From Planctomycetota bacterium (GTDB lineage Bacteria > Planctomycetota > GCA-002687715 > CAIWVZ01), in contig JBGANV010000002.1 in assembly GCA_044222185.1 (NCBI GenBank), positions 320,001 through 384,000 on the forward strand: DNA of 64,000 bases, given 5' to 3'. Every line of letters begins with the position of its first letter. Within the stretch, counting starts at the first letter, position 1. The notes under the pieces were generated by a model, which searched no databases, was not told the DNA's origin, and worked only from the letters and a program-made list of their open reading frames with translations. This document shows, in pieces, positions 1 through 64,000 of this stretch. The position numbers and the translations under genes were made by a program.

Positions 1-20
1 AGGTTCTTCATGTCGTACAT
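1..20 (-). CDS. N-terminus (truncated by window edge) of a probable carboxymuconolactone decarboxylase/AhpD family protein
   Basis: Minus strand reads GGAG-ACCACG-ATG TAC GAC ATG AAG AAC CT, i.e. RBS + MYDMKNL, an N-terminus I associate with small CMD/AhpD proteins. Divergent from TetR. Only 7 codons are visible. Confidence 0.4.
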
Positions 21-176
21 CGTGGTCTCCATTCGTCGTGACTCGTCCGAGGCCCTGGGGGTGCAGGCCGCGGCACGTCGGAGACAACCTACGGATCGCG
101 TCGCCGATCGGGAGTGCACTCGAGTTGCACCCCCCATGCGTCCCCCTGATACGTTCACACCTCTCGGAGGACAGTC

Positions 177-857
177 ATGCCCTCGCCTGGGAAGAAGACC
201 GTGACCGAGCTGTTCGGGCTCCCGGCACCGCCGCGAACGGGTCGTGGGCGACTCATCGCTGCGGCGATCGACCTTTTCTATCGCCACGGTTTCAGCGCTG
301 TCGGCATCGACCAGGTGATCGACGCGGCGGGCGTCACGAAGACGACGTTCTACAAGCACTTCGAGAGCAAGGACGAGCTCATGGTCGCGGCCGTCGAACG
401 TCGCGACGAATGGGAGACGGAAGCCTGGCAACGCGCCGTGCGGACCATCGCCGGAGACGACCCGCGGAAGTGGTTCCTGGGAATGCTCGACGTGATGGAC
501 GTCTGGTTCAACGACCCGGACTTCCACGGATGCATGTTCCTCAACACGGCGGTGGAGTTTCCCAATCCCCACGATCCCGTGCACAAGGCGGCGGTCGCGT
601 ACAAGCGCCGCGCGCGGGACGGCTGGCGCGACCTGGCACGATCAGCGGGTGCCGACGCCACCTCGGCGGACGCGTTCGCCGACTGCTACACGGCATTGAT
701 CGAAGGCGCGTTGATCCTGCGGCAAACGCACGGACGCAACGACGCCGCGCGCGTCATCCGCCCGCCCGTCGAGCAACTGATGCTCGCGCACCTCCCCACC
801 GTCGCGAAGAAGCGTGAAGGGCGACGCACTCGCGGGTCGCGGGCGAGCGGCTCCTGA
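177..857 (+). CDS. TetR/AcrR family transcriptional regulator
   Basis: HTH motif AAIDLFYRHGFSAVGIDQVIDAAGVTKTTFYKHFESKDEL; C-terminal GCMFLNTAVEF; GGAGG RBS before the ATG. Confidence 0.93.
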   Translation: MPSPGKKTVTELFGLPAPPRTGRGRLIAAAIDLFYRHGFSAVGIDQVIDAAGVTKTTFYKHFESKDELMVAAVERRDEWETEAWQRAVRTIAGDDPRKWFLGMLDVMDVWFNDPDFHGCMFLNTAVEFPNPHDPVHKAAVAYKRRARDGWRDLARSAGADATSADAFADCYTALIEGALILRQTHGRNDAARVIRPPVEQLMLAHLPTVAKKREGRRTRGSRASGS

Positions 858-875
858 GCGGCGCGGCCTCCGCAA

Positions 876-2459
876 TCATCGCGTCGCCCGAGCCCGGGAC
901 TTCCCGCCCTTCAACCCCAAGGCGCGCAGCTTCGATTCGAGCGTCGTCGGGCGAAGCCCCAGGAGCTCCGCGGCGCCGCCGGCCCCCGAGACCTTCCCGC
1001 CCGCCCGCTCGAGCGCGGCGGCGATGACGTCCCGTTCGCGTCGCTTCAGATCGGCCAGCGTCGTCGCGTCCGGTGCATCGCCCTCGGACTGACCCGCGCC
1101 CGGCGTCACCACCGTCGACGCGGGCGTCACCAACTCGGGGACGTGCAAGGTTCCCCGCGGCGACAGGATCACGGCACGCTCGACGACGTGCTGAAGCTCG
1201 CGGACGTTGCCCGGCCAGTGGTACTCCTGAAGCGTCCGAACGGCTGCGTTGGTGATGCGAGGCGCCGCCACTCCCAGTCGCTTCGCGGCGTTCGCCACGA
1301 AGTGCGCGGCCAGATCGGGGATGTCCTCGCGTCGCATGCGGAGCGGCGGAACCTCCACGGGGAACACGGACAACCGATAGAACAGGTCCGGCCGAAATCG
1401 CCCCTCGGTGGCTTCCCTGGACAGGTCCCGGTTCGTCGCCGCGATCACGCGGACATCCGTCTTGCGAGTGCGACCTTCGCCCACGCGCTCGAACGTCCCC
1501 TCCTGCAGGACCCGAAGGAGCTTGGGCTGCTGCGCCAGCGGGATCTCGCCCACCTCGTCGAGGAAGAGCGTGCCGCCGTCGGCGATTTCGAAGCGGCCGG
1601 CGCGATCGCGCAGCGCACCGGTGAAGGCTCCGCGCTGGTGCCCGAAGAACTCGCTCTCGAACAGCTCGGCGGGAATCGCCGCGCAGTTCACTTTCACGAG
1701 GGGACGTTCGCGACGGCGGCTGCGGTCGTGGATCGCACGCGCGACGAGTTCCTTCCCCACGCCGGACTCCCCAAGGACGAGGACGTTGGCGTCCGTCGGA
1801 GCCACCATCTCGATCTGGCGCAGCACTTTGTCCAACGCGGGGGAACGGCCCAGGATGTCGCCGAACGGCGCCGTGATCTCCTCGCGCAGATAGGTGTTGT
1901 CCTGCTCGAGCCGCGCGCGGAGGCGGTCGATCTCCTCGAAGGCGCGGGCATTCGAGATCGCCACGGCCGCGTGGTCGGCGAACGTGCGGAGCCAGGCGAA
2001 GTCGTCCGTCGTGATCGGTGAGCGGTCGAAGAACGCGAGGACACCGAGCACCTCGCCTCGAAACACCAGGGGCTGGGCGGCGAAGGACACCACCGACTCG
2101 GCCCGCACCCACTCGGGGTTGCAGATCCACGCGTCGTCGAGCGTGAGGTCGGCGAGCAGCACACCCTCACCGCTCGCGGCGACGCGTCCGATCTTGCGAT
2201 CACCGAGCTGGAACCGTGAGAAGTGCCCGTCGAGCCTGCGCGGGTCCGCACCCGGGCTCCGAAGCCGTCCCGCGCTCGCCGCCAGTTGGAGCCACTGCTG
2301 TCGCCCACGGTCGTCGTCGCGGGACTCCACAAGCCAGATCCGGGCGAGGGCCACGTTCGGGCAGTGGGCGACGCTCTCGACGATCTCCCCCAAGACGTCC
2401 TTGGTGGCGCGGGCGGCCGTGATGGCGAGCATCACGTTCTGCATGGCGGCGAGGTTCAC
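876..2459 (-). CDS. Sigma-54-dependent transcriptional activator, GAF-AAA+-Fis HTH (FhlA/NorR-like)
   Basis: GAF region, Walker A GESGVGKE, GAFTGA, LFLDEVGE, WPGNVREL, C-terminal HTH GAAELLGLRPTTLESKL. Start is likely GTG 2459 or ATG 2444 rather than 2798. Confidence 0.93.
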   Translation of the reverse strand: MNLAAMQNVMLAITAARATKDVLGEIVESVAHCPNVALARIWLVESRDDDRGRQQWLQLAASAGRLRSPGADPRRLDGHFSRFQLGDRKIGRVAASGEGVLLADLTLDDAWICNPEWVRAESVVSFAAQPLVFRGEVLGVLAFFDRSPITTDDFAWLRTFADHAAVAISNARAFEEIDRLRARLEQDNTYLREEITAPFGDILGRSPALDKVLRQIEMVAPTDANVLVLGESGVGKELVARAIHDRSRRRERPLVKVNCAAIPAELFESEFFGHQRGAFTGALRDRAGRFEIADGGTLFLDEVGEIPLAQQPKLLRVLQEGTFERVGEGRTRKTDVRVIAATNRDLSREATEGRFRPDLFYRLSVFPVEVPPLRMRREDIPDLAAHFVANAAKRLGVAAPRITNAAVRTLQEYHWPGNVRELQHVVERAVILSPRGTLHVPELVTPASTVVTPGAGQSEGDAPDATTLADLKRRERDVIAAALERAGGKVSGAGGAAELLGLRPTTLESKLRALGLKGGKSRARATR

Positions 2460-2472
2460 GGGGCGCAGATTG

Positions 2473-2525
2473 ACGGAGTTTCGTGAATCCCCCAACGAAG
2501 ATTCGTGAATCACGAGATCTCGTGA
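2473..2525. promoter_or_regulatory. Three putative enhancer-binding-protein sites (ACG-N6-CGTGA)
   Basis: ACGGAGTTTCGTGA (2473), ACGAAGATTCGTGA (2495) and the perfect palindrome TCACGAGATCTCGTGA (2510-2525), 70-120 bp upstream of a sigma-54 promoter. Confidence 0.6.
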
Positions 2526-2593
2526 AGGCACGCCGAAGCCTTCGAACGACGTAAGTGAATGCAATCCAAGGATTTGATGAGTGTCAGGTGTTC

Positions 2594-2609
2594 CGGCACG
2601 AGGACTGCA
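2594..2609 (+). promoter_or_regulatory. Sigma-54 (-24/-12) promoter for the AhpD-family gene
   Basis: CGGCACGAGGACTGCA: GG-N10-GC, close to TGGCACGNNNNTTGCW; divergent from a sigma-54 activator gene. Confidence 0.75.
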
Positions 2610-2677
2610 AAGAGGGGGTGGAGGTCGCCCCGATCCGGGGCGGCCGCGAAGTGAACTCATCGACAAGGGAGACGACC

Positions 2678-3235
2678 ATGTCACGCATCCAGATCCTCGA
2701 TCCGAAGACCAGCCAGGGCCGCGCGAAGGAACTCCTCGATGCCGTCCAGAAGAAGCTGGGGGTGACCCCGAACATGATGCGCGCGCTCGCCAACTCACCG
2801 GCGGCGCTCCAGGCGTACCTGGACTTCGGCGGCGCGCTCGCCGGCGGAGCGTTGTCGACGAAGGTGCGGGAGCAGATCGCGCTCACCATCGGCGAGATCA
2901 ACTCCTGCGGGTACTGCCTCTCGGCCCACACGCTGCTGGGCGGCAAGGCCGGGTTGACGCCCGAACAGGTCCTCGCGGCGCGCCGAGCGACCGCCGATGA
3001 CCCCAAGGCGAACGCCATCCTGCACCTCGCGAAGGAGATCGCGCTCCGCCGCGGCGAATTGCGCGATCAGGATCTGCGGGCGGCGCGTGACGCGGGCGTC
3101 ACCGACGGCGAGATCGCCGAGGTCGTCGGGGCTGTCGCGCTCAACATCTTCACGAACTACTTCAATGCGGTCGCCGTCCCGCCCATCGACTTCCCCGAAG
3201 TGAAGCCCGGCGTCGCCGCGGCCGCCCACGCTTGA
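2678..3235 (+). CDS. Carboxymuconolactone decarboxylase / alkylhydroperoxidase AhpD family protein
   Basis: REQIALTIGEINSCGYCLSAH (CxxC...H), NIFTNYFN, IDFP; RBS AAGGGAG before ATG 2678. Confidence 0.92.
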   Translation: MSRIQILDPKTSQGRAKELLDAVQKKLGVTPNMMRALANSPAALQAYLDFGGALAGGALSTKVREQIALTIGEINSCGYCLSAHTLLGGKAGLTPEQVLAARRATADDPKANAILHLAKEIALRRGELRDQDLRAARDAGVTDGEIAEVVGAVALNIFTNYFNAVAVPPIDFPEVKPGVAAAAHA

Positions 3236-3254
3236 CATCCTCGCGCCGCCGAAA

Positions 3255-3727
3255 CGCCAGGATCCCCGATCTCATTAACGGGGAGCGCCAGGATCCCCGA
3301 TCTCATTAACGGGGAGCGCCAGGATCCCCGAGTCCGACGAGGGGTCCTGGCCGGTTGGCGAGACCTCCGGGCTCGCCTGATCTTCAACACCCCTCCAACC
3401 CGCCAACGGCCCCCCCGCTCGCATCATCGCGTGCGAACGTCGCTGCGACCTCCCGGCAGGGCAGGAGCCCTGCCATCCAGCCGCGTGAAACGCGGCGCTC
3501 CGGAACGCCAGGATCCCCGATCTCATTCACGGGGAGCGCCAGGATCCCCGAGTCCGACGAGGGGTCCTGGCCGGTTGGCGAGACCTCCGGGCTCGCCTGA
3601 TCTTCAACACCCCGCCAATCCGCCCACGGCCCCGCCGCGCTCGCATCACCGCATGCGAACGTCGCTGCGACCTCCCGGCAGGGCAGGAGCCCTGCCATCC
3701 GGCCGCGTGAAACGCGGCGTTCCGGAA
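3255..3727. repeat. Intergenic tandem duplication (~220 bp x2 plus an extra 31-bp unit) built from REP-like palindromes
   Basis: 3286-3505 and 3506-3727 are near-identical. The 31-mer CGCCAGGATCCCCGATCTCATT(A/C)ACGGGGAG occurs at 3255, 3286 and 3506. Hairpins include GGCAGGGC-AGGA-GCCCTGCC and GCCGCGT-GAA-ACGCGGC. Confidence 0.9.
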
Positions 3728-3823
3728 TCGCCGCGCGCGTCGCGGGCGCTGACTATGATGGCGGTCCATTTCGCCGCGCCAGCTCGCTCAGGAACTGCGG
3801 GTCGGCACGTCGCTGGAGGCCCC

Positions 3824-6800
3824 ATGAAGACGACGTCCATCGCATGCACGGCACTGCTCGCCCTGGTCACCCTCGCGCCCACCTTCGGGCAGGGACCCCG
3901 GCCACTGACGCATGACGACTACGAGCAATGGAAGTCGTTGCGCGGCACGTCCTACAGCCTGGACGGCAAGTGGGTCGCCTACCAGATCGAGCCCCAGTGG
4001 GGTGATGGCGTACTCGAGATCCGCCAGACCGACGGCGACGTCGTCTATCACCACCCCCTCGGGTCCGGTGCTCGCTTCTCCAACGACGACCGCTACGTCG
4101 TCTTCACCATCAACAAGTCGAAGGTCGAGGAGCGCAAGAAGAAGATCGACGACCTCGTGAAGAAGGCCGAAGGCGCGGAGAAGAAGGAGGGGTCGACCGA
4201 GACCTCGAACGAGCCCGGTGGAGGCGGCGCGGCGCGGCCTGCGGGCGCACCGGCAGGGCTCGCGGGTCGCGGCCCGTTCGGCGGCGGCCGTCGCGGCGGC
4301 GCTGGCGGCCCCGGCGGTGCGCCTGGCGCACCAGCGGGCGATGAGGCGTCTCGCGATCGCGGCGACCTGGGAATCATGGACCTCTCGACCGGGAAGGTGG
4401 AGATCATCCCGAAGGTGAAGGGGTTCGCGCTCCCCGAAGAGTTCGCCGTCCTCGTCTATCACCTGGACAAGCCCGAGCCGCCGAAGGATGACGCGTCCGC
4501 CGACAGCCGGCCGGGCGCGGACAGCCGTCGTGCCGAGTCGAGGCCGGAGGAGGGTGCAAGCGCCGAGTCGCGCGGCCCCGAGTCGCGCCCCGAGGGCGGT
4601 CGCTTCGCCGGTGGGCGCCGGGGCGGCCGGCGCGGACCGGGCGCACCCGGCGGCGCGGGTCCCGGCACCGCGAGTGCTCCGACGAGTCGCCCCGAATCCC
4701 GCCCCGAAGATCCAATGGAGAAGAAGCGGCAGGACGGATCCGTGCTCGTGATCCGCGACCTCGCCACCGGCGTGGAGCGCAAATTCGAGGACGTCGTCAA
4801 CTACGGCCTCACACGCAAGGCCACGTGGCTTTGGTGGAACACCTCCGCCAAGAAGCCTGACGCGAAGAAGACCTACGGCCTCTTCGCCGTGAAGCTCACC
4901 GGTGGCGACGTGCGCACGCTCGTCGACGGCTTCGCGGACTTCGGCAACATGACGTCGGATCGCGAGGGGTCGGTTCTGGCGTTCACCAGCAACAAGAACG
5001 ACTTCGCCGCGGAGAAACCGCGGAGCGACATCTGGATCTGGAACTGCGACGATCGGCCGGCCGAGCGGATCGTCCATCCGGAAACCCCCGGCATGCCGAA
5101 GACGAAGGTCCCGGGCGGCGGGCTCGGCTTCTGCCGCGACGGCAGCGTTCTCGCGTTCTCCGTGCAGGATCTGCCGGAGCCGGACGCGACGCCGATCCTG
5201 CCGGACGAGAAAGTCGTCCTCGACATCTGGCACTGGAACGACGGGCAGTTGCAGACCGCCCAGGCGAAACGCACGGGACGCCGCAACAGCAACTGGACGG
5301 CCGTCTGGCATCGCGCCGAACGACGTCTGCAGGTGCTTGGTGACGCGACGGTCGAGAGCGTCCGCTTCCTCACGCGCGACGGATCGCGAGGCCTCGCGAC
5401 CGACGACACGCCCTACGAGAAGCTCTCGACCTGGGACACCCGCTATTCGGACGTCTACGTCGTCAACACGCTCGACGGGTCGCGGACGAAGGTCCTCGAG
5501 AAGCTCCGTGGCACGGTGAGCAACTCCCCCGAGGGCCGCTACCTCGTGTGGTTCGGGACCGACTACCACTGGTGGTCGCTGGACGTCGCAACGCTCCAGA
5601 AGCGCGATCTCACCGGCTCGCTGCCCGTGGCGTTCCAACAGACGGATGACGACCATCCCGCGGCCGATCCCGCGTGGGGGATCGCGGGATGGACCGAGCA
5701 CGACGCCGAGATCGTGTTGAACGACCAATTCGATCTTTGGCGCGTATCGCCGGCCACCGGCACCTCGGCCTGCGTCACGGATGGCTACGGCCGCGCCGAG
5801 ACGACGCGCCTGCGACTCGAGATCCTCGACCGCGAGCAGGAGCACCTCCCGACCGAGCTGCTGCTCTCCGCCGTGAACACCGAAACGATGGCCGAAGGCT
5901 ATTTCACCGACTCGCTGACGGAGCCGCGCAAGCCCCTCCGCCTCGTGAACGTCGACAAGAACTTCGGTGGACTCACCAAGCCGAAGAAGACGGATCGGCT
6001 GTTCTTCACGCTTTCCACCTTCGCCGACTTCCCCGACCTGTGGACCGCGCAACACGACTTCACGGGGATGAAGAAGCTGTCGGCTGCGAACCCTCAGCAG
6101 GCGAACTACCGCTGGGGCAAGGCCGAGCTCGTGCGATGGATCAACGGCGACGGCAAGACGCTGAAGGGCGTGCTCGTCAAGCCTGACGGATTCGATCCCG
6201 CGAAGAAGTACCCGATGATGGTCTACTTCTACGAGCGGATGTCCCAGAGCCTGCACGAGTACGTCGCGCCTTCGCCGGGCACGTCGCCGATCGCGTCGTA
6301 CTACGTCAGCAACGGCTATCTCTGGTTCATGCCCGACATCGTCTACGAGGTGGGCTACCCCGGTGAATCGTGCGTGAAATGTGTCGTCTCCGGAGTGGAG
6401 TCGCTCATCGCCAAAGGGTTCGTGGACGAGAAGGCCATCGGCGCGGCAGGACACAGCTGGGGCGGATACCAGACGGCATTCCTCGTCACGCGCACGAACA
6501 TCTTCGCGGCCGTCGAATCCGGGGCCCCAGTCTCCAACATGATCTCGGCCTATGGCGGGATCCGCTACGAGACGGGCATCTCGCGTCAGTTCCAATACGA
6601 GAAGGATCAATCGCGCATCGGCGGAACGCCGTGGCAGTACCCGATGCGCTATTGGGAGAACTCGCCGATCTTCTTCGCGGACAAGGTGAAGACTCCCGTG
6701 CTGATCCTCCACAACGACGCGGATGGTGCGGTGCCGTGGACGAATGGCATCGAGTACTTCACAGCCCTGCGTCGACTCGAGAAGGAAGCCTACTTGTTCA

Positions 6801-7069
6801 ATTACTCGGGCGAGGGCCACGGCCTGTCGAAGGTCCCCAACAAGAAGGACTGGACGCGCCGCATGTCCGAGTACTTCGGCTATCACCTGAAGCACGAGGC
6901 CATGCCCGCGTGGATGGCGAACGGCGTCCCCTATGCGGAGCGTGACAAGGAGAAACTCCCGCACACTCCGAGCTACGTCGAAGTGACCGCCCGCCGCGCG
7001 GAGAGTCGCGCGTCGGCGACGCCCAAGCCCGTCGCCGTCGACGCATCCCAGGCGAAGTCGGGGCAGTGA
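3824..7069 (+). CDS. Secreted S9 family (prolyl oligopeptidase / dipeptidyl aminopeptidase-like) peptidase
   Basis: Signal peptide MKTTSIAC...TFG-Q; beta-propeller-like region; YPMMVYFYE, nucleophile GHSWGG, NDADGAV (Asp), GEGHG (His); GGAGG RBS before ATG 3824. Confidence 0.92.
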   Translation: MKTTSIACTALLALVTLAPTFGQGPRPLTHDDYEQWKSLRGTSYSLDGKWVAYQIEPQWGDGVLEIRQTDGDVVYHHPLGSGARFSNDDRYVVFTINKSKVEERKKKIDDLVKKAEGAEKKEGSTETSNEPGGGGAARPAGAPAGLAGRGPFGGGRRGGAGGPGGAPGAPAGDEASRDRGDLGIMDLSTGKVEIIPKVKGFALPEEFAVLVYHLDKPEPPKDDASADSRPGADSRRAESRPEEGASAESRGPESRPEGGRFAGGRRGGRRGPGAPGGAGPGTASAPTSRPESRPEDPMEKKRQDGSVLVIRDLATGVERKFEDVVNYGLTRKATWLWWNTSAKKPDAKKTYGLFAVKLTGGDVRTLVDGFADFGNMTSDREGSVLAFTSNKNDFAAEKPRSDIWIWNCDDRPAERIVHPETPGMPKTKVPGGGLGFCRDGSVLAFSVQDLPEPDATPILPDEKVVLDIWHWNDGQLQTAQAKRTGRRNSNWTAVWHRAERRLQVLGDATVESVRFLTRDGSRGLATDDTPYEKLSTWDTRYSDVYVVNTLDGSRTKVLEKLRGTVSNSPEGRYLVWFGTDYHWWSLDVATLQKRDLTGSLPVAFQQTDDDHPAADPAWGIAGWTEHDAEIVLNDQFDLWRVSPATGTSACVTDGYGRAETTRLRLEILDREQEHLPTELLLSAVNTETMAEGYFTDSLTEPRKPLRLVNVDKNFGGLTKPKKTDRLFFTLSTFADFPDLWTAQHDFTGMKKLSAANPQQANYRWGKAELVRWINGDGKTLKGVLVKPDGFDPAKKYPMMVYFYERMSQSLHEYVAPSPGTSPIASYYVSNGYLWFMPDIVYEVGYPGESCVKCVVSGVESLIAKGFVDEKAIGAAGHSWGGYQTAFLVTRTNIFAAVESGAPVSNMISAYGGIRYETGISRQFQYEKDQSRIGGTPWQYPMRYWENSPIFFADKVKTPVLILHNDADGAVPWTNGIEYFTALRRLEKEAYLFNYSGEGHGLSKVPNKKDWTRRMSEYFGYHLKHEAMPAWMANGVPYAERDKEKLPHTPSYVEVTARRAESRASATPKPVAVDASQAKSGQ

Positions 7070-8418
7070 TCTCGAACGCGAATGCGCTTCCGACCGACGA
7101 TGGCATTGGCGGGCGTGCCGCGGCTGAGCGAGCCGCGCGCCCCCGCCAGCGTTGGAGCCTGGCGCGTCGCATCGTCGTGATGCTCGCGTCGTGCGCGACA
7201 GTCCTCGCGCAGTACACGATCTCGTCCGTGACGTCGTCGCCGTCGTGCGGCACGGCTCCGTTGACGGTCAACGTGACCGTGACGACGGTGCCGGCCGTGG
7301 GTGCGACCTACATGCTGAATTTCGGTGACGGGGCCACGGGGTATGGAATCTCCGGCACTGGCGCCACGTCTCACACGTACACCACTCCGGGCGTCTACCA
7401 GCCGTCGTGCTTCGTGTTCGCCTGCGCGCCGTTGATCTCGTGCTTCATCACGGGGAGCCCGGTCGTCGTCGACGCCCCTGGATTCCTCTCGTCCGTCGTT
7501 CCTCCGGCAGGGCCGTCCTCGGGCGGGACGACGGTCACGCTGAATCTGGCTGGCAACCTCAACGGCACCAGCGTCACGGGCGTCTACTTCGGTGGCGTTC
7601 CCGCCTCCAACGTCGCGGTGTCCAGCCCGAACACGATCAGCTGCACCACGCCGGCGATCACCACATCGGTGCCCATCGCACCGCCGATCCTCATCGCGCT
7701 CGGCGGCACGAACTGCCCGCCGCTCGTCGGCTCCGGGTTGTTCACGTTCGACCCGGGCCTCGCCATCGCCGCGGCCCTTCCATCGAATCTCGTTCCCTTC
7801 GTGTCTACCTACACCCTGCTCGGGAGCGGCTTCGTTCCGGGGCCGATCGGCACATGGGCGAATGGGATCCCCGTCGCCGCGCTGCCTGGCCCCATGATCG
7901 CCGGCTTCGACACGCTCTCGGTCACGCTCCCGGCGACGGTGACGCAGTCCGGTGCGTCCGTGATCCTGGAACTGACGCAGCCGGCGCCGCCGAGCCAGTC
8001 GCGCCCATTCGCACTTCACGTATCCGGATTCGACAACGCGGGAATCGTGACGATCTCGCCGCTGGGCTTCGGGCCCGGATCCACCGCCACGACCCGTGTC
8101 ACTGGCCTCGACGCCGGAACCCCCGTGCTGCTCGCCCTCGACTCGACGCCGCCGTCCGTCGTGACGACGATCGGCGCACCCGCGAGTCACTTCGCCCTGG
8201 AACTCGGAAGCCCCTGGGTCACCCCGCTCATCGACGGGATCGGCGCGTTCGGAAGCGCGTGGCCGCCCGGAGTCGCCAGCAGCCTCGGCGAGTTGACGTT
8301 CGTGCATGCGCTTCCAACTCCACCGTTTGGATGGAGCGCCAAGCTGCAAAGCGCGTGGCTCAGTCCGTCGGCGCCGCTTGGCTACCGACTGACCTGGGCG
8401 TTTCCGGCGAACCTGTGA
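7066..8418 (+). CDS. Secreted PKD + IPT/TIG domain protein with a lineage-type C-terminal beta domain
   Basis: GTGA overlap with the upstream stop; PKD motif GTAPLTV...NFGDG...SHTYTTPGVY; IPT motif SVVPPAGPSSGGTTVTL...VYFGG...TISCTTPA. Confidence 0.8.
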   Translation: MISNANALPTDDGIGGRAAAERAARPRQRWSLARRIVVMLASCATVLAQYTISSVTSSPSCGTAPLTVNVTVTTVPAVGATYMLNFGDGATGYGISGTGATSHTYTTPGVYQPSCFVFACAPLISCFITGSPVVVDAPGFLSSVVPPAGPSSGGTTVTLNLAGNLNGTSVTGVYFGGVPASNVAVSSPNTISCTTPAITTSVPIAPPILIALGGTNCPPLVGSGLFTFDPGLAIAAALPSNLVPFVSTYTLLGSGFVPGPIGTWANGIPVAALPGPMIAGFDTLSVTLPATVTQSGASVILELTQPAPPSQSRPFALHVSGFDNAGIVTISPLGFGPGSTATTRVTGLDAGTPVLLALDSTPPSVVTTIGAPASHFALELGSPWVTPLIDGIGAFGSAWPPGVASSLGELTFVHALPTPPFGWSAKLQSAWLSPSAPLGYRLTWAFPANL

Positions 8419-8442
8419 ACCGGTTCGACCTGGGTGAGCTGG

Positions 8443-10350
<1,908 letters not shown>

Positions 10351-10554
10351 GCACGAGCTTCAGCAGGCGCGGGACCCGCCAGGGGGCCCGCTTGCGACGC
10401 AAAGGGGAAGTGCGTCTCAACGCCACGAAGGCTGATTTCCGGGTCGCAAGCCTACGGAGCGGACGCTTGCGTGTCGATGGCTCATCCGGAACGACGCCAG
10501 GTTGTTGCGGCCGAGCTGGTGCCAGACGCTCCGCGATCGAATAAACTCGAAACC

Positions 10555-13230
10555 ATGCCCGACAGTCGCCGGAATCTGCGGACTTGCCTGACGGCGCTCG
10601 CCGTGTGCGGGACCCTGTCCGTCGGCGGTGTCGTCGCCTGGTGGCTTCTGTCCGAGCCGGACCTCGCCCGTTCGGACGTGGCGACCTCGGCAGTCGACGC
10701 GCCGGCGATGCTCGGTCAGCTCGAGTCCCGCGCGCACGACGCACCGTCGTCACGGCGGAATCGCATCACGCGAACCGCCGACGCCTCACAGCCCCTCCGC
10801 GGACCGGCCGCGGCCCCACTCTCGGAGATCGCGACGGGATCCGTTCGCCTCCACGTCATCGACGCGGACACGCGGCTCCCGATCGGCGGCGCCGACGTTG
10901 CCGTACGCGACGGCACCCAGGCCCGCACGTTGACGACGAGCGCGGGACCTGACGGTGTCGCCATCGTCGACGAAGTCCCCGCGTCGCGCGGTGCACTCGT
11001 GCGCGTGGTCGCACGCGGCCATGCACCGGTGACGATCGAGAACGTGACCGTCATCAACGGTGAGACGACGGATCTGGGCGACGTCAAACTCGAACACGGA
11101 ATCGGGATCCGCGGTCGAGTCCGGTCCGAGGCCGGCGAGCCCGTTCCCAATGCGCAGGTCTCGCTACACCGAACGCGCGCGCTGAAGACGACGGCGACCT
11201 TCGACCTCGTGGCGATGTACGACGAGATCTGGGAGCCGGCGAAACCCGTCGACGCGACGACGTCCGATGAAACCGGTTCGTTCTGGTTCGCGGCAGTCGG
11301 CAACGGTGACTACACGGCCGAGGTCCGTGCCGCCGGTTTCCAGGTGGCATTCACCGCCCCGTTCGCCGTCCTCCAGGACGTTCCCCCGGATCCGCTCGAC
11401 GTGGTCGTGCAGACGGGCACTCTGTTCAAGGCGCTCGTGAAGAACGAGGCGGGACTGGCGGTCGCGGGTGCCGAGGTCTTGATGCTCCAATCGCCGCGCG
11501 GGCTGCCGTTCAACATGCGGACGCAGAAGACCGCGACGGATGGCGACGGCGCGTTCCAATTCGACACGGCTCCCCTCGAGCCGTTCCAGATCCACATCCG
11601 TGCCGGCGGATTCGCTCCCTACAGCAACACGGAAGTCGTCGCGAAGGTCGACCCGGTCGAGTTCGTTCTGAAGCGCGGGGCGACGATCCAGGGGCGCGTC
11701 TACGACGTCGCGACGTCGAAGGGCCTGGGCGGCGTCCGCGTCGCGGCCGCAGTCGCGAACAAGTTCCAAGGGTTCTCATCCACGATCTCGGCGGACGACG
11801 GTTCCTACACGCTGAAGGACGTGCCAGCAGGGAACCGCGTGACTCTCGTCGCCAAGCGTGGCGGATACGCGCTGTTCCCGCCGCTCGGCGACGAACGCAA
11901 CGCCTTCGGAACCGTCGGCCTCGAGGTCGAAGGCGTGCTCCCGGACTCGATCGCGACGAAGGACATCCCCATGGCGGGGAACAGCGTCGTGACGGGACGA
12001 GTGATCGACGGCGACAGCGGTGCGCCCATCGCAGGCGCGGACGTCATGCTCCTGCGCGGAGGGAACGCCCGTGGGATCGCCCAGTTCCAGGCTCCGACGA
12101 CGCGGTCGGCACTGGACGGCACGTTCACGCTCATGCCGGCGGCGGCGGGAGCGTTCCGCATCTACGCCTGGGCGCCTGGCTACGTTCTCGCGCCGACGGA
12201 CCGCAAGAAGACGTTCGAACCGAACGCCAACGACGTGGCCGCCATGGCGCGCGTCGAGCCGGAGGCGACGCGGAAGGACGTCGAGGTCCGCCTCGTGCGC
12301 GGCACGGAGATCGAAGTCGAGGTTCGCGACGCCAACGGGCGCGGCATCCCCGACGTCTCGCTCCGCTGGACGGATGACGCCGCGCCCTTCGAGCTGAACG
12401 TCATCTCAGAACCCTACCGGCAGGCGACGATGCTGACGGACGCCTCGGGCCACGCCACCTTGGACGGACTTCCTCGATCGAAACGCATCCGCGTGGACGC
12501 GTCGCGCGCGGATTTCACGGCGGGCGGGACGGCGACGGTCGACACGGACGACGGCCAGCTGAAGCGCGCCGAGATCACGATCACCCGGGGCGCGACGATC
12601 ATCGGCCGCGTCTGCAAGCCCGATGGGCGCGGAGCCGCGGGCATTCCCATTCGCTACGTCCCCCGCGCGGGAGCACCGCCGGCGCCGCGCGTGGTGTTTG
12701 GCACGCGCAACGACCCGTACCGGGCGGTGAGCAGCGCCAACGGCTCGTTCGTGCTCGAGGGGATCCGCCAGGGCGACGGCCGGCTGGAACTCGCCACCTC
12801 CGATCCCGAGGGTGTCACCGAGTCGGCGGCGTCACCGCTCGCCTCGCCGGAGAAGTGGCTCCTCGACGCACCGTCCGTGCATCTGCCCGTCTCCGAGGGC
12901 CAGGAGGAACGGATCACGCTCTACATCGTTCCGTCGCTGGCGATCGAGGGGCGCGTGCTCTTCCCCTCGCGGCGTCCGGCCGCGGGCCTTCCCGTGAAAC
13001 TGCGCGGCGAGGGCGTGCTCGCCGCCGTCTCGAAGGAAGTGAAGTCGGACGGAGGCGGCGGGTATCGCTTCGGCGGCTTGCGGCCGGGGCGCTATCGCCT
13101 CTCGACGGAGTACATCCAGAAACCCCCGCCGAATCAGAAGCCGCCCGGTCGCCCGCGGCGCTTCACGGCGGGCCGCTCCGAGCTGGAAGCGGGAACGGGC
13201 AGCGTCGACCTGGTGCTGGTCGGACGATGA
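10555..13230 (+). CDS. Membrane-anchored protein with multiple carboxypeptidase-regulatory-like (prealbumin-like) domains
   Basis: N-terminal TM; repeated GRV.D...G.P(I/V).GA.V...T..DG.F...G(F/Y) units. The real start is ATG 10555; the upstream part of the 1598-aa ORF is antisense to the kinase. Confidence 0.85.
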   Translation: MPDSRRNLRTCLTALAVCGTLSVGGVVAWWLLSEPDLARSDVATSAVDAPAMLGQLESRAHDAPSSRRNRITRTADASQPLRGPAAAPLSEIATGSVRLHVIDADTRLPIGGADVAVRDGTQARTLTTSAGPDGVAIVDEVPASRGALVRVVARGHAPVTIENVTVINGETTDLGDVKLEHGIGIRGRVRSEAGEPVPNAQVSLHRTRALKTTATFDLVAMYDEIWEPAKPVDATTSDETGSFWFAAVGNGDYTAEVRAAGFQVAFTAPFAVLQDVPPDPLDVVVQTGTLFKALVKNEAGLAVAGAEVLMLQSPRGLPFNMRTQKTATDGDGAFQFDTAPLEPFQIHIRAGGFAPYSNTEVVAKVDPVEFVLKRGATIQGRVYDVATSKGLGGVRVAAAVANKFQGFSSTISADDGSYTLKDVPAGNRVTLVAKRGGYALFPPLGDERNAFGTVGLEVEGVLPDSIATKDIPMAGNSVVTGRVIDGDSGAPIAGADVMLLRGGNARGIAQFQAPTTRSALDGTFTLMPAAAGAFRIYAWAPGYVLAPTDRKKTFEPNANDVAAMARVEPEATRKDVEVRLVRGTEIEVEVRDANGRGIPDVSLRWTDDAAPFELNVISEPYRQATMLTDASGHATLDGLPRSKRIRVDASRADFTAGGTATVDTDDGQLKRAEITITRGATIIGRVCKPDGRGAAGIPIRYVPRAGAPPAPRVVFGTRNDPYRAVSSANGSFVLEGIRQGDGRLELATSDPEGVTESAASPLASPEKWLLDAPSVHLPVSEGQEERITLYIVPSLAIEGRVLFPSRRPAAGLPVKLRGEGVLAAVSKEVKSDGGGGYRFGGLRPGRYRLSTEYIQKPPPNQKPPGRPRRFTAGRSELEAGTGSVDLVLVGR

Positions 13231-15620
13231 TGCTCCGCGCGCTCGCCGTCACCGGTCTCGTCGTCGCGTGGAGCGCAGCGCAGGCGTTGACCCTCCCGCT
13301 GGACGTGCCTGGTGAGGGTTGGAACGGCGTCACCATCGTCGCCGACGGAGTCCGCGGCGCGGCCGCGCGCTTCGCCGCACCCACGGCGCGGATCGATGCG
13401 GGCCCGTTGCCGATCACGTCCTCGGAGTCGTTCGCCCTTTCCGGCTTCATCCGGACGCGCTCGCCCGAGTTCGCCACGGTGCTCATCGCTCGCGACGGCG
13501 AGGAAGTCGGGGTTTCGATCGTCGTGGGTCGATCGCCCGGCCGCCTGTCATTCGAGGCCTGGTCGTGGAGGAACGTGAAACTCCTCTCGCGCGGACGCGT
13601 GGACGACGGCCGCTGGCACGCGTTCGAGGTCAGCTACGACGCCGGTTCGCGGACCGCGGCGCTCTACGTCGATGACAGCCTCCAGGCGTTCTCGTCGCTG
13701 GGCGCGGGCCAAGCGCGCGGTGCGCAGCTTCGGCTCGGGAACAACATCGGGTGCGAACAGCCGTTCACCGGAGATCTGGACGAAATCCGGTTCGATCGGA
13801 AGTCCAGTCGACCCTCGATCCATGCGCTCGCCGCCCCGATCGCCGGCGAAGAGGCGAGCGGCGCGGCACTCGGCGAGCTGCGCTCGCGCATCCTCGAGCG
13901 GCCGGGCAAGACCTACGCGTCGCTCGCAAAGGACGAGTGGCTCTCACGGCGCACCGTCGTGCGCCGCGACCTTTCGGATGCGCTCGGGCTCGTGCCCGAA
14001 CCGGCCCGAGGTCCGCTCGACTTCATCGTGCACGGCGAGATGGAGGAGCAGGGATGCCGCGTCCAGCGCGTGTCGTGGAACGGCTGGCCCGGAACTCGGG
14101 CGACCGGCTGGATGTGGCTCCCGATGAAGATCGAAGGACGGCTGCCAGCCGTCCTCCATCCGCACGGTCACTGGCCCGATGGTGCCATCGATGGCGTGGT
14201 GCAGGCACGCGCACGTCGATTCGCGCGGGTCGGCTACGTCTCGCTCGTCGTCGACAGCGTTCACGTGGAGGACGTCGCCGCGGGTCTTTCCTCCATCGGT
14301 GTGATGACGTGGAACAACGTGCGGGCGCTCGATCTTCTCTGCGCGCGCACCGACGTGGACCCGGCGCGCATCGGCGTGACCGGTGCATCGGGCGGCGGTC
14401 AACAGACCATGTACCTCATCGCGCTCGACGACCGCCCCGCCGCGGCGGCCCCCATCTGCATGGTGTCCGAGTTCTCGACGATCGTCGAGCATGGGTTCGC
14501 GCACTGCGGGTGCAATCACGTGGCGCGCGTCGGCTTCATCACGGATCAGCCGGAGATGTGCGCCATGTTCGCCCCGAAACCTCTCGTCATCGGAACCGTG
14601 ACCGGCGACTGGACGAAGACGTTCCCCTCGGTCACGCGCCCGAAGTTGGCGGCGATCTACGCGACGCTCGGGAACCCGGAGGCGTTCCAGTCGCGTCACC
14701 TCGCGGCAGGTCACAACTACGACCGCGCGTTTCGCGAGATGGTCTATGCGTTCTTCGATGAACACGTCGCCGGTGTGACACGCGATGCGACGGAGCCGGC
14801 CGCCGCCACCACGTCGATCCACGAGCTCCGCGCACTCGGACCGCCACAGCCATCCCTGGATCGCGCGACGCTGGCACGTGAGCTGCGGGCACGACGCCCC
14901 AGGATCGCCGACCTGCGAGCGGCCGCCCCGTCCCTCCCCTGGGCTCCGCGAAAACGCGAGCTCGTGCCCGCGAATGCCGCCGCGAGCGCCGGCGCCGAGT
15001 GGGCGCGTTTCGTGGCGCGCGCCGCCGAGTTCGCCTCCGGAGACCCGCTGCCGGTGCTCATCCGGGATCGCAAGCCCGACTCCGAATGGGTCGTCGTGTC
15101 GAGCCTCCAGGGCAAGCTCGCCCTCGCGACGTCACCCCCGTCGTGGATGAAGGATCTGGACCGCGTCGCGCTCTACGATCCCCACCTCGTGGGTGAGAGC
15201 GCGGCGTTCCTCGGGGGGTGGCGACGCAACGGCATCCTCTTGGGCTGCGGAGAGGGCTACATGCTCGCCCAGGACCTGGCTGACGTCGTGACGTCCTTGC
15301 CGGGGACCGGTCGTGTGACGGTGGTCGCGCTGGGCCAGGCGGGCCCATCCGCGCTGATCGCCGCGCAGTTCACTCCGCGCATCGGCTCCTTGGTGATCGA
15401 GAACCTGGGTCCGACGTTCGCGAGTGACGGCAATCGCATCCCGCTCTGCCCGGAGATCCTTCGCTTCGGAGACCTTGCGGAGCTGGTGGCGGCCGCGGGT
15501 CGTCGCCGGATCGTGCTGGGCGGTGCGCCCGCCGACTCGGGGTTGCCGCCCACGGCGCCGCTCACTCCAGAAGCCGTCGGCGCGGCCCTTGCGACGACGG
15601 AATCGCGGCCGCCTCGCTGA
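13227..15620 (+). CDS. Secreted LamG/concanavalin-like + alpha/beta-hydrolase (acetylxylan esterase-like) protein
   Basis: ATGA overlap; signal peptide; LamG motif DDGRWH...LYVD...FTGDLDEIRF; PAVLHPHGH, RIGVTGASGGGQQT nucleophile elbow, GHNY; degenerate second hydrolase domain. Confidence 0.85.
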   Translation: MMLRALAVTGLVVAWSAAQALTLPLDVPGEGWNGVTIVADGVRGAAARFAAPTARIDAGPLPITSSESFALSGFIRTRSPEFATVLIARDGEEVGVSIVVGRSPGRLSFEAWSWRNVKLLSRGRVDDGRWHAFEVSYDAGSRTAALYVDDSLQAFSSLGAGQARGAQLRLGNNIGCEQPFTGDLDEIRFDRKSSRPSIHALAAPIAGEEASGAALGELRSRILERPGKTYASLAKDEWLSRRTVVRRDLSDALGLVPEPARGPLDFIVHGEMEEQGCRVQRVSWNGWPGTRATGWMWLPMKIEGRLPAVLHPHGHWPDGAIDGVVQARARRFARVGYVSLVVDSVHVEDVAAGLSSIGVMTWNNVRALDLLCARTDVDPARIGVTGASGGGQQTMYLIALDDRPAAAAPICMVSEFSTIVEHGFAHCGCNHVARVGFITDQPEMCAMFAPKPLVIGTVTGDWTKTFPSVTRPKLAAIYATLGNPEAFQSRHLAAGHNYDRAFREMVYAFFDEHVAGVTRDATEPAAATTSIHELRALGPPQPSLDRATLARELRARRPRIADLRAAAPSLPWAPRKRELVPANAAASAGAEWARFVARAAEFASGDPLPVLIRDRKPDSEWVVVSSLQGKLALATSPPSWMKDLDRVALYDPHLVGESAAFLGGWRRNGILLGCGEGYMLAQDLADVVTSLPGTGRVTVVALGQAGPSALIAAQFTPRIGSLVIENLGPTFASDGNRIPLCPEILRFGDLAELVAAAGRRRIVLGGAPADSGLPPTAPLTPEAVGAALATTESRPPR

Positions 15621-15672
15621 CTCCCGCGCGCACCAGCGCTCGGATGTCAGCGGACGGCCGCGTCGGACTCGC

Positions 15673-16863
15673 TCAGAACTGCAACGAGTCCGTGTTGCTC
15701 GTGTCGAACACCGTGTTCTGGCCCGAGCCCGTCACGACGACGGCCTGGAACCACAGGGTGAGACCCGTGGGGATCATGGCGTTCGGCGGCAGCGCATGCG
15801 ACCGCGTCAGGGTCCCGCCAGCGGGGATCGTTCCAAACATGTGCATCTGGAGCGGCTGACCCAGGCACAGCGAGAGGCTGCCCGGCGGGAACGACAGTGA
15901 CCCGAGATTGCGCGACTCGACGAGGATCACGTGGCCGCCGGCCGTGCCCGTGACGCTCGTGGTGATCGTGCTGCCCGGCGTCACGACGCCGTCAGGCGTG
16001 ATCGTGAGTTGCACCGTCCCCGGCGTGCACGGAGGTGGAGGCGGAGCGGCGGCGAACGTCACCGTCTGCGTGTTGCTCGTGTCGACGGTGGGTGTCGTCG
16101 CACCGCCCGCGATCGTCACGGCCTGGAAGACGCGGACGGTGCCAGCGGGAGCATTCGCAGGCGTCGGGATCTGGATCGTCCGCGTGCCACTGGCAGGAAG
16201 CGGTCCAAGCGGCTGGCTCGTGAACGGGGCGTTCAGGCAGATGACGGTGCCCGCGAGCGGCCCGCCGCCGGGCCCACCGAGCGTCGTTGCGCCGGCGTTC
16301 GGCCCGCTGAAGAGCACGACGTTCGCACCTGCCGCGCCCGTCACCGTCACCGAGAGCGGAGTGCCGGCCGCCGGGTTGCTCGGCGTCACGGCGAGGACGA
16401 CCGTGCCCGGGTTGCACGTGGGCGGCGGCGGCGGCGGTCCCACCGTGGCCGTGACGACGTTGCTGGTGTCGACGGTGTGCGACGGGGACTGCGGGCCACC
16501 CGTCACCGTCACGGCTTGAAAGTTGACCGTGGCGCCGGCGGTGGAGGGCATGGGAACCTGCACCGTGCGCGTCCCCGACTGGGGCAGCATGCCGATCGAC
16601 ATGGAGTTGAATGGTGACGCGAGGCAGATGACGGTGCCGTTCAACGGCCCTTGCCCGGCCAGTGTCGTCTGACCGAGATTGGGACCACGATAGAGGAACA
16701 CGCCAGCGCCAGCCGTGCCGGTCACCGTGACGTTCACCGGCGCGCCCGCCGCTGGACTCGACGGCGACACCGAGAGCACGACGGAACCCGTCGGGCATTG
16801 GCAGATCGCAGCGGCGGCGATCAGCAACGCGGCTGACACCGAAACGAAATGACTGACCTTCAT
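15673..16863 (-). CDS. Secreted protein made of three tandem ~120-aa beta domains joined by poly-Pro linkers
   Basis: Signal peptide ending AIC-Q; three repeats C.PG/TG.V.L.(V/I)(S/T)P...CL..P...FQAV...DTSN; RBS GGAG. Confidence 0.85.
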   Translation of the reverse strand: MKVSHFVSVSAALLIAAAAICQCPTGSVVLSVSPSSPAAGAPVNVTVTGTAGAGVFLYRGPNLGQTTLAGQGPLNGTVICLASPFNSMSIGMLPQSGTRTVQVPMPSTAGATVNFQAVTVTGGPQSPSHTVDTSNVVTATVGPPPPPPTCNPGTVVLAVTPSNPAAGTPLSVTVTGAAGANVVLFSGPNAGATTLGGPGGGPLAGTVICLNAPFTSQPLGPLPASGTRTIQIPTPANAPAGTVRVFQAVTIAGGATTPTVDTSNTQTVTFAAAPPPPPCTPGTVQLTITPDGVVTPGSTITTSVTGTAGGHVILVESRNLGSLSFPPGSLSLCLGQPLQMHMFGTIPAGGTLTRSHALPPNAMIPTGLTLWFQAVVVTGSGQNTVFDTSNTDSLQF

Positions 16864-16923
16864 GAAGATTCTCCAATGACGCGGACGGACCCGGGGGTCG
16901 GAACCGTCCCGTAGAAGCCGGGC

Positions 16924-16952
16924 TTTGAAGTGTCGGGAAACGCCAGGGTTCC
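16924..16952 (-). promoter_or_regulatory. Possible ECF sigma promoter for the 15673-16863 gene
   Basis: Minus strand GGAACCC-N17-TCAAA resembles the RpoE consensus GGAACTT-N16/17-TCAAA. Confidence 0.3.
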
Positions 16953-17074
16953 GGACAGGCGGCCAAGTGCGGAGTCGCGGGCCGACGGGAGCTCAAAAAC
17001 CGCGATCCCACGCTCCCCATCGGCGGGCCCAGCCGCTATCTTCCCGCCTCGTTTTCGCACGGAGGTCCCAGCTC

Positions 17075-18703
17075 ATGTCGAACGCCCAGTGGCGCACACC
17101 GCAACCGACGAACGAACCGATCCTGAGCTACGCGCCCGGCAGCCCGGAGCGCGGGACGCTGCAAACGAGACTCACCGAGCTTTCGAGTCGGGAGATCGAG
17201 ATCCCGCTCGAGATCGGCGGCAAGGCCGTCACGACGGGGAAGCTGGGTGAGGCGCGCAAGCCGCACGCCCATCGACACCTCCTCGCCCGGTTCCACAACG
17301 GAAGCGCCAAGCACGTCGACGACGCCGCGCGGGCCGCGGCGCAGGCGTGGCCGTCGTGGTCGACCATGGCGTGGGAGGACCGCGCGGCCATCTTCCTGAA
17401 GGCCGCCGATCTCCTCGCGGGTCCGTGGCGCGCCACGCTCAATGCCGCGACGATGCTCGGGCAAAGCAAGAACCCGTTCCAGGCCGAGATCGATGCGGCG
17501 TGTGAGCTGATCGACTTCTGGCGCTTCAACGTCCACTTCATGACCGAGCTCTACGCCGAGCAACCGCTGTCGGGGCCGGGCATGTGGAACCGGTCGGAGT
17601 ACCGGCCTCTGGAAGGGTTCGTGTTCGCCGTCACGCCGTTCAACTTCACTTCGATCGGCGGCAACTTGCCCACGGCGCCCGCGCTCATGGGCAACACCGT
17701 GATCTGGAAGCCCGCTTCGACCGCGGTGTACTCGGCCCACTTCATCATGCAGCTCCTGAAGGAAGCCGGGCTGCCGGATGGCGTGATCAATCTCGTGGCG
17801 GGATCGGGATCGGAGATCGGGTCGCCGGCGATCGCGCACCCCGACTTCGCCGGGCTTCACTTCACAGGCTCGACGGGCGTCTTCAACGGCATGTGGAAGC
17901 AGATCGCGGAGAACCTGCCGCGGTACCGCGGATACCCGCGAATCGTCGGCGAGACCGGCGGCAAGGACTTCGTCTTCGCCCACGCGAGCGCGGACGTGGC
18001 GGCGCTTTCCGTCGCGCTCGTCCGCGGCGCGTTCGAGTATCAGGGACAGAAGTGCTCGGCCGCGAGCCGGGCGTTCATTCCCGCCACGCTCTGGCCCAAG
18101 GTCCGTGAACAGGTCTGCGCCATGCTCTCCGAGATGAAGATGGGTCCGCCGGAGGACTTCTCGAACTTCATCAACGCCGTCATCGACGGCGCCGCCTACA
18201 AGTCCATCAAGGGCTACGTCGACTACGCCAAGGCCAATTCGGCCGACGCTGAGATCGTCTTCGGTGGCAACTGCGACGACAAGGATGGCTGGTTCATCCA
18301 GCCCACGGTCGTCCGCACGCCGAACCCCAAGTTCAAGCTGCTGTGCGAAGAGATCTTCGGACCCGTGCTCACCGTCCACGTCTACGACGATCACAAGCTC
18401 GACGAGACGCTCGCCGTCTGCGACCAGGGTTCCGCCTACTCACTGACGGGAGCCATCTTCGCCCAGGACCGTCACGCGATCGTGAAGATGGCTGCCGCGC
18501 TGCGCCACACGGCCGGCAACTTCTACGTCAACGACAAGCCGACCGGCGCCGTCGTCGGCCAGCAACCGTTCGGCGGTGGCCGCGCATCCGGCACGAACGA
18601 CAAGGCCGGAAGCAAGCTGAACCTCGTTCGATGGGTTTCGGCCCGCACGATCAAGGAGAACTTCGTTCCTCCGAAGACCTGGCGTTATCCGTTCCTCGGC
18701 TGA
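17075..18703 (+). CDS. pruA: L-glutamate gamma-semialdehyde (1-pyrroline-5-carboxylate) dehydrogenase
   Basis: NEPILSYAPGSPER, AEIDAACELIDFWRFN, PFNFTSIGGNL, GETGGKDF, FEYQGQKCSAASR, EEIFGP, SGTNDKAGS; GGAGG RBS before ATG 17075. Confidence 0.96.
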   Translation: MSNAQWRTPQPTNEPILSYAPGSPERGTLQTRLTELSSREIEIPLEIGGKAVTTGKLGEARKPHAHRHLLARFHNGSAKHVDDAARAAAQAWPSWSTMAWEDRAAIFLKAADLLAGPWRATLNAATMLGQSKNPFQAEIDAACELIDFWRFNVHFMTELYAEQPLSGPGMWNRSEYRPLEGFVFAVTPFNFTSIGGNLPTAPALMGNTVIWKPASTAVYSAHFIMQLLKEAGLPDGVINLVAGSGSEIGSPAIAHPDFAGLHFTGSTGVFNGMWKQIAENLPRYRGYPRIVGETGGKDFVFAHASADVAALSVALVRGAFEYQGQKCSAASRAFIPATLWPKVREQVCAMLSEMKMGPPEDFSNFINAVIDGAAYKSIKGYVDYAKANSADAEIVFGGNCDDKDGWFIQPTVVRTPNPKFKLLCEEIFGPVLTVHVYDDHKLDETLAVCDQGSAYSLTGAIFAQDRHAIVKMAAALRHTAGNFYVNDKPTGAVVGQQPFGGGRASGTNDKAGSKLNLVRWVSARTIKENFVPPKTWRYPFLG

Positions 18704-18877
18704 TTCCGGGAACGCGCGCATCTCGCGTCCCTCCGTGGGAGCTGCCTCGGCCTGACCTCGTTCGGCCGGGACGGAACATTTGGGAGTCGCCCACCGGGAG
18801 AGTCGCTGCGCTCGGCGCCGTCGCGCGCGAGATCAGCGGCGCATCGCCCGCACGGCCGCAACCGGGACCACGGGGCT

Positions 18878-19717
18878 TCACCCAGGCTTGGTCTCAGTTG
18901 GGATCGCGGCGAGACGGGTGAACGTTCCCGCCTCGTCGACGCTGCCGAACGCGGGCGGTGGGCCCTCGAGCAAGGCGACCCAGTCGGCGGACTCGATCCG
19001 GACGACGTCGATCGACTGGCCGACCTTCGCGGCGAACTCCGCGGTGCCCTGCGCGTCGCGATGGGTGACCGCCACCAAGCGGCGCGTGCGACTCGAGAAG
19101 TCGAGCTCGCGGGCTGCGGCGATGCAGTGCTCACACCCGGGATCGAACACGAACACGTAGGCGTTCGACACTCCCGCGATCCGCACACGATGTTCGACAC
19201 CCGTCGGCGGTGCGCCTGACGCGCAGACCCACGCGACGACGGCGACCACGATGGCACCCGCGGCACTCGTGTGGACGAGCCCGGAGCGGCTCCACTCGCT
19301 GCCGGTCGACAGTCGATGCCAGCGCGCGACGAGCGCGACCGCCAGCAACTCCAACGTCGCGACGACTCCGAGCCATTTCGGCACCGCGGCCCACGCGCCG
19401 AAGCATCCACAACTCGAGCCTCGTGCCCACATCACGAGATGGTGAACGCCCAGGCCCGCAGCGAGGCCGATGGCGCCGCGTGCTCCGACACGGTTTCGGA
19501 CGAACAGCGCGAAGACGCAGGCCAGGGCGTCGACCGCCACGACGATCCCGCCCAGGAGGCGTGCGGGCACGTCGATCCCGTACCCGCTGCGAATCGCATC
19601 GTGAATCTCGGCAGCGGCGACGTGTGGAGCTGCAACCTTGGCGACGAGCGCCACGGCGAAGATCGCGGCCCCGACGAGGCCCGCTGCGGCGATGGCCCTG
19701 GCTCCGTTGATCGTCAC
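18878..19717 (-). CDS. MauE/DoxX family membrane protein fused to a thioredoxin-like CxxC domain
   Basis: 4-5 TM helices with the MauE signature SCGCFG; C-terminal FVFDPGCEHC and a GPPP motif at a possible cis-Pro position; GTG start overlaps the upstream TGA (GTGA). Confidence 0.82.
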   Translation of the reverse strand: MTINGARAIAAAGLVGAAIFAVALVAKVAAPHVAAAEIHDAIRSGYGIDVPARLLGGIVVAVDALACVFALFVRNRVGARGAIGLAAGLGVHHLVMWARGSSCGCFGAWAAVPKWLGVVATLELLAVALVARWHRLSTGSEWSRSGLVHTSAAGAIVVAVVAWVCASGAPPTGVEHRVRIAGVSNAYVFVFDPGCEHCIAAARELDFSSRTRRLVAVTHRDAQGTAEFAAKVGQSIDVVRIESADWVALLEGPPPAFGSVDEAGTFTRLAAIPTETKPG

Positions 19718-20871
19718 GCCGCCGCTCCAGCAGCCTGCCGGCGGCGACGCGCGACGACTCGGGGAACCGCGAACGCGCCCGCGCAGAGAGCGACAACCCC
19801 GAGGGCCCACGCCGCCATGGGGATGGCGTGCGTGTCGCGTCCGGCGCCGAGCTTGGGAGCGCAGGCCGCCAGTCGCTCGATCAGTTCGTCGCCGGAGGTG
19901 GTCCCGTCCGTCGCATAGGACGTCCTGCCCGTTCGACCGTCCAGGATCTTGGCGACGGCACCGAGCTCACGCGCCGGTTCGATGGCGAGCGTCGTGCCCG
20001 CGGGCAGCGGCGCGATGCTCGCCACGTCGACCTTCGACCGCAGCATCCCGAGCCGCGTCCGAAACGAGGCCGCCGTCGGCATCACGACGGGACCGAAGGT
20101 GCGGAAGTCCCCGAATTCGACGACGCGCGCCACTCCACCCTGGATGCCGCCGAGGATCGGAACCACGGGAAAGTCCGGCAGGAGGAGGTCGTTCGGCATG
20201 TTCTCTCCGCCCTCCTGAGGTGCCTTGCAGACGACCGGAGTCTCGAGGAACTCGACGGTCGTGAGTCGCAGTCCTCCGTCGATCCGCTCGAAGTGGCAGC
20301 GCCATCCGAGCAGGCCGGTGACGGCTCGACCGGCCATCGCGGCCTTCACGACCTCCTCGTGGAGTCCGAACAGGACGATCAGTCCCGTGGGCGTTCGCTC
20401 GGCGCTGACGATGGGCGTGCTCTGCACCTGGTCGATCCAGGGCGAGCGCCCGAACGGGCGGAGGTACGCCATCACGGGTGACGTGGACATCTCCACGAAC
20501 TCCTCGTGCGGACGGATGAGCGCGTCGCAGTAGCCTTCACGGCGAGTGTTGAAGATCTGGACGCCGTCGCGCCACGTCGTCACCTGCAGCGGGGTCGATC
20601 CATCCTGCAACGCGAGCTTGGCCCACCGCGCTGCCCCGGTGATCGGATTCCCCTGAACCTCCCACCGGCCGACCTCGTGGACGTTCGAGCCTCCCGCGGC
20701 CGCGGCTTCGCAGCGGTCACGCCATCCGACGTTCCAGGATGGCGCGAGATCGGCCTTCGCGGCCGCGAGCAGGAGAAGCCTCGCCTGCGCGACCGGCAGC
20801 GATTGCGCCGTGGCGCCGGCAGACAGCAGTACGGCCGTGATGACGATCCGAACGTTGTGTTGTCTCGACAT
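19714..20871 (-). CDS. Exported hypothetical protein with C-terminal TM anchor and basic tail
   Basis: RBS GGGGAG, ATG 20871; signal peptide ending ATA-Q; C-terminus AAWALGVVALCAGAFAVPRVVARRRR. Confidence 0.72.
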   Translation of the reverse strand: MSRQHNVRIVITAVLLSAGATAQSLPVAQARLLLLAAAKADLAPSWNVGWRDRCEAAAAGGSNVHEVGRWEVQGNPITGAARWAKLALQDGSTPLQVTTWRDGVQIFNTRREGYCDALIRPHEEFVEMSTSPVMAYLRPFGRSPWIDQVQSTPIVSAERTPTGLIVLFGLHEEVVKAAMAGRAVTGLLGWRCHFERIDGGLRLTTVEFLETPVVCKAPQEGGENMPNDLLLPDFPVVPILGGIQGGVARVVEFGDFRTFGPVVMPTAASFRTRLGMLRSKVDVASIAPLPAGTTLAIEPARELGAVAKILDGRTGRTSYATDGTTSGDELIERLAACAPKLGAGRDTHAIPMAAWALGVVALCAGAFAVPRVVARRRRQAAGAAA

Positions 20872-20885
20872 GACACTCTCCCCGC

Positions 20886-22511
20886 TCACTGCGGTTCCGC
20901 GACGAATGGGACGGCGAACCGTGTCGGCGAACTGGCCTTCACCTTCACGTCGAAATGGATCTCGCCGACCCCCGACTTCGCCACCCATGCGTCAGGGGCA
21001 GCGATCGAGTACTTCCTGGTCCTCCCCGTGACGTCGTTCGCGTTCACGACGACCCCCTGGCCATCGGCCGATACCGCGACGATCTCGGCCCCCTCGGGAA
21101 CGTCCACCGTGAACTCGCCCGACCAGCCGTGGTCGACCGTTCTCGCGAGGCGAACCACGTCCGGCGTCACGCCGAGTGGCTGAACGACGTTCCAGCGCAC
21201 GACGGTGTCGAGGCTCGTCTGCCCGACGTATGCCGTGATCGCCGCCGACCCAGGTCCAAGTCCGAACGGCTTCACCACGACCTCGGCCATCGTCGCCGTC
21301 GGAAGTTCGGCGACGGGGATTTCCGTCCTTCCATCCGTTCGGATGACCAGCGTCCCGGCACGCTCGACGACCCACGAGATCGGTCCGATCGTCGCCGACG
21401 GCCCCGCCAGGGCGCGTGCACCGTCCGTGAAATGGAGCAGGACCTTCCGCGACGACTCGACGCCAGGCGGGATGTCTCCGAGGTCGATGCTGCCTGCGAG
21501 TTCGAGGCCCTGCACGCGGGCGGCCGGCAGATGAACGGTCACCGTCGTGAGCTTCCCGTCGTCCTGCCGGAAGAACACCAGGATCGTCCGGGGCGTGTTC
21601 GCGACCTCGACATCGAGCGTGCAGACGCGTCGCTCGCCTGGTTCGAGCGGCTTGTCCGTGTGAAAGACGTAGGACGCGCACGTGCAGGACGCGAGCACGC
21701 GGTCGAACTTCACCGGCGACGGGGACTCGTTGACGACCGTGATGTCGTACTTCTGCCGTCCGATGAGCTTGGTGTCGACGGTGATGTCGAGGCCTGGCTC
21801 GAAGCGGAGACCACCGGTGTGTCCCGGCCGGCAGCCACCGAGTGCGACCGTCACCGCGGCGACCGCTGCCACGACTGCCGGACGAAGGCGGAGGTGGCGG
21901 AACTGCCACGCGAGTCCGAGGGCTCCCATCGCGAGGAGGGCAAGCGAGATCCCGCGGCCCCAGGTCATGCGTGGTGGGACTTCGCACAGCAGCATGGCGG
22001 GCAGCAGGTCACCTTTGAACTTCGGCCAGTACGATCCACCGGCGAACATCGGCGGATCGAAGTAGTCGACGCGGTCTCCCCCCGTTCCTCGAATCACGAG
22101 GAAGTGGGCCGGGTTGTCTCCACCGGCGGGGTGTCGGCGGGCGACGATCGCGATCTGATCCGCGGATGGAGCCTCGATGGGCCGCGCCGTCGCGCGAACT
22201 CCGTGCTGGCCCAGAACGCGCTGGATGTCGGCCATCGAGCAAAGGCCCGAAGCGCCGATCCCGAGTTCCTTCTTCAACTCGTCGAAGCCTGGAGAGGCAA
22301 CGTTCAGCAAGGACAGCGCGACGCCGGCGGAATAGGCGCCGCAGTCCTGCTCGAGAACGGCGCCGCGCGGGGTGGCGGTCTCCTGGCCCAAGCCAGCGAC
22401 GACGACTAGCGCGAGAGCGAGCGCCGACCGGAGCGAGATGCACGCGAGCCATCCGTCCTCTCGCATGGCGCGGCGTGCACGAGCAATCTGAGGGGTCGAT
22501 GTTGAGAACAT
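20886..22511 (-). CDS. Exported C39-like cysteine peptidase fused to DUF1573/Ig-like domains
   Basis: QDCGAYS (Cys), SMADI, HFLVI (His), YFDPP (Asp); TM followed by a second hydrophobic stretch ending LGG-C; DUF1573 motif N.S..PV....V.ASCTC......LEPGE; RBS GAGGTG before ATG 22511. Confidence 0.85.
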   Translation of the reverse strand: MFSTSTPQIARARRAMREDGWLACISLRSALALALVVVAGLGQETATPRGAVLEQDCGAYSAGVALSLLNVASPGFDELKKELGIGASGLCSMADIQRVLGQHGVRATARPIEAPSADQIAIVARRHPAGGDNPAHFLVIRGTGGDRVDYFDPPMFAGGSYWPKFKGDLLPAMLLCEVPPRMTWGRGISLALLAMGALGLAWQFRHLRLRPAVVAAVAAVTVALGGCRPGHTGGLRFEPGLDITVDTKLIGRQKYDITVVNESPSPVKFDRVLASCTCASYVFHTDKPLEPGERRVCTLDVEVANTPRTILVFFRQDDGKLTTVTVHLPAARVQGLELAGSIDLGDIPPGVESSRKVLLHFTDGARALAGPSATIGPISWVVERAGTLVIRTDGRTEIPVAELPTATMAEVVVKPFGLGPGSAAITAYVGQTSLDTVVRWNVVQPLGVTPDVVRLARTVDHGWSGEFTVDVPEGAEIVAVSADGQGVVVNANDVTGRTRKYSIAAPDAWVAKSGVGEIHFDVKVKASSPTRFAVPFVAEPQ

Positions 22512-22557
22512 GGGGTTCACCTCGCATGAGTCCCGAAGAGCACCGCGTCCACCCGTC

Positions 22558-24930
22558 TCAGGGCGACGTCTGGAGCACGCAGCGCACCGCCGCGGGCCAC
22601 GTCGCCTGGATGGTTCGTGCCGCCGGCATCAGCCAGCGCGACGCGAGATCGAGCGATCGAACGGGCCATCGGCCGATGCGGTCAACGAGAAGGCGGCACT
22701 GCGCAGTCGCCGTTACACCTTCGGGGGCGAGATCGTGAGTGTCGCGAGCCGGCACGGCCCGGAGGCCCGACGGCCCGCTCCTCACCTCGCGAACGTCGAG
22801 CGTCGGACCGCCGACGCAGACGAGGACCGGCATCACGGGATGGCAGCCCAGCAGGAGCGAGTCGCCCGTTCGGAGGACGGGCGCCAACATCACCCCGCAA
22901 TCGAGGTCGTAGGCCGCCAAGACCAGCTCGTGCTCGAGGAGCGGTCCGTCGAGCTGGACCCGCTGTTGCGCGCTGCTTTCCGGAAGTTGCCAATCGCCAC
23001 GCGTGGGTAGCTCAGAGCCTGGAACGAAGAGCGCGGTGGAACCGCAGCGCAGGCGAAGTCCCTGGCCCCCGCATCGGCGGACTCGCAAGGTCCCCGATGG
23101 ATCCGTCCGGACGACCGCCTCGTGAAACGCGACCGCAGGTACGACCGACACGACGACGTCGCAGGATGCGAGGGGCGCTCCACCGTGGCCCCTGATGGTG
23201 ATCTCGAGAGCCGGGCCCGCATCTCCGCCGACCCGGCCCAGGTCGACGACGGCGTCCGTCTCGACGTTCACCTTGCGAGACCAGAGGCTCCCATCGTCGA
23301 AGCGCGCCGCGACGACGTACTCACCCGGCGTGAGAGCGTCGAAGCGGAACGCCGTTCGGGGCTCCACACGGCGCTCCCTGTGCATCGTCGACCACGCATC
23401 CGCGGTGGGAATCACCGCGACGACACCGGACGCCCCGGCAACTCCGCAGACGCTGCCCGCACCGACGTCGTCGAGCGAGATCTGCGCCGTCTCTCCGTCT
23501 CGGACGACGAGTCGGCGGGAGACGCCCAGGCCATCCACGACCAGGGTGTAGGTGCCCGGCGGAAGCCAGTATTCGCGCGCATTCCCATCGATGCGATTCG
23601 CCGCTGCGACGGCCCCATACCTCGTTTCCAGGAGGGCGAGGCGGCGTGACTCCAATCGTGACGGGTCCGCGCTCGTGACGCGAACGCGCCCGCCGAAGTC
23701 ACCGAGCTCGATGGCGCGCGGCGCAGCGGACGCGAGCGCACCGACCTGGAAGGGTCGACTCACGCCTTGGAATCCAAAGAATCGGACGGGATCCGTGGGA
23801 TCGGGCCGGCGGCCGAGCACGACCGTGACGAGGCCATCGCCGTCCGTCCGCGCCTTCACCAGCTCCGCGCCGATCGACGCCTGGACGATTCCGTGGGAGA
23901 TCGACTGCGCCCCCGTGACGAGTCGAGCGCGCAGCGCTTCGATCGCGCCGAATTCCAGGAATGCGACGCGACCCTCGTCGGCGTCCGTCGGTGTCGCGTT
24001 CGCGCGGATCACGGCAGCGCCGTTCATGCGGACGGCACCCGTGATCGTCCGAGTCTCGGGGTCCTGGACCTCGAGCATTCCCATCCCGAACCTCAGGTCG
24101 ACGGGGCCGCGGCCCACGGACACCGAATCGGCTTGGATGTCGACATCGGTGAGCGTCGTGTGCTCGAAGCTCGCCAAGGCTGGAACGCTGACCGTCACGG
24201 CAAGGACGCGCGTCGCCTGGATTCGGATCAGCAGGTCCGTCTCACCGGGCGTCACACGCTCGCGGACGCGCACGATCCCATCCCGAGTCGCCTCGACGAA
24301 TGCGGAATCGAACGAACGGACGCCCTCGTACCGGAACGCGCCCTGCGCGTCCGCGGTCGTTGGATACATCCGGTCGGACGTGACGAGCGCGATCCGGGCC
24401 CCACCCGCGGGAGCACCGGCGGCGTCGACGACTCGGCCGGCGACGGACGTCGACCCCTTCAGCCCGACGACGACGCGATTCTGCCCGCAGTCGAGCGACA
24501 GATTCCGTTCCGCATCGGCGTAGCGGTGATGACGCACGACGAGCCGCACGCAATCGTCGACGCGCTCGACGTCGAGTCGCGCCCGGCCGGCTCCGTCGGT
24601 GAGCGCGATCGGTGGCGCGGATGGGGGATTCGAGAAGCTCGCAACGACGGTGGCTCCTTCGATCGGGTCGAGGGTCGATTCGTCGCGGACGACGACGTCG
24701 ATCGACCCGCTACCGGGGCCAGCGAACGGTCGCGGGCGCACGGATGCCGCGGTCGGGTGTCTCCACGTGTCCGTCGCGCTCGCAAGGTCGCCGAGCGCAG
24801 CGGACGGAGACGGGAGGTCGGTCCGCGTCGGCGCCGACCCGGTGTCGTCCATCACGGCGGCCGTCGCCAGGAGCGTTGCAACGAGTGCCGCGGCCGGGAG
24901 CCACGTCACCGCGCGAGGTCGTTTCGTCAT
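22558..24930 (-). CDS. Carboxypeptidase-regulatory-like domain protein, N-terminally anchored/exported
   Basis: RBS AGGAGG, ATG 24930; hydrophobic N-terminus; VVRDESTLDPIEGATV, AGRVVDAAGAPAGGARI...TTADAQGAFRYEGV, FDALTPGEY. Confidence 0.75.
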   Translation of the reverse strand: MTKRPRAVTWLPAAALVATLLATAAVMDDTGSAPTRTDLPSPSAALGDLASATDTWRHPTAASVRPRPFAGPGSGSIDVVVRDESTLDPIEGATVVASFSNPPSAPPIALTDGAGRARLDVERVDDCVRLVVRHHRYADAERNLSLDCGQNRVVVGLKGSTSVAGRVVDAAGAPAGGARIALVTSDRMYPTTADAQGAFRYEGVRSFDSAFVEATRDGIVRVRERVTPGETDLLIRIQATRVLAVTVSVPALASFEHTTLTDVDIQADSVSVGRGPVDLRFGMGMLEVQDPETRTITGAVRMNGAAVIRANATPTDADEGRVAFLEFGAIEALRARLVTGAQSISHGIVQASIGAELVKARTDGDGLVTVVLGRRPDPTDPVRFFGFQGVSRPFQVGALASAAPRAIELGDFGGRVRVTSADPSRLESRRLALLETRYGAVAAANRIDGNAREYWLPPGTYTLVVDGLGVSRRLVVRDGETAQISLDDVGAGSVCGVAGASGVVAVIPTADAWSTMHRERRVEPRTAFRFDALTPGEYVVAARFDDGSLWSRKVNVETDAVVDLGRVGGDAGPALEITIRGHGGAPLASCDVVVSVVPAVAFHEAVVRTDPSGTLRVRRCGGQGLRLRCGSTALFVPGSELPTRGDWQLPESSAQQRVQLDGPLLEHELVLAAYDLDCGVMLAPVLRTGDSLLLGCHPVMPVLVCVGGPTLDVREVRSGPSGLRAVPARDTHDLAPEGVTATAQCRLLVDRIGRWPVRSLDLASRWLMPAARTIQATWPAAVRCVLQTSP

Positions 24931-25030
24931 GTTCCCCTCCTGGGCCGCGGGGAGCGACGCGTCGCGGGTCACCGGCGCATCGCCCACCGCCGACGTCGAG
25001 GACGGACGCCCCGATCGAGCCGTCACGAGT

Positions 25031-25549
25031 TCAGCCGCAGCTGAAGGCCGCACACGGCATGGTCGCGTTCGGGACGGGAACGCACGCCGCGCCGATGCAG
25101 AGGTGCGTCGTCTTGCCGGGTGCGCACGTGACTCCGGAGTCCGTCGCGGTGATCGTGCAGCTCCCCTGCCCGGCCGTTCCGCAGTCCAGGATCGTCGCGT
25201 TCGGGTCACACGAGCTCGGCTCGTTCGAGGTGGTGCAGAACTTCACGTACTTCTCGTTGTTGCAACCACTCGATGGACACGTCTGCTGCGTGTAGGGGCA
25301 CGGTCCGCACGAACGCGTGTTCTTGTTGCAGTACGAGCCGCGCTGCATCCAGGACGTGCAGCTCTCGTTGCCTGGCCAGCACTGCTTGTACACGAGCGTC
25401 AAGCCGCCTCCGGCGACCTGCCCGCCGATGATCCCGCCGAGCGACAGACCGTCCTTCGAATCCGGGCCGCTCTCCGGTGCGCCATTCATCAGGCCAAGAA
25501 CGCCCGAAATGACCAACGCCGCACTCGCGACGAACTTGATGGAATTCAT
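25031..25549 (-). CDS. Small secreted cysteine-rich protein (16 Cys), putative double-glycine precursor
   Basis: RBS GGAGG, ATG 25549; 172 aa; signal peptide, then PESGPDSKDGLSLGGIIGGQVAGG, then a region containing all 16 Cys. The composition is unlike a GC-rich shadow ORF. Confidence 0.85.
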   Translation of the reverse strand: MNSIKFVASAALVISGVLGLMNGAPESGPDSKDGLSLGGIIGGQVAGGGLTLVYKQCWPGNESCTSWMQRGSYCNKNTRSCGPCPYTQQTCPSSGCNNEKYVKFCTTSNEPSSCDPNATILDCGTAGQGSCTITATDSGVTCAPGKTTHLCIGAACVPVPNATMPCAAFSCG

Positions 25550-25981
25550 GTGATCCTCCGCACGTGAGCCGCCGGACTGAATGGATGGACGGCGAGCGGG
25601 CGTCCCGCCATGCACGTTGGCTCAGCGGCGGCGTTGGCGGCCCGTCGATGCACGCACGTCCCGACACCGAGGCCCACGCCGACCATCGGCGTCTGTGCTC
25701 GGGTCGTCTGTAGAGGCGTCGAAGCACGTCGGGCGTTACTGCGGAACCATCGTCGGTGTCTCGAATCCTCGACACGGCCGCCCGGCCGCGCCAAAGGGAT
25801 GCTGAGCTCGATCCCACGGTCCGAAGAGTCGCGATCGAGTGGCCCGACGCGCAGTTGCGCGTCGCGATCGGTCACCCGGCGAGAGATCGTCCGCGTGGTC
25901 GACACCGTGGTTCGGCGAGCTCCGTCCGAGCCGGCTCGAAGCGGGCGCAGTGCCGGCGCCGGCCGCGCAGCGCAACGCTCC

Positions 25982-26908
25982 CTATTTCGAGAACTTGTTG
26001 GCCTTGCGATTGCCGAGTCGAAGCTTGTCCTCGAGATGCGAGCGAAGCGCGGCGTAGAAGTCTCGCAGGAAGCGATCGACGTCGACCTTGCGCGGGTCGC
26101 CATCCCAGCGAATGCGCTGCTGGATGCGCTCGGCGACGGCTCGGCGCGTCACCTGGGCGTCGACGGCATCGTCACGGCGCAGGACCTGTTCGAGCACCTG
26201 AAGCTCGTACTCGCCGTAGATCGCCAGCTGCGGGGGCGTGAACTCGTATCGCGCCGCGGTCGCCGCCTTCCGTGTCGCCCGACTCAGGTCCGCAAGCAAC
26301 GTCGCCTTCGGAGCGAGGACCACGCGCGTCCCACCCACCAGATCGCCGATGCGGAGCCGGTCCCGGTTGAAGATCGGCAAGCCCATGAAGATGAGGAGCC
26401 AGACCAGGGCGGCGAATCGCAACCACCCTGGCACCCCGGGGAAGAACGTGCTCGACCCGAACGTGAGAGCGAGCGGGAGGACCACCTCCACGTTTCGAAC
26501 GAGGTTGCGGGCGAAGATCGCCTCCGACAGCAGTTGGCCGCCGCGCGCATCGATCACCCGCAGACCGAGCATGCGCTTGCCCGGCGTCCGGCCCTGCCAG
26601 CGGATCTCGAACCACGGAAAGTAGGCGTTGATCAACAGGAACACGCCCAGGGTTGCGACGGTCATTCCCACCTCGCCCGAGGCCATCGCCGACGCCACCG
26701 CGAGCGTCACCACGAGAACGAGCGCGAGAACGATGATCACGGCATCCACGAGGAACGCCGCCGCCCGCTCGCCCGCGGACGCCAGAGTCACGCAGATCGG
26801 TACACCCTCGGGCGTGATGATCTCGCGCATTCGCAACGCGCGTGCGAATTCACCGACGCTCGCCCCGGGGATCAAGTGCGGCCCGTGGCCGGCGGCGACG
26901 GGCCTCAC
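25982..26908 (-). CDS. RDD family protein
   Basis: TPEGVPI...ASAGERAAAFLVD, GRTPGKRMLGLRVI, RIGDLVGGTRVV; GTG 26908 overlaps the spoIIM-like stop. Confidence 0.9.
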   Translation of the reverse strand: MRPVAAGHGPHLIPGASVGEFARALRMREIITPEGVPICVTLASAGERAAAFLVDAVIIVLALVLVVTLAVASAMASGEVGMTVATLGVFLLINAYFPWFEIRWQGRTPGKRMLGLRVIDARGGQLLSEAIFARNLVRNVEVVLPLALTFGSSTFFPGVPGWLRFAALVWLLIFMGLPIFNRDRLRIGDLVGGTRVVLAPKATLLADLSRATRKAATAARYEFTPPQLAIYGEYELQVLEQVLRRDDAVDAQVTRRAVAERIQQRIRWDGDPRKVDVDRFLRDFYAALRSHLEDKLRLGNRKANKFSK

Positions 26909-27894
26909 GCGGCCCTCCGCATGGGCCGTACGCCCAGGTAGAGGTACCACGCACAGGCGAACGCGAGCGCGACGGTCCATCGCACGGACGTGCTGGTGAC
27001 GGCCCCGCGAAACACGCCCTCCATCACGCCTGCGATCAGGAACATGACCATGGCTCCCGTCGCCACGCGGCCGGCTTCACGGCCGGCGACGAGCAGATTG
27101 TCGACCCGACTCATCCGGCCTGGAAACACCAACGCCTGACCGAGGACGAGTCCCGCGCCGCCACACAGGATGATCGCCAGGATCTCCGTGACCCCGTGAG
27201 GCAAAACCCATCCCCAGAACTCCACGCTCAGGCCGCGCGACATGAAGAGTGCGCCAAACGCCCCGAGCATGAGCCCATTCGTGAACATCAGGTACAGCGT
27301 GATGATTCCCCCCGCGAAGCCCAGCGCGAACGACCAGATCCCGATCTGCGCGTTGTGCGTGAAGAGCATGGTGGCGAATCCGCCGCTCGCCGACGCCTGG
27401 AAGAGCGTCGACCGCAGCGTCTCGGTCGACGCCGTCGGATCGCGACCCGAGGCGAGGTCGGCATCCACGAACGAGTAGAACCACTCGGGATCGCGTGCCG
27501 TCAGCACCCAACTCGTCAACCCACCGATGAGGAAGAGGCTCCAGGCCAGAAGCATGTGGTTTCGGTAGCGCCGAACGGCGGAGGGGAATCCCCACCGGAC
27601 GAACTCGCCCACGACGGCGAACGGATGGCGGCGAGTTCCATACACGCAGAAGTATGCCCGAAGCGTGAGCGCTTCCAGGTACTCGACCAGGTTGCGGTCC
27701 AGGGAGATCGCGCGCGCGAGGCTGAGGGACGACACGGCCTGACGGTAGAGGCGCGGCAGGTCGGAGAGATCCTCCGGTGCGAGGCCGCGGACGTTCCGCG
27801 AGCGCTCCGCGCGTTGCACGAGCTCTTCCAGCCGTTGCCAGGACGCCTGACGCTCGTGTCGGAATTGGAAGCTCTTCAGTCCCGCGTCGTCCAT
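26905..27894 (-). CDS. Stage II sporulation protein M (SpoIIM/DUF95) family membrane protein
   Basis: LYRQAVSSLSLAR, LFTHNAQI, NGLMLGA, LPHGVTEILAI, AGVMEG; TGATG coupling with DUF58. Confidence 0.9.
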   Translation of the reverse strand: MDDAGLKSFQFRHERQASWQRLEELVQRAERSRNVRGLAPEDLSDLPRLYRQAVSSLSLARAISLDRNLVEYLEALTLRAYFCVYGTRRHPFAVVGEFVRWGFPSAVRRYRNHMLLAWSLFLIGGLTSWVLTARDPEWFYSFVDADLASGRDPTASTETLRSTLFQASASGGFATMLFTHNAQIGIWSFALGFAGGIITLYLMFTNGLMLGAFGALFMSRGLSVEFWGWVLPHGVTEILAIILCGGAGLVLGQALVFPGRMSRVDNLLVAGREAGRVATGAMVMFLIAGVMEGVFRGAVTSTSVRWTVALAFACAWYLYLGVRPMRRAA

Positions 27895-29204
27895 CAGATC
27901 CGCTCCCGCCGCTTGATGTCGAGATAGGTCGAGAGGAGCTGCGCCGAGAGCTCGCCCGGGGCGCACTCGAGGCACATGGCGCCCGCGCGTCGGAGCCGCG
28001 TGAAGACGACCTCGCGCTCGCGGAGGAAGTCGCCGGCGACGGCGGCCCTGTGAACGTCCTCCATTGCCTGGAACGGCGCCTGGACGAGGGCAGTGAGCGC
28101 CGGATCACGCATGGACACGAAGAGTACGAGATGCCGCGTGGCGAGGTGTCCCACGGTTTCGAGCATGAGGCGCGCAGCCACGTCATCCACGAAGTCGGTC
28201 AACAAGACGACGAGCGACCGCCGCCGGAGCCGCGTACCCAGGACCGAGATCGCCAGCGTGTAATTCGATTCGTCCGTCGAGTACGCGAGCTCGCTCGACC
28301 TCTGCCGCAGAAGCCCGAAGCTCTTCGCGCCAGAGACGGGCTCGACCCAGGACCCTGGACGCGCGCCGAACGAATACAGTCCGATGCGATCGCCGCTCCG
28401 CAGCCCGCCCCAGGCGAGGAGGAGTCCGGCGGTGATCGCGTGGTCGAGCCGAGGCACACCGTTCAGGGGCTCGGCCATGAGGTGCCCCGTGTCGATGGCG
28501 ATCACGACCTGCTGATCGCGCTCGGCACGGAACTCCTGGCTGAGGAGCTTGCGGTGACGCGCCGAGGCCTTCCAGCTTATGGCTCGGTGATCGAGGCCTG
28601 GCACGTAATCCCGGAGCGAGTCGAACTCCGATCCTTCCCCGACGAACCGCATGCGCTTCGGCCCGAACCAGGCTTCGCGATTGCGCGCCACCGTGATCGC
28701 CGCCGTGTGCACGGGTTTCAGGTTCGGAACCACGATGACCTCGTGCGCGGTGTTCACCAGTTTGCGGCGTTCGAAGAGGCCGAACGGGCCTTGCCAGCGC
28801 AGCCACACTCGCTCGATCCGGCCGACACCCCGACGGCGCGCCATCAGCGGAACGGAAGCAAGGGCACGCCCGTCCGCACCCGTCGTCACGACGACGCCCG
28901 CGATCGGAGCGAAGAGCTCGTTGACCTCGCAGAGCATGGCCAGCCGGAGCCGCGAGCGCGACCCGGCGATGATGGTGACGTGGCACGCTCCGGCGGAACC
29001 GATCTCCAACGACTTCGGCGCCTGCGACTCGACGATCACGCGAGCGGCCGGCACCGCGAGCGTCAGGTCGATGACCATGAGGGCGACGATCAGCGCGGTC
29101 ACGGCAACCGCGGCGAGCCACAGCCCCGGCGCCACGAGCGCGGGAAGCAACGCCACGGGCAGCGCGGCGAGGAGGAGAAGGACGGCTCGGATCGTCGGGA
29201 CCAT
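27894..29204 (-). CDS. DUF58 domain protein (vWA-like, MoxR partner)
   Basis: GSEFDSLRDYVPGLDHRAISWKASAR, IDTGHLM, RRSLVVLLTDF. Confidence 0.92.
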   Translation of the reverse strand: MVPTIRAVLLLLAALPVALLPALVAPGLWLAAVAVTALIVALMVIDLTLAVPAARVIVESQAPKSLEIGSAGACHVTIIAGSRSRLRLAMLCEVNELFAPIAGVVVTTGADGRALASVPLMARRRGVGRIERVWLRWQGPFGLFERRKLVNTAHEVIVVPNLKPVHTAAITVARNREAWFGPKRMRFVGEGSEFDSLRDYVPGLDHRAISWKASARHRKLLSQEFRAERDQQVVIAIDTGHLMAEPLNGVPRLDHAITAGLLLAWGGLRSGDRIGLYSFGARPGSWVEPVSGAKSFGLLRQRSSELAYSTDESNYTLAISVLGTRLRRRSLVVLLTDFVDDVAARLMLETVGHLATRHLVLFVSMRDPALTALVQAPFQAMEDVHRAAVAGDFLREREVVFTRLRRAGAMCLECAPGELSAQLLSTYLDIKRRERI

Positions 29205-29210
29205 GCTGTT

Positions 29211-30167
29211 TCAGCGTGGAGCGGGAACTTCCGCCAGCACCTGCCCGATCACCGCCTCCGGCGCGATGCCGTCGATCTCGGCACTGGGCGACATCAGGAT
29301 GCGGTGGCGCAACGCCGGCAGCGCCACGCGCTTCACGTCGTCAGGTACGACGAACTCGCGCCCGTCGAGGGCTGCCGCCGCGCGACTCGCCGTCGTCAAC
29401 ATGTTCGTCGATCGCGGCGACGCCCCGCAGAGCAGCGAGCTGTTCTGCCGCGTCGCTCGCACGATGTCGACGGCGTAGTCGATGATGGGATCGGCCAGCG
29501 TGATGTTCGCCAGAGCCGCGCGGGCCTCCGAGAGCGCCGGGCCGTCGGCCACGGGCGTCACGCCGAACGCGTGCGGATCCGCGAGCACCGTTCGGCTTCC
29601 GTGCAGGCGGACCATGGCGCGCTCCTCGTCCCGCGACGGATACCCAACCGGGATCTTGAACATGAAGCGGTCGAGCTGAGCTTCGGGGAGCGGATAGGTG
29701 CCCTCCTGTTCGATGGGGTTCTGCGTGGCGATGACGAGGAACCACGCGCCGAGCGGATGCGTCTTTCCGTCGATCGACACCGCCTGCTCCTGCATCGCCT
29801 GGAGGAGCGCCGCCTGCGTCTTCGGCGGCGTACGGTTGATCTCGTCTGCGAGGAGGAGGTCCGTGAAGATCGGCCCTTTCACCAAGGAGAAGGTGTTCGA
29901 CTGGAAGTTGAACAGGTTCGTGCCGAGGACGTCGCCCGGCATGAGGTCCGGGGTGAACTGGATTCGATTGAACGCCAGTGCGAGTGCCGATGCGAACGAA
30001 CGCGCGAGCAGCGTCTTCGCCGTTCCCGGCACGCCTTCCAGGAGGACGTGGCCGTTGCACAACAACGCCATCATGAAGAGATCGATGGCGTCGTCGTGAC
30101 CGACGATCACCTTGCGGACCTCCGCGCGCAGGCGTTCACCGAGGGCTTGGATCTCGACGGGGGTCAT
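29211..30167 (-). CDS. MoxR family AAA+ ATPase
   Basis: [65 protein letters not shown]; RBS AGGAG, ATG 30167. Confidence 0.96.
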
Positions 30168-31486
30168 AAGTCTCCTGATGAGGATTGGACCGCGCCGGCG
30201 TCGCGAGGCAGGGCGGGTGTTCGTGACGTGGTGATGCGGCCTTTGTGTGCAAGTCCCCGGGGATCGAACTCCCGGGCCCACTGCTGGAGGCGGCGTGCGA
30301 GTTCGAGGAAGGTGTCGGGCGACGCCTTGCGGTCACGGCGCGCGGCGCCGATCTCTCCCGTCAACTTCGCGAAGTCGTCGGTCGTACCACGGGCCATCCC
30401 CAGTCGGGCGAGCGCCGGAACCAGAGTCTTGCGGTCGCCACGCAGATCGGCCGGCACCTGGCGAGCCGCCTCGTGCGTCACCTGATCGAGGATCCGGCGC
30501 AGGGACTCACCGTGGTGGCCCGCATGCGCGAGCAGTGACGCGGTGTTCTCGATGAGGAATGCCTTGCCCACCTCGAAGGGCGGAGCGAGCGGCGCAGGCG
30601 ATCCGAATCGGCGAGCTCCGGCCCACAACGCGAGCACCGCCGCGAGGAGGAACTGCACCGTGGCGACCACCAGGGGAAACTCGAAGAGCGTTCGGAAGAA
30701 CGACGTGGGCCGCACGAAGCCATGGATCGTCTCGTCGATGACGATGGGAGACCACCGTGTGGACCGGACCCGGTCGATGATCTTCAACGCCAGCGCGGCG
30801 TTGTCCCCGGCGTGCAGGCCATGGTTCTCGAAGATGTCGGGATCGGAGACGACGACGAGATGGGTTCCATCCACCTCGGTCTCGCCCACGAGGATCTGGC
30901 CGGCATTCGAGAGGATCGGTTTCAACGCGCCGGACCGGAGGAGTTGCGGCTGGGTCAACGTCGGGCGGGGGAAATCACCGGTCCATGCGTCGACCATCAC
31001 CGGCGCCGGCACCACGGTGACGCCGCGAACGAACGGCACGAGCACGCCCTCGATCGCCCGGATCGGTATGGGCGTGACCTTCTCCACCTCGGTCTCGTTG
31101 GTGGGGCTCGGGAATCCCCGCCATTTCGGAAGCACGAGCAGGACCTCGCTCGCTTCCCGCACGATCGCTGCGAGAGCACTCGCGTGAGTCGCGCCACCCG
31201 AAGTCACGTTCGGCTCCAGGACCACGACGGCGCCGTCCTCGCCGGCGCGCTCCACCGATCTGGCACGGCTCGTGATCACCGGGAGTTTCATCTCGCGCAG
31301 CAGCTCGACGAACGCGTGATGCCCGATGGCGGAGCGGCTGTACCCATTGGCCGCGACGGCCTGTTCGGCGTTCTCCGACCTGGCCAGGGTCCCAGCGGCG
31401 AAAGCGCAAACGAGGGAGACCACTCCCGACGTCACGAGGATCCCGGTCATACGGCGGGAGAAGATCGGTGGGTCTGAGTCGGTCAC
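30164..31486 (-). CDS. DUF4350 domain membrane protein
   Basis: N-terminal [36 protein letters not shown] then RRFG; typical position upstream of MoxR. Confidence 0.82.
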
Positions 31487-32214
31487 GCGGCCGCCGCTCC
31501 GAGCCGCGTGAATGCGTCGCGGCAGAACTCGAAATCCCGGGATCCCAGTGGATCGCGAGCGAAGACCGCGCGCTCAGTCCCCTGAACGAGCACCCGCAAC
31601 GGCGCCCGCATCTCCTCGGGGAGCTTGGCGGTGCGCAACACCTCCCGACTGGTCGAGGCCGTGGGAAGCTCGGTGCCCGTCTTCCGCACGACGAGATCCA
31701 ACGCGCGTAGCAGCAAGGCATGTATCGCTTCACCGAAACGTCCCGCCCGTGCCAATGCTTCGGCGTCCGGCACGTCCGACCCGGTCGACGCAGTCTCCGG
31801 CGGTTCGACGGGCTCGATGCGCGCCACGTTCGGCGGCGGCTCCGAGTCCGCGGCCGGGCGCTTCCATCCCCTCGCTGCGAGGACGAGTGCGACGACGACG
31901 ATGACGACGAAGGCAACGGCGGCGATCGTCAGGAATGCGCTCGCCGCCGTTCCGATCCCGCGCAATCGGTTCCGTACCGGTTCACGGGGTTCATCCGACG
32001 GCGCCTCGATGGGCCCACGTCCTTCGCGAGGGGCACGGTCTCGGTCGGTCCTCCAATCGACCTTTCCCGATCCACCAGCCGGCGAACCGCCGGGCAACGG
32101 CAGGACCCGCTGGTACGAGTCGCGCTGATAGACACGCTCGAGGGCCGGAGGAACCTCTCCCTGCGGCGCCAGCGCCGCCCACGCGCACACGAAGACTCCC
32201 ACCGTCGTCAACAC
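31483..32214 (-). CDS. DUF4129 domain protein
   Basis: TM, then AEALARAGRFGEAIHALLLRAL...STSREVL...ERAVFA; first gene of the MoxR operon. Confidence 0.8.
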   Translation of the reverse strand: MLTTVGVFVCAWAALAPQGEVPPALERVYQRDSYQRVLPLPGGSPAGGSGKVDWRTDRDRAPREGRGPIEAPSDEPREPVRNRLRGIGTAASAFLTIAAVAFVVIVVVALVLAARGWKRPAADSEPPPNVARIEPVEPPETASTGSDVPDAEALARAGRFGEAIHALLLRALDLVVRKTGTELPTASTSREVLRTAKLPEEMRAPLRVLVQGTERAVFARDPLGSRDFEFCRDAFTRLGAAAA

Positions 32215-32321
32215 GGGGCGGCATTGTAACGGCGGGCCCGCCCCCGCGCCGACAGGGCTCGCGGAACGTGGTCCCCGCGATCGCTTGCGTCGCCCGATCG
32301 CCCGTGCTCACATGCCCGGTC

Positions 32322-34154
32322 ATGAGAAAGCCGCTGATCGGGATCACCGCGGATCTGGAGAACGACCGGTATCAGAGCCAGCGGGCGTACGCGAACGCCG
32401 TCCGGCTTGCTGGGGGCGTGCCCATGATCCTCCCTCACGAACCGGGGCTCGCGCCGGACTTCGTGGATCGGTGCGACGGGATCCTGATGACGGGCGGCGA
32501 CGACCCGGCCATGGAGCGCTTCGGCCTGCCGACGCACCCGAGTGCAAAGCCCATGCATCCGGACCGACAGGCGTCGGAGATCGCGATCCTCGATGCGCTC
32601 TCTGGACGTCCCGAACGTCCGTTCCTGGGGATCTGCCTCGGAATGCAGCTCATGTCGCTCCATGCTGGCGGTACGTTCGACCAGCATCTTGCGGATTCGC
32701 TCGCGACGGCCGAGTCGCACCGCGGCAACAAGCTGCACCGCGTGAGCGGGGAGATCGGCGAGGGCGACGTCGTCAGCTCCCACCGTCAGGCCGTGACGAC
32801 CCCGGGCCGGCTCTCGGTCGTCGCTCGATCGCCCGACGGAGTCATCGAGGCCGTGCGTGACGGCGACCGCCGCTTCTACGTCGGCGTGCAGTGGCATCCC
32901 GAACGTACGGGCGACACTCCGCTTGGATTCGGCATCATCCGCAAGCTCGTACAGGCCGCGGCGGCCGTGTGCATCCTCATCGCGACCGGAGCGAGCGTTC
33001 ACGCTCAGACGACCGCGGCCACCGACCACGCCACGCTCTGCGGCATCGACGTGCTCGTGCGCGACAAGTTCAAGGTGCTCGCGGGCAAGCGCGTCGGTCT
33101 GATCACGAACCACACGGGCATGACGCGCGATGGGCGCGCCACGGTCGACGTCCTCGCCGGTGCCGAGGGCTTCAAGCTCGTCGCGTTGTTCTCCCCAGAA
33201 CACGGCATCCGCGGCGACGTCGACGCGCATGTTCCCGACGGCAAGGATCAAAAGACCGGCCTGCCGATCTTCAGCCTCTACGGCAAGACTCGTGAGCCTC
33301 GGCCGGAAACGCTCGAGGGGATCGACACGCTCGTTTACGACATCCAAGACGTGGGGTGCCGCTTCTACACCTACATCTCGACGCTCGGGATCACGTTGGA
33401 AGCAGCCGCCAGGCGCGGCCTCGACTACGTGGTGCTCGATCGGCCCAACCCGATCAACGGCGACGACGTCGAGGGTCCGCTGCTCCAAGCGGGGCGCGAA
33501 TCGTTCGTCGGCTGGCACAGGATTCCCGTGCGGCACGGCATGACCGTGGGCGAGCTCGCCCGACTGTTCGACGCGGAGAAGAAGCTCTCGGCCAGGTTGA
33601 CGGTGATCAAGGTCGAGGGATGGACGCGTCACGACTTCTACGATGCGACCGGCCTGCGCTGGGTGAACCCGTCGCCGAACATGCGGAGCCTCACGGAAGC
33701 CATCCTCTACCCCGGCATCGGGCTGCTCGAAGTCACCAATCTTTCCGTCGGGCGGGGCACGGACACGCCGTTCGAGCGGATCGGTGCTCCGTGGCTCGAC
33801 GGGCAGCCGCTGGCCATCGCCCTGGAGCGCGCACGGATCCCGGGTGCGAGCTTCATCCCCATCGAATTCACCCCGACGGCAAGCGTCTTCAAGGGTGAAC
33901 GGTGCGGCGGCATCAACGTCGTCATCACCGATCGAAAGCAGTTCCGTCCGTTGCGGACCGTCTTCGAGATCGCAGTGGCGCTCCGCCGGCTTCATCCCGA
34001 GCAGTGGCACGCGAAGGACTTCGGCCGCATGCTTGCCAGCACACCCGTGCTCGAGGCTCTGCTCGGGAACAAGTCGGCCGAGGACCTCGAACGGCTTTGT
34101 TCCGCCGACGTCACGACGTTCCGCGAGCGTCGCAAGCCGGCTCTCCTGTACTGA
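32322..34154 (+). CDS. Fusion of a gamma-glutamyl-gamma-aminobutyrate hydrolase-like peptidase C26 and an exo-beta-N-acetylmuramidase NamZ (DUF1343)
   Basis: N-terminal part: KPLIGIT, GGDD, GICLGMQ, VQWHPE. C-terminal part: GLITNHTG, FSPEHG, DIQDVGCRFYTY, DRPNP, RHGMTVGELA, PSPNM. One uninterrupted frame. Confidence 0.88.
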   Translation: MRKPLIGITADLENDRYQSQRAYANAVRLAGGVPMILPHEPGLAPDFVDRCDGILMTGGDDPAMERFGLPTHPSAKPMHPDRQASEIAILDALSGRPERPFLGICLGMQLMSLHAGGTFDQHLADSLATAESHRGNKLHRVSGEIGEGDVVSSHRQAVTTPGRLSVVARSPDGVIEAVRDGDRRFYVGVQWHPERTGDTPLGFGIIRKLVQAAAAVCILIATGASVHAQTTAATDHATLCGIDVLVRDKFKVLAGKRVGLITNHTGMTRDGRATVDVLAGAEGFKLVALFSPEHGIRGDVDAHVPDGKDQKTGLPIFSLYGKTREPRPETLEGIDTLVYDIQDVGCRFYTYISTLGITLEAAARRGLDYVVLDRPNPINGDDVEGPLLQAGRESFVGWHRIPVRHGMTVGELARLFDAEKKLSARLTVIKVEGWTRHDFYDATGLRWVNPSPNMRSLTEAILYPGIGLLEVTNLSVGRGTDTPFERIGAPWLDGQPLAIALERARIPGASFIPIEFTPTASVFKGERCGGINVVITDRKQFRPLRTVFEIAVALRRLHPEQWHAKDFGRMLASTPVLEALLGNKSAEDLERLCSADVTTFRERRKPALLY

Positions 34155-34217
34155 ACGCAGCGCCGCAGACCACGAGACCGCGCGCCCACGTGACGCGGTC
34201 GCGGATGAACCAACGCC

Positions 34218-34655
34218 ATGACCGAATCGCTCTGCCTGTTCCTCTCGTTCATCGCCGGAATCGCCTCCGGGGTCCAGGGTCCCGCGAATGCGTCCGTCTC
34301 CCGTTCGTGGGACCTCACACGTTCGGTCCTGTTGAACGGGGCAATCGTCTTCGTCGTGGCGCTTTTGGGATTCCTCGTCCTGCGGAAACCGCCGGCCTCC
34401 GACCGGAATCCGCCCCTCGCCCACTGCATCGGCGGACTCTGCGGCGTGACCGTGATCGCCGTGGCCGCGTTCGCCACGCCTCGGATCGGTCCTGCGGTGT
34501 ATACGACCGTACTCCTCCTGGGGATGATGACGGCGTCCGTCGCCGTGGACCACTTCGGCTGGTTCGGGTTGCCGGAGGTCCGCGTGTCGTGGCCTCGAAT
34601 CGCCGGTCTCGCCCTGATCGCAGCCGGTGTGGCGCTCGTTCGCATGACGCGGTGA
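34218..34655 (+). CDS. DMT family transporter (YdcZ/DUF606-like)
   Basis: Q.PANA, GGLCG, PRIG, DHFGWFG, RIAGLALIAAGV. Confidence 0.88.
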   Translation: MTESLCLFLSFIAGIASGVQGPANASVSRSWDLTRSVLLNGAIVFVVALLGFLVLRKPPASDRNPPLAHCIGGLCGVTVIAVAAFATPRIGPAVYTTVLLLGMMTASVAVDHFGWFGLPEVRVSWPRIAGLALIAAGVALVRMTR

Positions 34656-34804
34656 GGATCGCCACGGCGCGTCGGGGTGTCGCACGGACCGTTCCCGCGG
34701 CCGGGAGCATCTTCAAGTCGTCGACCTGAGCGCCCGATAACAACGGGGCGAGCGTCCATAGGTGTGCACTTCAGGCGCCACCCAAGCTCCAAGGCACGGC
34801 TGCG

Positions 34805-37123
<2,319 letters not shown>

Positions 37124-37190
37124 CCCCTCATCTTCAGCAGCGGCACTCCGGCGGCTGTACAATCGGCGCCCCCTCGGAGACTGCTGCATC

Positions 37191-38897
37191 ATGTCGCCTT
37201 CGCACACTCGCATCGTCGTTGCGCTGATCGCTCTCGCGTCGACGCTCCCGGCCCAGCTCACGAGCAACGACAACGCGATCTGCGTCTGGCCGTGGCTCGC
37301 GGGCGTGAACATCAACTCGCAGATCGCTTCCACGATCTCCAACGCTCAGGCGAACGGGTTCGACACGATCTACCTGCACCTCTACCGCACGACGGGACCG
37401 TCGCAGGGCATCCTCTACATGGCGGACGAGACGGGCACGTGGAACGCGTCGAACGGCACGCTGTCGAATCTCGTGACCCTGTCGAGCTTCATTCAGCAGG
37501 CGCACGCCGTGAAGATCCAGGTCGTCGGCGTGATCGGCTGCTTCCTCGATACCGGACCGCTGCCCGGGGATGCAGCGCACGAACAGCTGCTGCGAAACGT
37601 CGTCGACTACCTCTTGCACTCCTATTCCGGGTTCGGTGATCCCGTCTACAAGCTCGACGGCATCGCGCTCGATCGGTTCCGTTTCTACAACGGCACGAAC
37701 AACCCGTCGGCACCGGTCACCAACTTCACGGCGTCCATGAAGGCCCTGCTGGGCCCGCTGCCGCTGCACGGCTTCCTGATCGGGAGCCCCTACTTCATCG
37801 ATGCGGGGACCTACGACGGGAACTTCCCCGGTTACGCGTGGTCGATGAATGCGTTGCGGGGGCAGTTCGGCCAGGACTGGCAAGCCCTCGCGCCCCACCT
37901 CGACGTGTTCGCCCCCATGGTCTACGTGGCGGATGGCGGTGTCTACGGCACCAACTACGCGCTGATGCAGGCCTACGCGGCCCAGGCGGCGTCGTATTGC
38001 GTGATCGCCTGTCAGAACGCGGGGGTCGTCCGGCGGATCCGGCCGGCGATCCAGACGTACGCCGATCCGGGCGGATCGGGTACCACGTCGCCCGCGTCGA
38101 TCGACGCGATCGTTCAGGGCTCGCTCCTTGGCGGCGCCCACGGGTACAACGCCTATCGCTACGAGACGGCCACGCCGTTCCCGTCCTGGTTCACCGCCAT
38201 GGCATCGCACAACACGCCGACGGCGAATCGCCCGCTTCCATCCGTCACGGCCACGGTGCAAGGCCTCACGGTCTCGCTGAACGCATCGGGTTGCAGTGAT
38301 GCCAACGAACCTGCGACGTCGCTCCAGGTCCGGTTCGACACCAACGCCGACGGCACCTTCGAGACGCCCTTCAGCACGACGAAGACGACCCAGTACCTGG
38401 CCTCGGGATTGGGCGCACACCGGGCCGGCGTCGAGGTGCGGGATTCCACGGGTCTGACGGGCGTGTACGTACGGCGCGTCTCCGTGCTGGGCTCGCCGCT
38501 TGCCGTGTCGCCCGGCACGCTCTCGGCATCCGGCGGCGGTACGTGCACGTTCACGATCGACGTGGGCCCGGCGGGGCCGGGTCTCTCCTACGTCATCGCG
38601 GGCTCGGCGACGGGCGTCTCGCCAGCAACCACGATCGCGCCCGGCGTCTCGGTCCCGCTCGTGCCGGACTCGTTCACCGACCTCCTCTTCAGCGCCTACG
38701 GCACGCCCTTCCTGCCGGGCTTCGTGGGCTTCTTGTCGCAGACTGGCACGGCCCAGGGCGCGTTGTCCGTCGGACCGGGAGTCATTCCCCCCTCCCTGGC
38801 GTTCTTCCCACTGCGATTCGCCGCGGTTGCGCTGTCGCCCACGACGTCCGTTCCGCTGGCGGCGACGAACGCGGTCACCCTCACGATCCTGCCATGA
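37191..38897 (+). CDS. Secreted glycoside-hydrolase-like TIM barrel (GHL10/DUF187-like) + PKD-like + C-terminal beta domain
   Basis: Signal peptide LPA-Q; GFDTIYLH, LDGIALDRFRF, DVFAPMVY, AIQTY; PKD-like VSLNASGCSD...FDTNADG. Confidence 0.72.
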   Translation: MSPSHTRIVVALIALASTLPAQLTSNDNAICVWPWLAGVNINSQIASTISNAQANGFDTIYLHLYRTTGPSQGILYMADETGTWNASNGTLSNLVTLSSFIQQAHAVKIQVVGVIGCFLDTGPLPGDAAHEQLLRNVVDYLLHSYSGFGDPVYKLDGIALDRFRFYNGTNNPSAPVTNFTASMKALLGPLPLHGFLIGSPYFIDAGTYDGNFPGYAWSMNALRGQFGQDWQALAPHLDVFAPMVYVADGGVYGTNYALMQAYAAQAASYCVIACQNAGVVRRIRPAIQTYADPGGSGTTSPASIDAIVQGSLLGGAHGYNAYRYETATPFPSWFTAMASHNTPTANRPLPSVTATVQGLTVSLNASGCSDANEPATSLQVRFDTNADGTFETPFSTTKTTQYLASGLGAHRAGVEVRDSTGLTGVYVRRVSVLGSPLAVSPGTLSASGGGTCTFTIDVGPAGPGLSYVIAGSATGVSPATTIAPGVSVPLVPDSFTDLLFSAYGTPFLPGFVGFLSQTGTAQGALSVGPGVIPPSLAFFPLRFAAVALSPTTSVPLAATNAVTLTILP

Positions 38898-38906
38898 AGG
38901 CTGGAT

Positions 38907-39608
38907 CTACGCGTCGAGCTGGATCGGAAGCGTACCCGTGATGTCGATGCCGCGCAGAGTCGACTTCGTCGCAAGCGCGATCGCTTCCACTCCGTTCTTC
39001 ACTGCCGCACGGAGTCCCTTCGCGTAGTCCGGGTCGATGGCCGACGCGGGAGCGAACGCCTCACAGTCGGGGCGGTTGACGAAGAAGATCATCACGCCGC
39101 GGTCGCCTTCGCGGACGACGCGCGTGAGCTCGCGGAGATGCTTCAGGCCGCGCTCGGTGACCGAGTCGGGGAACCGGACGAGGCGACCGTCGCGGAGCGT
39201 CGTGTTCTTGACCTCGACCCAGGCACGGCCCCGCCTCCCCTCGAGCAGCACGTCGATTCGCGACGCCTTGCCGTAGGGAACCTCGCGTCGAACGGAGTCG
39301 TAGCCCTCCAGGCCGGCGATGGCACCCGTCTTCAAGCCTTCGGCGACCACCTGGTTCGGGTGCGCGGTGTTGACGCCGATCCACGCGCGGCCCATGCGCG
39401 AGAGCTCCCAGGTGTAGGCGAGCTTGCGATGCGGCTCTGGATGATGGGAAAGCGCGACCTCGCATCCTGGCTCGAAGCACGTGGCCATCGATCCCGAGTT
39501 GGGAGTGTGGGCGACCACGACGGTCCCATCCTCCAACCGGACGTCGGCGAGGAACCGCTTGTAGCGGCGCACGAGCGTGCCCGTGACCAGGGGGGCCTGA
39601 AAACGCAT
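38907..39608 (-). CDS. sfsA: DNA/RNA nuclease SfsA (sugar fermentation stimulation protein)
   Basis: RRYKRFLADV, AHTPNSGSM, SRIDVLL, VEVKNTT, FPDSVTERGLKHLREL, IDPDY. Confidence 0.95.
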   Translation of the reverse strand: MRFQAPLVTGTLVRRYKRFLADVRLEDGTVVVAHTPNSGSMATCFEPGCEVALSHHPEPHRKLAYTWELSRMGRAWIGVNTAHPNQVVAEGLKTGAIAGLEGYDSVRREVPYGKASRIDVLLEGRRGRAWVEVKNTTLRDGRLVRFPDSVTERGLKHLRELTRVVREGDRGVMIFFVNRPDCEAFAPASAIDPDYAKGLRAAVKNGVEAIALATKSTLRGIDITGTLPIQLDA

Positions 39609-39621
39609 GACGTACGGTCGG

Positions 39622-40173
39622 TCAGATCTGCGGGATCGTGACGATCCGCTGGTAGGCCAGACTGGCCTCGAACGTGAACGTGTACGGAAGCAGCGTGCCG
39701 TTCGTCGCGGGCTGGAGGCGCAGGCGCGTGCCGGAGTCGTCGAGGATGACGACCTCGGTCACGGTGCCGAGCGGAACGGTGCGACGCATCGTCCGTTGGT
39801 CCTCGATCATCTTCCCGCTGTCGTCCTTGCGGCCGACGAGGTTGACGATCTCGTACTCCTGAACCGCCGTCGATCCGCTCAAGCCGACGACCGGCTCGCG
39901 GAACTTGACGCGCACGACGTACTGGCCGTCGTCGCTCTTCTGGATGTCGCCGTACGCCTGCGGCGGTGCGTTGAATGCCGCCAGGTCGGCGCGGCGGAAC
40001 ACGGGAATGGACCCGGCGTTCTTCACGAGCGACGGATCGACCTCCACCTGCGAGAGGACCCAGCTCGTCGTCTCGACGTGCTTCGCGGACGGGTTGGTGC
40101 AACCAGGGAATGCCTGGGCGAGAAGGGCGACGGCGACGCAACGGACCGCAAGCCGGAGCATGGGCGACATCAT
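39622..40173 (-). CDS. Hypothetical lipoprotein
   Basis: Signal peptide with lipobox-like FPG-C; plausible coding composition; co-directional with sfsA. Confidence 0.65.
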   Translation of the reverse strand: MMSPMLRLAVRCVAVALLAQAFPGCTNPSAKHVETTSWVLSQVEVDPSLVKNAGSIPVFRRADLAAFNAPPQAYGDIQKSDDGQYVVRVKFREPVVGLSGSTAVQEYEIVNLVGRKDDSGKMIEDQRTMRRTVPLGTVTEVVILDDSGTRLRLQPATNGTLLPYTFTFEASLAYQRIVTIPQI

Positions 40174-40261
40174 AGATCTCGGATTCTCTTCCGGAAGGAC
40201 GCCGCCTCCGACGGCGGCGTCCGGGAGAATAGTCCCGAAATCCGGGATGTCCCCGCGGTCG

Positions 40262-42601
40262 TCAGTACAGGAAGGTCATGACGGCGTTCTGGAACACGGG
40301 CGACACGTTCAACGTCGTATCGGCGTAGAGGTCCGTCACGAACCGGAAGTACCGCATGTTGGCCATCTGCCCGAGCAGCGCCGTGTTGACGGCGCCGTTC
40401 TGGTCGATGTACACGCCCGAAACGGTCGGGGTGACCCCTGGTCCCGGCGAGGCGGTGTTCGTCGCTTCAAGACGCCACACGCCGCGTGCGGTGCTGCCCG
40501 GCGGCGGTGTCGATTCGGTGGGCGTGAACTGCAGGTACGTGGGGTCAGGAACGCCCGTGTCGATCCACGCGGAGCGTGCGGACGAGATGCGCCCGACGAA
40601 CGTGAACCGCATCCGATAGATGTCGTAGCCGGCGTTCGCCGCAACCGCGCAGTTGTTCGCGGGCACCTGCGAGAGCGGCACGCCGATGAGACGATGGACG
40701 GGCGTCGGCGCCGTCGACCTGCAACGGTTGAAGTTGGGCTGCTGCGTCCCGCCTTCGATGTTCTGCTCAAGCAGCAGGTTGAACCCCTGGCCGCCTTGCC
40801 CCGTCGACGTTGCGAAATCGAAGGGCGGCGTCAGCACCGGGAAGGGCATGAACTGCGTGAACGCCGGCGGCACGACGTATGGCGAAGGCCCACCGCAGGC
40901 AACCTTCGTGCGGTTCGCGCCGGAGCTGCATGTGGCCGGAACCGGCGTGCCGGTCTGCCACGCCTGGTACGAGTAGTTGGCGTCGTAGACGGCCAGGAGT
41001 CCCGCCCCGGTCCCCGGGTTGACGGGAGAGGAGACGCTCGTGATTCCGCACCAGATCTGGTACGCCGGATACGTCGTCGCCGTGACCGTGTTGTAGACGG
41101 GGCTCCACTCGATCAACTCGAGGGAGTCCTTCGTCGAGCCCAGGTCGATCGAGTCGTAGACGTGCATGATGTGGGAGCCGCCGTTTGGGTTCAGGCCGAG
41201 GTTGCAGCCGCCGACTCCGCACAAGGCTCCGGAGGACGCCGACGACGCGTCGAACGGAGAGAACAAGCCCGCTGGGACACTCGGGGGGGGAGGGAGGGGA
41301 GGATCGACCAGAAGCTGGACCCGCGTGCCGAGCGAAAACGGTGTCGTGCCGGTCGCGCTTCCGGAGAGCGCCCTCCCCGTGAGCACGTCGGCCGCGGTCG
41401 CCGCATCCCAGCGCGCCGCCCCGAACGGTGGAACGAACGTCGTGTCGAGCTGCGTTTGGTCAGCGAACGAGATCGTCACCGCCCCCGGGTTGCTGCACGT
41501 GGTGCACGGCCCAACCTGGAAGGACGCCGCGGTCGCCGCCGACAAAGCAACAGTCGCATGCGACAGTCCCAGGGGCGGCGTGCGGATCGGCATGCCCGCG
41601 ATGACGAGGACGTCGAACTGGACCGTCCGTGGGGCAAGGCTGGTTCCGTACCCGGCGAGTGGTGTGAACACGAACGTGTCGTCGACGTCCGAGCCCGGAC
41701 GCGCCGTCGACCACGTCCCCGGCACCTGCACGTCGAGCGGCGTGGATCCCGTTCCGAGGCGGGTGACCACGAGGTTCGTCCCGACGACGAACGTCGAGGG
41801 ATCGACGAGGTTCGAGAACTGCACGATGACAGGCTCGTTCACACCCAGCGGGGGCGGCGTTCCCGGCATTCCGGACTGCGTCGCGATCGACGCGACCGTG
41901 AGGGGGAGCTGCGCCTGCGTGAACGCCGGTTCGACGAAGAAGACCGGCGACGGCCCGTTCGGGCTCACCAGAATCGGGAGCGCGTTCGGATCCCCGCCGG
42001 CAGCCTGCGCAGGGAACGTCCGGAAGCGAAACCCGTTCGACGCGGGAATCGACCAGACGTACTCCTCGTTGCCAGGGAATCCGGTGGCCGCCGTGATGCC
42101 GAAGCTGTTGCCGATGGCGACGCGCGGGTCGAGCACGATCGTGGCCGGATCGGTCACCGACCGTCCCACGAGGTAGGCACCCTCCGCTCCCCCGTAGAGG
42201 ATCTGCGACGGCGTGTTGCGGTAGATCTGCAACGACTGCCTCGCCGCGGCTTGATCGGCATAGGTGACGTATTGCACCGACTGTGCGCCGGAGGCATCGC
42301 GCCCGGCACGGACGACCGGGGTCGAGCCCCCCGCCGTGTCGAACCCTCCGAAAATCCCGTCGTCGAGGGGCTGATCGAAGGTGAAGAGGATCACCTGATC
42401 CCTCAGCGCGAGCGGGACCGACCTCCCGGCGTTCGGACCGGTCGAGTTGGTCGTCGTAAGTGATGTCGAGACGGTCGTGACGGTTCCCAAATGGGGTCCG
42501 TCGACGTGGTTTCCACCACAGGCGTTCAGGGTCACGATCAGGACGATCGCGCCGGCGAGCAGGGACAGACCGTCCCCCTGCCTCCTATTGGTCACGTTCA
42601 T
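40262..42601 (-). CDS. Large lipoprotein with bacterial Ig-like (Big_5/SbsA-like) domains
   Basis: Lipobox LNA-CGG; DQVILFTFDQPLD and NEPVIVQFSNLVDPST Ig-like starts; Thr/Pro/Gly-rich, several Cys pairs. Confidence 0.78.
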   Translation of the reverse strand: MNVTNRRQGDGLSLLAGAIVLIVTLNACGGNHVDGPHLGTVTTVSTSLTTTNSTGPNAGRSVPLALRDQVILFTFDQPLDDGIFGGFDTAGGSTPVVRAGRDASGAQSVQYVTYADQAAARQSLQIYRNTPSQILYGGAEGAYLVGRSVTDPATIVLDPRVAIGNSFGITAATGFPGNEEYVWSIPASNGFRFRTFPAQAAGGDPNALPILVSPNGPSPVFFVEPAFTQAQLPLTVASIATQSGMPGTPPPLGVNEPVIVQFSNLVDPSTFVVGTNLVVTRLGTGSTPLDVQVPGTWSTARPGSDVDDTFVFTPLAGYGTSLAPRTVQFDVLVIAGMPIRTPPLGLSHATVALSAATAASFQVGPCTTCSNPGAVTISFADQTQLDTTFVPPFGAARWDAATAADVLTGRALSGSATGTTPFSLGTRVQLLVDPPLPPPPSVPAGLFSPFDASSASSGALCGVGGCNLGLNPNGGSHIMHVYDSIDLGSTKDSLELIEWSPVYNTVTATTYPAYQIWCGITSVSSPVNPGTGAGLLAVYDANYSYQAWQTGTPVPATCSSGANRTKVACGGPSPYVVPPAFTQFMPFPVLTPPFDFATSTGQGGQGFNLLLEQNIEGGTQQPNFNRCRSTAPTPVHRLIGVPLSQVPANNCAVAANAGYDIYRMRFTFVGRISSARSAWIDTGVPDPTYLQFTPTESTPPPGSTARGVWRLEATNTASPGPGVTPTVSGVYIDQNGAVNTALLGQMANMRYFRFVTDLYADTTLNVSPVFQNAVMTFLY

Positions 42602-42619
42602 TGGCGAGCTCCGCAGTGT

Positions 42620-42635
42620 TGCAGCAACAGTTCCA
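42620..42635 (-). promoter_or_regulatory. Candidate sigma-54 promoter for the Ig-like lipoprotein
   Basis: Minus strand TGGAACTGTTGCTGCA = GG-N10-GC immediately upstream of ATG 42601. Confidence 0.45.
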
Positions 42636-42819
42636 AAGCCCCGTGGCAGGGGGCGTTCGCACGTCGCGCGGGATTCCGCCAGATCCGGCGCATCCGGGCG
42701 GGAGCCTATACGAAACGGGATCGCTGATGGAAGCCTGTTCGGACGCGCGCGGCACGCGGCGGTGCTTGACACGACGGGCGCCAAACGGTGAGCTGCGCCC
42801 CTTTCGCAGGAGATCCCTC

Positions 42820-43379
42820 ATGCTGCCCCTCACTGAATTCACGGTGCCGATCCTGGTTTCCGCAGCGTTCGTGTTCATCGCCAGCAGCCTGATCCACATG
42901 GTGATCAAGTACCACAACCCGGATTACCGGAAGCTCCCCAACGAGGACGACGTCCGCGCCGCAATCCGGAAGGGCAACCCGAGCCCGGGGCAGTACGTCC
43001 TGCCGTGGTGTCTCCATGGCGACACGTCCAACAAGGACGAGGTCGCACGACGGTTCGCCGAGGGCCCCGTCGGCATGGTCTGGCTCGCGCCAACGGGATG
43101 CCCCAGATGGGAGGCCTGCTGATCCGATGGTTCATCCTCTGCGCTCTGATCGCGCTTTTCGCCGCGTACCTCGCGTCACACGTGTTGCCGCGCGGGGCGC
43201 ATTACCTCGCAGTCTTCCGAGTCGTCGGAACGGTCGCGTTCCTCGGGTTCGGCGCCGGCGGTTGGGCCGAGGTGATCTGGAAGGGAAAGCCCGCGAGCTG
43301 CGCGCTGAAGGACACGGTCGACGCGCTCATCTACGCCATGGTGATTGCCGGGACGTTCGGCTGGCTCTGGCCGCACTGA
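42820..43379 (+). pseudogene. Conserved membrane protein split by a 1-nt frameshift (pseudogene or sequencing error)
   Basis: Frame A MLPLTEFTVPILVSAAFVFIASSLIHM...GPVGMVWLAP joins frame B NGMPQMGGLLIRWF...FGWLWPH if one base is added at 43090-43091; RBS AGGAG. Confidence 0.72.
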
Positions 43380-43387
43380 CTCGCGGC

Positions 43388-43822
43388 TCAGCGGCGATTG
43401 GCGCGGCGCGCGATCCACGCGCCGACCGTGGCCGGCAAGGCGTACCCGCAGTAGCCCAGGATCTCGAACGGGAGCAGGTTGTGGCTCGTCGGTGAGCGCG
43501 CCATCTCGACTGCCATGCCGATGGGGAACAGGACGACCATTCCGAGCCCGACCAGGAGTGGCGCTGTGGCAAACCGTCGCGCGATGGCGAAGCCTGCGAC
43601 ACCGAACACGAGCGCCGTGACCCCGTCGTAGTTGGCGGCGAGCAACCCGGTGAGGAAGTACTCCTCTGCGTCCCGCTCCTTCGGCATCGCTCGAAAGACG
43701 AGCCAGTGAGCACCGATGGCGGCGGGGCCGGCGAGCACGGCGAACAGCAGTCCGGCGACGGGTCCACCGGTGCCGCGCTGCACGCCGTCATCGGGGGTCG
43801 CCTGGATCGTCGGGTTCGTCAT
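43388..43822 (-). CDS. Hypothetical 4-TM membrane protein
   Basis: Four hydrophobic segments; motif PTSHNLLPFE. Confidence 0.7.
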   Translation of the reverse strand: MTNPTIQATPDDGVQRGTGGPVAGLLFAVLAGPAAIGAHWLVFRAMPKERDAEEYFLTGLLAANYDGVTALVFGVAGFAIARRFATAPLLVGLGMVVLFPIGMAVEMARSPTSHNLLPFEILGYCGYALPATVGAWIARRANRR

Positions 43823-43915
43823 TTTCGTCGCGCGCACCGTCGGCGCACGGACTGAGGATGCCAAATCGGAACGGTGCGTCGCGCGGAATGGCTGGCGACG
43901 GCGATCTGTTTTCCT

Positions 43916-44033
43916 GGAAGGGCGGGCGCCCAGCCTTCCGGCCAGGCACGGCCTGGCGCTCCGGCGGCGGCGGCGTTCGACGCGGTTTCAGGATCCGCGA
44001 GCTGTTCGCGCGGGAGGGCCAGCCTTCGGCTGG
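43916..44033. repeat. REP-like palindromes
   Basis: GGAAGGGCGGGCGCCCAGCCTTCC-G-GCCAGGC-ACG-GCCTGGC-GCTCCGG has the same two-hairpin architecture and GGCGCTCCGG end as 3455-3503; also GGAG-GG-CCAGCC-TTC-GGCTGG at 44013-44033. Confidence 0.5.
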
Positions 44034-44257
44034 ATCTCGCGGACTCGATCAAAAACCAGATCCCGGCGCGAGCCCGGTCGAGCCTTCACATCGGCGAGCG
44101 AGCATGGTCGCGCGTGGCGCGCGGGCCGGCTTGCTGCCAACCTGTCGACGTCGAGTTTCGTTGCTTTCCGTCGTCGCCGATCTGATGTCTCGTCCCGGCG
44201 GTCGATATCACCCCCCATGACGTCCCGGGTGGCAGTCGCCGGTCCGCCGTCCCGCAT

Positions 44258-44569
44258 TCATCCCCGCCGTGCGCGGTGCCGGCGCGGTGGCGTCGCCCGG
44301 CCCGACTCGGAACGGCGGCCGCGTCGTTCCGATTGGGCGGCGCCGTGCTCGCGATGATGGCGAAGGTGCCGAAGCAGGGCGTGGTGCGCCGCGCGACGCT
44401 CGCGGCGGTCGAGCCTTCCATCGTGGTTGCGATCGAAACGGTGCATGAGGCGCTCGTGCGCGTGGGCTCGGGGCGCTTCACCTCCCTGATGGCGGCGGTG
44501 CTGTGCGGTCACCACGCCTGGAATCAACGCGAGAACGAACAGGACGATGATGGGTGTGGCGCGAGTCAT
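44258..44569 (-). CDS. Small secreted His/Arg-rich EF-hand protein
   Basis: RBS GGAGGAG; signal peptide VVTA-Q; EF-hand loop FDRNHDGRLDRRE. Confidence 0.72.
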   Translation of the reverse strand: MTRATPIIVLFVLALIPGVVTAQHRRHQGGEAPRAHAHERLMHRFDRNHDGRLDRRERRAAHHALLRHLRHHREHGAAQSERRGRRSESGRATPPRRHRARRG

Positions 44570-44700
44570 CTGTCTCCTCCGTGGATGTTGGTCGCCGTCG
44601 TGAACGGCATGGACGCGAAGATCTTTCGACCGAACGACATCCCATGAACCCGCGGCGGCGCGATCGGTTCCGCCGGCCTTGCGGGCCGAATGGCCGCAAC

Positions 44701-45180
44701 TCAGGGAACACGCGCGAGCGTGACGAATTCGCAGGTCGGTGGCGCCGACGCTGAATCCTCGGTCGGGATTTCACGCCATCCTTGCGAATCCAACGCAGGG
44801 AAAAACACGTCTCCATCGTGAACGCCGCGGACCCGCGTCAGGTGCAGGCGATCGGCGCGCAGGAGGAACCAGGCGAAGATGTCGGCACCGCCGATGACCA
44901 TCACCTCGGACGCGGCGCCGGCGGCCGCCAGGGCATCCTCGGGTGATCGCACGACGGTGCACCCGGGCGCCTGAAACGCGGCGGAGCGCGTGATCACGAT
45001 GTTCTGCCGCCCGGGCAACGGCTTGCCGATCGAGTCGAACGTCTTGCGTCCCATGATCACGGGCTTCCCCAGCGTGATCTTCTTGAAGCGCTTCAAGTCC
45101 TCGGGGATGTGCCAGGGCAGGCGCCCATCCTTGCCGATCACGCGCGCCTCGTCCATGGCGACGATGATGGAGATCAGCAT
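44701..45180 (-). CDS. folA: Dihydrofolate reductase
   Basis: IVAMD...IGKDGRLPWHIPEDLKRFK, MGRKTFDSIGKPLPGRQNIVIT, VIGGA, GDVFFP. Confidence 0.96.
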   Translation of the reverse strand: MLISIIVAMDEARVIGKDGRLPWHIPEDLKRFKKITLGKPVIMGRKTFDSIGKPLPGRQNIVITRSAAFQAPGCTVVRSPEDALAAAGAASEVMVIGGADIFAWFLLRADRLHLTRVRGVHDGDVFFPALDSQGWREIPTEDSASAPPTCEFVTLARVP

Positions 45181-45184
45181 GAGG

Positions 45185-45979
45185 TCAGACGGCAACGGGA
45201 GCCTTGATCGCGGGATGGGACTGGTAGCCGCGGATCTCCACGTCCTCGTATCGGAAGTCGCCGATCTCGGTCACTCCGTCCCGCAGGACGAGCGTGGGCA
45301 ACGGGAGCGGCTCGCGCGTCAGCTGGAGATCCGCCTGATCGACGTGATTGGCGTAGAGGTGAACGTCGCCGAACGAGTGGATGAAATCGCCGGGCTCGTT
45401 CCCCGTGACCCGCGCCACCATGGCGGTGAGCAGCGCATAGGACGCGATGTTGAACGGGACCCCGAGGAACACGTCGGCACTGCGCTGATACAGGTGACAC
45501 GAGAGCCGTCCCTGCGCGACGTGAAACTGGAACAGCACGTGACACGGCTGAAGGGCCATCTTCGGCAGGTCGCCCACGTTCCACGCACTGACGACGAGGC
45601 GGCGTGAGTCAGGATTGCGTCGGATCTCCTCGATGACTGAACCGAGCTGATCGACGACGCGGCCGTCGGCCGTGACCCAGCGACGCCATTGCGCTCCGTA
45701 GACGGGGCCCAGGTTGCCCTGACCGTCGGCCCACTCGTCCCAGATCGTGACGCCGTGTTCGCGCAGGTATTGGACGTTGGTGTCGCCGCGGATGAACCAC
45801 AGCAACTCGTGGATGATGGACTTCTGATGGACCTTCTTCGTCGTGACGAGAGGGAAGCCCTGCGAGAGGTCGAAGCGGAGCTGGGCGCCGAAGATGGAGA
45901 GCGTTCCCGTCCCCGTGCGGTCGGCTTTCCGCACGCCGTTCTGCCGGATGTGGCGCAACAGCTCGAGGTAGCTCTTCAT
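45185..45979 (-). CDS. thyA: Thymidylate synthase
   Basis: [50 protein letters not shown]. Confidence 0.97.
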
Positions 45980-46013
45980 GGCCGTATCCTGAGGCCGCGC
46001 GGGCCGATCGGGG

Positions 46014-46775
46014 TCACGCGCGGAATTCGTCCACGATCTCGCCGCTCTCGGCCGTCGCTTCGCCGCGCCAGAAGATGCGGATGTCACCGATGGCGCCGTC
46101 CTGTGCGCAGCCGACCATCTGTTTCTTGAGAAGCAGCAGGAGCGCGAGGAACAGGCCGATCTTCTCCTGGCGCGGGGCTTCGGCGCGCATGAGGTCGGTG
46201 AACAGGACCGAGGATTCGCGCTGCACGCGTTCCGTCAACTGCTGTGCGTACACGCGGACCGGTGTGTCGTCGATGCGGACCGTCCGCTCCTTCGGAGCTC
46301 CTCCGCCGGTCGCCTCCATGAGCTTGGCGAAGGTGTCCAAGAGGTCGAAGAGCGTGACTTCGTCCATGGACCGATCTTTTTCCACCGGGCCGTCGACGCG
46401 CGCGGACTCCGGGCGACCCACCATCTGGGAGAACGTCGCGGCGCGCTGCTCGAGCTCCTGGCACTGGTCCTTGAGGCGCTTGTACTCGAGGAGCTGCTGA
46501 ACGAGGCCGTAGCGGGGATCGATCTCCTGCTCCAAGTCGACCTGTTCGGCTGGCAGCAGCATCTTCGACTTGATCACCATCAGGGTCGCCGCGAGCACGA
46601 GGAACTCACCCGCGTCGTCCAGATCCAATTCCTGGATCAGCTTCATGTGGGCCAGGTACTGGTCGAGCACGCGCGAGATCGGGATGTCGTGGATGTCGAT
46701 CTCCTCCTTGCGGATGAGCCACAGGAGGAGGTCCATGGGACCGGCGAAATTCTCGAGCTGGACGCGATACTCCAC
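46014..46775 (-). CDS. scpA: Segregation and condensation protein A (kleisin)
   Basis: [51 protein letters not shown]; start GTG 46775 or 46793. Confidence 0.93.
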
Positions 46776-46777
46776 GA

Positions 46778-47521
46778 TCAGACCCCTCTCCACCGGCGAA
46801 ACACCGAAGCCATGTGGAACACGTACTCCTCAACGTTCCCCTGGGTCTTCAGGAACCATCGCGGGAACCCCGGCCCCACGACCGGGATGAACCGTGCGAG
46901 GTTGCCCGTGATCCAGAACAACCCGATACCGAGGATCAGCACCGTCACGGGGGCCATCATGTAATAGACGTGACGCACCTTGTCCGGCAGGATCGCTCCG
47001 AGGATGCGGCTTCCGTCCGCGGGCGGCAGCGGAACGAGGTTGATGATCACGAGGAAGACCGAGAACCACAGTGACAGGTTCAGGATCTTGAACAGGATCG
47101 AGCCCTGGGCGTCGATCTCGTCGATCACGTCGTAGGCCATGAGACCGGCGGCGACCGTCGCGCAGATGAACGCGAAGATGGCGTTGCCGAGCGGCCCGGC
47201 GATGGCGACGAGAGCCATGCGTCTCGGCCCGATCTTCCCCGCATCGACCATGACGGGACGCGCCCCGCCCATGGGGCACTGGAGAAGCACGTACGTCACG
47301 ATCGGCATGACGATCGTGAGGAACCAATGGATGTGGTTGATCGGGTTGAGCGTCATCCTCTTGCGGATCTCGTCACGCTTGTCCCCCGCCCACCAGGCGA
47401 CGACCGCATGGCCCGCTTCGTGCAGCGAATTGCTGATGAGCAGTAGGACGATCACGCCCGCGATGACGTAGGCGTCCTTCTTCGAGAAATTGAAGCCCGA
47501 GGCGAGGAGGAGGGAGGGCAT
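46778..47521 (-). CDS. Site-2 protease family (M50) metalloprotease
   Basis: LHEAGH, TLNPINH, VAIAGPLGN, NLVPLPPADG. Confidence 0.92.
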   Translation of the reverse strand: MPSLLLASGFNFSKKDAYVIAGVIVLLLISNSLHEAGHAVVAWWAGDKRDEIRKRMTLNPINHIHWFLTIVMPIVTYVLLQCPMGGARPVMVDAGKIGPRRMALVAIAGPLGNAIFAFICATVAAGLMAYDVIDEIDAQGSILFKILNLSLWFSVFLVIINLVPLPPADGSRILGAILPDKVRHVYYMMAPVTVLILGIGLFWITGNLARFIPVVGPGFPRWFLKTQGNVEEYVFHMASVFRRWRGV

Positions 47522-47726
47522 GGAGTCCGATCGCACGGACCGCGCCGCGCGTGAGATGACCGCGATCGTACCAGTGTGCCGAAAGGCGGTCAAAAAGCGC
47601 CAAGCCGCAGCGTCGTGCGGGATGCGCGCACCGAAACGGACGCGTGGCGCGCGTTGTCCGTGTCCGACGGCACACGTAAGATCCGCCGCATTTTTTTCCC
47701 GCTCCGCGCTTCCGGGGAGATCGCGG

Positions 47727-48695
47727 TTGACCGACACGATCACCTACGCCAGGCAAGTCCTCTCCATCGAAGCGCAAGCCGTCTCGGCACTCGTCTCCGG
47801 GCTCGGCTCATCCTTCGAGCAGGCCGTCCGTCTCCTGCTCGACTGCAAGAGCATGACGGTCGTCTCGGGCATCGGAAAGTCCGGGCTCATCGGCCAGAAG
47901 CTCTCGGCAACCCTGGCTTCCACCGGAACCCCGGGGTTCTTCCTGCATCCGTCGGACGCCATGCACGGAGACCTGGGACGCGTCCGGGCGGGCGACGTGG
48001 CCATCCTCCTCAGCCAGAGCGGCGAGAGCGAGGAGATCGTGCGACTCATCGACCCGCTGAAGCGCATCGGGGCGCGGGTGATCGCCATGACCGGCAACAC
48101 GCAATCCACGCTCGGGCGGAACGCGGACGTCGTCCTCGACTGCGGCCGCGCGCCGGAGGCGTGCCCCCTTGGCCTCGCCCCGACGACCAGCACGGTGGCT
48201 CAGCTCGCGCTCGGCGATGCGCTCGCCATGACCGTGCAGCAGCTTCGTGGATTCCAGAGGGAGGATTACGCCCGTTTCCACCCGGCCGGTCAGCTCGGTC
48301 GCCGTCTCATGCGCGTCGCCGAAATCATGCGGCGCGGCGATTCCCACACGGTCGTGTCAGCAGGGATGACGGCGAAGGCCGTCGTCATGCGGATGAACAC
48401 GACGCGTGGTCGGCCGGGGGCCGCCGCGATCGTCGACTCCGGGGGCGTGCTCGCCGGTTTCTTCACCGACGGCGACCTCGCCCGCCACCTGGAGCGCGAC
48501 ATCCTCTTCCTCGAACGGCCGATCGACGAGGTGATGAATCGCTCGCCGATCACCATCGCCCCCGAAACGCTCGCCTCAGAAGCCTTGCAGATCCTCCGAG
48601 ACCGCCACATCGACCAGCTCGTCGTCCTGGACGGCGAGCGTCGCCCGGTGGGACTGCTCGACGTGCAGGACGTGCTCGCCGCACGGATCATCTGA
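47727..48695 (+). CDS. kdsD: Arabinose-5-phosphate isomerase (KpsF/GutQ, SIS + CBS)
   Basis: GIGKSGLIGQK, HGDLG, EACPLGLAPTTST, FHPAG, FTDGDL; TTG start after GGGGAG. Confidence 0.93.
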   Translation: MTDTITYARQVLSIEAQAVSALVSGLGSSFEQAVRLLLDCKSMTVVSGIGKSGLIGQKLSATLASTGTPGFFLHPSDAMHGDLGRVRAGDVAILLSQSGESEEIVRLIDPLKRIGARVIAMTGNTQSTLGRNADVVLDCGRAPEACPLGLAPTTSTVAQLALGDALAMTVQQLRGFQREDYARFHPAGQLGRRLMRVAEIMRRGDSHTVVSAGMTAKAVVMRMNTTRGRPGAAAIVDSGGVLAGFFTDGDLARHLERDILFLERPIDEVMNRSPITIAPETLASEALQILRDRHIDQLVVLDGERRPVGLLDVQDVLAARII

Positions 48696-48696
48696 C

Positions 48697-49215
48697 ATGG
48701 CCATGCCCGACTTCGGTCCCATCCAATTGCTCGTCCTCGACGTCGACGGGATCCTCACCGACGGCATGCTGTACGTCTCGGACGACGGACAGGCGTCCAA
48801 GCGGTTCTCCATCGTGGACGGCGCCGGCCTCGTCTATTGGCAGCGTGCCGGGCTGAAGGCCGCCATCATCTCCGGACATTCCTCGCAGGCGACACTCACG
48901 CGCTTCAAGTCGCTGGGTCTCGATGAGGTCCACGTCGGAGTGAAGGACAAGCTCGAGACCTACTTGTCGGTTCTGGACCGCATGGGCCTCACGCCCAAGC
49001 AGACGGCGGTGATGGGCGACGACCTCATGGATCTCCCCCTGCTCAAGCGCGCGGGCTTCTCCGCGACGGTCGGGCCGGCGCACGAGGCGTGCCGTCGCGT
49101 CGCCCATTACGTCACGGAGAAACAGCCCGGTAACGGCGCGGTGCGTGAAGTCATCGAGCTGATCCTGAAGGCGAAGGGCCTCTTCGACGCGATCCTGGAG
49201 CGCTACGACGCGTGA
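48697..49215 (+). CDS. kdsC: KDO 8-phosphate phosphatase (HAD)
   Basis: LDVDGILTDG, IISG, MGDDLMD, GNGAVRE. Confidence 0.93.
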   Translation: MAMPDFGPIQLLVLDVDGILTDGMLYVSDDGQASKRFSIVDGAGLVYWQRAGLKAAIISGHSSQATLTRFKSLGLDEVHVGVKDKLETYLSVLDRMGLTPKQTAVMGDDLMDLPLLKRAGFSATVGPAHEACRRVAHYVTEKQPGNGAVREVIELILKAKGLFDAILERYDA

Positions 49216-52200
49216 GGCGCGCGCTCCTGTTTCTCGCCGTCGCATTCCCGGCGGTGATCGTCATCGCCATGCTCCAGAGCCAGCGGCACGGAGTGGGCCG
49301 CAACTCGCCGCTGGCCACCGCGAAACCCGAGTCGCGCGCAACGCCAGTCGGGCGTGACGTCCCGCAGGCCTTCGACGTATGGGCCGGCCACATGTGGGAC
49401 CTGTTCGCGGAGAACCCCCGCGACATCACGCTCGGCGACCAGGTCGTCCGTTACCAACGGCACCTCGTCGCCGCGAAGACGACGGAACCGCGCGACAACG
49501 AGGCCATCCGTGCCACGGGGATCACGATCCTCTTCAATCCGACCCCGAAGAACGAGCACGATCTCTCGCGACTCGTCTCCATCCCAATCCCGATCGGGGG
49601 CCCGGAAGCGGGAGCCAAGGTGCGCGCGTCGTTCGGCCGCGTGCCAGGCGTCGTGGCCGACGAGGCGATCGTCCGCGGATCGCACGACCTCACCGTGCTG
49701 TCCCGGCTCGAGCTCAAGGGTCACGTGCGGTTCGTGTTCGTCGACCCGGAGGTCCCGTCGGAGCTGACCGAGATCCTGGCGGAACGACTGACGCTGATCT
49801 TCGAGAACGGAGAGCCGATCACGGTCACGAGCGATGCCGCCGTGGCGATCACGCGTCCCGTGGCGAAGGACGCGGACATCCGGGGAACCGGCTTCGACAT
49901 GTCCCTGAAGGACGGGCGAGCGACGATCCAGCGCGCCGTCCGGATCCTCCTCGTGCCTCCGGAACGGGTGAATTCCGGGCAGCTTCCCGTGGAGCTCGTG
50001 TCAGATGGTCCGGCCGAGTTCATCTCCGAGCGAAACTCGAAGGGCAGCGCCAACCGCCAGGGCTTCGACTTCAACAACGGCCGCGTGGAGCTCTCGAACG
50101 GAGTCAAGGTCACGCAGGGTGACGCCACGGCTTCCTCGCGCAACGCGCTGATCACGCTCGGCCGGAAGAACGGCGCCTCCACCACCTCCGCCGAGCTCAC
50201 GAACGACGTGCTCCTGTCGATCCCGCGCACCACGTGCCGCGGGAGTCGCCTCGTCTTCCAGCCCCATCTCACGGATGGTGACCCGATCTGGATCGAAGGG
50301 GCGCCCGCGGTCGCGACGTTCGTCGATGGGGCGCGGCTGCTCCCCGGCAACACGGCGGCATCGGGCGATCTGCGCGTCCTGACGAAGGGCCGGATCGCCG
50401 TGCGCCCGCTTCCCGTCGACGGCGTGGGGACGAACGTGCACCTGGTGACGATCCCTTCCGACGCCACCGTCGAGGGCGGAGATGTCCACCTCGCGAGCAA
50501 GGACATGAAGGTCTGGATCGCGGACCTGCCGGACCCGTCAGCCGGGACACCCAACGGTCGCCGGCGCCAGCCTTACCGCGGAGAGCTGCACGGCGCCGAG
50601 TTGACCTCGGCCTCCATGGACGTGAACGCGCGCGAGCTGATCCTGCGGCGCGAGTTCGACGGACTGGGCGTTCCACGCAAGGACGTCGTCAACATCGGCG
50701 GACCGTACACCGTCAGGCTGCGCAACCTGCCGGAACTCATGGGAGCACTCGGCGCGGCGCCTGCGTCGCGAACGACCGTGGCCGAATCGCGTGCCGACTC
50801 CCGCGGCGAGTCGCGCCCCGACGACCGTGCGATCCGGATCCCGGCGTTCCTCGCCGGCGCCGATGAGCTCCTGATCTCCGGTCCGGGGACGCTCGAACTG
50901 GTTCGACCCCCGCTTCAGGACGCTCCCCTCTTCGCCACGGCGAAGAACGGAGTGGAAGTCCGCGCCGTCGAGAAGGACGCCACGCAGCCGAAAGCACGCT
51001 TCAAGTCGCAGTCGGCCGAACTGGTCCTGAAGCCGGATTCGGATCTTGGCCGCGATTTCCGCGTCGTGCACCGCCTCGCCCTGGCGACGGCCGAGAAGTC
51101 CGTGCTGGTCGAAGTCCCCGGCCTCATCACGGCTCACGCAGGCGCCATGCGATTCGACGGCGAGCGGCAGGAACTCGTCCTCATGGCCGCAGGCGACGCC
51201 GCGAAGCCGCACTTGCAGTTCACGGGAGCCCAGCGACCTGCCGAGTCCATCGCCGCCGGGCACATCCTCTATTCGGCGGTGACCTACCGCGTGACGGCGA
51301 CGTCGGGCGTGATCGCCGAGGTCCAGATGCCGCAGATCCCCTGGGTCGCTGGCGCCACGGTCGTCGGTCCGGTCCTGTCGACGATCAGCGCGAGCGAGGC
51401 GACCGTCGACCTCGATCGCAAGGCGGCCGAATCGGGTCGATGGGTGCCCGCGGAATGCGACGCCAAGGGCGCGGTGTCGCTCGTGCAGCCGAATCGGACG
51501 GTCGCGGCGTCGACGTTCCACTACGATCTGCAGCGCTTGAACGGGAATCTCACCGGCGAGCACGTGAAGATCACGGCGCGCCCCATGATCGACGGCTTGC
51601 GGTACGACGACTTCCTCGAGTGTCGGGGCGCGACGCTCCTGGCGGAGCAGATCGTCGTCGACGGACCCGTCCACGCCCTGTTGCACGTGAGCCCCGACCA
51701 CTTCGCGCTCGCGATCCCCATCAACGGGCCTGCGACCAATTCCGCCGGCAAGACCGCCGGACCGCGGAATACGACGATCGACTGCCGCGGCAAGCTGAAC
51801 CTCTCGAAGGATGCGCTCATCGCCACCGAGCGCGTCGTCGTCGAGCAGGGGAACCCGGATGCGGATGGCGTCAAGGTGGAGGCGGACCAGGCCACACTCC
51901 TCCTCGTACCCGTCGAGGGCGGCAAGGGCGCCGTGGACGTGGCCGTCGCCGAGTTGCGCCGATCGGTTGCGTACCGGTCGCGGGATCTGCAGACAAACTG
52001 CGACGTGATGGTCGTGAACCGTGCCATGCGGAAGGCCACCATGTACAACGAGCGCCCGGAGCGGGTCACCGTGTGGCTGCGACGGGAGCTGTTCCCGGGT
52101 CTCGTCCGGAACAACGTGTCCGCGATCACTGTGAACTATGCGACGCCGGGCAAGCCCGTCGTCGAGATCGACCGTCCGGACATCAACATGATCCCGGGCT

Positions 52201-52220
52201 CCGGAGGACTGAACCGGTGA
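49212..52220 (+). CDS. Very large membrane-anchored LptC/LptA (OstA-like) beta-jellyroll protein, putative
   Basis: Lies between kdsC and lptD with GTGA overlaps on both sides; N-terminal TM; LptC-like IRGTGFDMSLKDGRATIQRAV; recurring OstA-like strands (ELSNGVKVTQGD, AKGAVSLVQ...FHYD). Confidence 0.6.
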   Translation: MRRALLFLAVAFPAVIVIAMLQSQRHGVGRNSPLATAKPESRATPVGRDVPQAFDVWAGHMWDLFAENPRDITLGDQVVRYQRHLVAAKTTEPRDNEAIRATGITILFNPTPKNEHDLSRLVSIPIPIGGPEAGAKVRASFGRVPGVVADEAIVRGSHDLTVLSRLELKGHVRFVFVDPEVPSELTEILAERLTLIFENGEPITVTSDAAVAITRPVAKDADIRGTGFDMSLKDGRATIQRAVRILLVPPERVNSGQLPVELVSDGPAEFISERNSKGSANRQGFDFNNGRVELSNGVKVTQGDATASSRNALITLGRKNGASTTSAELTNDVLLSIPRTTCRGSRLVFQPHLTDGDPIWIEGAPAVATFVDGARLLPGNTAASGDLRVLTKGRIAVRPLPVDGVGTNVHLVTIPSDATVEGGDVHLASKDMKVWIADLPDPSAGTPNGRRRQPYRGELHGAELTSASMDVNARELILRREFDGLGVPRKDVVNIGGPYTVRLRNLPELMGALGAAPASRTTVAESRADSRGESRPDDRAIRIPAFLAGADELLISGPGTLELVRPPLQDAPLFATAKNGVEVRAVEKDATQPKARFKSQSAELVLKPDSDLGRDFRVVHRLALATAEKSVLVEVPGLITAHAGAMRFDGERQELVLMAAGDAAKPHLQFTGAQRPAESIAAGHILYSAVTYRVTATSGVIAEVQMPQIPWVAGATVVGPVLSTISASEATVDLDRKAAESGRWVPAECDAKGAVSLVQPNRTVAASTFHYDLQRLNGNLTGEHVKITARPMIDGLRYDDFLECRGATLLAEQIVVDGPVHALLHVSPDHFALAIPINGPATNSAGKTAGPRNTTIDCRGKLNLSKDALIATERVVVEQGNPDADGVKVEADQATLLLVPVEGGKGAVDVAVAELRRSVAYRSRDLQTNCDVMVVNRAMRKATMYNERPERVTVWLRRELFPGLVRNNVSAITVNYATPGKPVVEIDRPDINMIPGSGGLNR

Positions 52221-54595
52221 CCGAACGCATCGCCAGGAGCCTCGCCACATTCGCCATCGGGTTCGCACTCGGAGTCGTGGGCGCGTCGACCTCTCCGGCG
52301 CAGGACTCCCAGGCGGCGCCGGACACCAGGCCCGCCACCAGCCGGCAAGCGACGGTTCGCACCTTCGAGTCCGGCGCGTGCGAATTCATGGTGTACGAGC
52401 CTGCCGATCGCACCATCTACCTGATCACCAACGTCCGCGCGAAGGTCGGCGACATGGAGATCTTCGCGCAGAACGTGATCTTGTGGCTCGCGGAGGGCGC
52501 CGACTTCCGCAAGGGGGCGGCAACGGGGGCCGAGTCTCGCCCCAAATCAGACTTCGACGTCGTCCCCGAGGACCTGAAGAAGTTCGTCACGGAGATCTAC
52601 GCCGAAGGAACAGTCATCGTCCGCCAGGGTGAGGAGCTGCACCGCTGCGAGAGCGCGTTCTTCGATCTCGTGCACGACCGCGGCATCGTCGTCGACTCGA
52701 CGACCACGTTCCCGCTCAAGACCACGGCGAGAGACACCAAGCTCGTCGTCCACGCGGACGAGCTGCGCTTCCTCTCTCAAAGCCGCCTGGACGCCATCGG
52801 CGTGCAGGTCACGACCTGCCGCTTCGCCCATCCCCACTACCACGTGGCCTCGGAACACATGGAGATCTTCCGCCAGCACGCCATGGCGGCGGACCCGACG
52901 ACGGGCACCGAGAGCCGCCCCGCGGGAATCCACTACGACACCGAGGGCAACACGCTCGTCCTCGGTTCAGGCATGCCGGCCATCTGGATGCCCGATTTCG
53001 CCGGCGACACGGGGACACCCGCGGGCTCGACGTTCCGCTACGTGAAGGACGTGCGTTTTCGGAGCTCCAATCGCTTCGGTCGCCAGTTCGGCGTGACGCT
53101 CGGCGACGACCTCGAGACGGAAACCGGGGAGAAGTGGGGATCCGTGGCCGTCGATCTGGAGTATCGCAGCAAGCGTGGCCCCGGTGCGGGCATCGACTTC
53201 GCCTATCACCAGCCCGATTTCAGGGGCCGAACGCGAGCCTACTATCAGCGCGACATCGGCGAGGACAAACTCTATGGTGAGCCGCCGACCAACAATCGCG
53301 GTTGGTTGAGCTTCCAGCATCGCCACTATCTGCCGCTGGAACTCCAACTCGACCTCGAGGCGAACGTCTTCAGCGATCGCGGTTATTACCCGGAGTACTT
53401 CAAGGAAGAGTATCGCGGAGACAAGCCGCCGGAGACCTATGCGTATTTGAAGCGCTCGTTCCAGAACAGCGCCGTCACTGCGTTGTTCTCGACGCGCCTC
53501 AACCACTTCGAAACGGTCACGGAGTATCGACCCAAGGTCGATTATTGGCTCGTCACGGAGCCCGTCGCCGACCTGTTCGACACGCCCGTGTACTTCTCCA
53601 CGCGCGCCGAGGTCTCGCAGGTGCGCCGGCTGACCGACAAGGATCTGGGCGTGGCCGCCCGATCCACCTGGCGTGCCGACATCGACAACGTCGTCGAGTA
53701 CCCGTTCTTTGCGGGGCCGGTGAAGGTCACGCCTTTCGGGGGTCTCCGCGAGACGTACTACTCCAACGACCTCGCGCGCAACAACGACGAGTTCCGAACG
53801 GGATTCACCTATGGCGGCGAGGCCACGCTCATCGCCTGGAAGACGTTCGATGCGAGCGGGGGCATCTTCGGCCTCGACGGACTTCGCCACGTCGTCGAGC
53901 CCGTGATCCGTTATCAGCGCACCACGGGCGTGGATCTCAAGCCGGACGAGCTGGTCTTCTATGACGAAACGGACACGTTCGACAACGACGAGCGCCTGAC
54001 GTTCGAAGTCCGGAACCTGTTCCAGACGATCCGCCACCGACCCACGGGTCCGGCGGTCGACGAGATCTTCGACATCGACGTATCGATGGACTTCTTCCCT
54101 GACGCGGACCGTGACAATGCCGGCGACAATTGGGGGAACATCGTCGTCGATACGGTCACCCGGTTCTCCGACGAGCTGCAGATCATCACCGACTTCGAGG
54201 TGGATCCGAACACCGCGCAACTGGACGAGTTCAACATCGCCGCGGGCTACGCCCCGAACGAGACCTTCCAGACGTACGCCGGCTTCCGCCACTTCGAGGA
54301 TGATTGGGATGTGGTCTTCGGCCAGCTCAACTGGCAGATGACGGACAAGTGGCTGGCGCGGATCTACACGTCGTACGACGTTTCCCGCGGCAACGGGATC
54401 CAGAACGAGCTGGTGCTGGCCCGCATGGGCCACGACTGGGTCTTCGAGCTGATCCTTCGCGCCGATTACGGCGACAACGACTACTCGGTGAATTTCGGCA
54501 TCAACCCCCGGATCTTCTACGACCCGATCCTGGGCCCGCACTCGGTGCGACGAGAGCCGGAATTCCAATACCTGGGCACCCAGATCCACAAGTGA
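52217..54595 (+). CDS. lptD: LPS assembly protein LptD
   Basis: Signal peptide SPA-Q; EIYAEGTV, VTTCRFAHPHY, YRSKRGPGAG, SDRGY, LRHVVEP; beta-barrel-like C-terminal region. Confidence 0.85.
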   Translation: MTERIARSLATFAIGFALGVVGASTSPAQDSQAAPDTRPATSRQATVRTFESGACEFMVYEPADRTIYLITNVRAKVGDMEIFAQNVILWLAEGADFRKGAATGAESRPKSDFDVVPEDLKKFVTEIYAEGTVIVRQGEELHRCESAFFDLVHDRGIVVDSTTTFPLKTTARDTKLVVHADELRFLSQSRLDAIGVQVTTCRFAHPHYHVASEHMEIFRQHAMAADPTTGTESRPAGIHYDTEGNTLVLGSGMPAIWMPDFAGDTGTPAGSTFRYVKDVRFRSSNRFGRQFGVTLGDDLETETGEKWGSVAVDLEYRSKRGPGAGIDFAYHQPDFRGRTRAYYQRDIGEDKLYGEPPTNNRGWLSFQHRHYLPLELQLDLEANVFSDRGYYPEYFKEEYRGDKPPETYAYLKRSFQNSAVTALFSTRLNHFETVTEYRPKVDYWLVTEPVADLFDTPVYFSTRAEVSQVRRLTDKDLGVAARSTWRADIDNVVEYPFFAGPVKVTPFGGLRETYYSNDLARNNDEFRTGFTYGGEATLIAWKTFDASGGIFGLDGLRHVVEPVIRYQRTTGVDLKPDELVFYDETDTFDNDERLTFEVRNLFQTIRHRPTGPAVDEIFDIDVSMDFFPDADRDNAGDNWGNIVVDTVTRFSDELQIITDFEVDPNTAQLDEFNIAAGYAPNETFQTYAGFRHFEDDWDVVFGQLNWQMTDKWLARIYTSYDVSRGNGIQNELVLARMGHDWVFELILRADYGDNDYSVNFGINPRIFYDPILGPHSVRREPEFQYLGTQIHK

Positions 54596-54773
54596 TGCAC
54601 GGGCTCCGTGCGCGCGTCGCGTGATTGAATCCCAATCCCGACCGCTCATCCCGGGGATTTCCCGTGCGATGGCGCGTGTTCCGATCACGGGAACGCCGAA
54701 TACCATGCGGACCGAAAGTCGTCGCCCGGGTCCCGCTCGACGTGCCGTGGACCGGCGACGGATTGCTCATCCC

Positions 54774-56084
54774 ATGCGCCAAACCCTCCTGTGCTCGTTC
54801 ATCCTCGCCGTCTGGCCGTTGGTCGCCATCGCGCAAGTTCCAATCGTCACCGAGGAACCCGTCTGGGAACTCGCCGTCGGGTTCCACGAGCACATCTTCG
54901 GCTCGTTCATCGTGGGAACGGCGACCGTGAGGGTCGACGACTGCGAGGACGACGAGGATTGGCTGGGCGATTCGAACGGCCAGATCGGAATCGCGATCGC
55001 CGCCCCCGCCGATCACACGCCGATCAAGCTGCGGATCGAATGCGGCGAGGTGATGGAGCCGGCCGAATGGGAAGGCGAGCTGCCGAAGGGCGGCCAGGTG
55101 TACAGCGTGCGGCCGAAGGTCGCCTACAAGTTCGAGGCCTTGCTCAAGAACCGACAGCAAATCCCCGTGAACGTGAAGGCAACGCTTCAGATCGGCAAGA
55201 AGCAGTGGAAGAAGCTGAAGGTCGCGACGCTCCGTTCGATCAACGATTGCCCCATGGCGGTCACTGGTCGGGTGGGCGAACCGCTCCAGGAGGCTGCGGT
55301 TCTGCGGTGGATGTACGCCGCGTACGTGAACGAAGATCACCCCTGGATCGATCAGCTCCTGAAGGACGCGCTCGGCACGGGGATCGTCAAGAACTTCATC
55401 GGCTACCAAGGCAAGGGCGACGACGCCGTCTTCGATCAGGTCTTCGCGATCTGGAAGGTGCTCCAGCAGCGCAACGTCACGTACAGCAGCATCTCGGTCG
55501 TGAGCGCCGTCGACGAGCGCGTACCCAGCCAGCACGTCCGCTTTCTCGACGAATCGATCACGTACGAACAGGCGAACTGCATCGACGGGACGGTGGTGTT
55601 CGCATCGGCACTTCGCAAGATCGGCCTCGACCCGTTTCTCGTCGTGGTCCCAGGACACGCCTACCTCGCATTCAACCTCGACAAGCAAGGGACGCACATG
55701 TCTGGGTTGGAAACCACGCTCCTCGGTGAGGTCTCGAAGAGCCGGTGGGATGCGGCGACGCCGCTCGACAAGCTGGTGATCGGCTGGAAACCGTTCGACG
55801 AGGCGTCGAAGGCGTCGTTCGTGAAGGCGCTCCAGGTCGGGACGAAGAACCTGGAGCAACATGCAGCCAAACTGAAGGATGCGAAGGAGCCCCTCTACGA
55901 AATGGTGGACGTGGGCGGCGCGCGCGTCGCGGGGGTGAAACCGCTCCCCTACCTCGGGACGGAGAAGCTCGATGGCGTGAAGCCGAAGCCGGCTCGGAAC
56001 GACGCCAAGCTGCGAGAACTACTGCTTCCCGAGGGGCTTGAGACCGGTGCGAAGCCGGAATCATCGCCCGCCTCGCGTCCTTGA
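54774..56084 (+). CDS. Secreted protein with transglutaminase-like (papain-fold) domain
   Basis: Signal peptide AIA-Q; QHVRF...ANCIDGTVVFAS (Cys), PGHAY (His), LETT (Glu). Confidence 0.72.
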   Translation: MRQTLLCSFILAVWPLVAIAQVPIVTEEPVWELAVGFHEHIFGSFIVGTATVRVDDCEDDEDWLGDSNGQIGIAIAAPADHTPIKLRIECGEVMEPAEWEGELPKGGQVYSVRPKVAYKFEALLKNRQQIPVNVKATLQIGKKQWKKLKVATLRSINDCPMAVTGRVGEPLQEAAVLRWMYAAYVNEDHPWIDQLLKDALGTGIVKNFIGYQGKGDDAVFDQVFAIWKVLQQRNVTYSSISVVSAVDERVPSQHVRFLDESITYEQANCIDGTVVFASALRKIGLDPFLVVVPGHAYLAFNLDKQGTHMSGLETTLLGEVSKSRWDAATPLDKLVIGWKPFDEASKASFVKALQVGTKNLEQHAAKLKDAKEPLYEMVDVGGARVAGVKPLPYLGTEKLDGVKPKPARNDAKLRELLLPEGLETGAKPESSPASRP

Positions 56085-56198
56085 CAGTCGCCCATGCCGG
56101 AGTCACGCGCGACGAATCTCGTCGACGTGGCTCCCCGATCATCCTGAGTTGGAGCCCAAGGGGCGCGACGGCCCCGTAGGGTTGCCTCGCGACTCACC

Positions 56199-56204
56199 TA
56201 TAAT
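56199..56204 (+). promoter_or_regulatory. Sigma-70 -10 box positioned for a leaderless tatA transcript
   Basis: Perfect TATAAT 7 nt before ATG 56212; no SD sequence. Confidence 0.55.
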
Positions 56205-56211
56205 CGCGGCG

Positions 56212-56508
56212 ATGCATCTCTCCCTCGCGTTCCTCGGCGGCATGAGCACCCCAGAGCTCGTCGTCGTGATGGTCCTCGGGTTGCTCCTCTTCGGTTCACG
56301 TCTGCCGGAGGTTGGGCGCTCGCTCGGGCGCACCATGGCGGAGTTCAAACGGGGGATGAAGGGATTCGAGCACCAGATGACGCAGGCGGAGCAGGAAGCG
56401 ACGCGCATGCTCGAGGAGAGCGATCGCGCCAAGGCTTCCTCGAGTGCCGCGGAGTCTCACGACCGCGCGGAGCAGGCCGCGACCCCCGACGATCATCCGA
56501 CCGCCTGA
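56212..56508 (+). CDS. tatA: Twin-arginine translocase subunit TatA/TatE
   Basis: ELVVVMVLGLLLFGSRLPEVGRSLGRTMAEFKRG. Confidence 0.93.
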   Translation: MHLSLAFLGGMSTPELVVVMVLGLLLFGSRLPEVGRSLGRTMAEFKRGMKGFEHQMTQAEQEATRMLEESDRAKASSSAAESHDRAEQAATPDDHPTA

Positions 56509-56520
56509 TCCCGCGACCGG

Positions 56521-58029
56521 CTACCAGTCGGCAGCGAGGCAAACGCGGTTGCGGCCGGTCTTCTTCGCCTCGTAGAGGGCCTGGTCGGCACGGGCGACCA
56601 GTTGTTCCGCGAGTTTGTCCGCCGTCGAGGACAAAAGGCAGGCCGCGCCCAGCGACGCCGTGACGCTCTGCGGGCCCTCGTTGGTCTGGACCTGGCAGGA
56701 CTCGATCCCGCGACGGAGACGCTCGCCCAGCCCGCGGAGTGCCGCACCGACGGCTCCCGGGCATACGACCGCGAATTCCTCGCCGCCGTACCTGCACACG
56801 ACGTCCGAGTCACGAACGCACCGTTTGAGCGCGCCCGCGACCATGCGCAGGACGTCGTCTCCGGTCTGATGCCCGAAGCGATCGTTGAAGCGCTTGAAGT
56901 GGTCCACGTCGACCATGATCACGCCCAGCGGCGTCGGGAACTCCTCGCCCTGCCGCTTGCTCCACTCGCTTGCCATGGACGCGTCGAAGGCCGACCGGTT
57001 GTAGACGCCGGTGAGCGCGTCGGTCGAGGCCTTCACTTCGAGCTCCGCGACGCGGGTCTCGGCACGGTTCAGGTCGGATGCGGCCGCAAGCGACAGGTTG
57101 AGCAGTTCCGCGCGCGCGATCTCGACCATCTCTTCCGGGCTGATCTCGCCGCCGATGTCGACTTGGACGACTTCCGCGAGCTGCTCCGCGCCAGGGCCGA
57201 GCGCCATGATGATCGAGTCGACGAAGCCTGCATCGCGGCCGAACCAGCGCGCGGCGGCGTCCTCGAGCTCGCGTAGGTACTCGCCCTTGTTGTCGGCCAT
57301 GAGCACGCCGGCCGACAAATGCGCGAGGTTCAGGACACGCGCGCACTCCAGGGACTTCGCGTCGTGTTTCTCGATGAGCTGGTCGGGTGAATGATGCGAC
57401 CGGATGACGTCGACCATCAACTCAGGCAGCTTCCACTCGTGCATGAGAAGGCCGCCCAGGTCGGCATGGGTCGCTCCGACGGACTGCTGCTCGAGCACGC
57501 TGTCGGGATGTCCCCCGTCCATGGTGATGATCACGGCCGTGTACTGGCTCCCGGCGACACGCGCGAGGATCGGCACGGAGATGTCCAGGAGCAGACCGCA
57601 CGTGAAGGCCTCTTCGACGAAAGGCTTCTGCAGCTCGCGCGCGAATGCGCGAGCGGCGACGGACTGGATCATGGATCGGCGCCAGAAGTCGCGCAGGTCG
57701 TAGCCACTCTCCTCGTCCGAGTCCACGCCGACGATCGAGGTCAACGAGAAGCTCAACGCCGCCAGCATGACGGCTTTGATCCCGAGGACCATCACGGCGT
57801 CGTTGATCGTTCCGACCTGACGCCGTCGCGTATACATGGACGAGTTGCTGAGTTTCAGCACGCGCGCCGAAAGGGCCGGGTCGCGCCCGATCACGGCGGC
57901 GATGTCGAGGATGTCCACGTTGTCCTTGCGACAGAGCTTGAGCACCTCCATGACGACGGAGGGCAGGCTCGGGAGTTTGTCTGCGTACGCGAGGTACGGC
58001 GATCGATTCCTGACGTCTGACAGCAACAT
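56521..58029 (-). CDS. HDOD-GGDEF diguanylate cyclase
   Basis: HDOD LPSLP...DPALSARVLKLSNS...WKLP...HH; TDALTG, DVDHFKRFND, I-site RDSD, GGEEF, ALYEAK. Confidence 0.94.
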   Translation of the reverse strand: MLLSDVRNRSPYLAYADKLPSLPSVVMEVLKLCRKDNVDILDIAAVIGRDPALSARVLKLSNSSMYTRRRQVGTINDAVMVLGIKAVMLAALSFSLTSIVGVDSDEESGYDLRDFWRRSMIQSVAARAFARELQKPFVEEAFTCGLLLDISVPILARVAGSQYTAVIITMDGGHPDSVLEQQSVGATHADLGGLLMHEWKLPELMVDVIRSHHSPDQLIEKHDAKSLECARVLNLAHLSAGVLMADNKGEYLRELEDAAARWFGRDAGFVDSIIMALGPGAEQLAEVVQVDIGGEISPEEMVEIARAELLNLSLAAASDLNRAETRVAELEVKASTDALTGVYNRSAFDASMASEWSKRQGEEFPTPLGVIMVDVDHFKRFNDRFGHQTGDDVLRMVAGALKRCVRDSDVVCRYGGEEFAVVCPGAVGAALRGLGERLRRGIESCQVQTNEGPQSVTASLGAACLLSSTADKLAEQLVARADQALYEAKKTGRNRVCLAADW

Positions 58030-58065
58030 GCGTGGCGAATCCGTGGTCTTTCGTGCGTCTGCGGA

Positions 58066-58578
58066 TCAGGTCCCGAACCCGCGAAGGATCTCCTCTGCGG
58101 TCGACGGCCCACCGTCGGAGACGGTCTGTTCGACCAACGGCACGGAGAGGCTCAACACGCGATCGACGTCCGACATCAGGGACACGAGGAAGAAGACCTT
58201 GTCGCCGAGGACAGGCGAGATCTCGGTGAGCAGATCGAGCGACGGAGGCTCCGTGACGACCACCGTGTCGACGCCGTCGAACGTGTCGAGGATGAAGAAG
58301 CGGTGCTGATGAAGCAGGTGTGAGTCGAGTTTCTGCGTGGCGGTCGACCGGTATTCCTGGGACTTCAAGCGGATGAACGAGACCCCGAGCTCCTTGGTCA
58401 CGGCACGGGCCAACTCCCATTCGGAGACGAATCCCAGTTCGACGAGGGCGCGCCCGAGGCTCAGGCCGGACGACTGCTGCACGTCGGACGCTTCGCGCAG
58501 CCGCTCCGGTGTGATGAGCCCATCGCCGAGCAGGATCGTTCCCGTGTCCTTGTATGACCTGAGGCGGATGTTCTTCAT
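58066..58578 (-). CDS. Stand-alone MshEN / GspE N-terminal-like domain protein
   Basis: TGTILLGDGLITPERLREASDVQ and SLGRALVELGFVSEWELARAV resemble the two RLGxxLxxxGxxxxxxLxxxLxxQ repeats; no ATPase domain. Confidence 0.75.
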   Translation of the reverse strand: MKNIRLRSYKDTGTILLGDGLITPERLREASDVQQSSGLSLGRALVELGFVSEWELARAVTKELGVSFIRLKSQEYRSTATQKLDSHLLHQHRFFILDTFDGVDTVVVTEPPSLDLLTEISPVLGDKVFFLVSLMSDVDRVLSLSVPLVEQTVSDGGPSTAEEILRGFGT

Positions 58579-58692
58579 CGGAAGCGTGATTCGAGCGCGT
58601 CTTGCGGACCCGCTTCCGAAGTCATCGACCTGCGATCGGCGCCCGGTTGAGTCGCGGATCGGGTCGGCACCCAGATCGCCGGAGCCCTCCCG

Positions 58693-60107
58693 TCAGAGGA
58701 TCGGGGCGAACAGCGCTGCAGTCCGCGTGACGATCCGTCGCGAAAGCGGCGCGCGAAGGACGGATTCGTACGTGACTGGCGCCGAGCCGCGCCATTCCGC
58801 CTCGGCCACGCGTCGCAATTCCGCCAGGATCGGACCCTCGTAGGCGACGAGATCGGCCTCGAAATTGAGGAAGAAGCTCCGGTTGTCCATGTTGGTCGAC
58901 CCGAAGATCGCGAGGTCGTCGTCGACGACGAGCATCTTCATGTGGAGCATGGGGCCGCTCTTCCGAGCGACGTGCGCGCCGGCCTTCAGCACCGGTTCGA
59001 AGTAGTGAACCATGGCGAAGTCGACGATCCGGTTGTCCGTCACTTGGGGCACGAGGATGCGGACGCGCACTCCACGCGCGGCCGCCGTCTCCAGCGCGTA
59101 GAGGAGCGGCAGGGGCGGAACGAAGTACGGCGTGAGCATCAGGATGTCGCGCCGAGCCTCGTAGATGGCGGCGACGATCACCTTGTGGAGGCTGCGGGCG
59201 CGCCGGTCGGGCCCGCTGTCGACGACCTGCACGACGTCGTCACCGTCCACCTCGATCGGCGGGAAGAACGCCTCGCGGGCGAGGAATTCGCCAGCCGCGA
59301 ACCGCCAGTCGCTGGCGAAGATCTCCAGGACGTCGCGCACGGCGGGTCCCCGCATCGACACCATGAAATCATGGGACGCGCCCCTGCCGGACGAGACATG
59401 ACGCGCGCTGAGGTTCATGCTTCCGATGAAGCCATCGACCCCATCGACCACCAGCAGCTTGCGGTGGTTGCGCAGGTTGATCTGCCACCTGCGCTTCAGA
59501 GGGTGGAACGGAAGGAAGGCGTGGATCTTGGCGCCGCCGTCGGCGAACGACGAGAGGAAGTCCATGGACGCCGACGAAGCCCCGATGGCGTCGTAGAGAA
59601 CCCGGCACGGAATGCCGGCACGCGAGCGATCGACGACGGCATCCCTGAATCGCCGACCGACTTCGTCCTCATCGAGAATGTACGTCTGAAGCGCGACCGA
59701 GCGCCTGGCGCCACGGATCGCGGCGATCATGCGATCGTACGCCGCCGCACCGCCCACCATGACATCCAGTCGGTTGCCGCGAACGACCTCGTTGTCGGTC
59801 AGGACTCCCAGGTGAGCACGCCTGAGCGTTTCGCGCCAGCTCACGTCGGACGGCGCCGAGCTGCCGTGCGCCGCGCGGAACTCCGCGTGCGCAGCGCGGA
59901 TCTTCCGGCGGCGCCGGCCCAGGATCCGGTCGTCCCCGATCGTGACGTACGCGAATGCGCCCACCCATGGGACGCCGAGGCAGAAGGCAATCCAGATCAA
60001 CGCGCCCGATGCTTCGCGTGTCTTGTGCAGCAACGCATGCAGGGCGCACGCGATGCCGGCGACGTAGCCGGCCGAGACCAGCACGAGCCACGTGATTTCC
60101 TTCGTGC

Positions 60108-60111
<4 letters not shown>
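58693..60111 (-). CDS. cls: Cardiolipin synthase (phospholipase D family)
   Basis: Two N-terminal TMs; RNHRKLLVVD and HMKMLVVD HKD motifs; TPYFVP; GSTNMDNRSFFLNFE. Confidence 0.92.

Positions 60112-64000
<3,889 letters not shown>

Follow-up and report, generated by a model that had tools for sequence, protein, structure and literature searches.

A putative Sec-dependent system for maturing a secreted, disulfide-rich protein, with a membrane-anchored C39-like/DUF1573 protein, in a Planctomycetota bacterium

A double-glycine leader and a C39 protease are usually taken to indicate that cleavage happens in the cytoplasm, in step with ABC export, and genome-mining tools find bacteriocins and RiPPs through this pairing. 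The canonical leader exhibits L at -12, E at -8, L/M at -7 and I/V at -4 ahead of the GG and is typical of bacteriocins. The classical C39 site comprises an Asp as the third residue of the triad and an oxyanion Gln upstream of the catalytic Cys. To our knowledge, the cytoplasm is the site of action of every C39 leader peptidase characterised to date. In HlyB-type transporters the C39-like domain is non-proteolytic and has a role in recognition; the non-catalytic C39-like domains known to us lack the Cys. Envelope proteases that release or re-route Sec-exported proteins are found in the LapG/LapA, exosortase/PEP-CTERM, rhombosortase/GlyGly-CTERM and sortase/LPXTG systems. MauE and MauD, finally, help to mature the small subunit of methylamine dehydrogenase, which is rich in disulfides.

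Here we analyse a five-gene cluster within a 64,000-nt stretch of DNA from a Planctomycetota bacterium (the window). It seems to encode an undescribed system in which a secreted Cys-rich protein with a double-glycine leader of the bacteriocin type would be trimmed outside the cytoplasm by a membrane-anchored protease and not in the course of ABC export. In the literature searched, no paper deals with DUF1573 together with C39. Within the portions of text accessible to the searches, there was also no description of a periplasmic or Sec-dependent C39, of double-glycine systems in Planctomycetes or of C39 combined with VKOR and thioredoxin, and nothing relevant on MauE, thioredoxin and Cys-rich precursors. 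The accessible part of PMC3482391 mentions only C39-like toxin domains.

The five-gene cluster and its setting

The cluster occupies positions 18878-25549, and ORF analysis places all five genes co-directionally on the minus strand. The first gene, g1 (25031..25549, minus strand), starts with ATG, 5 nt downstream of a GGAGGA Shine-Dalgarno sequence, and encodes a putative precursor of 172 aa with 16 Cys. It is followed by g2 (22558..24930, minus strand; 790 aa, Shine-Dalgarno sequence AGGAGGGG), g3 (20886..22511, minus strand; a 541-aa membrane protein identical to the database protein P0001), g4 (19714..20871, minus strand; 385 aa) and g5 (18878..19717, minus strand; 279 aa, GTG start). The intergenic gaps amount to 100 nt (g1-g2), 46 nt (g2-g3) and 14 nt (g3-g4), and g4 and g5 overlap in GTGA. 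Hydropathy analysis predicts an N-terminal hydrophobic segment in each of g1, g2, g3 and g4. In addition, g3 has two predicted internal TMs, g4 has a C-terminal one and g5 has four or more. Both the layout and the export signal or TM in every product had been noted in the first-pass annotation; the coordinates confirm the former, and hydropathy agrees with the latter.

Among 14 flanking ORFs between 3.4 and 37 kb (within ~15 kb of the cluster), neither an ABC transporter nor a RiPP-type modifying enzyme was found; the cluster itself had been described as devoid of both at first pass. Moreover, g3 contains no ABC domain, no ABC transporter occurs among 60 neighbour proteins of nine related loci, and PF03412 has no match at E <= 0.01 in the bacterium's own genome (93.8% complete). 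RiPP tailoring-enzyme families are absent from the five genes and their flanks, where the only candidates are of the thiol-redox type. As the products are proteins of ~100-140 aa with no modifying enzyme beyond these thiol-redox parts, the initial term 'RiPP-like' was overstated.

NCBIfam gave no meaningful match for any of the five proteins. A promoter and terminator scan returned no promoter-like sites and terminator-like sites at background level, and the 100-nt spacer between g1 and g2 folds no better than shuffled sequences (z 0.98). DNA contigs with a near-identical locus are present in other sludge metagenomes.

The C39-like/DUF1573 protein g3

The g3 protein consists of a signal-like N-terminus, a C39-like domain, a TM hairpin, a lipobox-like Cys, DUF1573 and a further Ig-like region. 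The C39-like protease domain covers aa ~45-200 (21912..22379, minus strand). Two hydrophobic segments (aa 187-227; 21831..21953, minus strand) enclose the basic loop RHLRLR and end in LGGC; the lipobox-like Cys227 (21831-21833, minus strand) is conserved in at least 90% of the aligned members. The DUF1573-like Ig domain is located at aa 253-305 (21597..21755, minus strand) and harbours an invariant CxC, C276-x-C278 (21678-21686, minus strand).

Among the Pfam domains named at first pass, CarboxypepD_reg (g2, see below) lies above its cut-off, whereas the C39, DUF1573 and MauE labels of the window proteins do not. For g3, the C39 model (PF03412) reaches 15.2 bits (cut-off 22, E 0.02) and the DUF1573 model (PF07610) 15.6-16.6 bits (cut-off 26.1, E 0.008-0.017). 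A homologous-protein search with g3 returned g3 alone, and a PDB search with its sequence alone gave nothing beyond a chance match. The family is rare, with 41 matches at E <= 1e-3 among 1,835,955,588 representatives. Within the 19 aligned members, Pfam C39 matches 11 (E <= 0.01, best 8.7e-16) and Pfam DUF1573 matches 16 (E <= 0.01, best 2.5e-10). The family profile moreover matches the solved C39 domains of LahT150 (4e-7), PCAT1 (1e-5) and ComA (1.4e-5). Hence support for both labels comes from the family profile, for which the window protein alone would be insufficient.

Cys57 (22341-22343, minus strand; motif DCGAY) and His136 (22104-22106, minus strand; motif HFLV) are invariant in 19/19 aligned members, as are P154, N261, C276 and C278. 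Cys57 and His136 fall on the catalytic CG and HF(V)V motifs of the LahT150, PCAT1 and ComA proteases (CG and HFVV in 6mpz and 4ry2). Of the C39 triad, Cys and His are thus in register, but the column of the third residue is not conserved (D/S/N/T/W in the family; D152 in FDPP of the window protein). A conserved Gln upstream of the catalytic Cys is likewise not found in the family, the window protein having Q55.

A hydrophobic segment precedes the C39 domain in 18/19 members, in line with the earlier assumption of an exported C39, and the pair of hydrophobic segments around a basic loop comes after it, likewise in 18/19. At L045, where the two domains are encoded by separate genes, the C39 protein begins with a signal-like segment and ends in a TM and a basic tail, whereas a lipoprotein-like signal of its own opens the DUF1573 protein. 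Membrane topology is commonly read by the positive-inside rule. Combined with hydropathy, this rule suggests that the C39 and DUF1573 domains of g3 face outwards.

The invariant CxC of the DUF1573 domain was overlooked in the first-pass annotation. Two reviews give DUF1573 as a selenoprotein family with the motif UGC, which agrees with the SSCGC consensus of the g3 family. From this Sec/Cys pair we infer a redox role for DUF1573, and the CxC would represent a second candidate redox site.

Precursors and partner proteins at related loci

In 16 of 21 assessable loci, the window included, the protease gene adjoins a small Cys-rich ORF with a signal-like, hydrophobic N-terminus and a G-G/A site followed by 9-16 Cys. 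Thus the suggestion that homologous C39-DUF1573 loci would carry variable secreted Cys-rich proteins with a conserved GG pro-leader has held. The 16 leaders from other loci yield the consensus R-T/P-L-S/T-x-x-E-L/M-x-x-I/V-x-G-G, with L(-12) in 11/16, S/T(-11) in 13/16, E(-8) in 11/16, L/M(-7) in 12/16, I/V/L(-4) in 13/16 and G(-2) in 16/16. The leaders are conserved, whereas the mature domains differ strongly between loci. L041 encodes a Cys-rich protein without recognisable GG, L082 has GR in place of GG, and several protease genes at related loci are split or interrupted by in-frame stops.

In g1, aa 1-23 (25481..25549, minus strand) resemble a signal peptide, with K5 followed by a hydrophobic stretch (hydropathy 1.8-1.9 over aa 3-24). 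The pro-region (aa 24-43; 25421..25480, minus strand) ends in GLSLGGIIGG. All 16 Cys lie downstream of this Gly-rich part in the predicted mature domain (aa 44-172; 25034..25420, minus strand). The first-pass description of g1 (172 aa, 16 Cys, QVAGG at aa 44-48, signal-like N-terminus) is confirmed, but a cut after QVAGG is not favoured: a position matrix built from the 16 leaders of other loci prefers G42-G43 (IIGG/Q), with G38-G39 and G47-G48 as alternatives. The match to the consensus is weak, with a score of 4.2 compared to 10-33 for most other leaders, and comprises only L(-7), I(-4) and GG, with no E at -8. The clade mates of the window score -7.2 (L008) and 2.4 (L039). In g1 and related precursors a hydrophobic segment of at least 12 residues precedes the leader, which is thus not located at the extreme N-terminus.

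The mature part of g1 has no relative in Pfam or NCBIfam and no usable match in the Atlas, and a homologous-protein search with g1 returned g1 alone. The AlphaFold2 model of g1 is unusable (mean pLDDT 31.4). An alignment of the Cys-rich family (A5) exhibits 11 invariant Cys. All six frames of the 7.08-Mb genome were also screened for precursors under strict criteria, which required a hydrophobic N-terminus, G-[GAS] preceded by hydrophobic positions -4 and -7, and at least 6 Cys thereafter. Only 6 ORFs (~0.85 per Mb) were retained; g1 is among them and has the highest Cys count.

G013, a genome from the same order but a different family, has kept the order of the five genes. There tblastn gave 35% identity for g1 (E 2e-18) and E-values of 1e-47 for g3, 1e-31 for g4 and 4e-21 for g5. 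The module of precursor, middle protein and protease recurs in two distant families of the phylum. Judged from the loci compared, the conserved core is the putative precursor, the middle protein and the C39(-DUF1573) gene. A related-locus search of genome contigs and metagenome contigs found nothing.

The middle protein of the window, g4, begins with a signal-like segment, ends in a TM and an RRRR tail, and matches no known family in Pfam or NCBIfam. Homologues occur at the G013, G304 and G322 loci. Middle proteins in general measure ~330-480 aa and start with a signal-like segment; those that were aligned also possess a C-terminal TM anchor. They form subfamilies without detectable mutual homology that roughly track the precursor type; hhalign of the g4 family (A2) against other middle proteins (A3) indicated no homology (probability 0.8%). 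AlphaFold2 of g4 with a 4-row alignment resulted in an unusable model (mean pLDDT 41.3). In the ESM Atlas, Planctomycetota clusters are nearest to g4 (0.94), and LolA/TP_0789-like clusters at just 0.85 are a lead only.

The remaining two genes appear to be accessories. Following its N-terminal hydrophobic segment, g2 contains CarboxypepD_reg (PF13620) with 63.7 bits (cut-off 32.3, E 2e-17, two matched stretches). Equivalents are found at L008, L039, L041 and L043. With a presence in 5 of the first 10 loci (the window and nine others), the CarboxypepD_reg protein is an accessory and not, as assumed at first, a part of the system proper. In g5 a MauE-like membrane domain with CGCFG (PF07291; 23.8 bits, cut-off 27, E 6e-5, model positions 7-127 of 128) is joined to a C-terminal thioredoxin-like region with CEHC at aa 195-198. 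The G013 orthologue is 31% identical, scores 21.2 bits for MauE and has retained CGCFG and P-x-CEHC. The thioredoxin-like region has no Pfam, NCBIfam or PDB match, and its assignment is based solely on P-x-CEHC in the two sequences. The MauE-thioredoxin protein had been counted as a part of the system, but it is found only in the window and in G013 and is absent from the other loci examined. Hence the system is not defined by this protein, and we consider g5 accessory as well.

Maturation model, alternatives and known systems

Taken together, the cluster probably serves the Sec-dependent maturation of a secreted protein rich in disulfides, a reading that we hold with modest confidence. In the model inferred from sequence, g1 would be exported, or anchored, via its N-terminal signal-like segment. 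The C39-like domain of g3 (Cys57/His136) would then cut a double-glycine site in the pro-region, with G42-G43 as the best candidate, at the outer face of the cytoplasmic membrane. For this, g3 may be anchored by its own N-terminal signal/anchor and the TM hairpin with a cytoplasmic basic loop, whereby the DUF1573 half would face outwards and is possibly lipidated at Cys227. The invariant CxC is a candidate for thiol-disulfide redox activity, and g5, with its MauE-like and thioredoxin-like parts, may in this lineage act as a membrane redox relay for folding of the 16-Cys product. A partner role is conceivable for g4, perhaps as escort, chaperone or immunity protein, and g2 would be a lineage-variable accessory. 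The observation made at first pass is confirmed, and the interpretation given there is supported in part.

A wider reading is proposed more tentatively, and we are somewhat inclined to doubt it. The cluster would then represent a Sec-dependent counterpart of PCAT bacteriocin systems, probably of Planctomycetota. Therein an outward-facing, anchored C39 would be the leader peptidase for proteins with a signal segment plus double glycine, and the Ig-like DUF1573 module fused to it or paired with it would contribute, through its CxC (Sec-x-Cys in some relatives), a periplasmic disulfide catalyst of a new type. The hypervariable disulfide-rich cargo might comprise toxins, adhesins or surface fibres, and the partner membrane proteins escort or immunity factors.

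The mature Cys-rich protein could also be a secreted antimicrobial, i.e. a large bacteriocin, with g4 and its counterparts as immunity proteins and a C39 step whose sole effect is to activate the toxin once it has left the cytoplasm. Such a reading fits the Sec-dependent maturation system and differs in the purpose of the product only. Highly variable mature domains next to conserved leaders fit such a function, as do the two tandem precursor paralogues in L042, middle-protein subfamilies roughly tracking the precursor type, a patchy distribution (2/23 genomes of the class) and the resemblance to bacteriocin leaders. However, searches revealed no resemblance to known families of toxins or immunity proteins, the cluster encodes no route across the outer membrane, and the co-variation of middle protein and precursor could be mere phylogeny. 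On balance we consider an antimicrobial product rather unlikely.

It is less probable still that the C39-like domain does not cleave g1, being instead a non-proteolytic recognition module of the HlyB type or acting on another substrate (g2 or itself). In this case g1 would be an ordinary Sec-secreted protein and its Gly-rich stretch a linker. The weak leader of the window and the non-conserved Asp and Gln are consistent with this. So is G013, the only fully syntenic relative, where g3 is truncated by approximately 115 residues at its N-terminus and so has lost both signal segment and catalytic Cys, while g1, g2, g4 and g5 are retained. Moreover, no precursor is present in the DNA examined around the protease gene of three loci (L069, L075 and L080). 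Yet Cys57 and His136 are invariant in all 19 members, while the Cys is missing in the non-catalytic C39-like domains that we are aware of. In addition, it is difficult to account in another way for the canonical L-12/E-8/L-7/I-4/GG leader that most loci have next to the protease gene.

With an inverted topology, a cytoplasmic C39 would remove hydrophobic segment and leader prior to export by an unlinked transporter, similar to PCAT and to the location of the C39 leader peptidases characterised so far as we know. We regard this as very improbable. Basic residues are located before the first hydrophobic segment of g3 and between the two later ones, and therefore the C39 and DUF1573 domains are predicted on the same, outer side. 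The DUF1573 partners in split loci carry lipoprotein-type signals, cytoplasmic removal of the precursor's signal would block its export, no ABC transporter was found among the flanking ORFs and the neighbour proteins of related loci, and the 93.8%-complete genome has no PF03412 match at E <= 0.01. Finally, that the genes are chance neighbours not working together is hardly credible despite the poor conservation of the MauE-thioredoxin and CarboxypepD_reg partners, because the strict precursor criteria pick just 6 ORFs genome-wide, g1 included (a background of ~0.85 per Mb), and also in view of the synteny in G013, the recurring three-gene module, the tight gaps and the overlap of two genes.

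If the Sec-dependent maturation system holds true, a known pair of leader and protease would have been put to use in another logic of secretion, and a class of large Cys-rich secreted proteins missed by current miners would become visible. DUF1573, which is widespread and exists in a selenoprotein form, would gain a testable function, proposed to be thiol-redox. The system might also serve as a simple tool, namely a periplasmic, sequence-specific pro-peptide protease.

Several described systems share features with the cluster. As in MauE/MauD, a MauE-like membrane domain and a CxxC thioredoxin-like region are found beside the gene of a small many-Cys protein. In contrast, both parts are fused in one polypeptide in g5, no mau genes are present, both Pfam MauE scores are sub-threshold, the thioredoxin part is without HMM or PDB match, and only two examined loci have the protein. 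With other DUF1573 (PF07610) proteins, the g3 family shares the domain itself, which in this family has an invariant C-x-C and for which the reviews give a Sec form, UGC; the fusion to C39 seen in g3 was not found in the literature searched. LapG/LapA, exosortase/PEP-CTERM, rhombosortase/GlyGly-CTERM and sortase/LPXTG resemble the proposed system in that a periplasmic or membrane-associated protease recognises a short motif beside a membrane-anchoring segment. They employ other protease families and motifs, whereas here a C39-like domain is combined with an N-terminal, not C-terminal, signal segment plus GG.

The PCAT/AMS systems (ComA, LahT, PCAT1) are also comparable. The protease belongs to the same fold family with aligned catalytic Cys and His, and most related precursors follow the leader consensus of their substrates (L-12, E-8, L/M-7, I/V-4, GG). 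Unlike in PCAT/AMS, the classical Asp and Gln are not conserved in the g3 family, the cargo is a Cys-rich protein of ~100-140 aa, the protease starts with a signal-like segment of its own, an ABC transporter is missing, and a signal-like hydrophobic segment lies ahead of the leader. Owing to the latter three features, cleavage would follow export and not accompany it.

Gene layout and domain content

All five genes lie on the minus strand (18878-25549), with the layout that the first-pass annotation had given exactly: spacers of 100, 46 and 14 nt, then a GTGA overlap joining g4 and g5. The Cys-rich precursor gene g1 (25031-25549, 172 aa) has an ATG start and GGAGGA 5 nt upstream. It is followed by g2 (22558-24930, 790 aa, AGGAGGGG upstream), g3 (20886-22511, 541 aa, identical to the database protein P0001), g4 (19714-20871, 385 aa) and g5 (18878-19717, 279 aa, GTG start). 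In the g1 product, aa 3-24 form a hydrophobic segment at the N-terminus and aa 34-49 a Gly-rich stretch, GLSLGGIIGGQVAGGG; its 16 Cys all come after residue 56. According to hydropathy, N-terminal hydrophobic segments are also present in g2, g3 and g4; moreover g3 has two internal TMs, g5 at least four, and g4 closes with a TM and the tail RRRR. The cluster genes probably form one functional module.

Upstream, a 430-nt spacer separates the cluster from unrelated MoxR AAA ATPase, DUF58, DUF4350, SpoIIM and RDD genes (25982-31486, minus strand), which are not kept beside the cluster in G013, another genome of the class. Downstream follows a convergent aldehyde-dehydrogenase gene. Of the flanking ORFs from 3.4 to 37 kb, 14 were tested, and none encodes an ABC transporter or peptide-tailoring enzyme. 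A 396-aa secreted protein without Pfam match (15673-16863, minus strand) is composed of three ~120-aa repeats with poly-proline linkers and Cys conserved in each repeat. Six CarboxypepD_reg stretches (Pfam E 1e-58) also occur in a 1598-aa protein encoded ~6 kb away on the opposite strand (8434-13230, plus strand), which resembles a far larger paralogue of g2. Near-identical DNA is present in activated-sludge and bioreactor metagenomes from several studies. Two sludge runs from a further study yield contigs with a near-identical locus whose g1 product differs from the window's in two residues only, E26A and K32I (codons 26 and 32, window 25454-25475), both in the linker from the signal segment to the Gly-rich leader.

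Scanning the window proteins alone against Pfam, only CarboxypepD_reg in g2 exceeds its threshold (63.7 bits, cut-off 32.3). Peptidase_C39 (15.2 bits, cut-off 22) and DUF1573 (15.6-16.6 bits, cut-off 26.1) in g3 as well as MauE in g5 (23.8 bits, cut-off 27) stay below, and NCBIfam gives nothing for the five cluster proteins. Hence the label first assigned to g2 stands, and the other three were good guesses in need of family evidence.

For g3 such evidence was obtained by an exhaustive HMMER search of 1,835,955,588 representative proteins (41 matches at E<=1e-3, 18 at <=1e-10, 4 at <=1e-30). We aligned the 19 matches of ~490-560 aa covered over most of their length and excluded 22 shorter or one-half-only matches. 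C57, H136, P154, N261, C276 and C278 are invariant, and 90% or more of the members keep C227. Three double-glycine proteases of solved structure are matched by the family profile: LahT150 (6mpz, E 4e-7), PCAT1 (4ry2, 1e-5) and ComA (3k8u, E ~1.5e-5); its dCGa and HFvV coincide with their catalytic Cys and His. Scanned singly, 11 of the 19 members match Pfam Peptidase_C39 (best 8.7e-16), 16 match DUF1573 and 7 a HYDIN/VesB-like Ig domain. Profile and per-member matches together identify g3 as a predicted C39-like protease fused to DUF1573. PF03412 itself has zero matches at E<=0.01 in the window's genome (93.8% complete).

Related loci and their predicted double-glycine precursors

Of 401 genomes in the phylum, 238 matched the g3 family profile at E<=1e-5, nearly all by DUF1573-only proteins or peptidase-containing ABC transporters (PCATs). 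The profile was matched at E<=1e-20 by 18 of 151 genomes of f7, a distant family of the phylum, and among the 23 genomes of the window's class by G000 and G013 only. G013 keeps the whole five-gene order, from g1 (35% identity, E 2e-18) through g2, g3 and g4 to g5. Twenty-five loci were fetched; L078 and L079 were dropped (DUF1573 protein only), and L044, L047 and L081 were left out of the count since a contig edge adjoins the gene. Related loci are flanked by DUF1559/N-methyl proteins, which are typical of Planctomycetota; these neighbours and the Atlas relatives of g4 make this the probable phylum of the source organism.

The survey of C39+DUF1573 loci for Cys-rich double-glycine precursors, proposed in the first-pass annotation, was fruitful. 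An ORF with a hydrophobic N-terminus, G-G (once G-A) ~20-30 residues on and then 9-16 Cys is found in 16 of 21 assessable loci, on the same strand as the protease gene and adjoining or near it. These are the window, L008 (the G013 locus), L039, L040, L042 (two tandem copies), L043, L045, L046, L068, L070, L071, L072, L073, L074 (downstream), L076 and L077. L041 encodes a 14-Cys secreted protein without recognisable GG, the precursor site in L082 reads ...LRGR, and no precursor was found within the DNA fetched for L069, L075 and L080. As a control, strict criteria (hydrophobic N-terminus, G-[GAS], hydrophobic -4 and -7, at least 6 Cys after) were applied to the 7.08-Mb genome containing the window, in all six frames, and returned 6 ORFs, g1 included. 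Precursors from the window, L008, L039 and L043 have mature parts of one family with 11 invariant Cys; those of the other loci differ widely.

The leader consensus was derived from 16 leaders of loci other than the window. Counted back from the cleavage site (-1 being the last leader residue), it comprises R at -14 (8/16), L at -12 (11/16), S/T at -11 (13/16), E at -8 (11/16), L/M at -7 (12/16), I/V/L at -4 (13/16) and G at -2 (16/16) and -1 (15/16). It is the standard double-glycine leader known from class II bacteriocins and PCAT substrates, and in the related precursors a signal-like segment precedes it. Among these leaders are PLSLDQLQAVTGG, RTLSTAEMHSIVGG and MSHEEQLSTVGG, with the predicted cut before GDCEGC, LIEDRCC and QD, respectively. 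In g1 the top-scoring site follows G42-G43 (between IIGG and QVAGGG, score 4.2), and is preferred to the QVAGG site initially suggested. Clade mates score -7.2 (L008) and 2.4 (L039), most others 10-33. By these scores, the window leader is a degenerate form of a motif that most other loci show clearly.

Some loci show individual features. The tandem paralogous precursors of L042 (G114:C1, 7125-7580 and 7632-8093; a complete genome of 46% GC) have 10 Cys each and almost the same leader (PLSLDQLQAVTGG and PLSFEQLHAITGG), which fits the consensus. L046 (G237:C113, 1417-2738) has, immediately upstream of its precursor module, a gene for an ECF sigma factor and a Cys-rich ORF, possibly for an anti-sigma factor, a hint that this locus is regulated in the manner of an envelope-stress response. 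In L040 (G293:C4, 4544-5041) a gene for a SUKH-4 immunity protein (Pfam E 1e-18) is located ~2.7 kb upstream of the precursor, which could be fortuitous or could hint at a conflict-system neighbourhood.

Topology, redox candidates and accessory genes

In 18 of the 19 g3 family members a hydrophobic segment, mostly after Arg or Lys, precedes the C39 domain, and likewise in 18 of 19 two hydrophobic segments around a basic loop (consensus RRRR) come after it. Membrane orientation was read by the positive-inside rule. On this reading of basic residues and hydrophobic segments, we infer that the C39 domain and the DUF1573 region face the outer side of the cytoplasmic membrane. The split form in L045 supports this topology: its C39 protein of 201 aa (Pfam C39 E 8.5e-10) begins with a signal-like segment and closes with a C-terminal TM and basic tail, and the separate DUF1573 protein starts with its own lipoprotein-type signal. 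The second hydrophobic segment after the C39 domain closes with a lipobox-like [LV]-x-G-C, in g3 an internal one at the end of the second TM, with Cys227 (21831-21833) as a column of the family alignment A1. The fused protein may be lipidated, signal peptidase II cutting the C39 membrane protein from the DUF1573 lipoprotein. The two products would then correspond to the split gene pairs of f7, a family in which several protease genes carry in-frame stops or occur as separate C39 and DUF1573 genes.

The DUF1573 part holds an invariant C-x-C (C276 and C278 in g3, family consensus SSCGC). Selenocysteine/cysteine pairs mark redox-active sites. On this ground the CxC is inferred to be a candidate thiol-disulfide site, because a UGC form is listed as well: two reviews name 'DUF1573 domain-containing protein, PF07610' as a prokaryotic selenoprotein with motif UGC (PMC9312934, PMC13188914). 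A redox-active CxC would explain maturation of many-Cys cargo in loci without MauE-Trx.

In most loci a ~330-480-aa protein with signal-like N-terminus is encoded beside the protease gene. The g4 family supplies this protein in the window, L008, L039 and L043; in other loci it falls into at least two further subfamilies with no detectable sequence relation to g4. Six aligned non-g4 proteins have the same overall layout, including the C-terminal TM anchor and basic tail. The AlphaFold2 prediction of g4 reaches a pLDDT of 41; its Atlas neighbours are mostly Planctomycetota with only a weak LolA-like lead. CarboxypepD_reg proteins occur in 5 of the first 10 loci and MauE-like/CxxC proteins, among the loci examined, only in the window and G013 (CGCFG and P-x-CEHC kept, 31% overall identity to g5). 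Because of this distribution both are, going by gene content, lineage-specific additions.

Proposed cleavage outside the cytoplasm and comparison with known systems

The following scheme fits the sequences best. g1 would enter the Sec pathway via its N-terminal segment, and the outward C39 domain of g3 would cut after the double glycine, freeing the 16-Cys domain from the pro-region or membrane anchor. Disulfides would be formed or isomerised by the DUF1573 CxC, plus g5 in the window's lineage, and g4 and g2 might assist. We consider such C39 cleavage of the precursor outside the cytoplasm somewhat favoured. The periplasmic maturation system suggested by the first-pass annotation is partly supported and seems right in its core; accessory parts and cleavage site need correction.

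Several observations speak against such cleavage. The classical C39 site has a triad Asp and a Gln upstream of the Cys. In the 19 family members the Asp position reads D/S/N/T/W, and no conserved Gln was found upstream of C57 in the alignment. In G013, the only relative with full synteny, the g3 orthologue (L008, G013:C41, 9377-10522, minus strand) begins at a position matching residue ~117. Some 115 codons are missing from its start, among them those for the signal segment and the catalytic Cys, while the other four genes are retained; no remnant was found in the other upstream frames. A 100-base masked run lies at 11037-11136 of L008, within the g2 gene. The few loci without precursor and the weak window leader count on the same side.

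No description of such a C39 system was found in the literature, searched mostly outside subscription journals, so an earlier description is possible. Protease and leader are alike in PCAT systems and g3/g1-type loci, whereas topology, signal segments, the lack of a transporter and cargo size differ. The C39 domain of PCAT transporters is cytoplasmic, and that of g3 would be oriented oppositely. The parallel to MauE/MauD drawn earlier holds for the window's lineage (window and G013) but not for the other loci examined. LapG, exosortase and rhombosortase are dedicated envelope sorting proteases; the g3 system seemingly resembles them in logic, but differs in protease family and signal.
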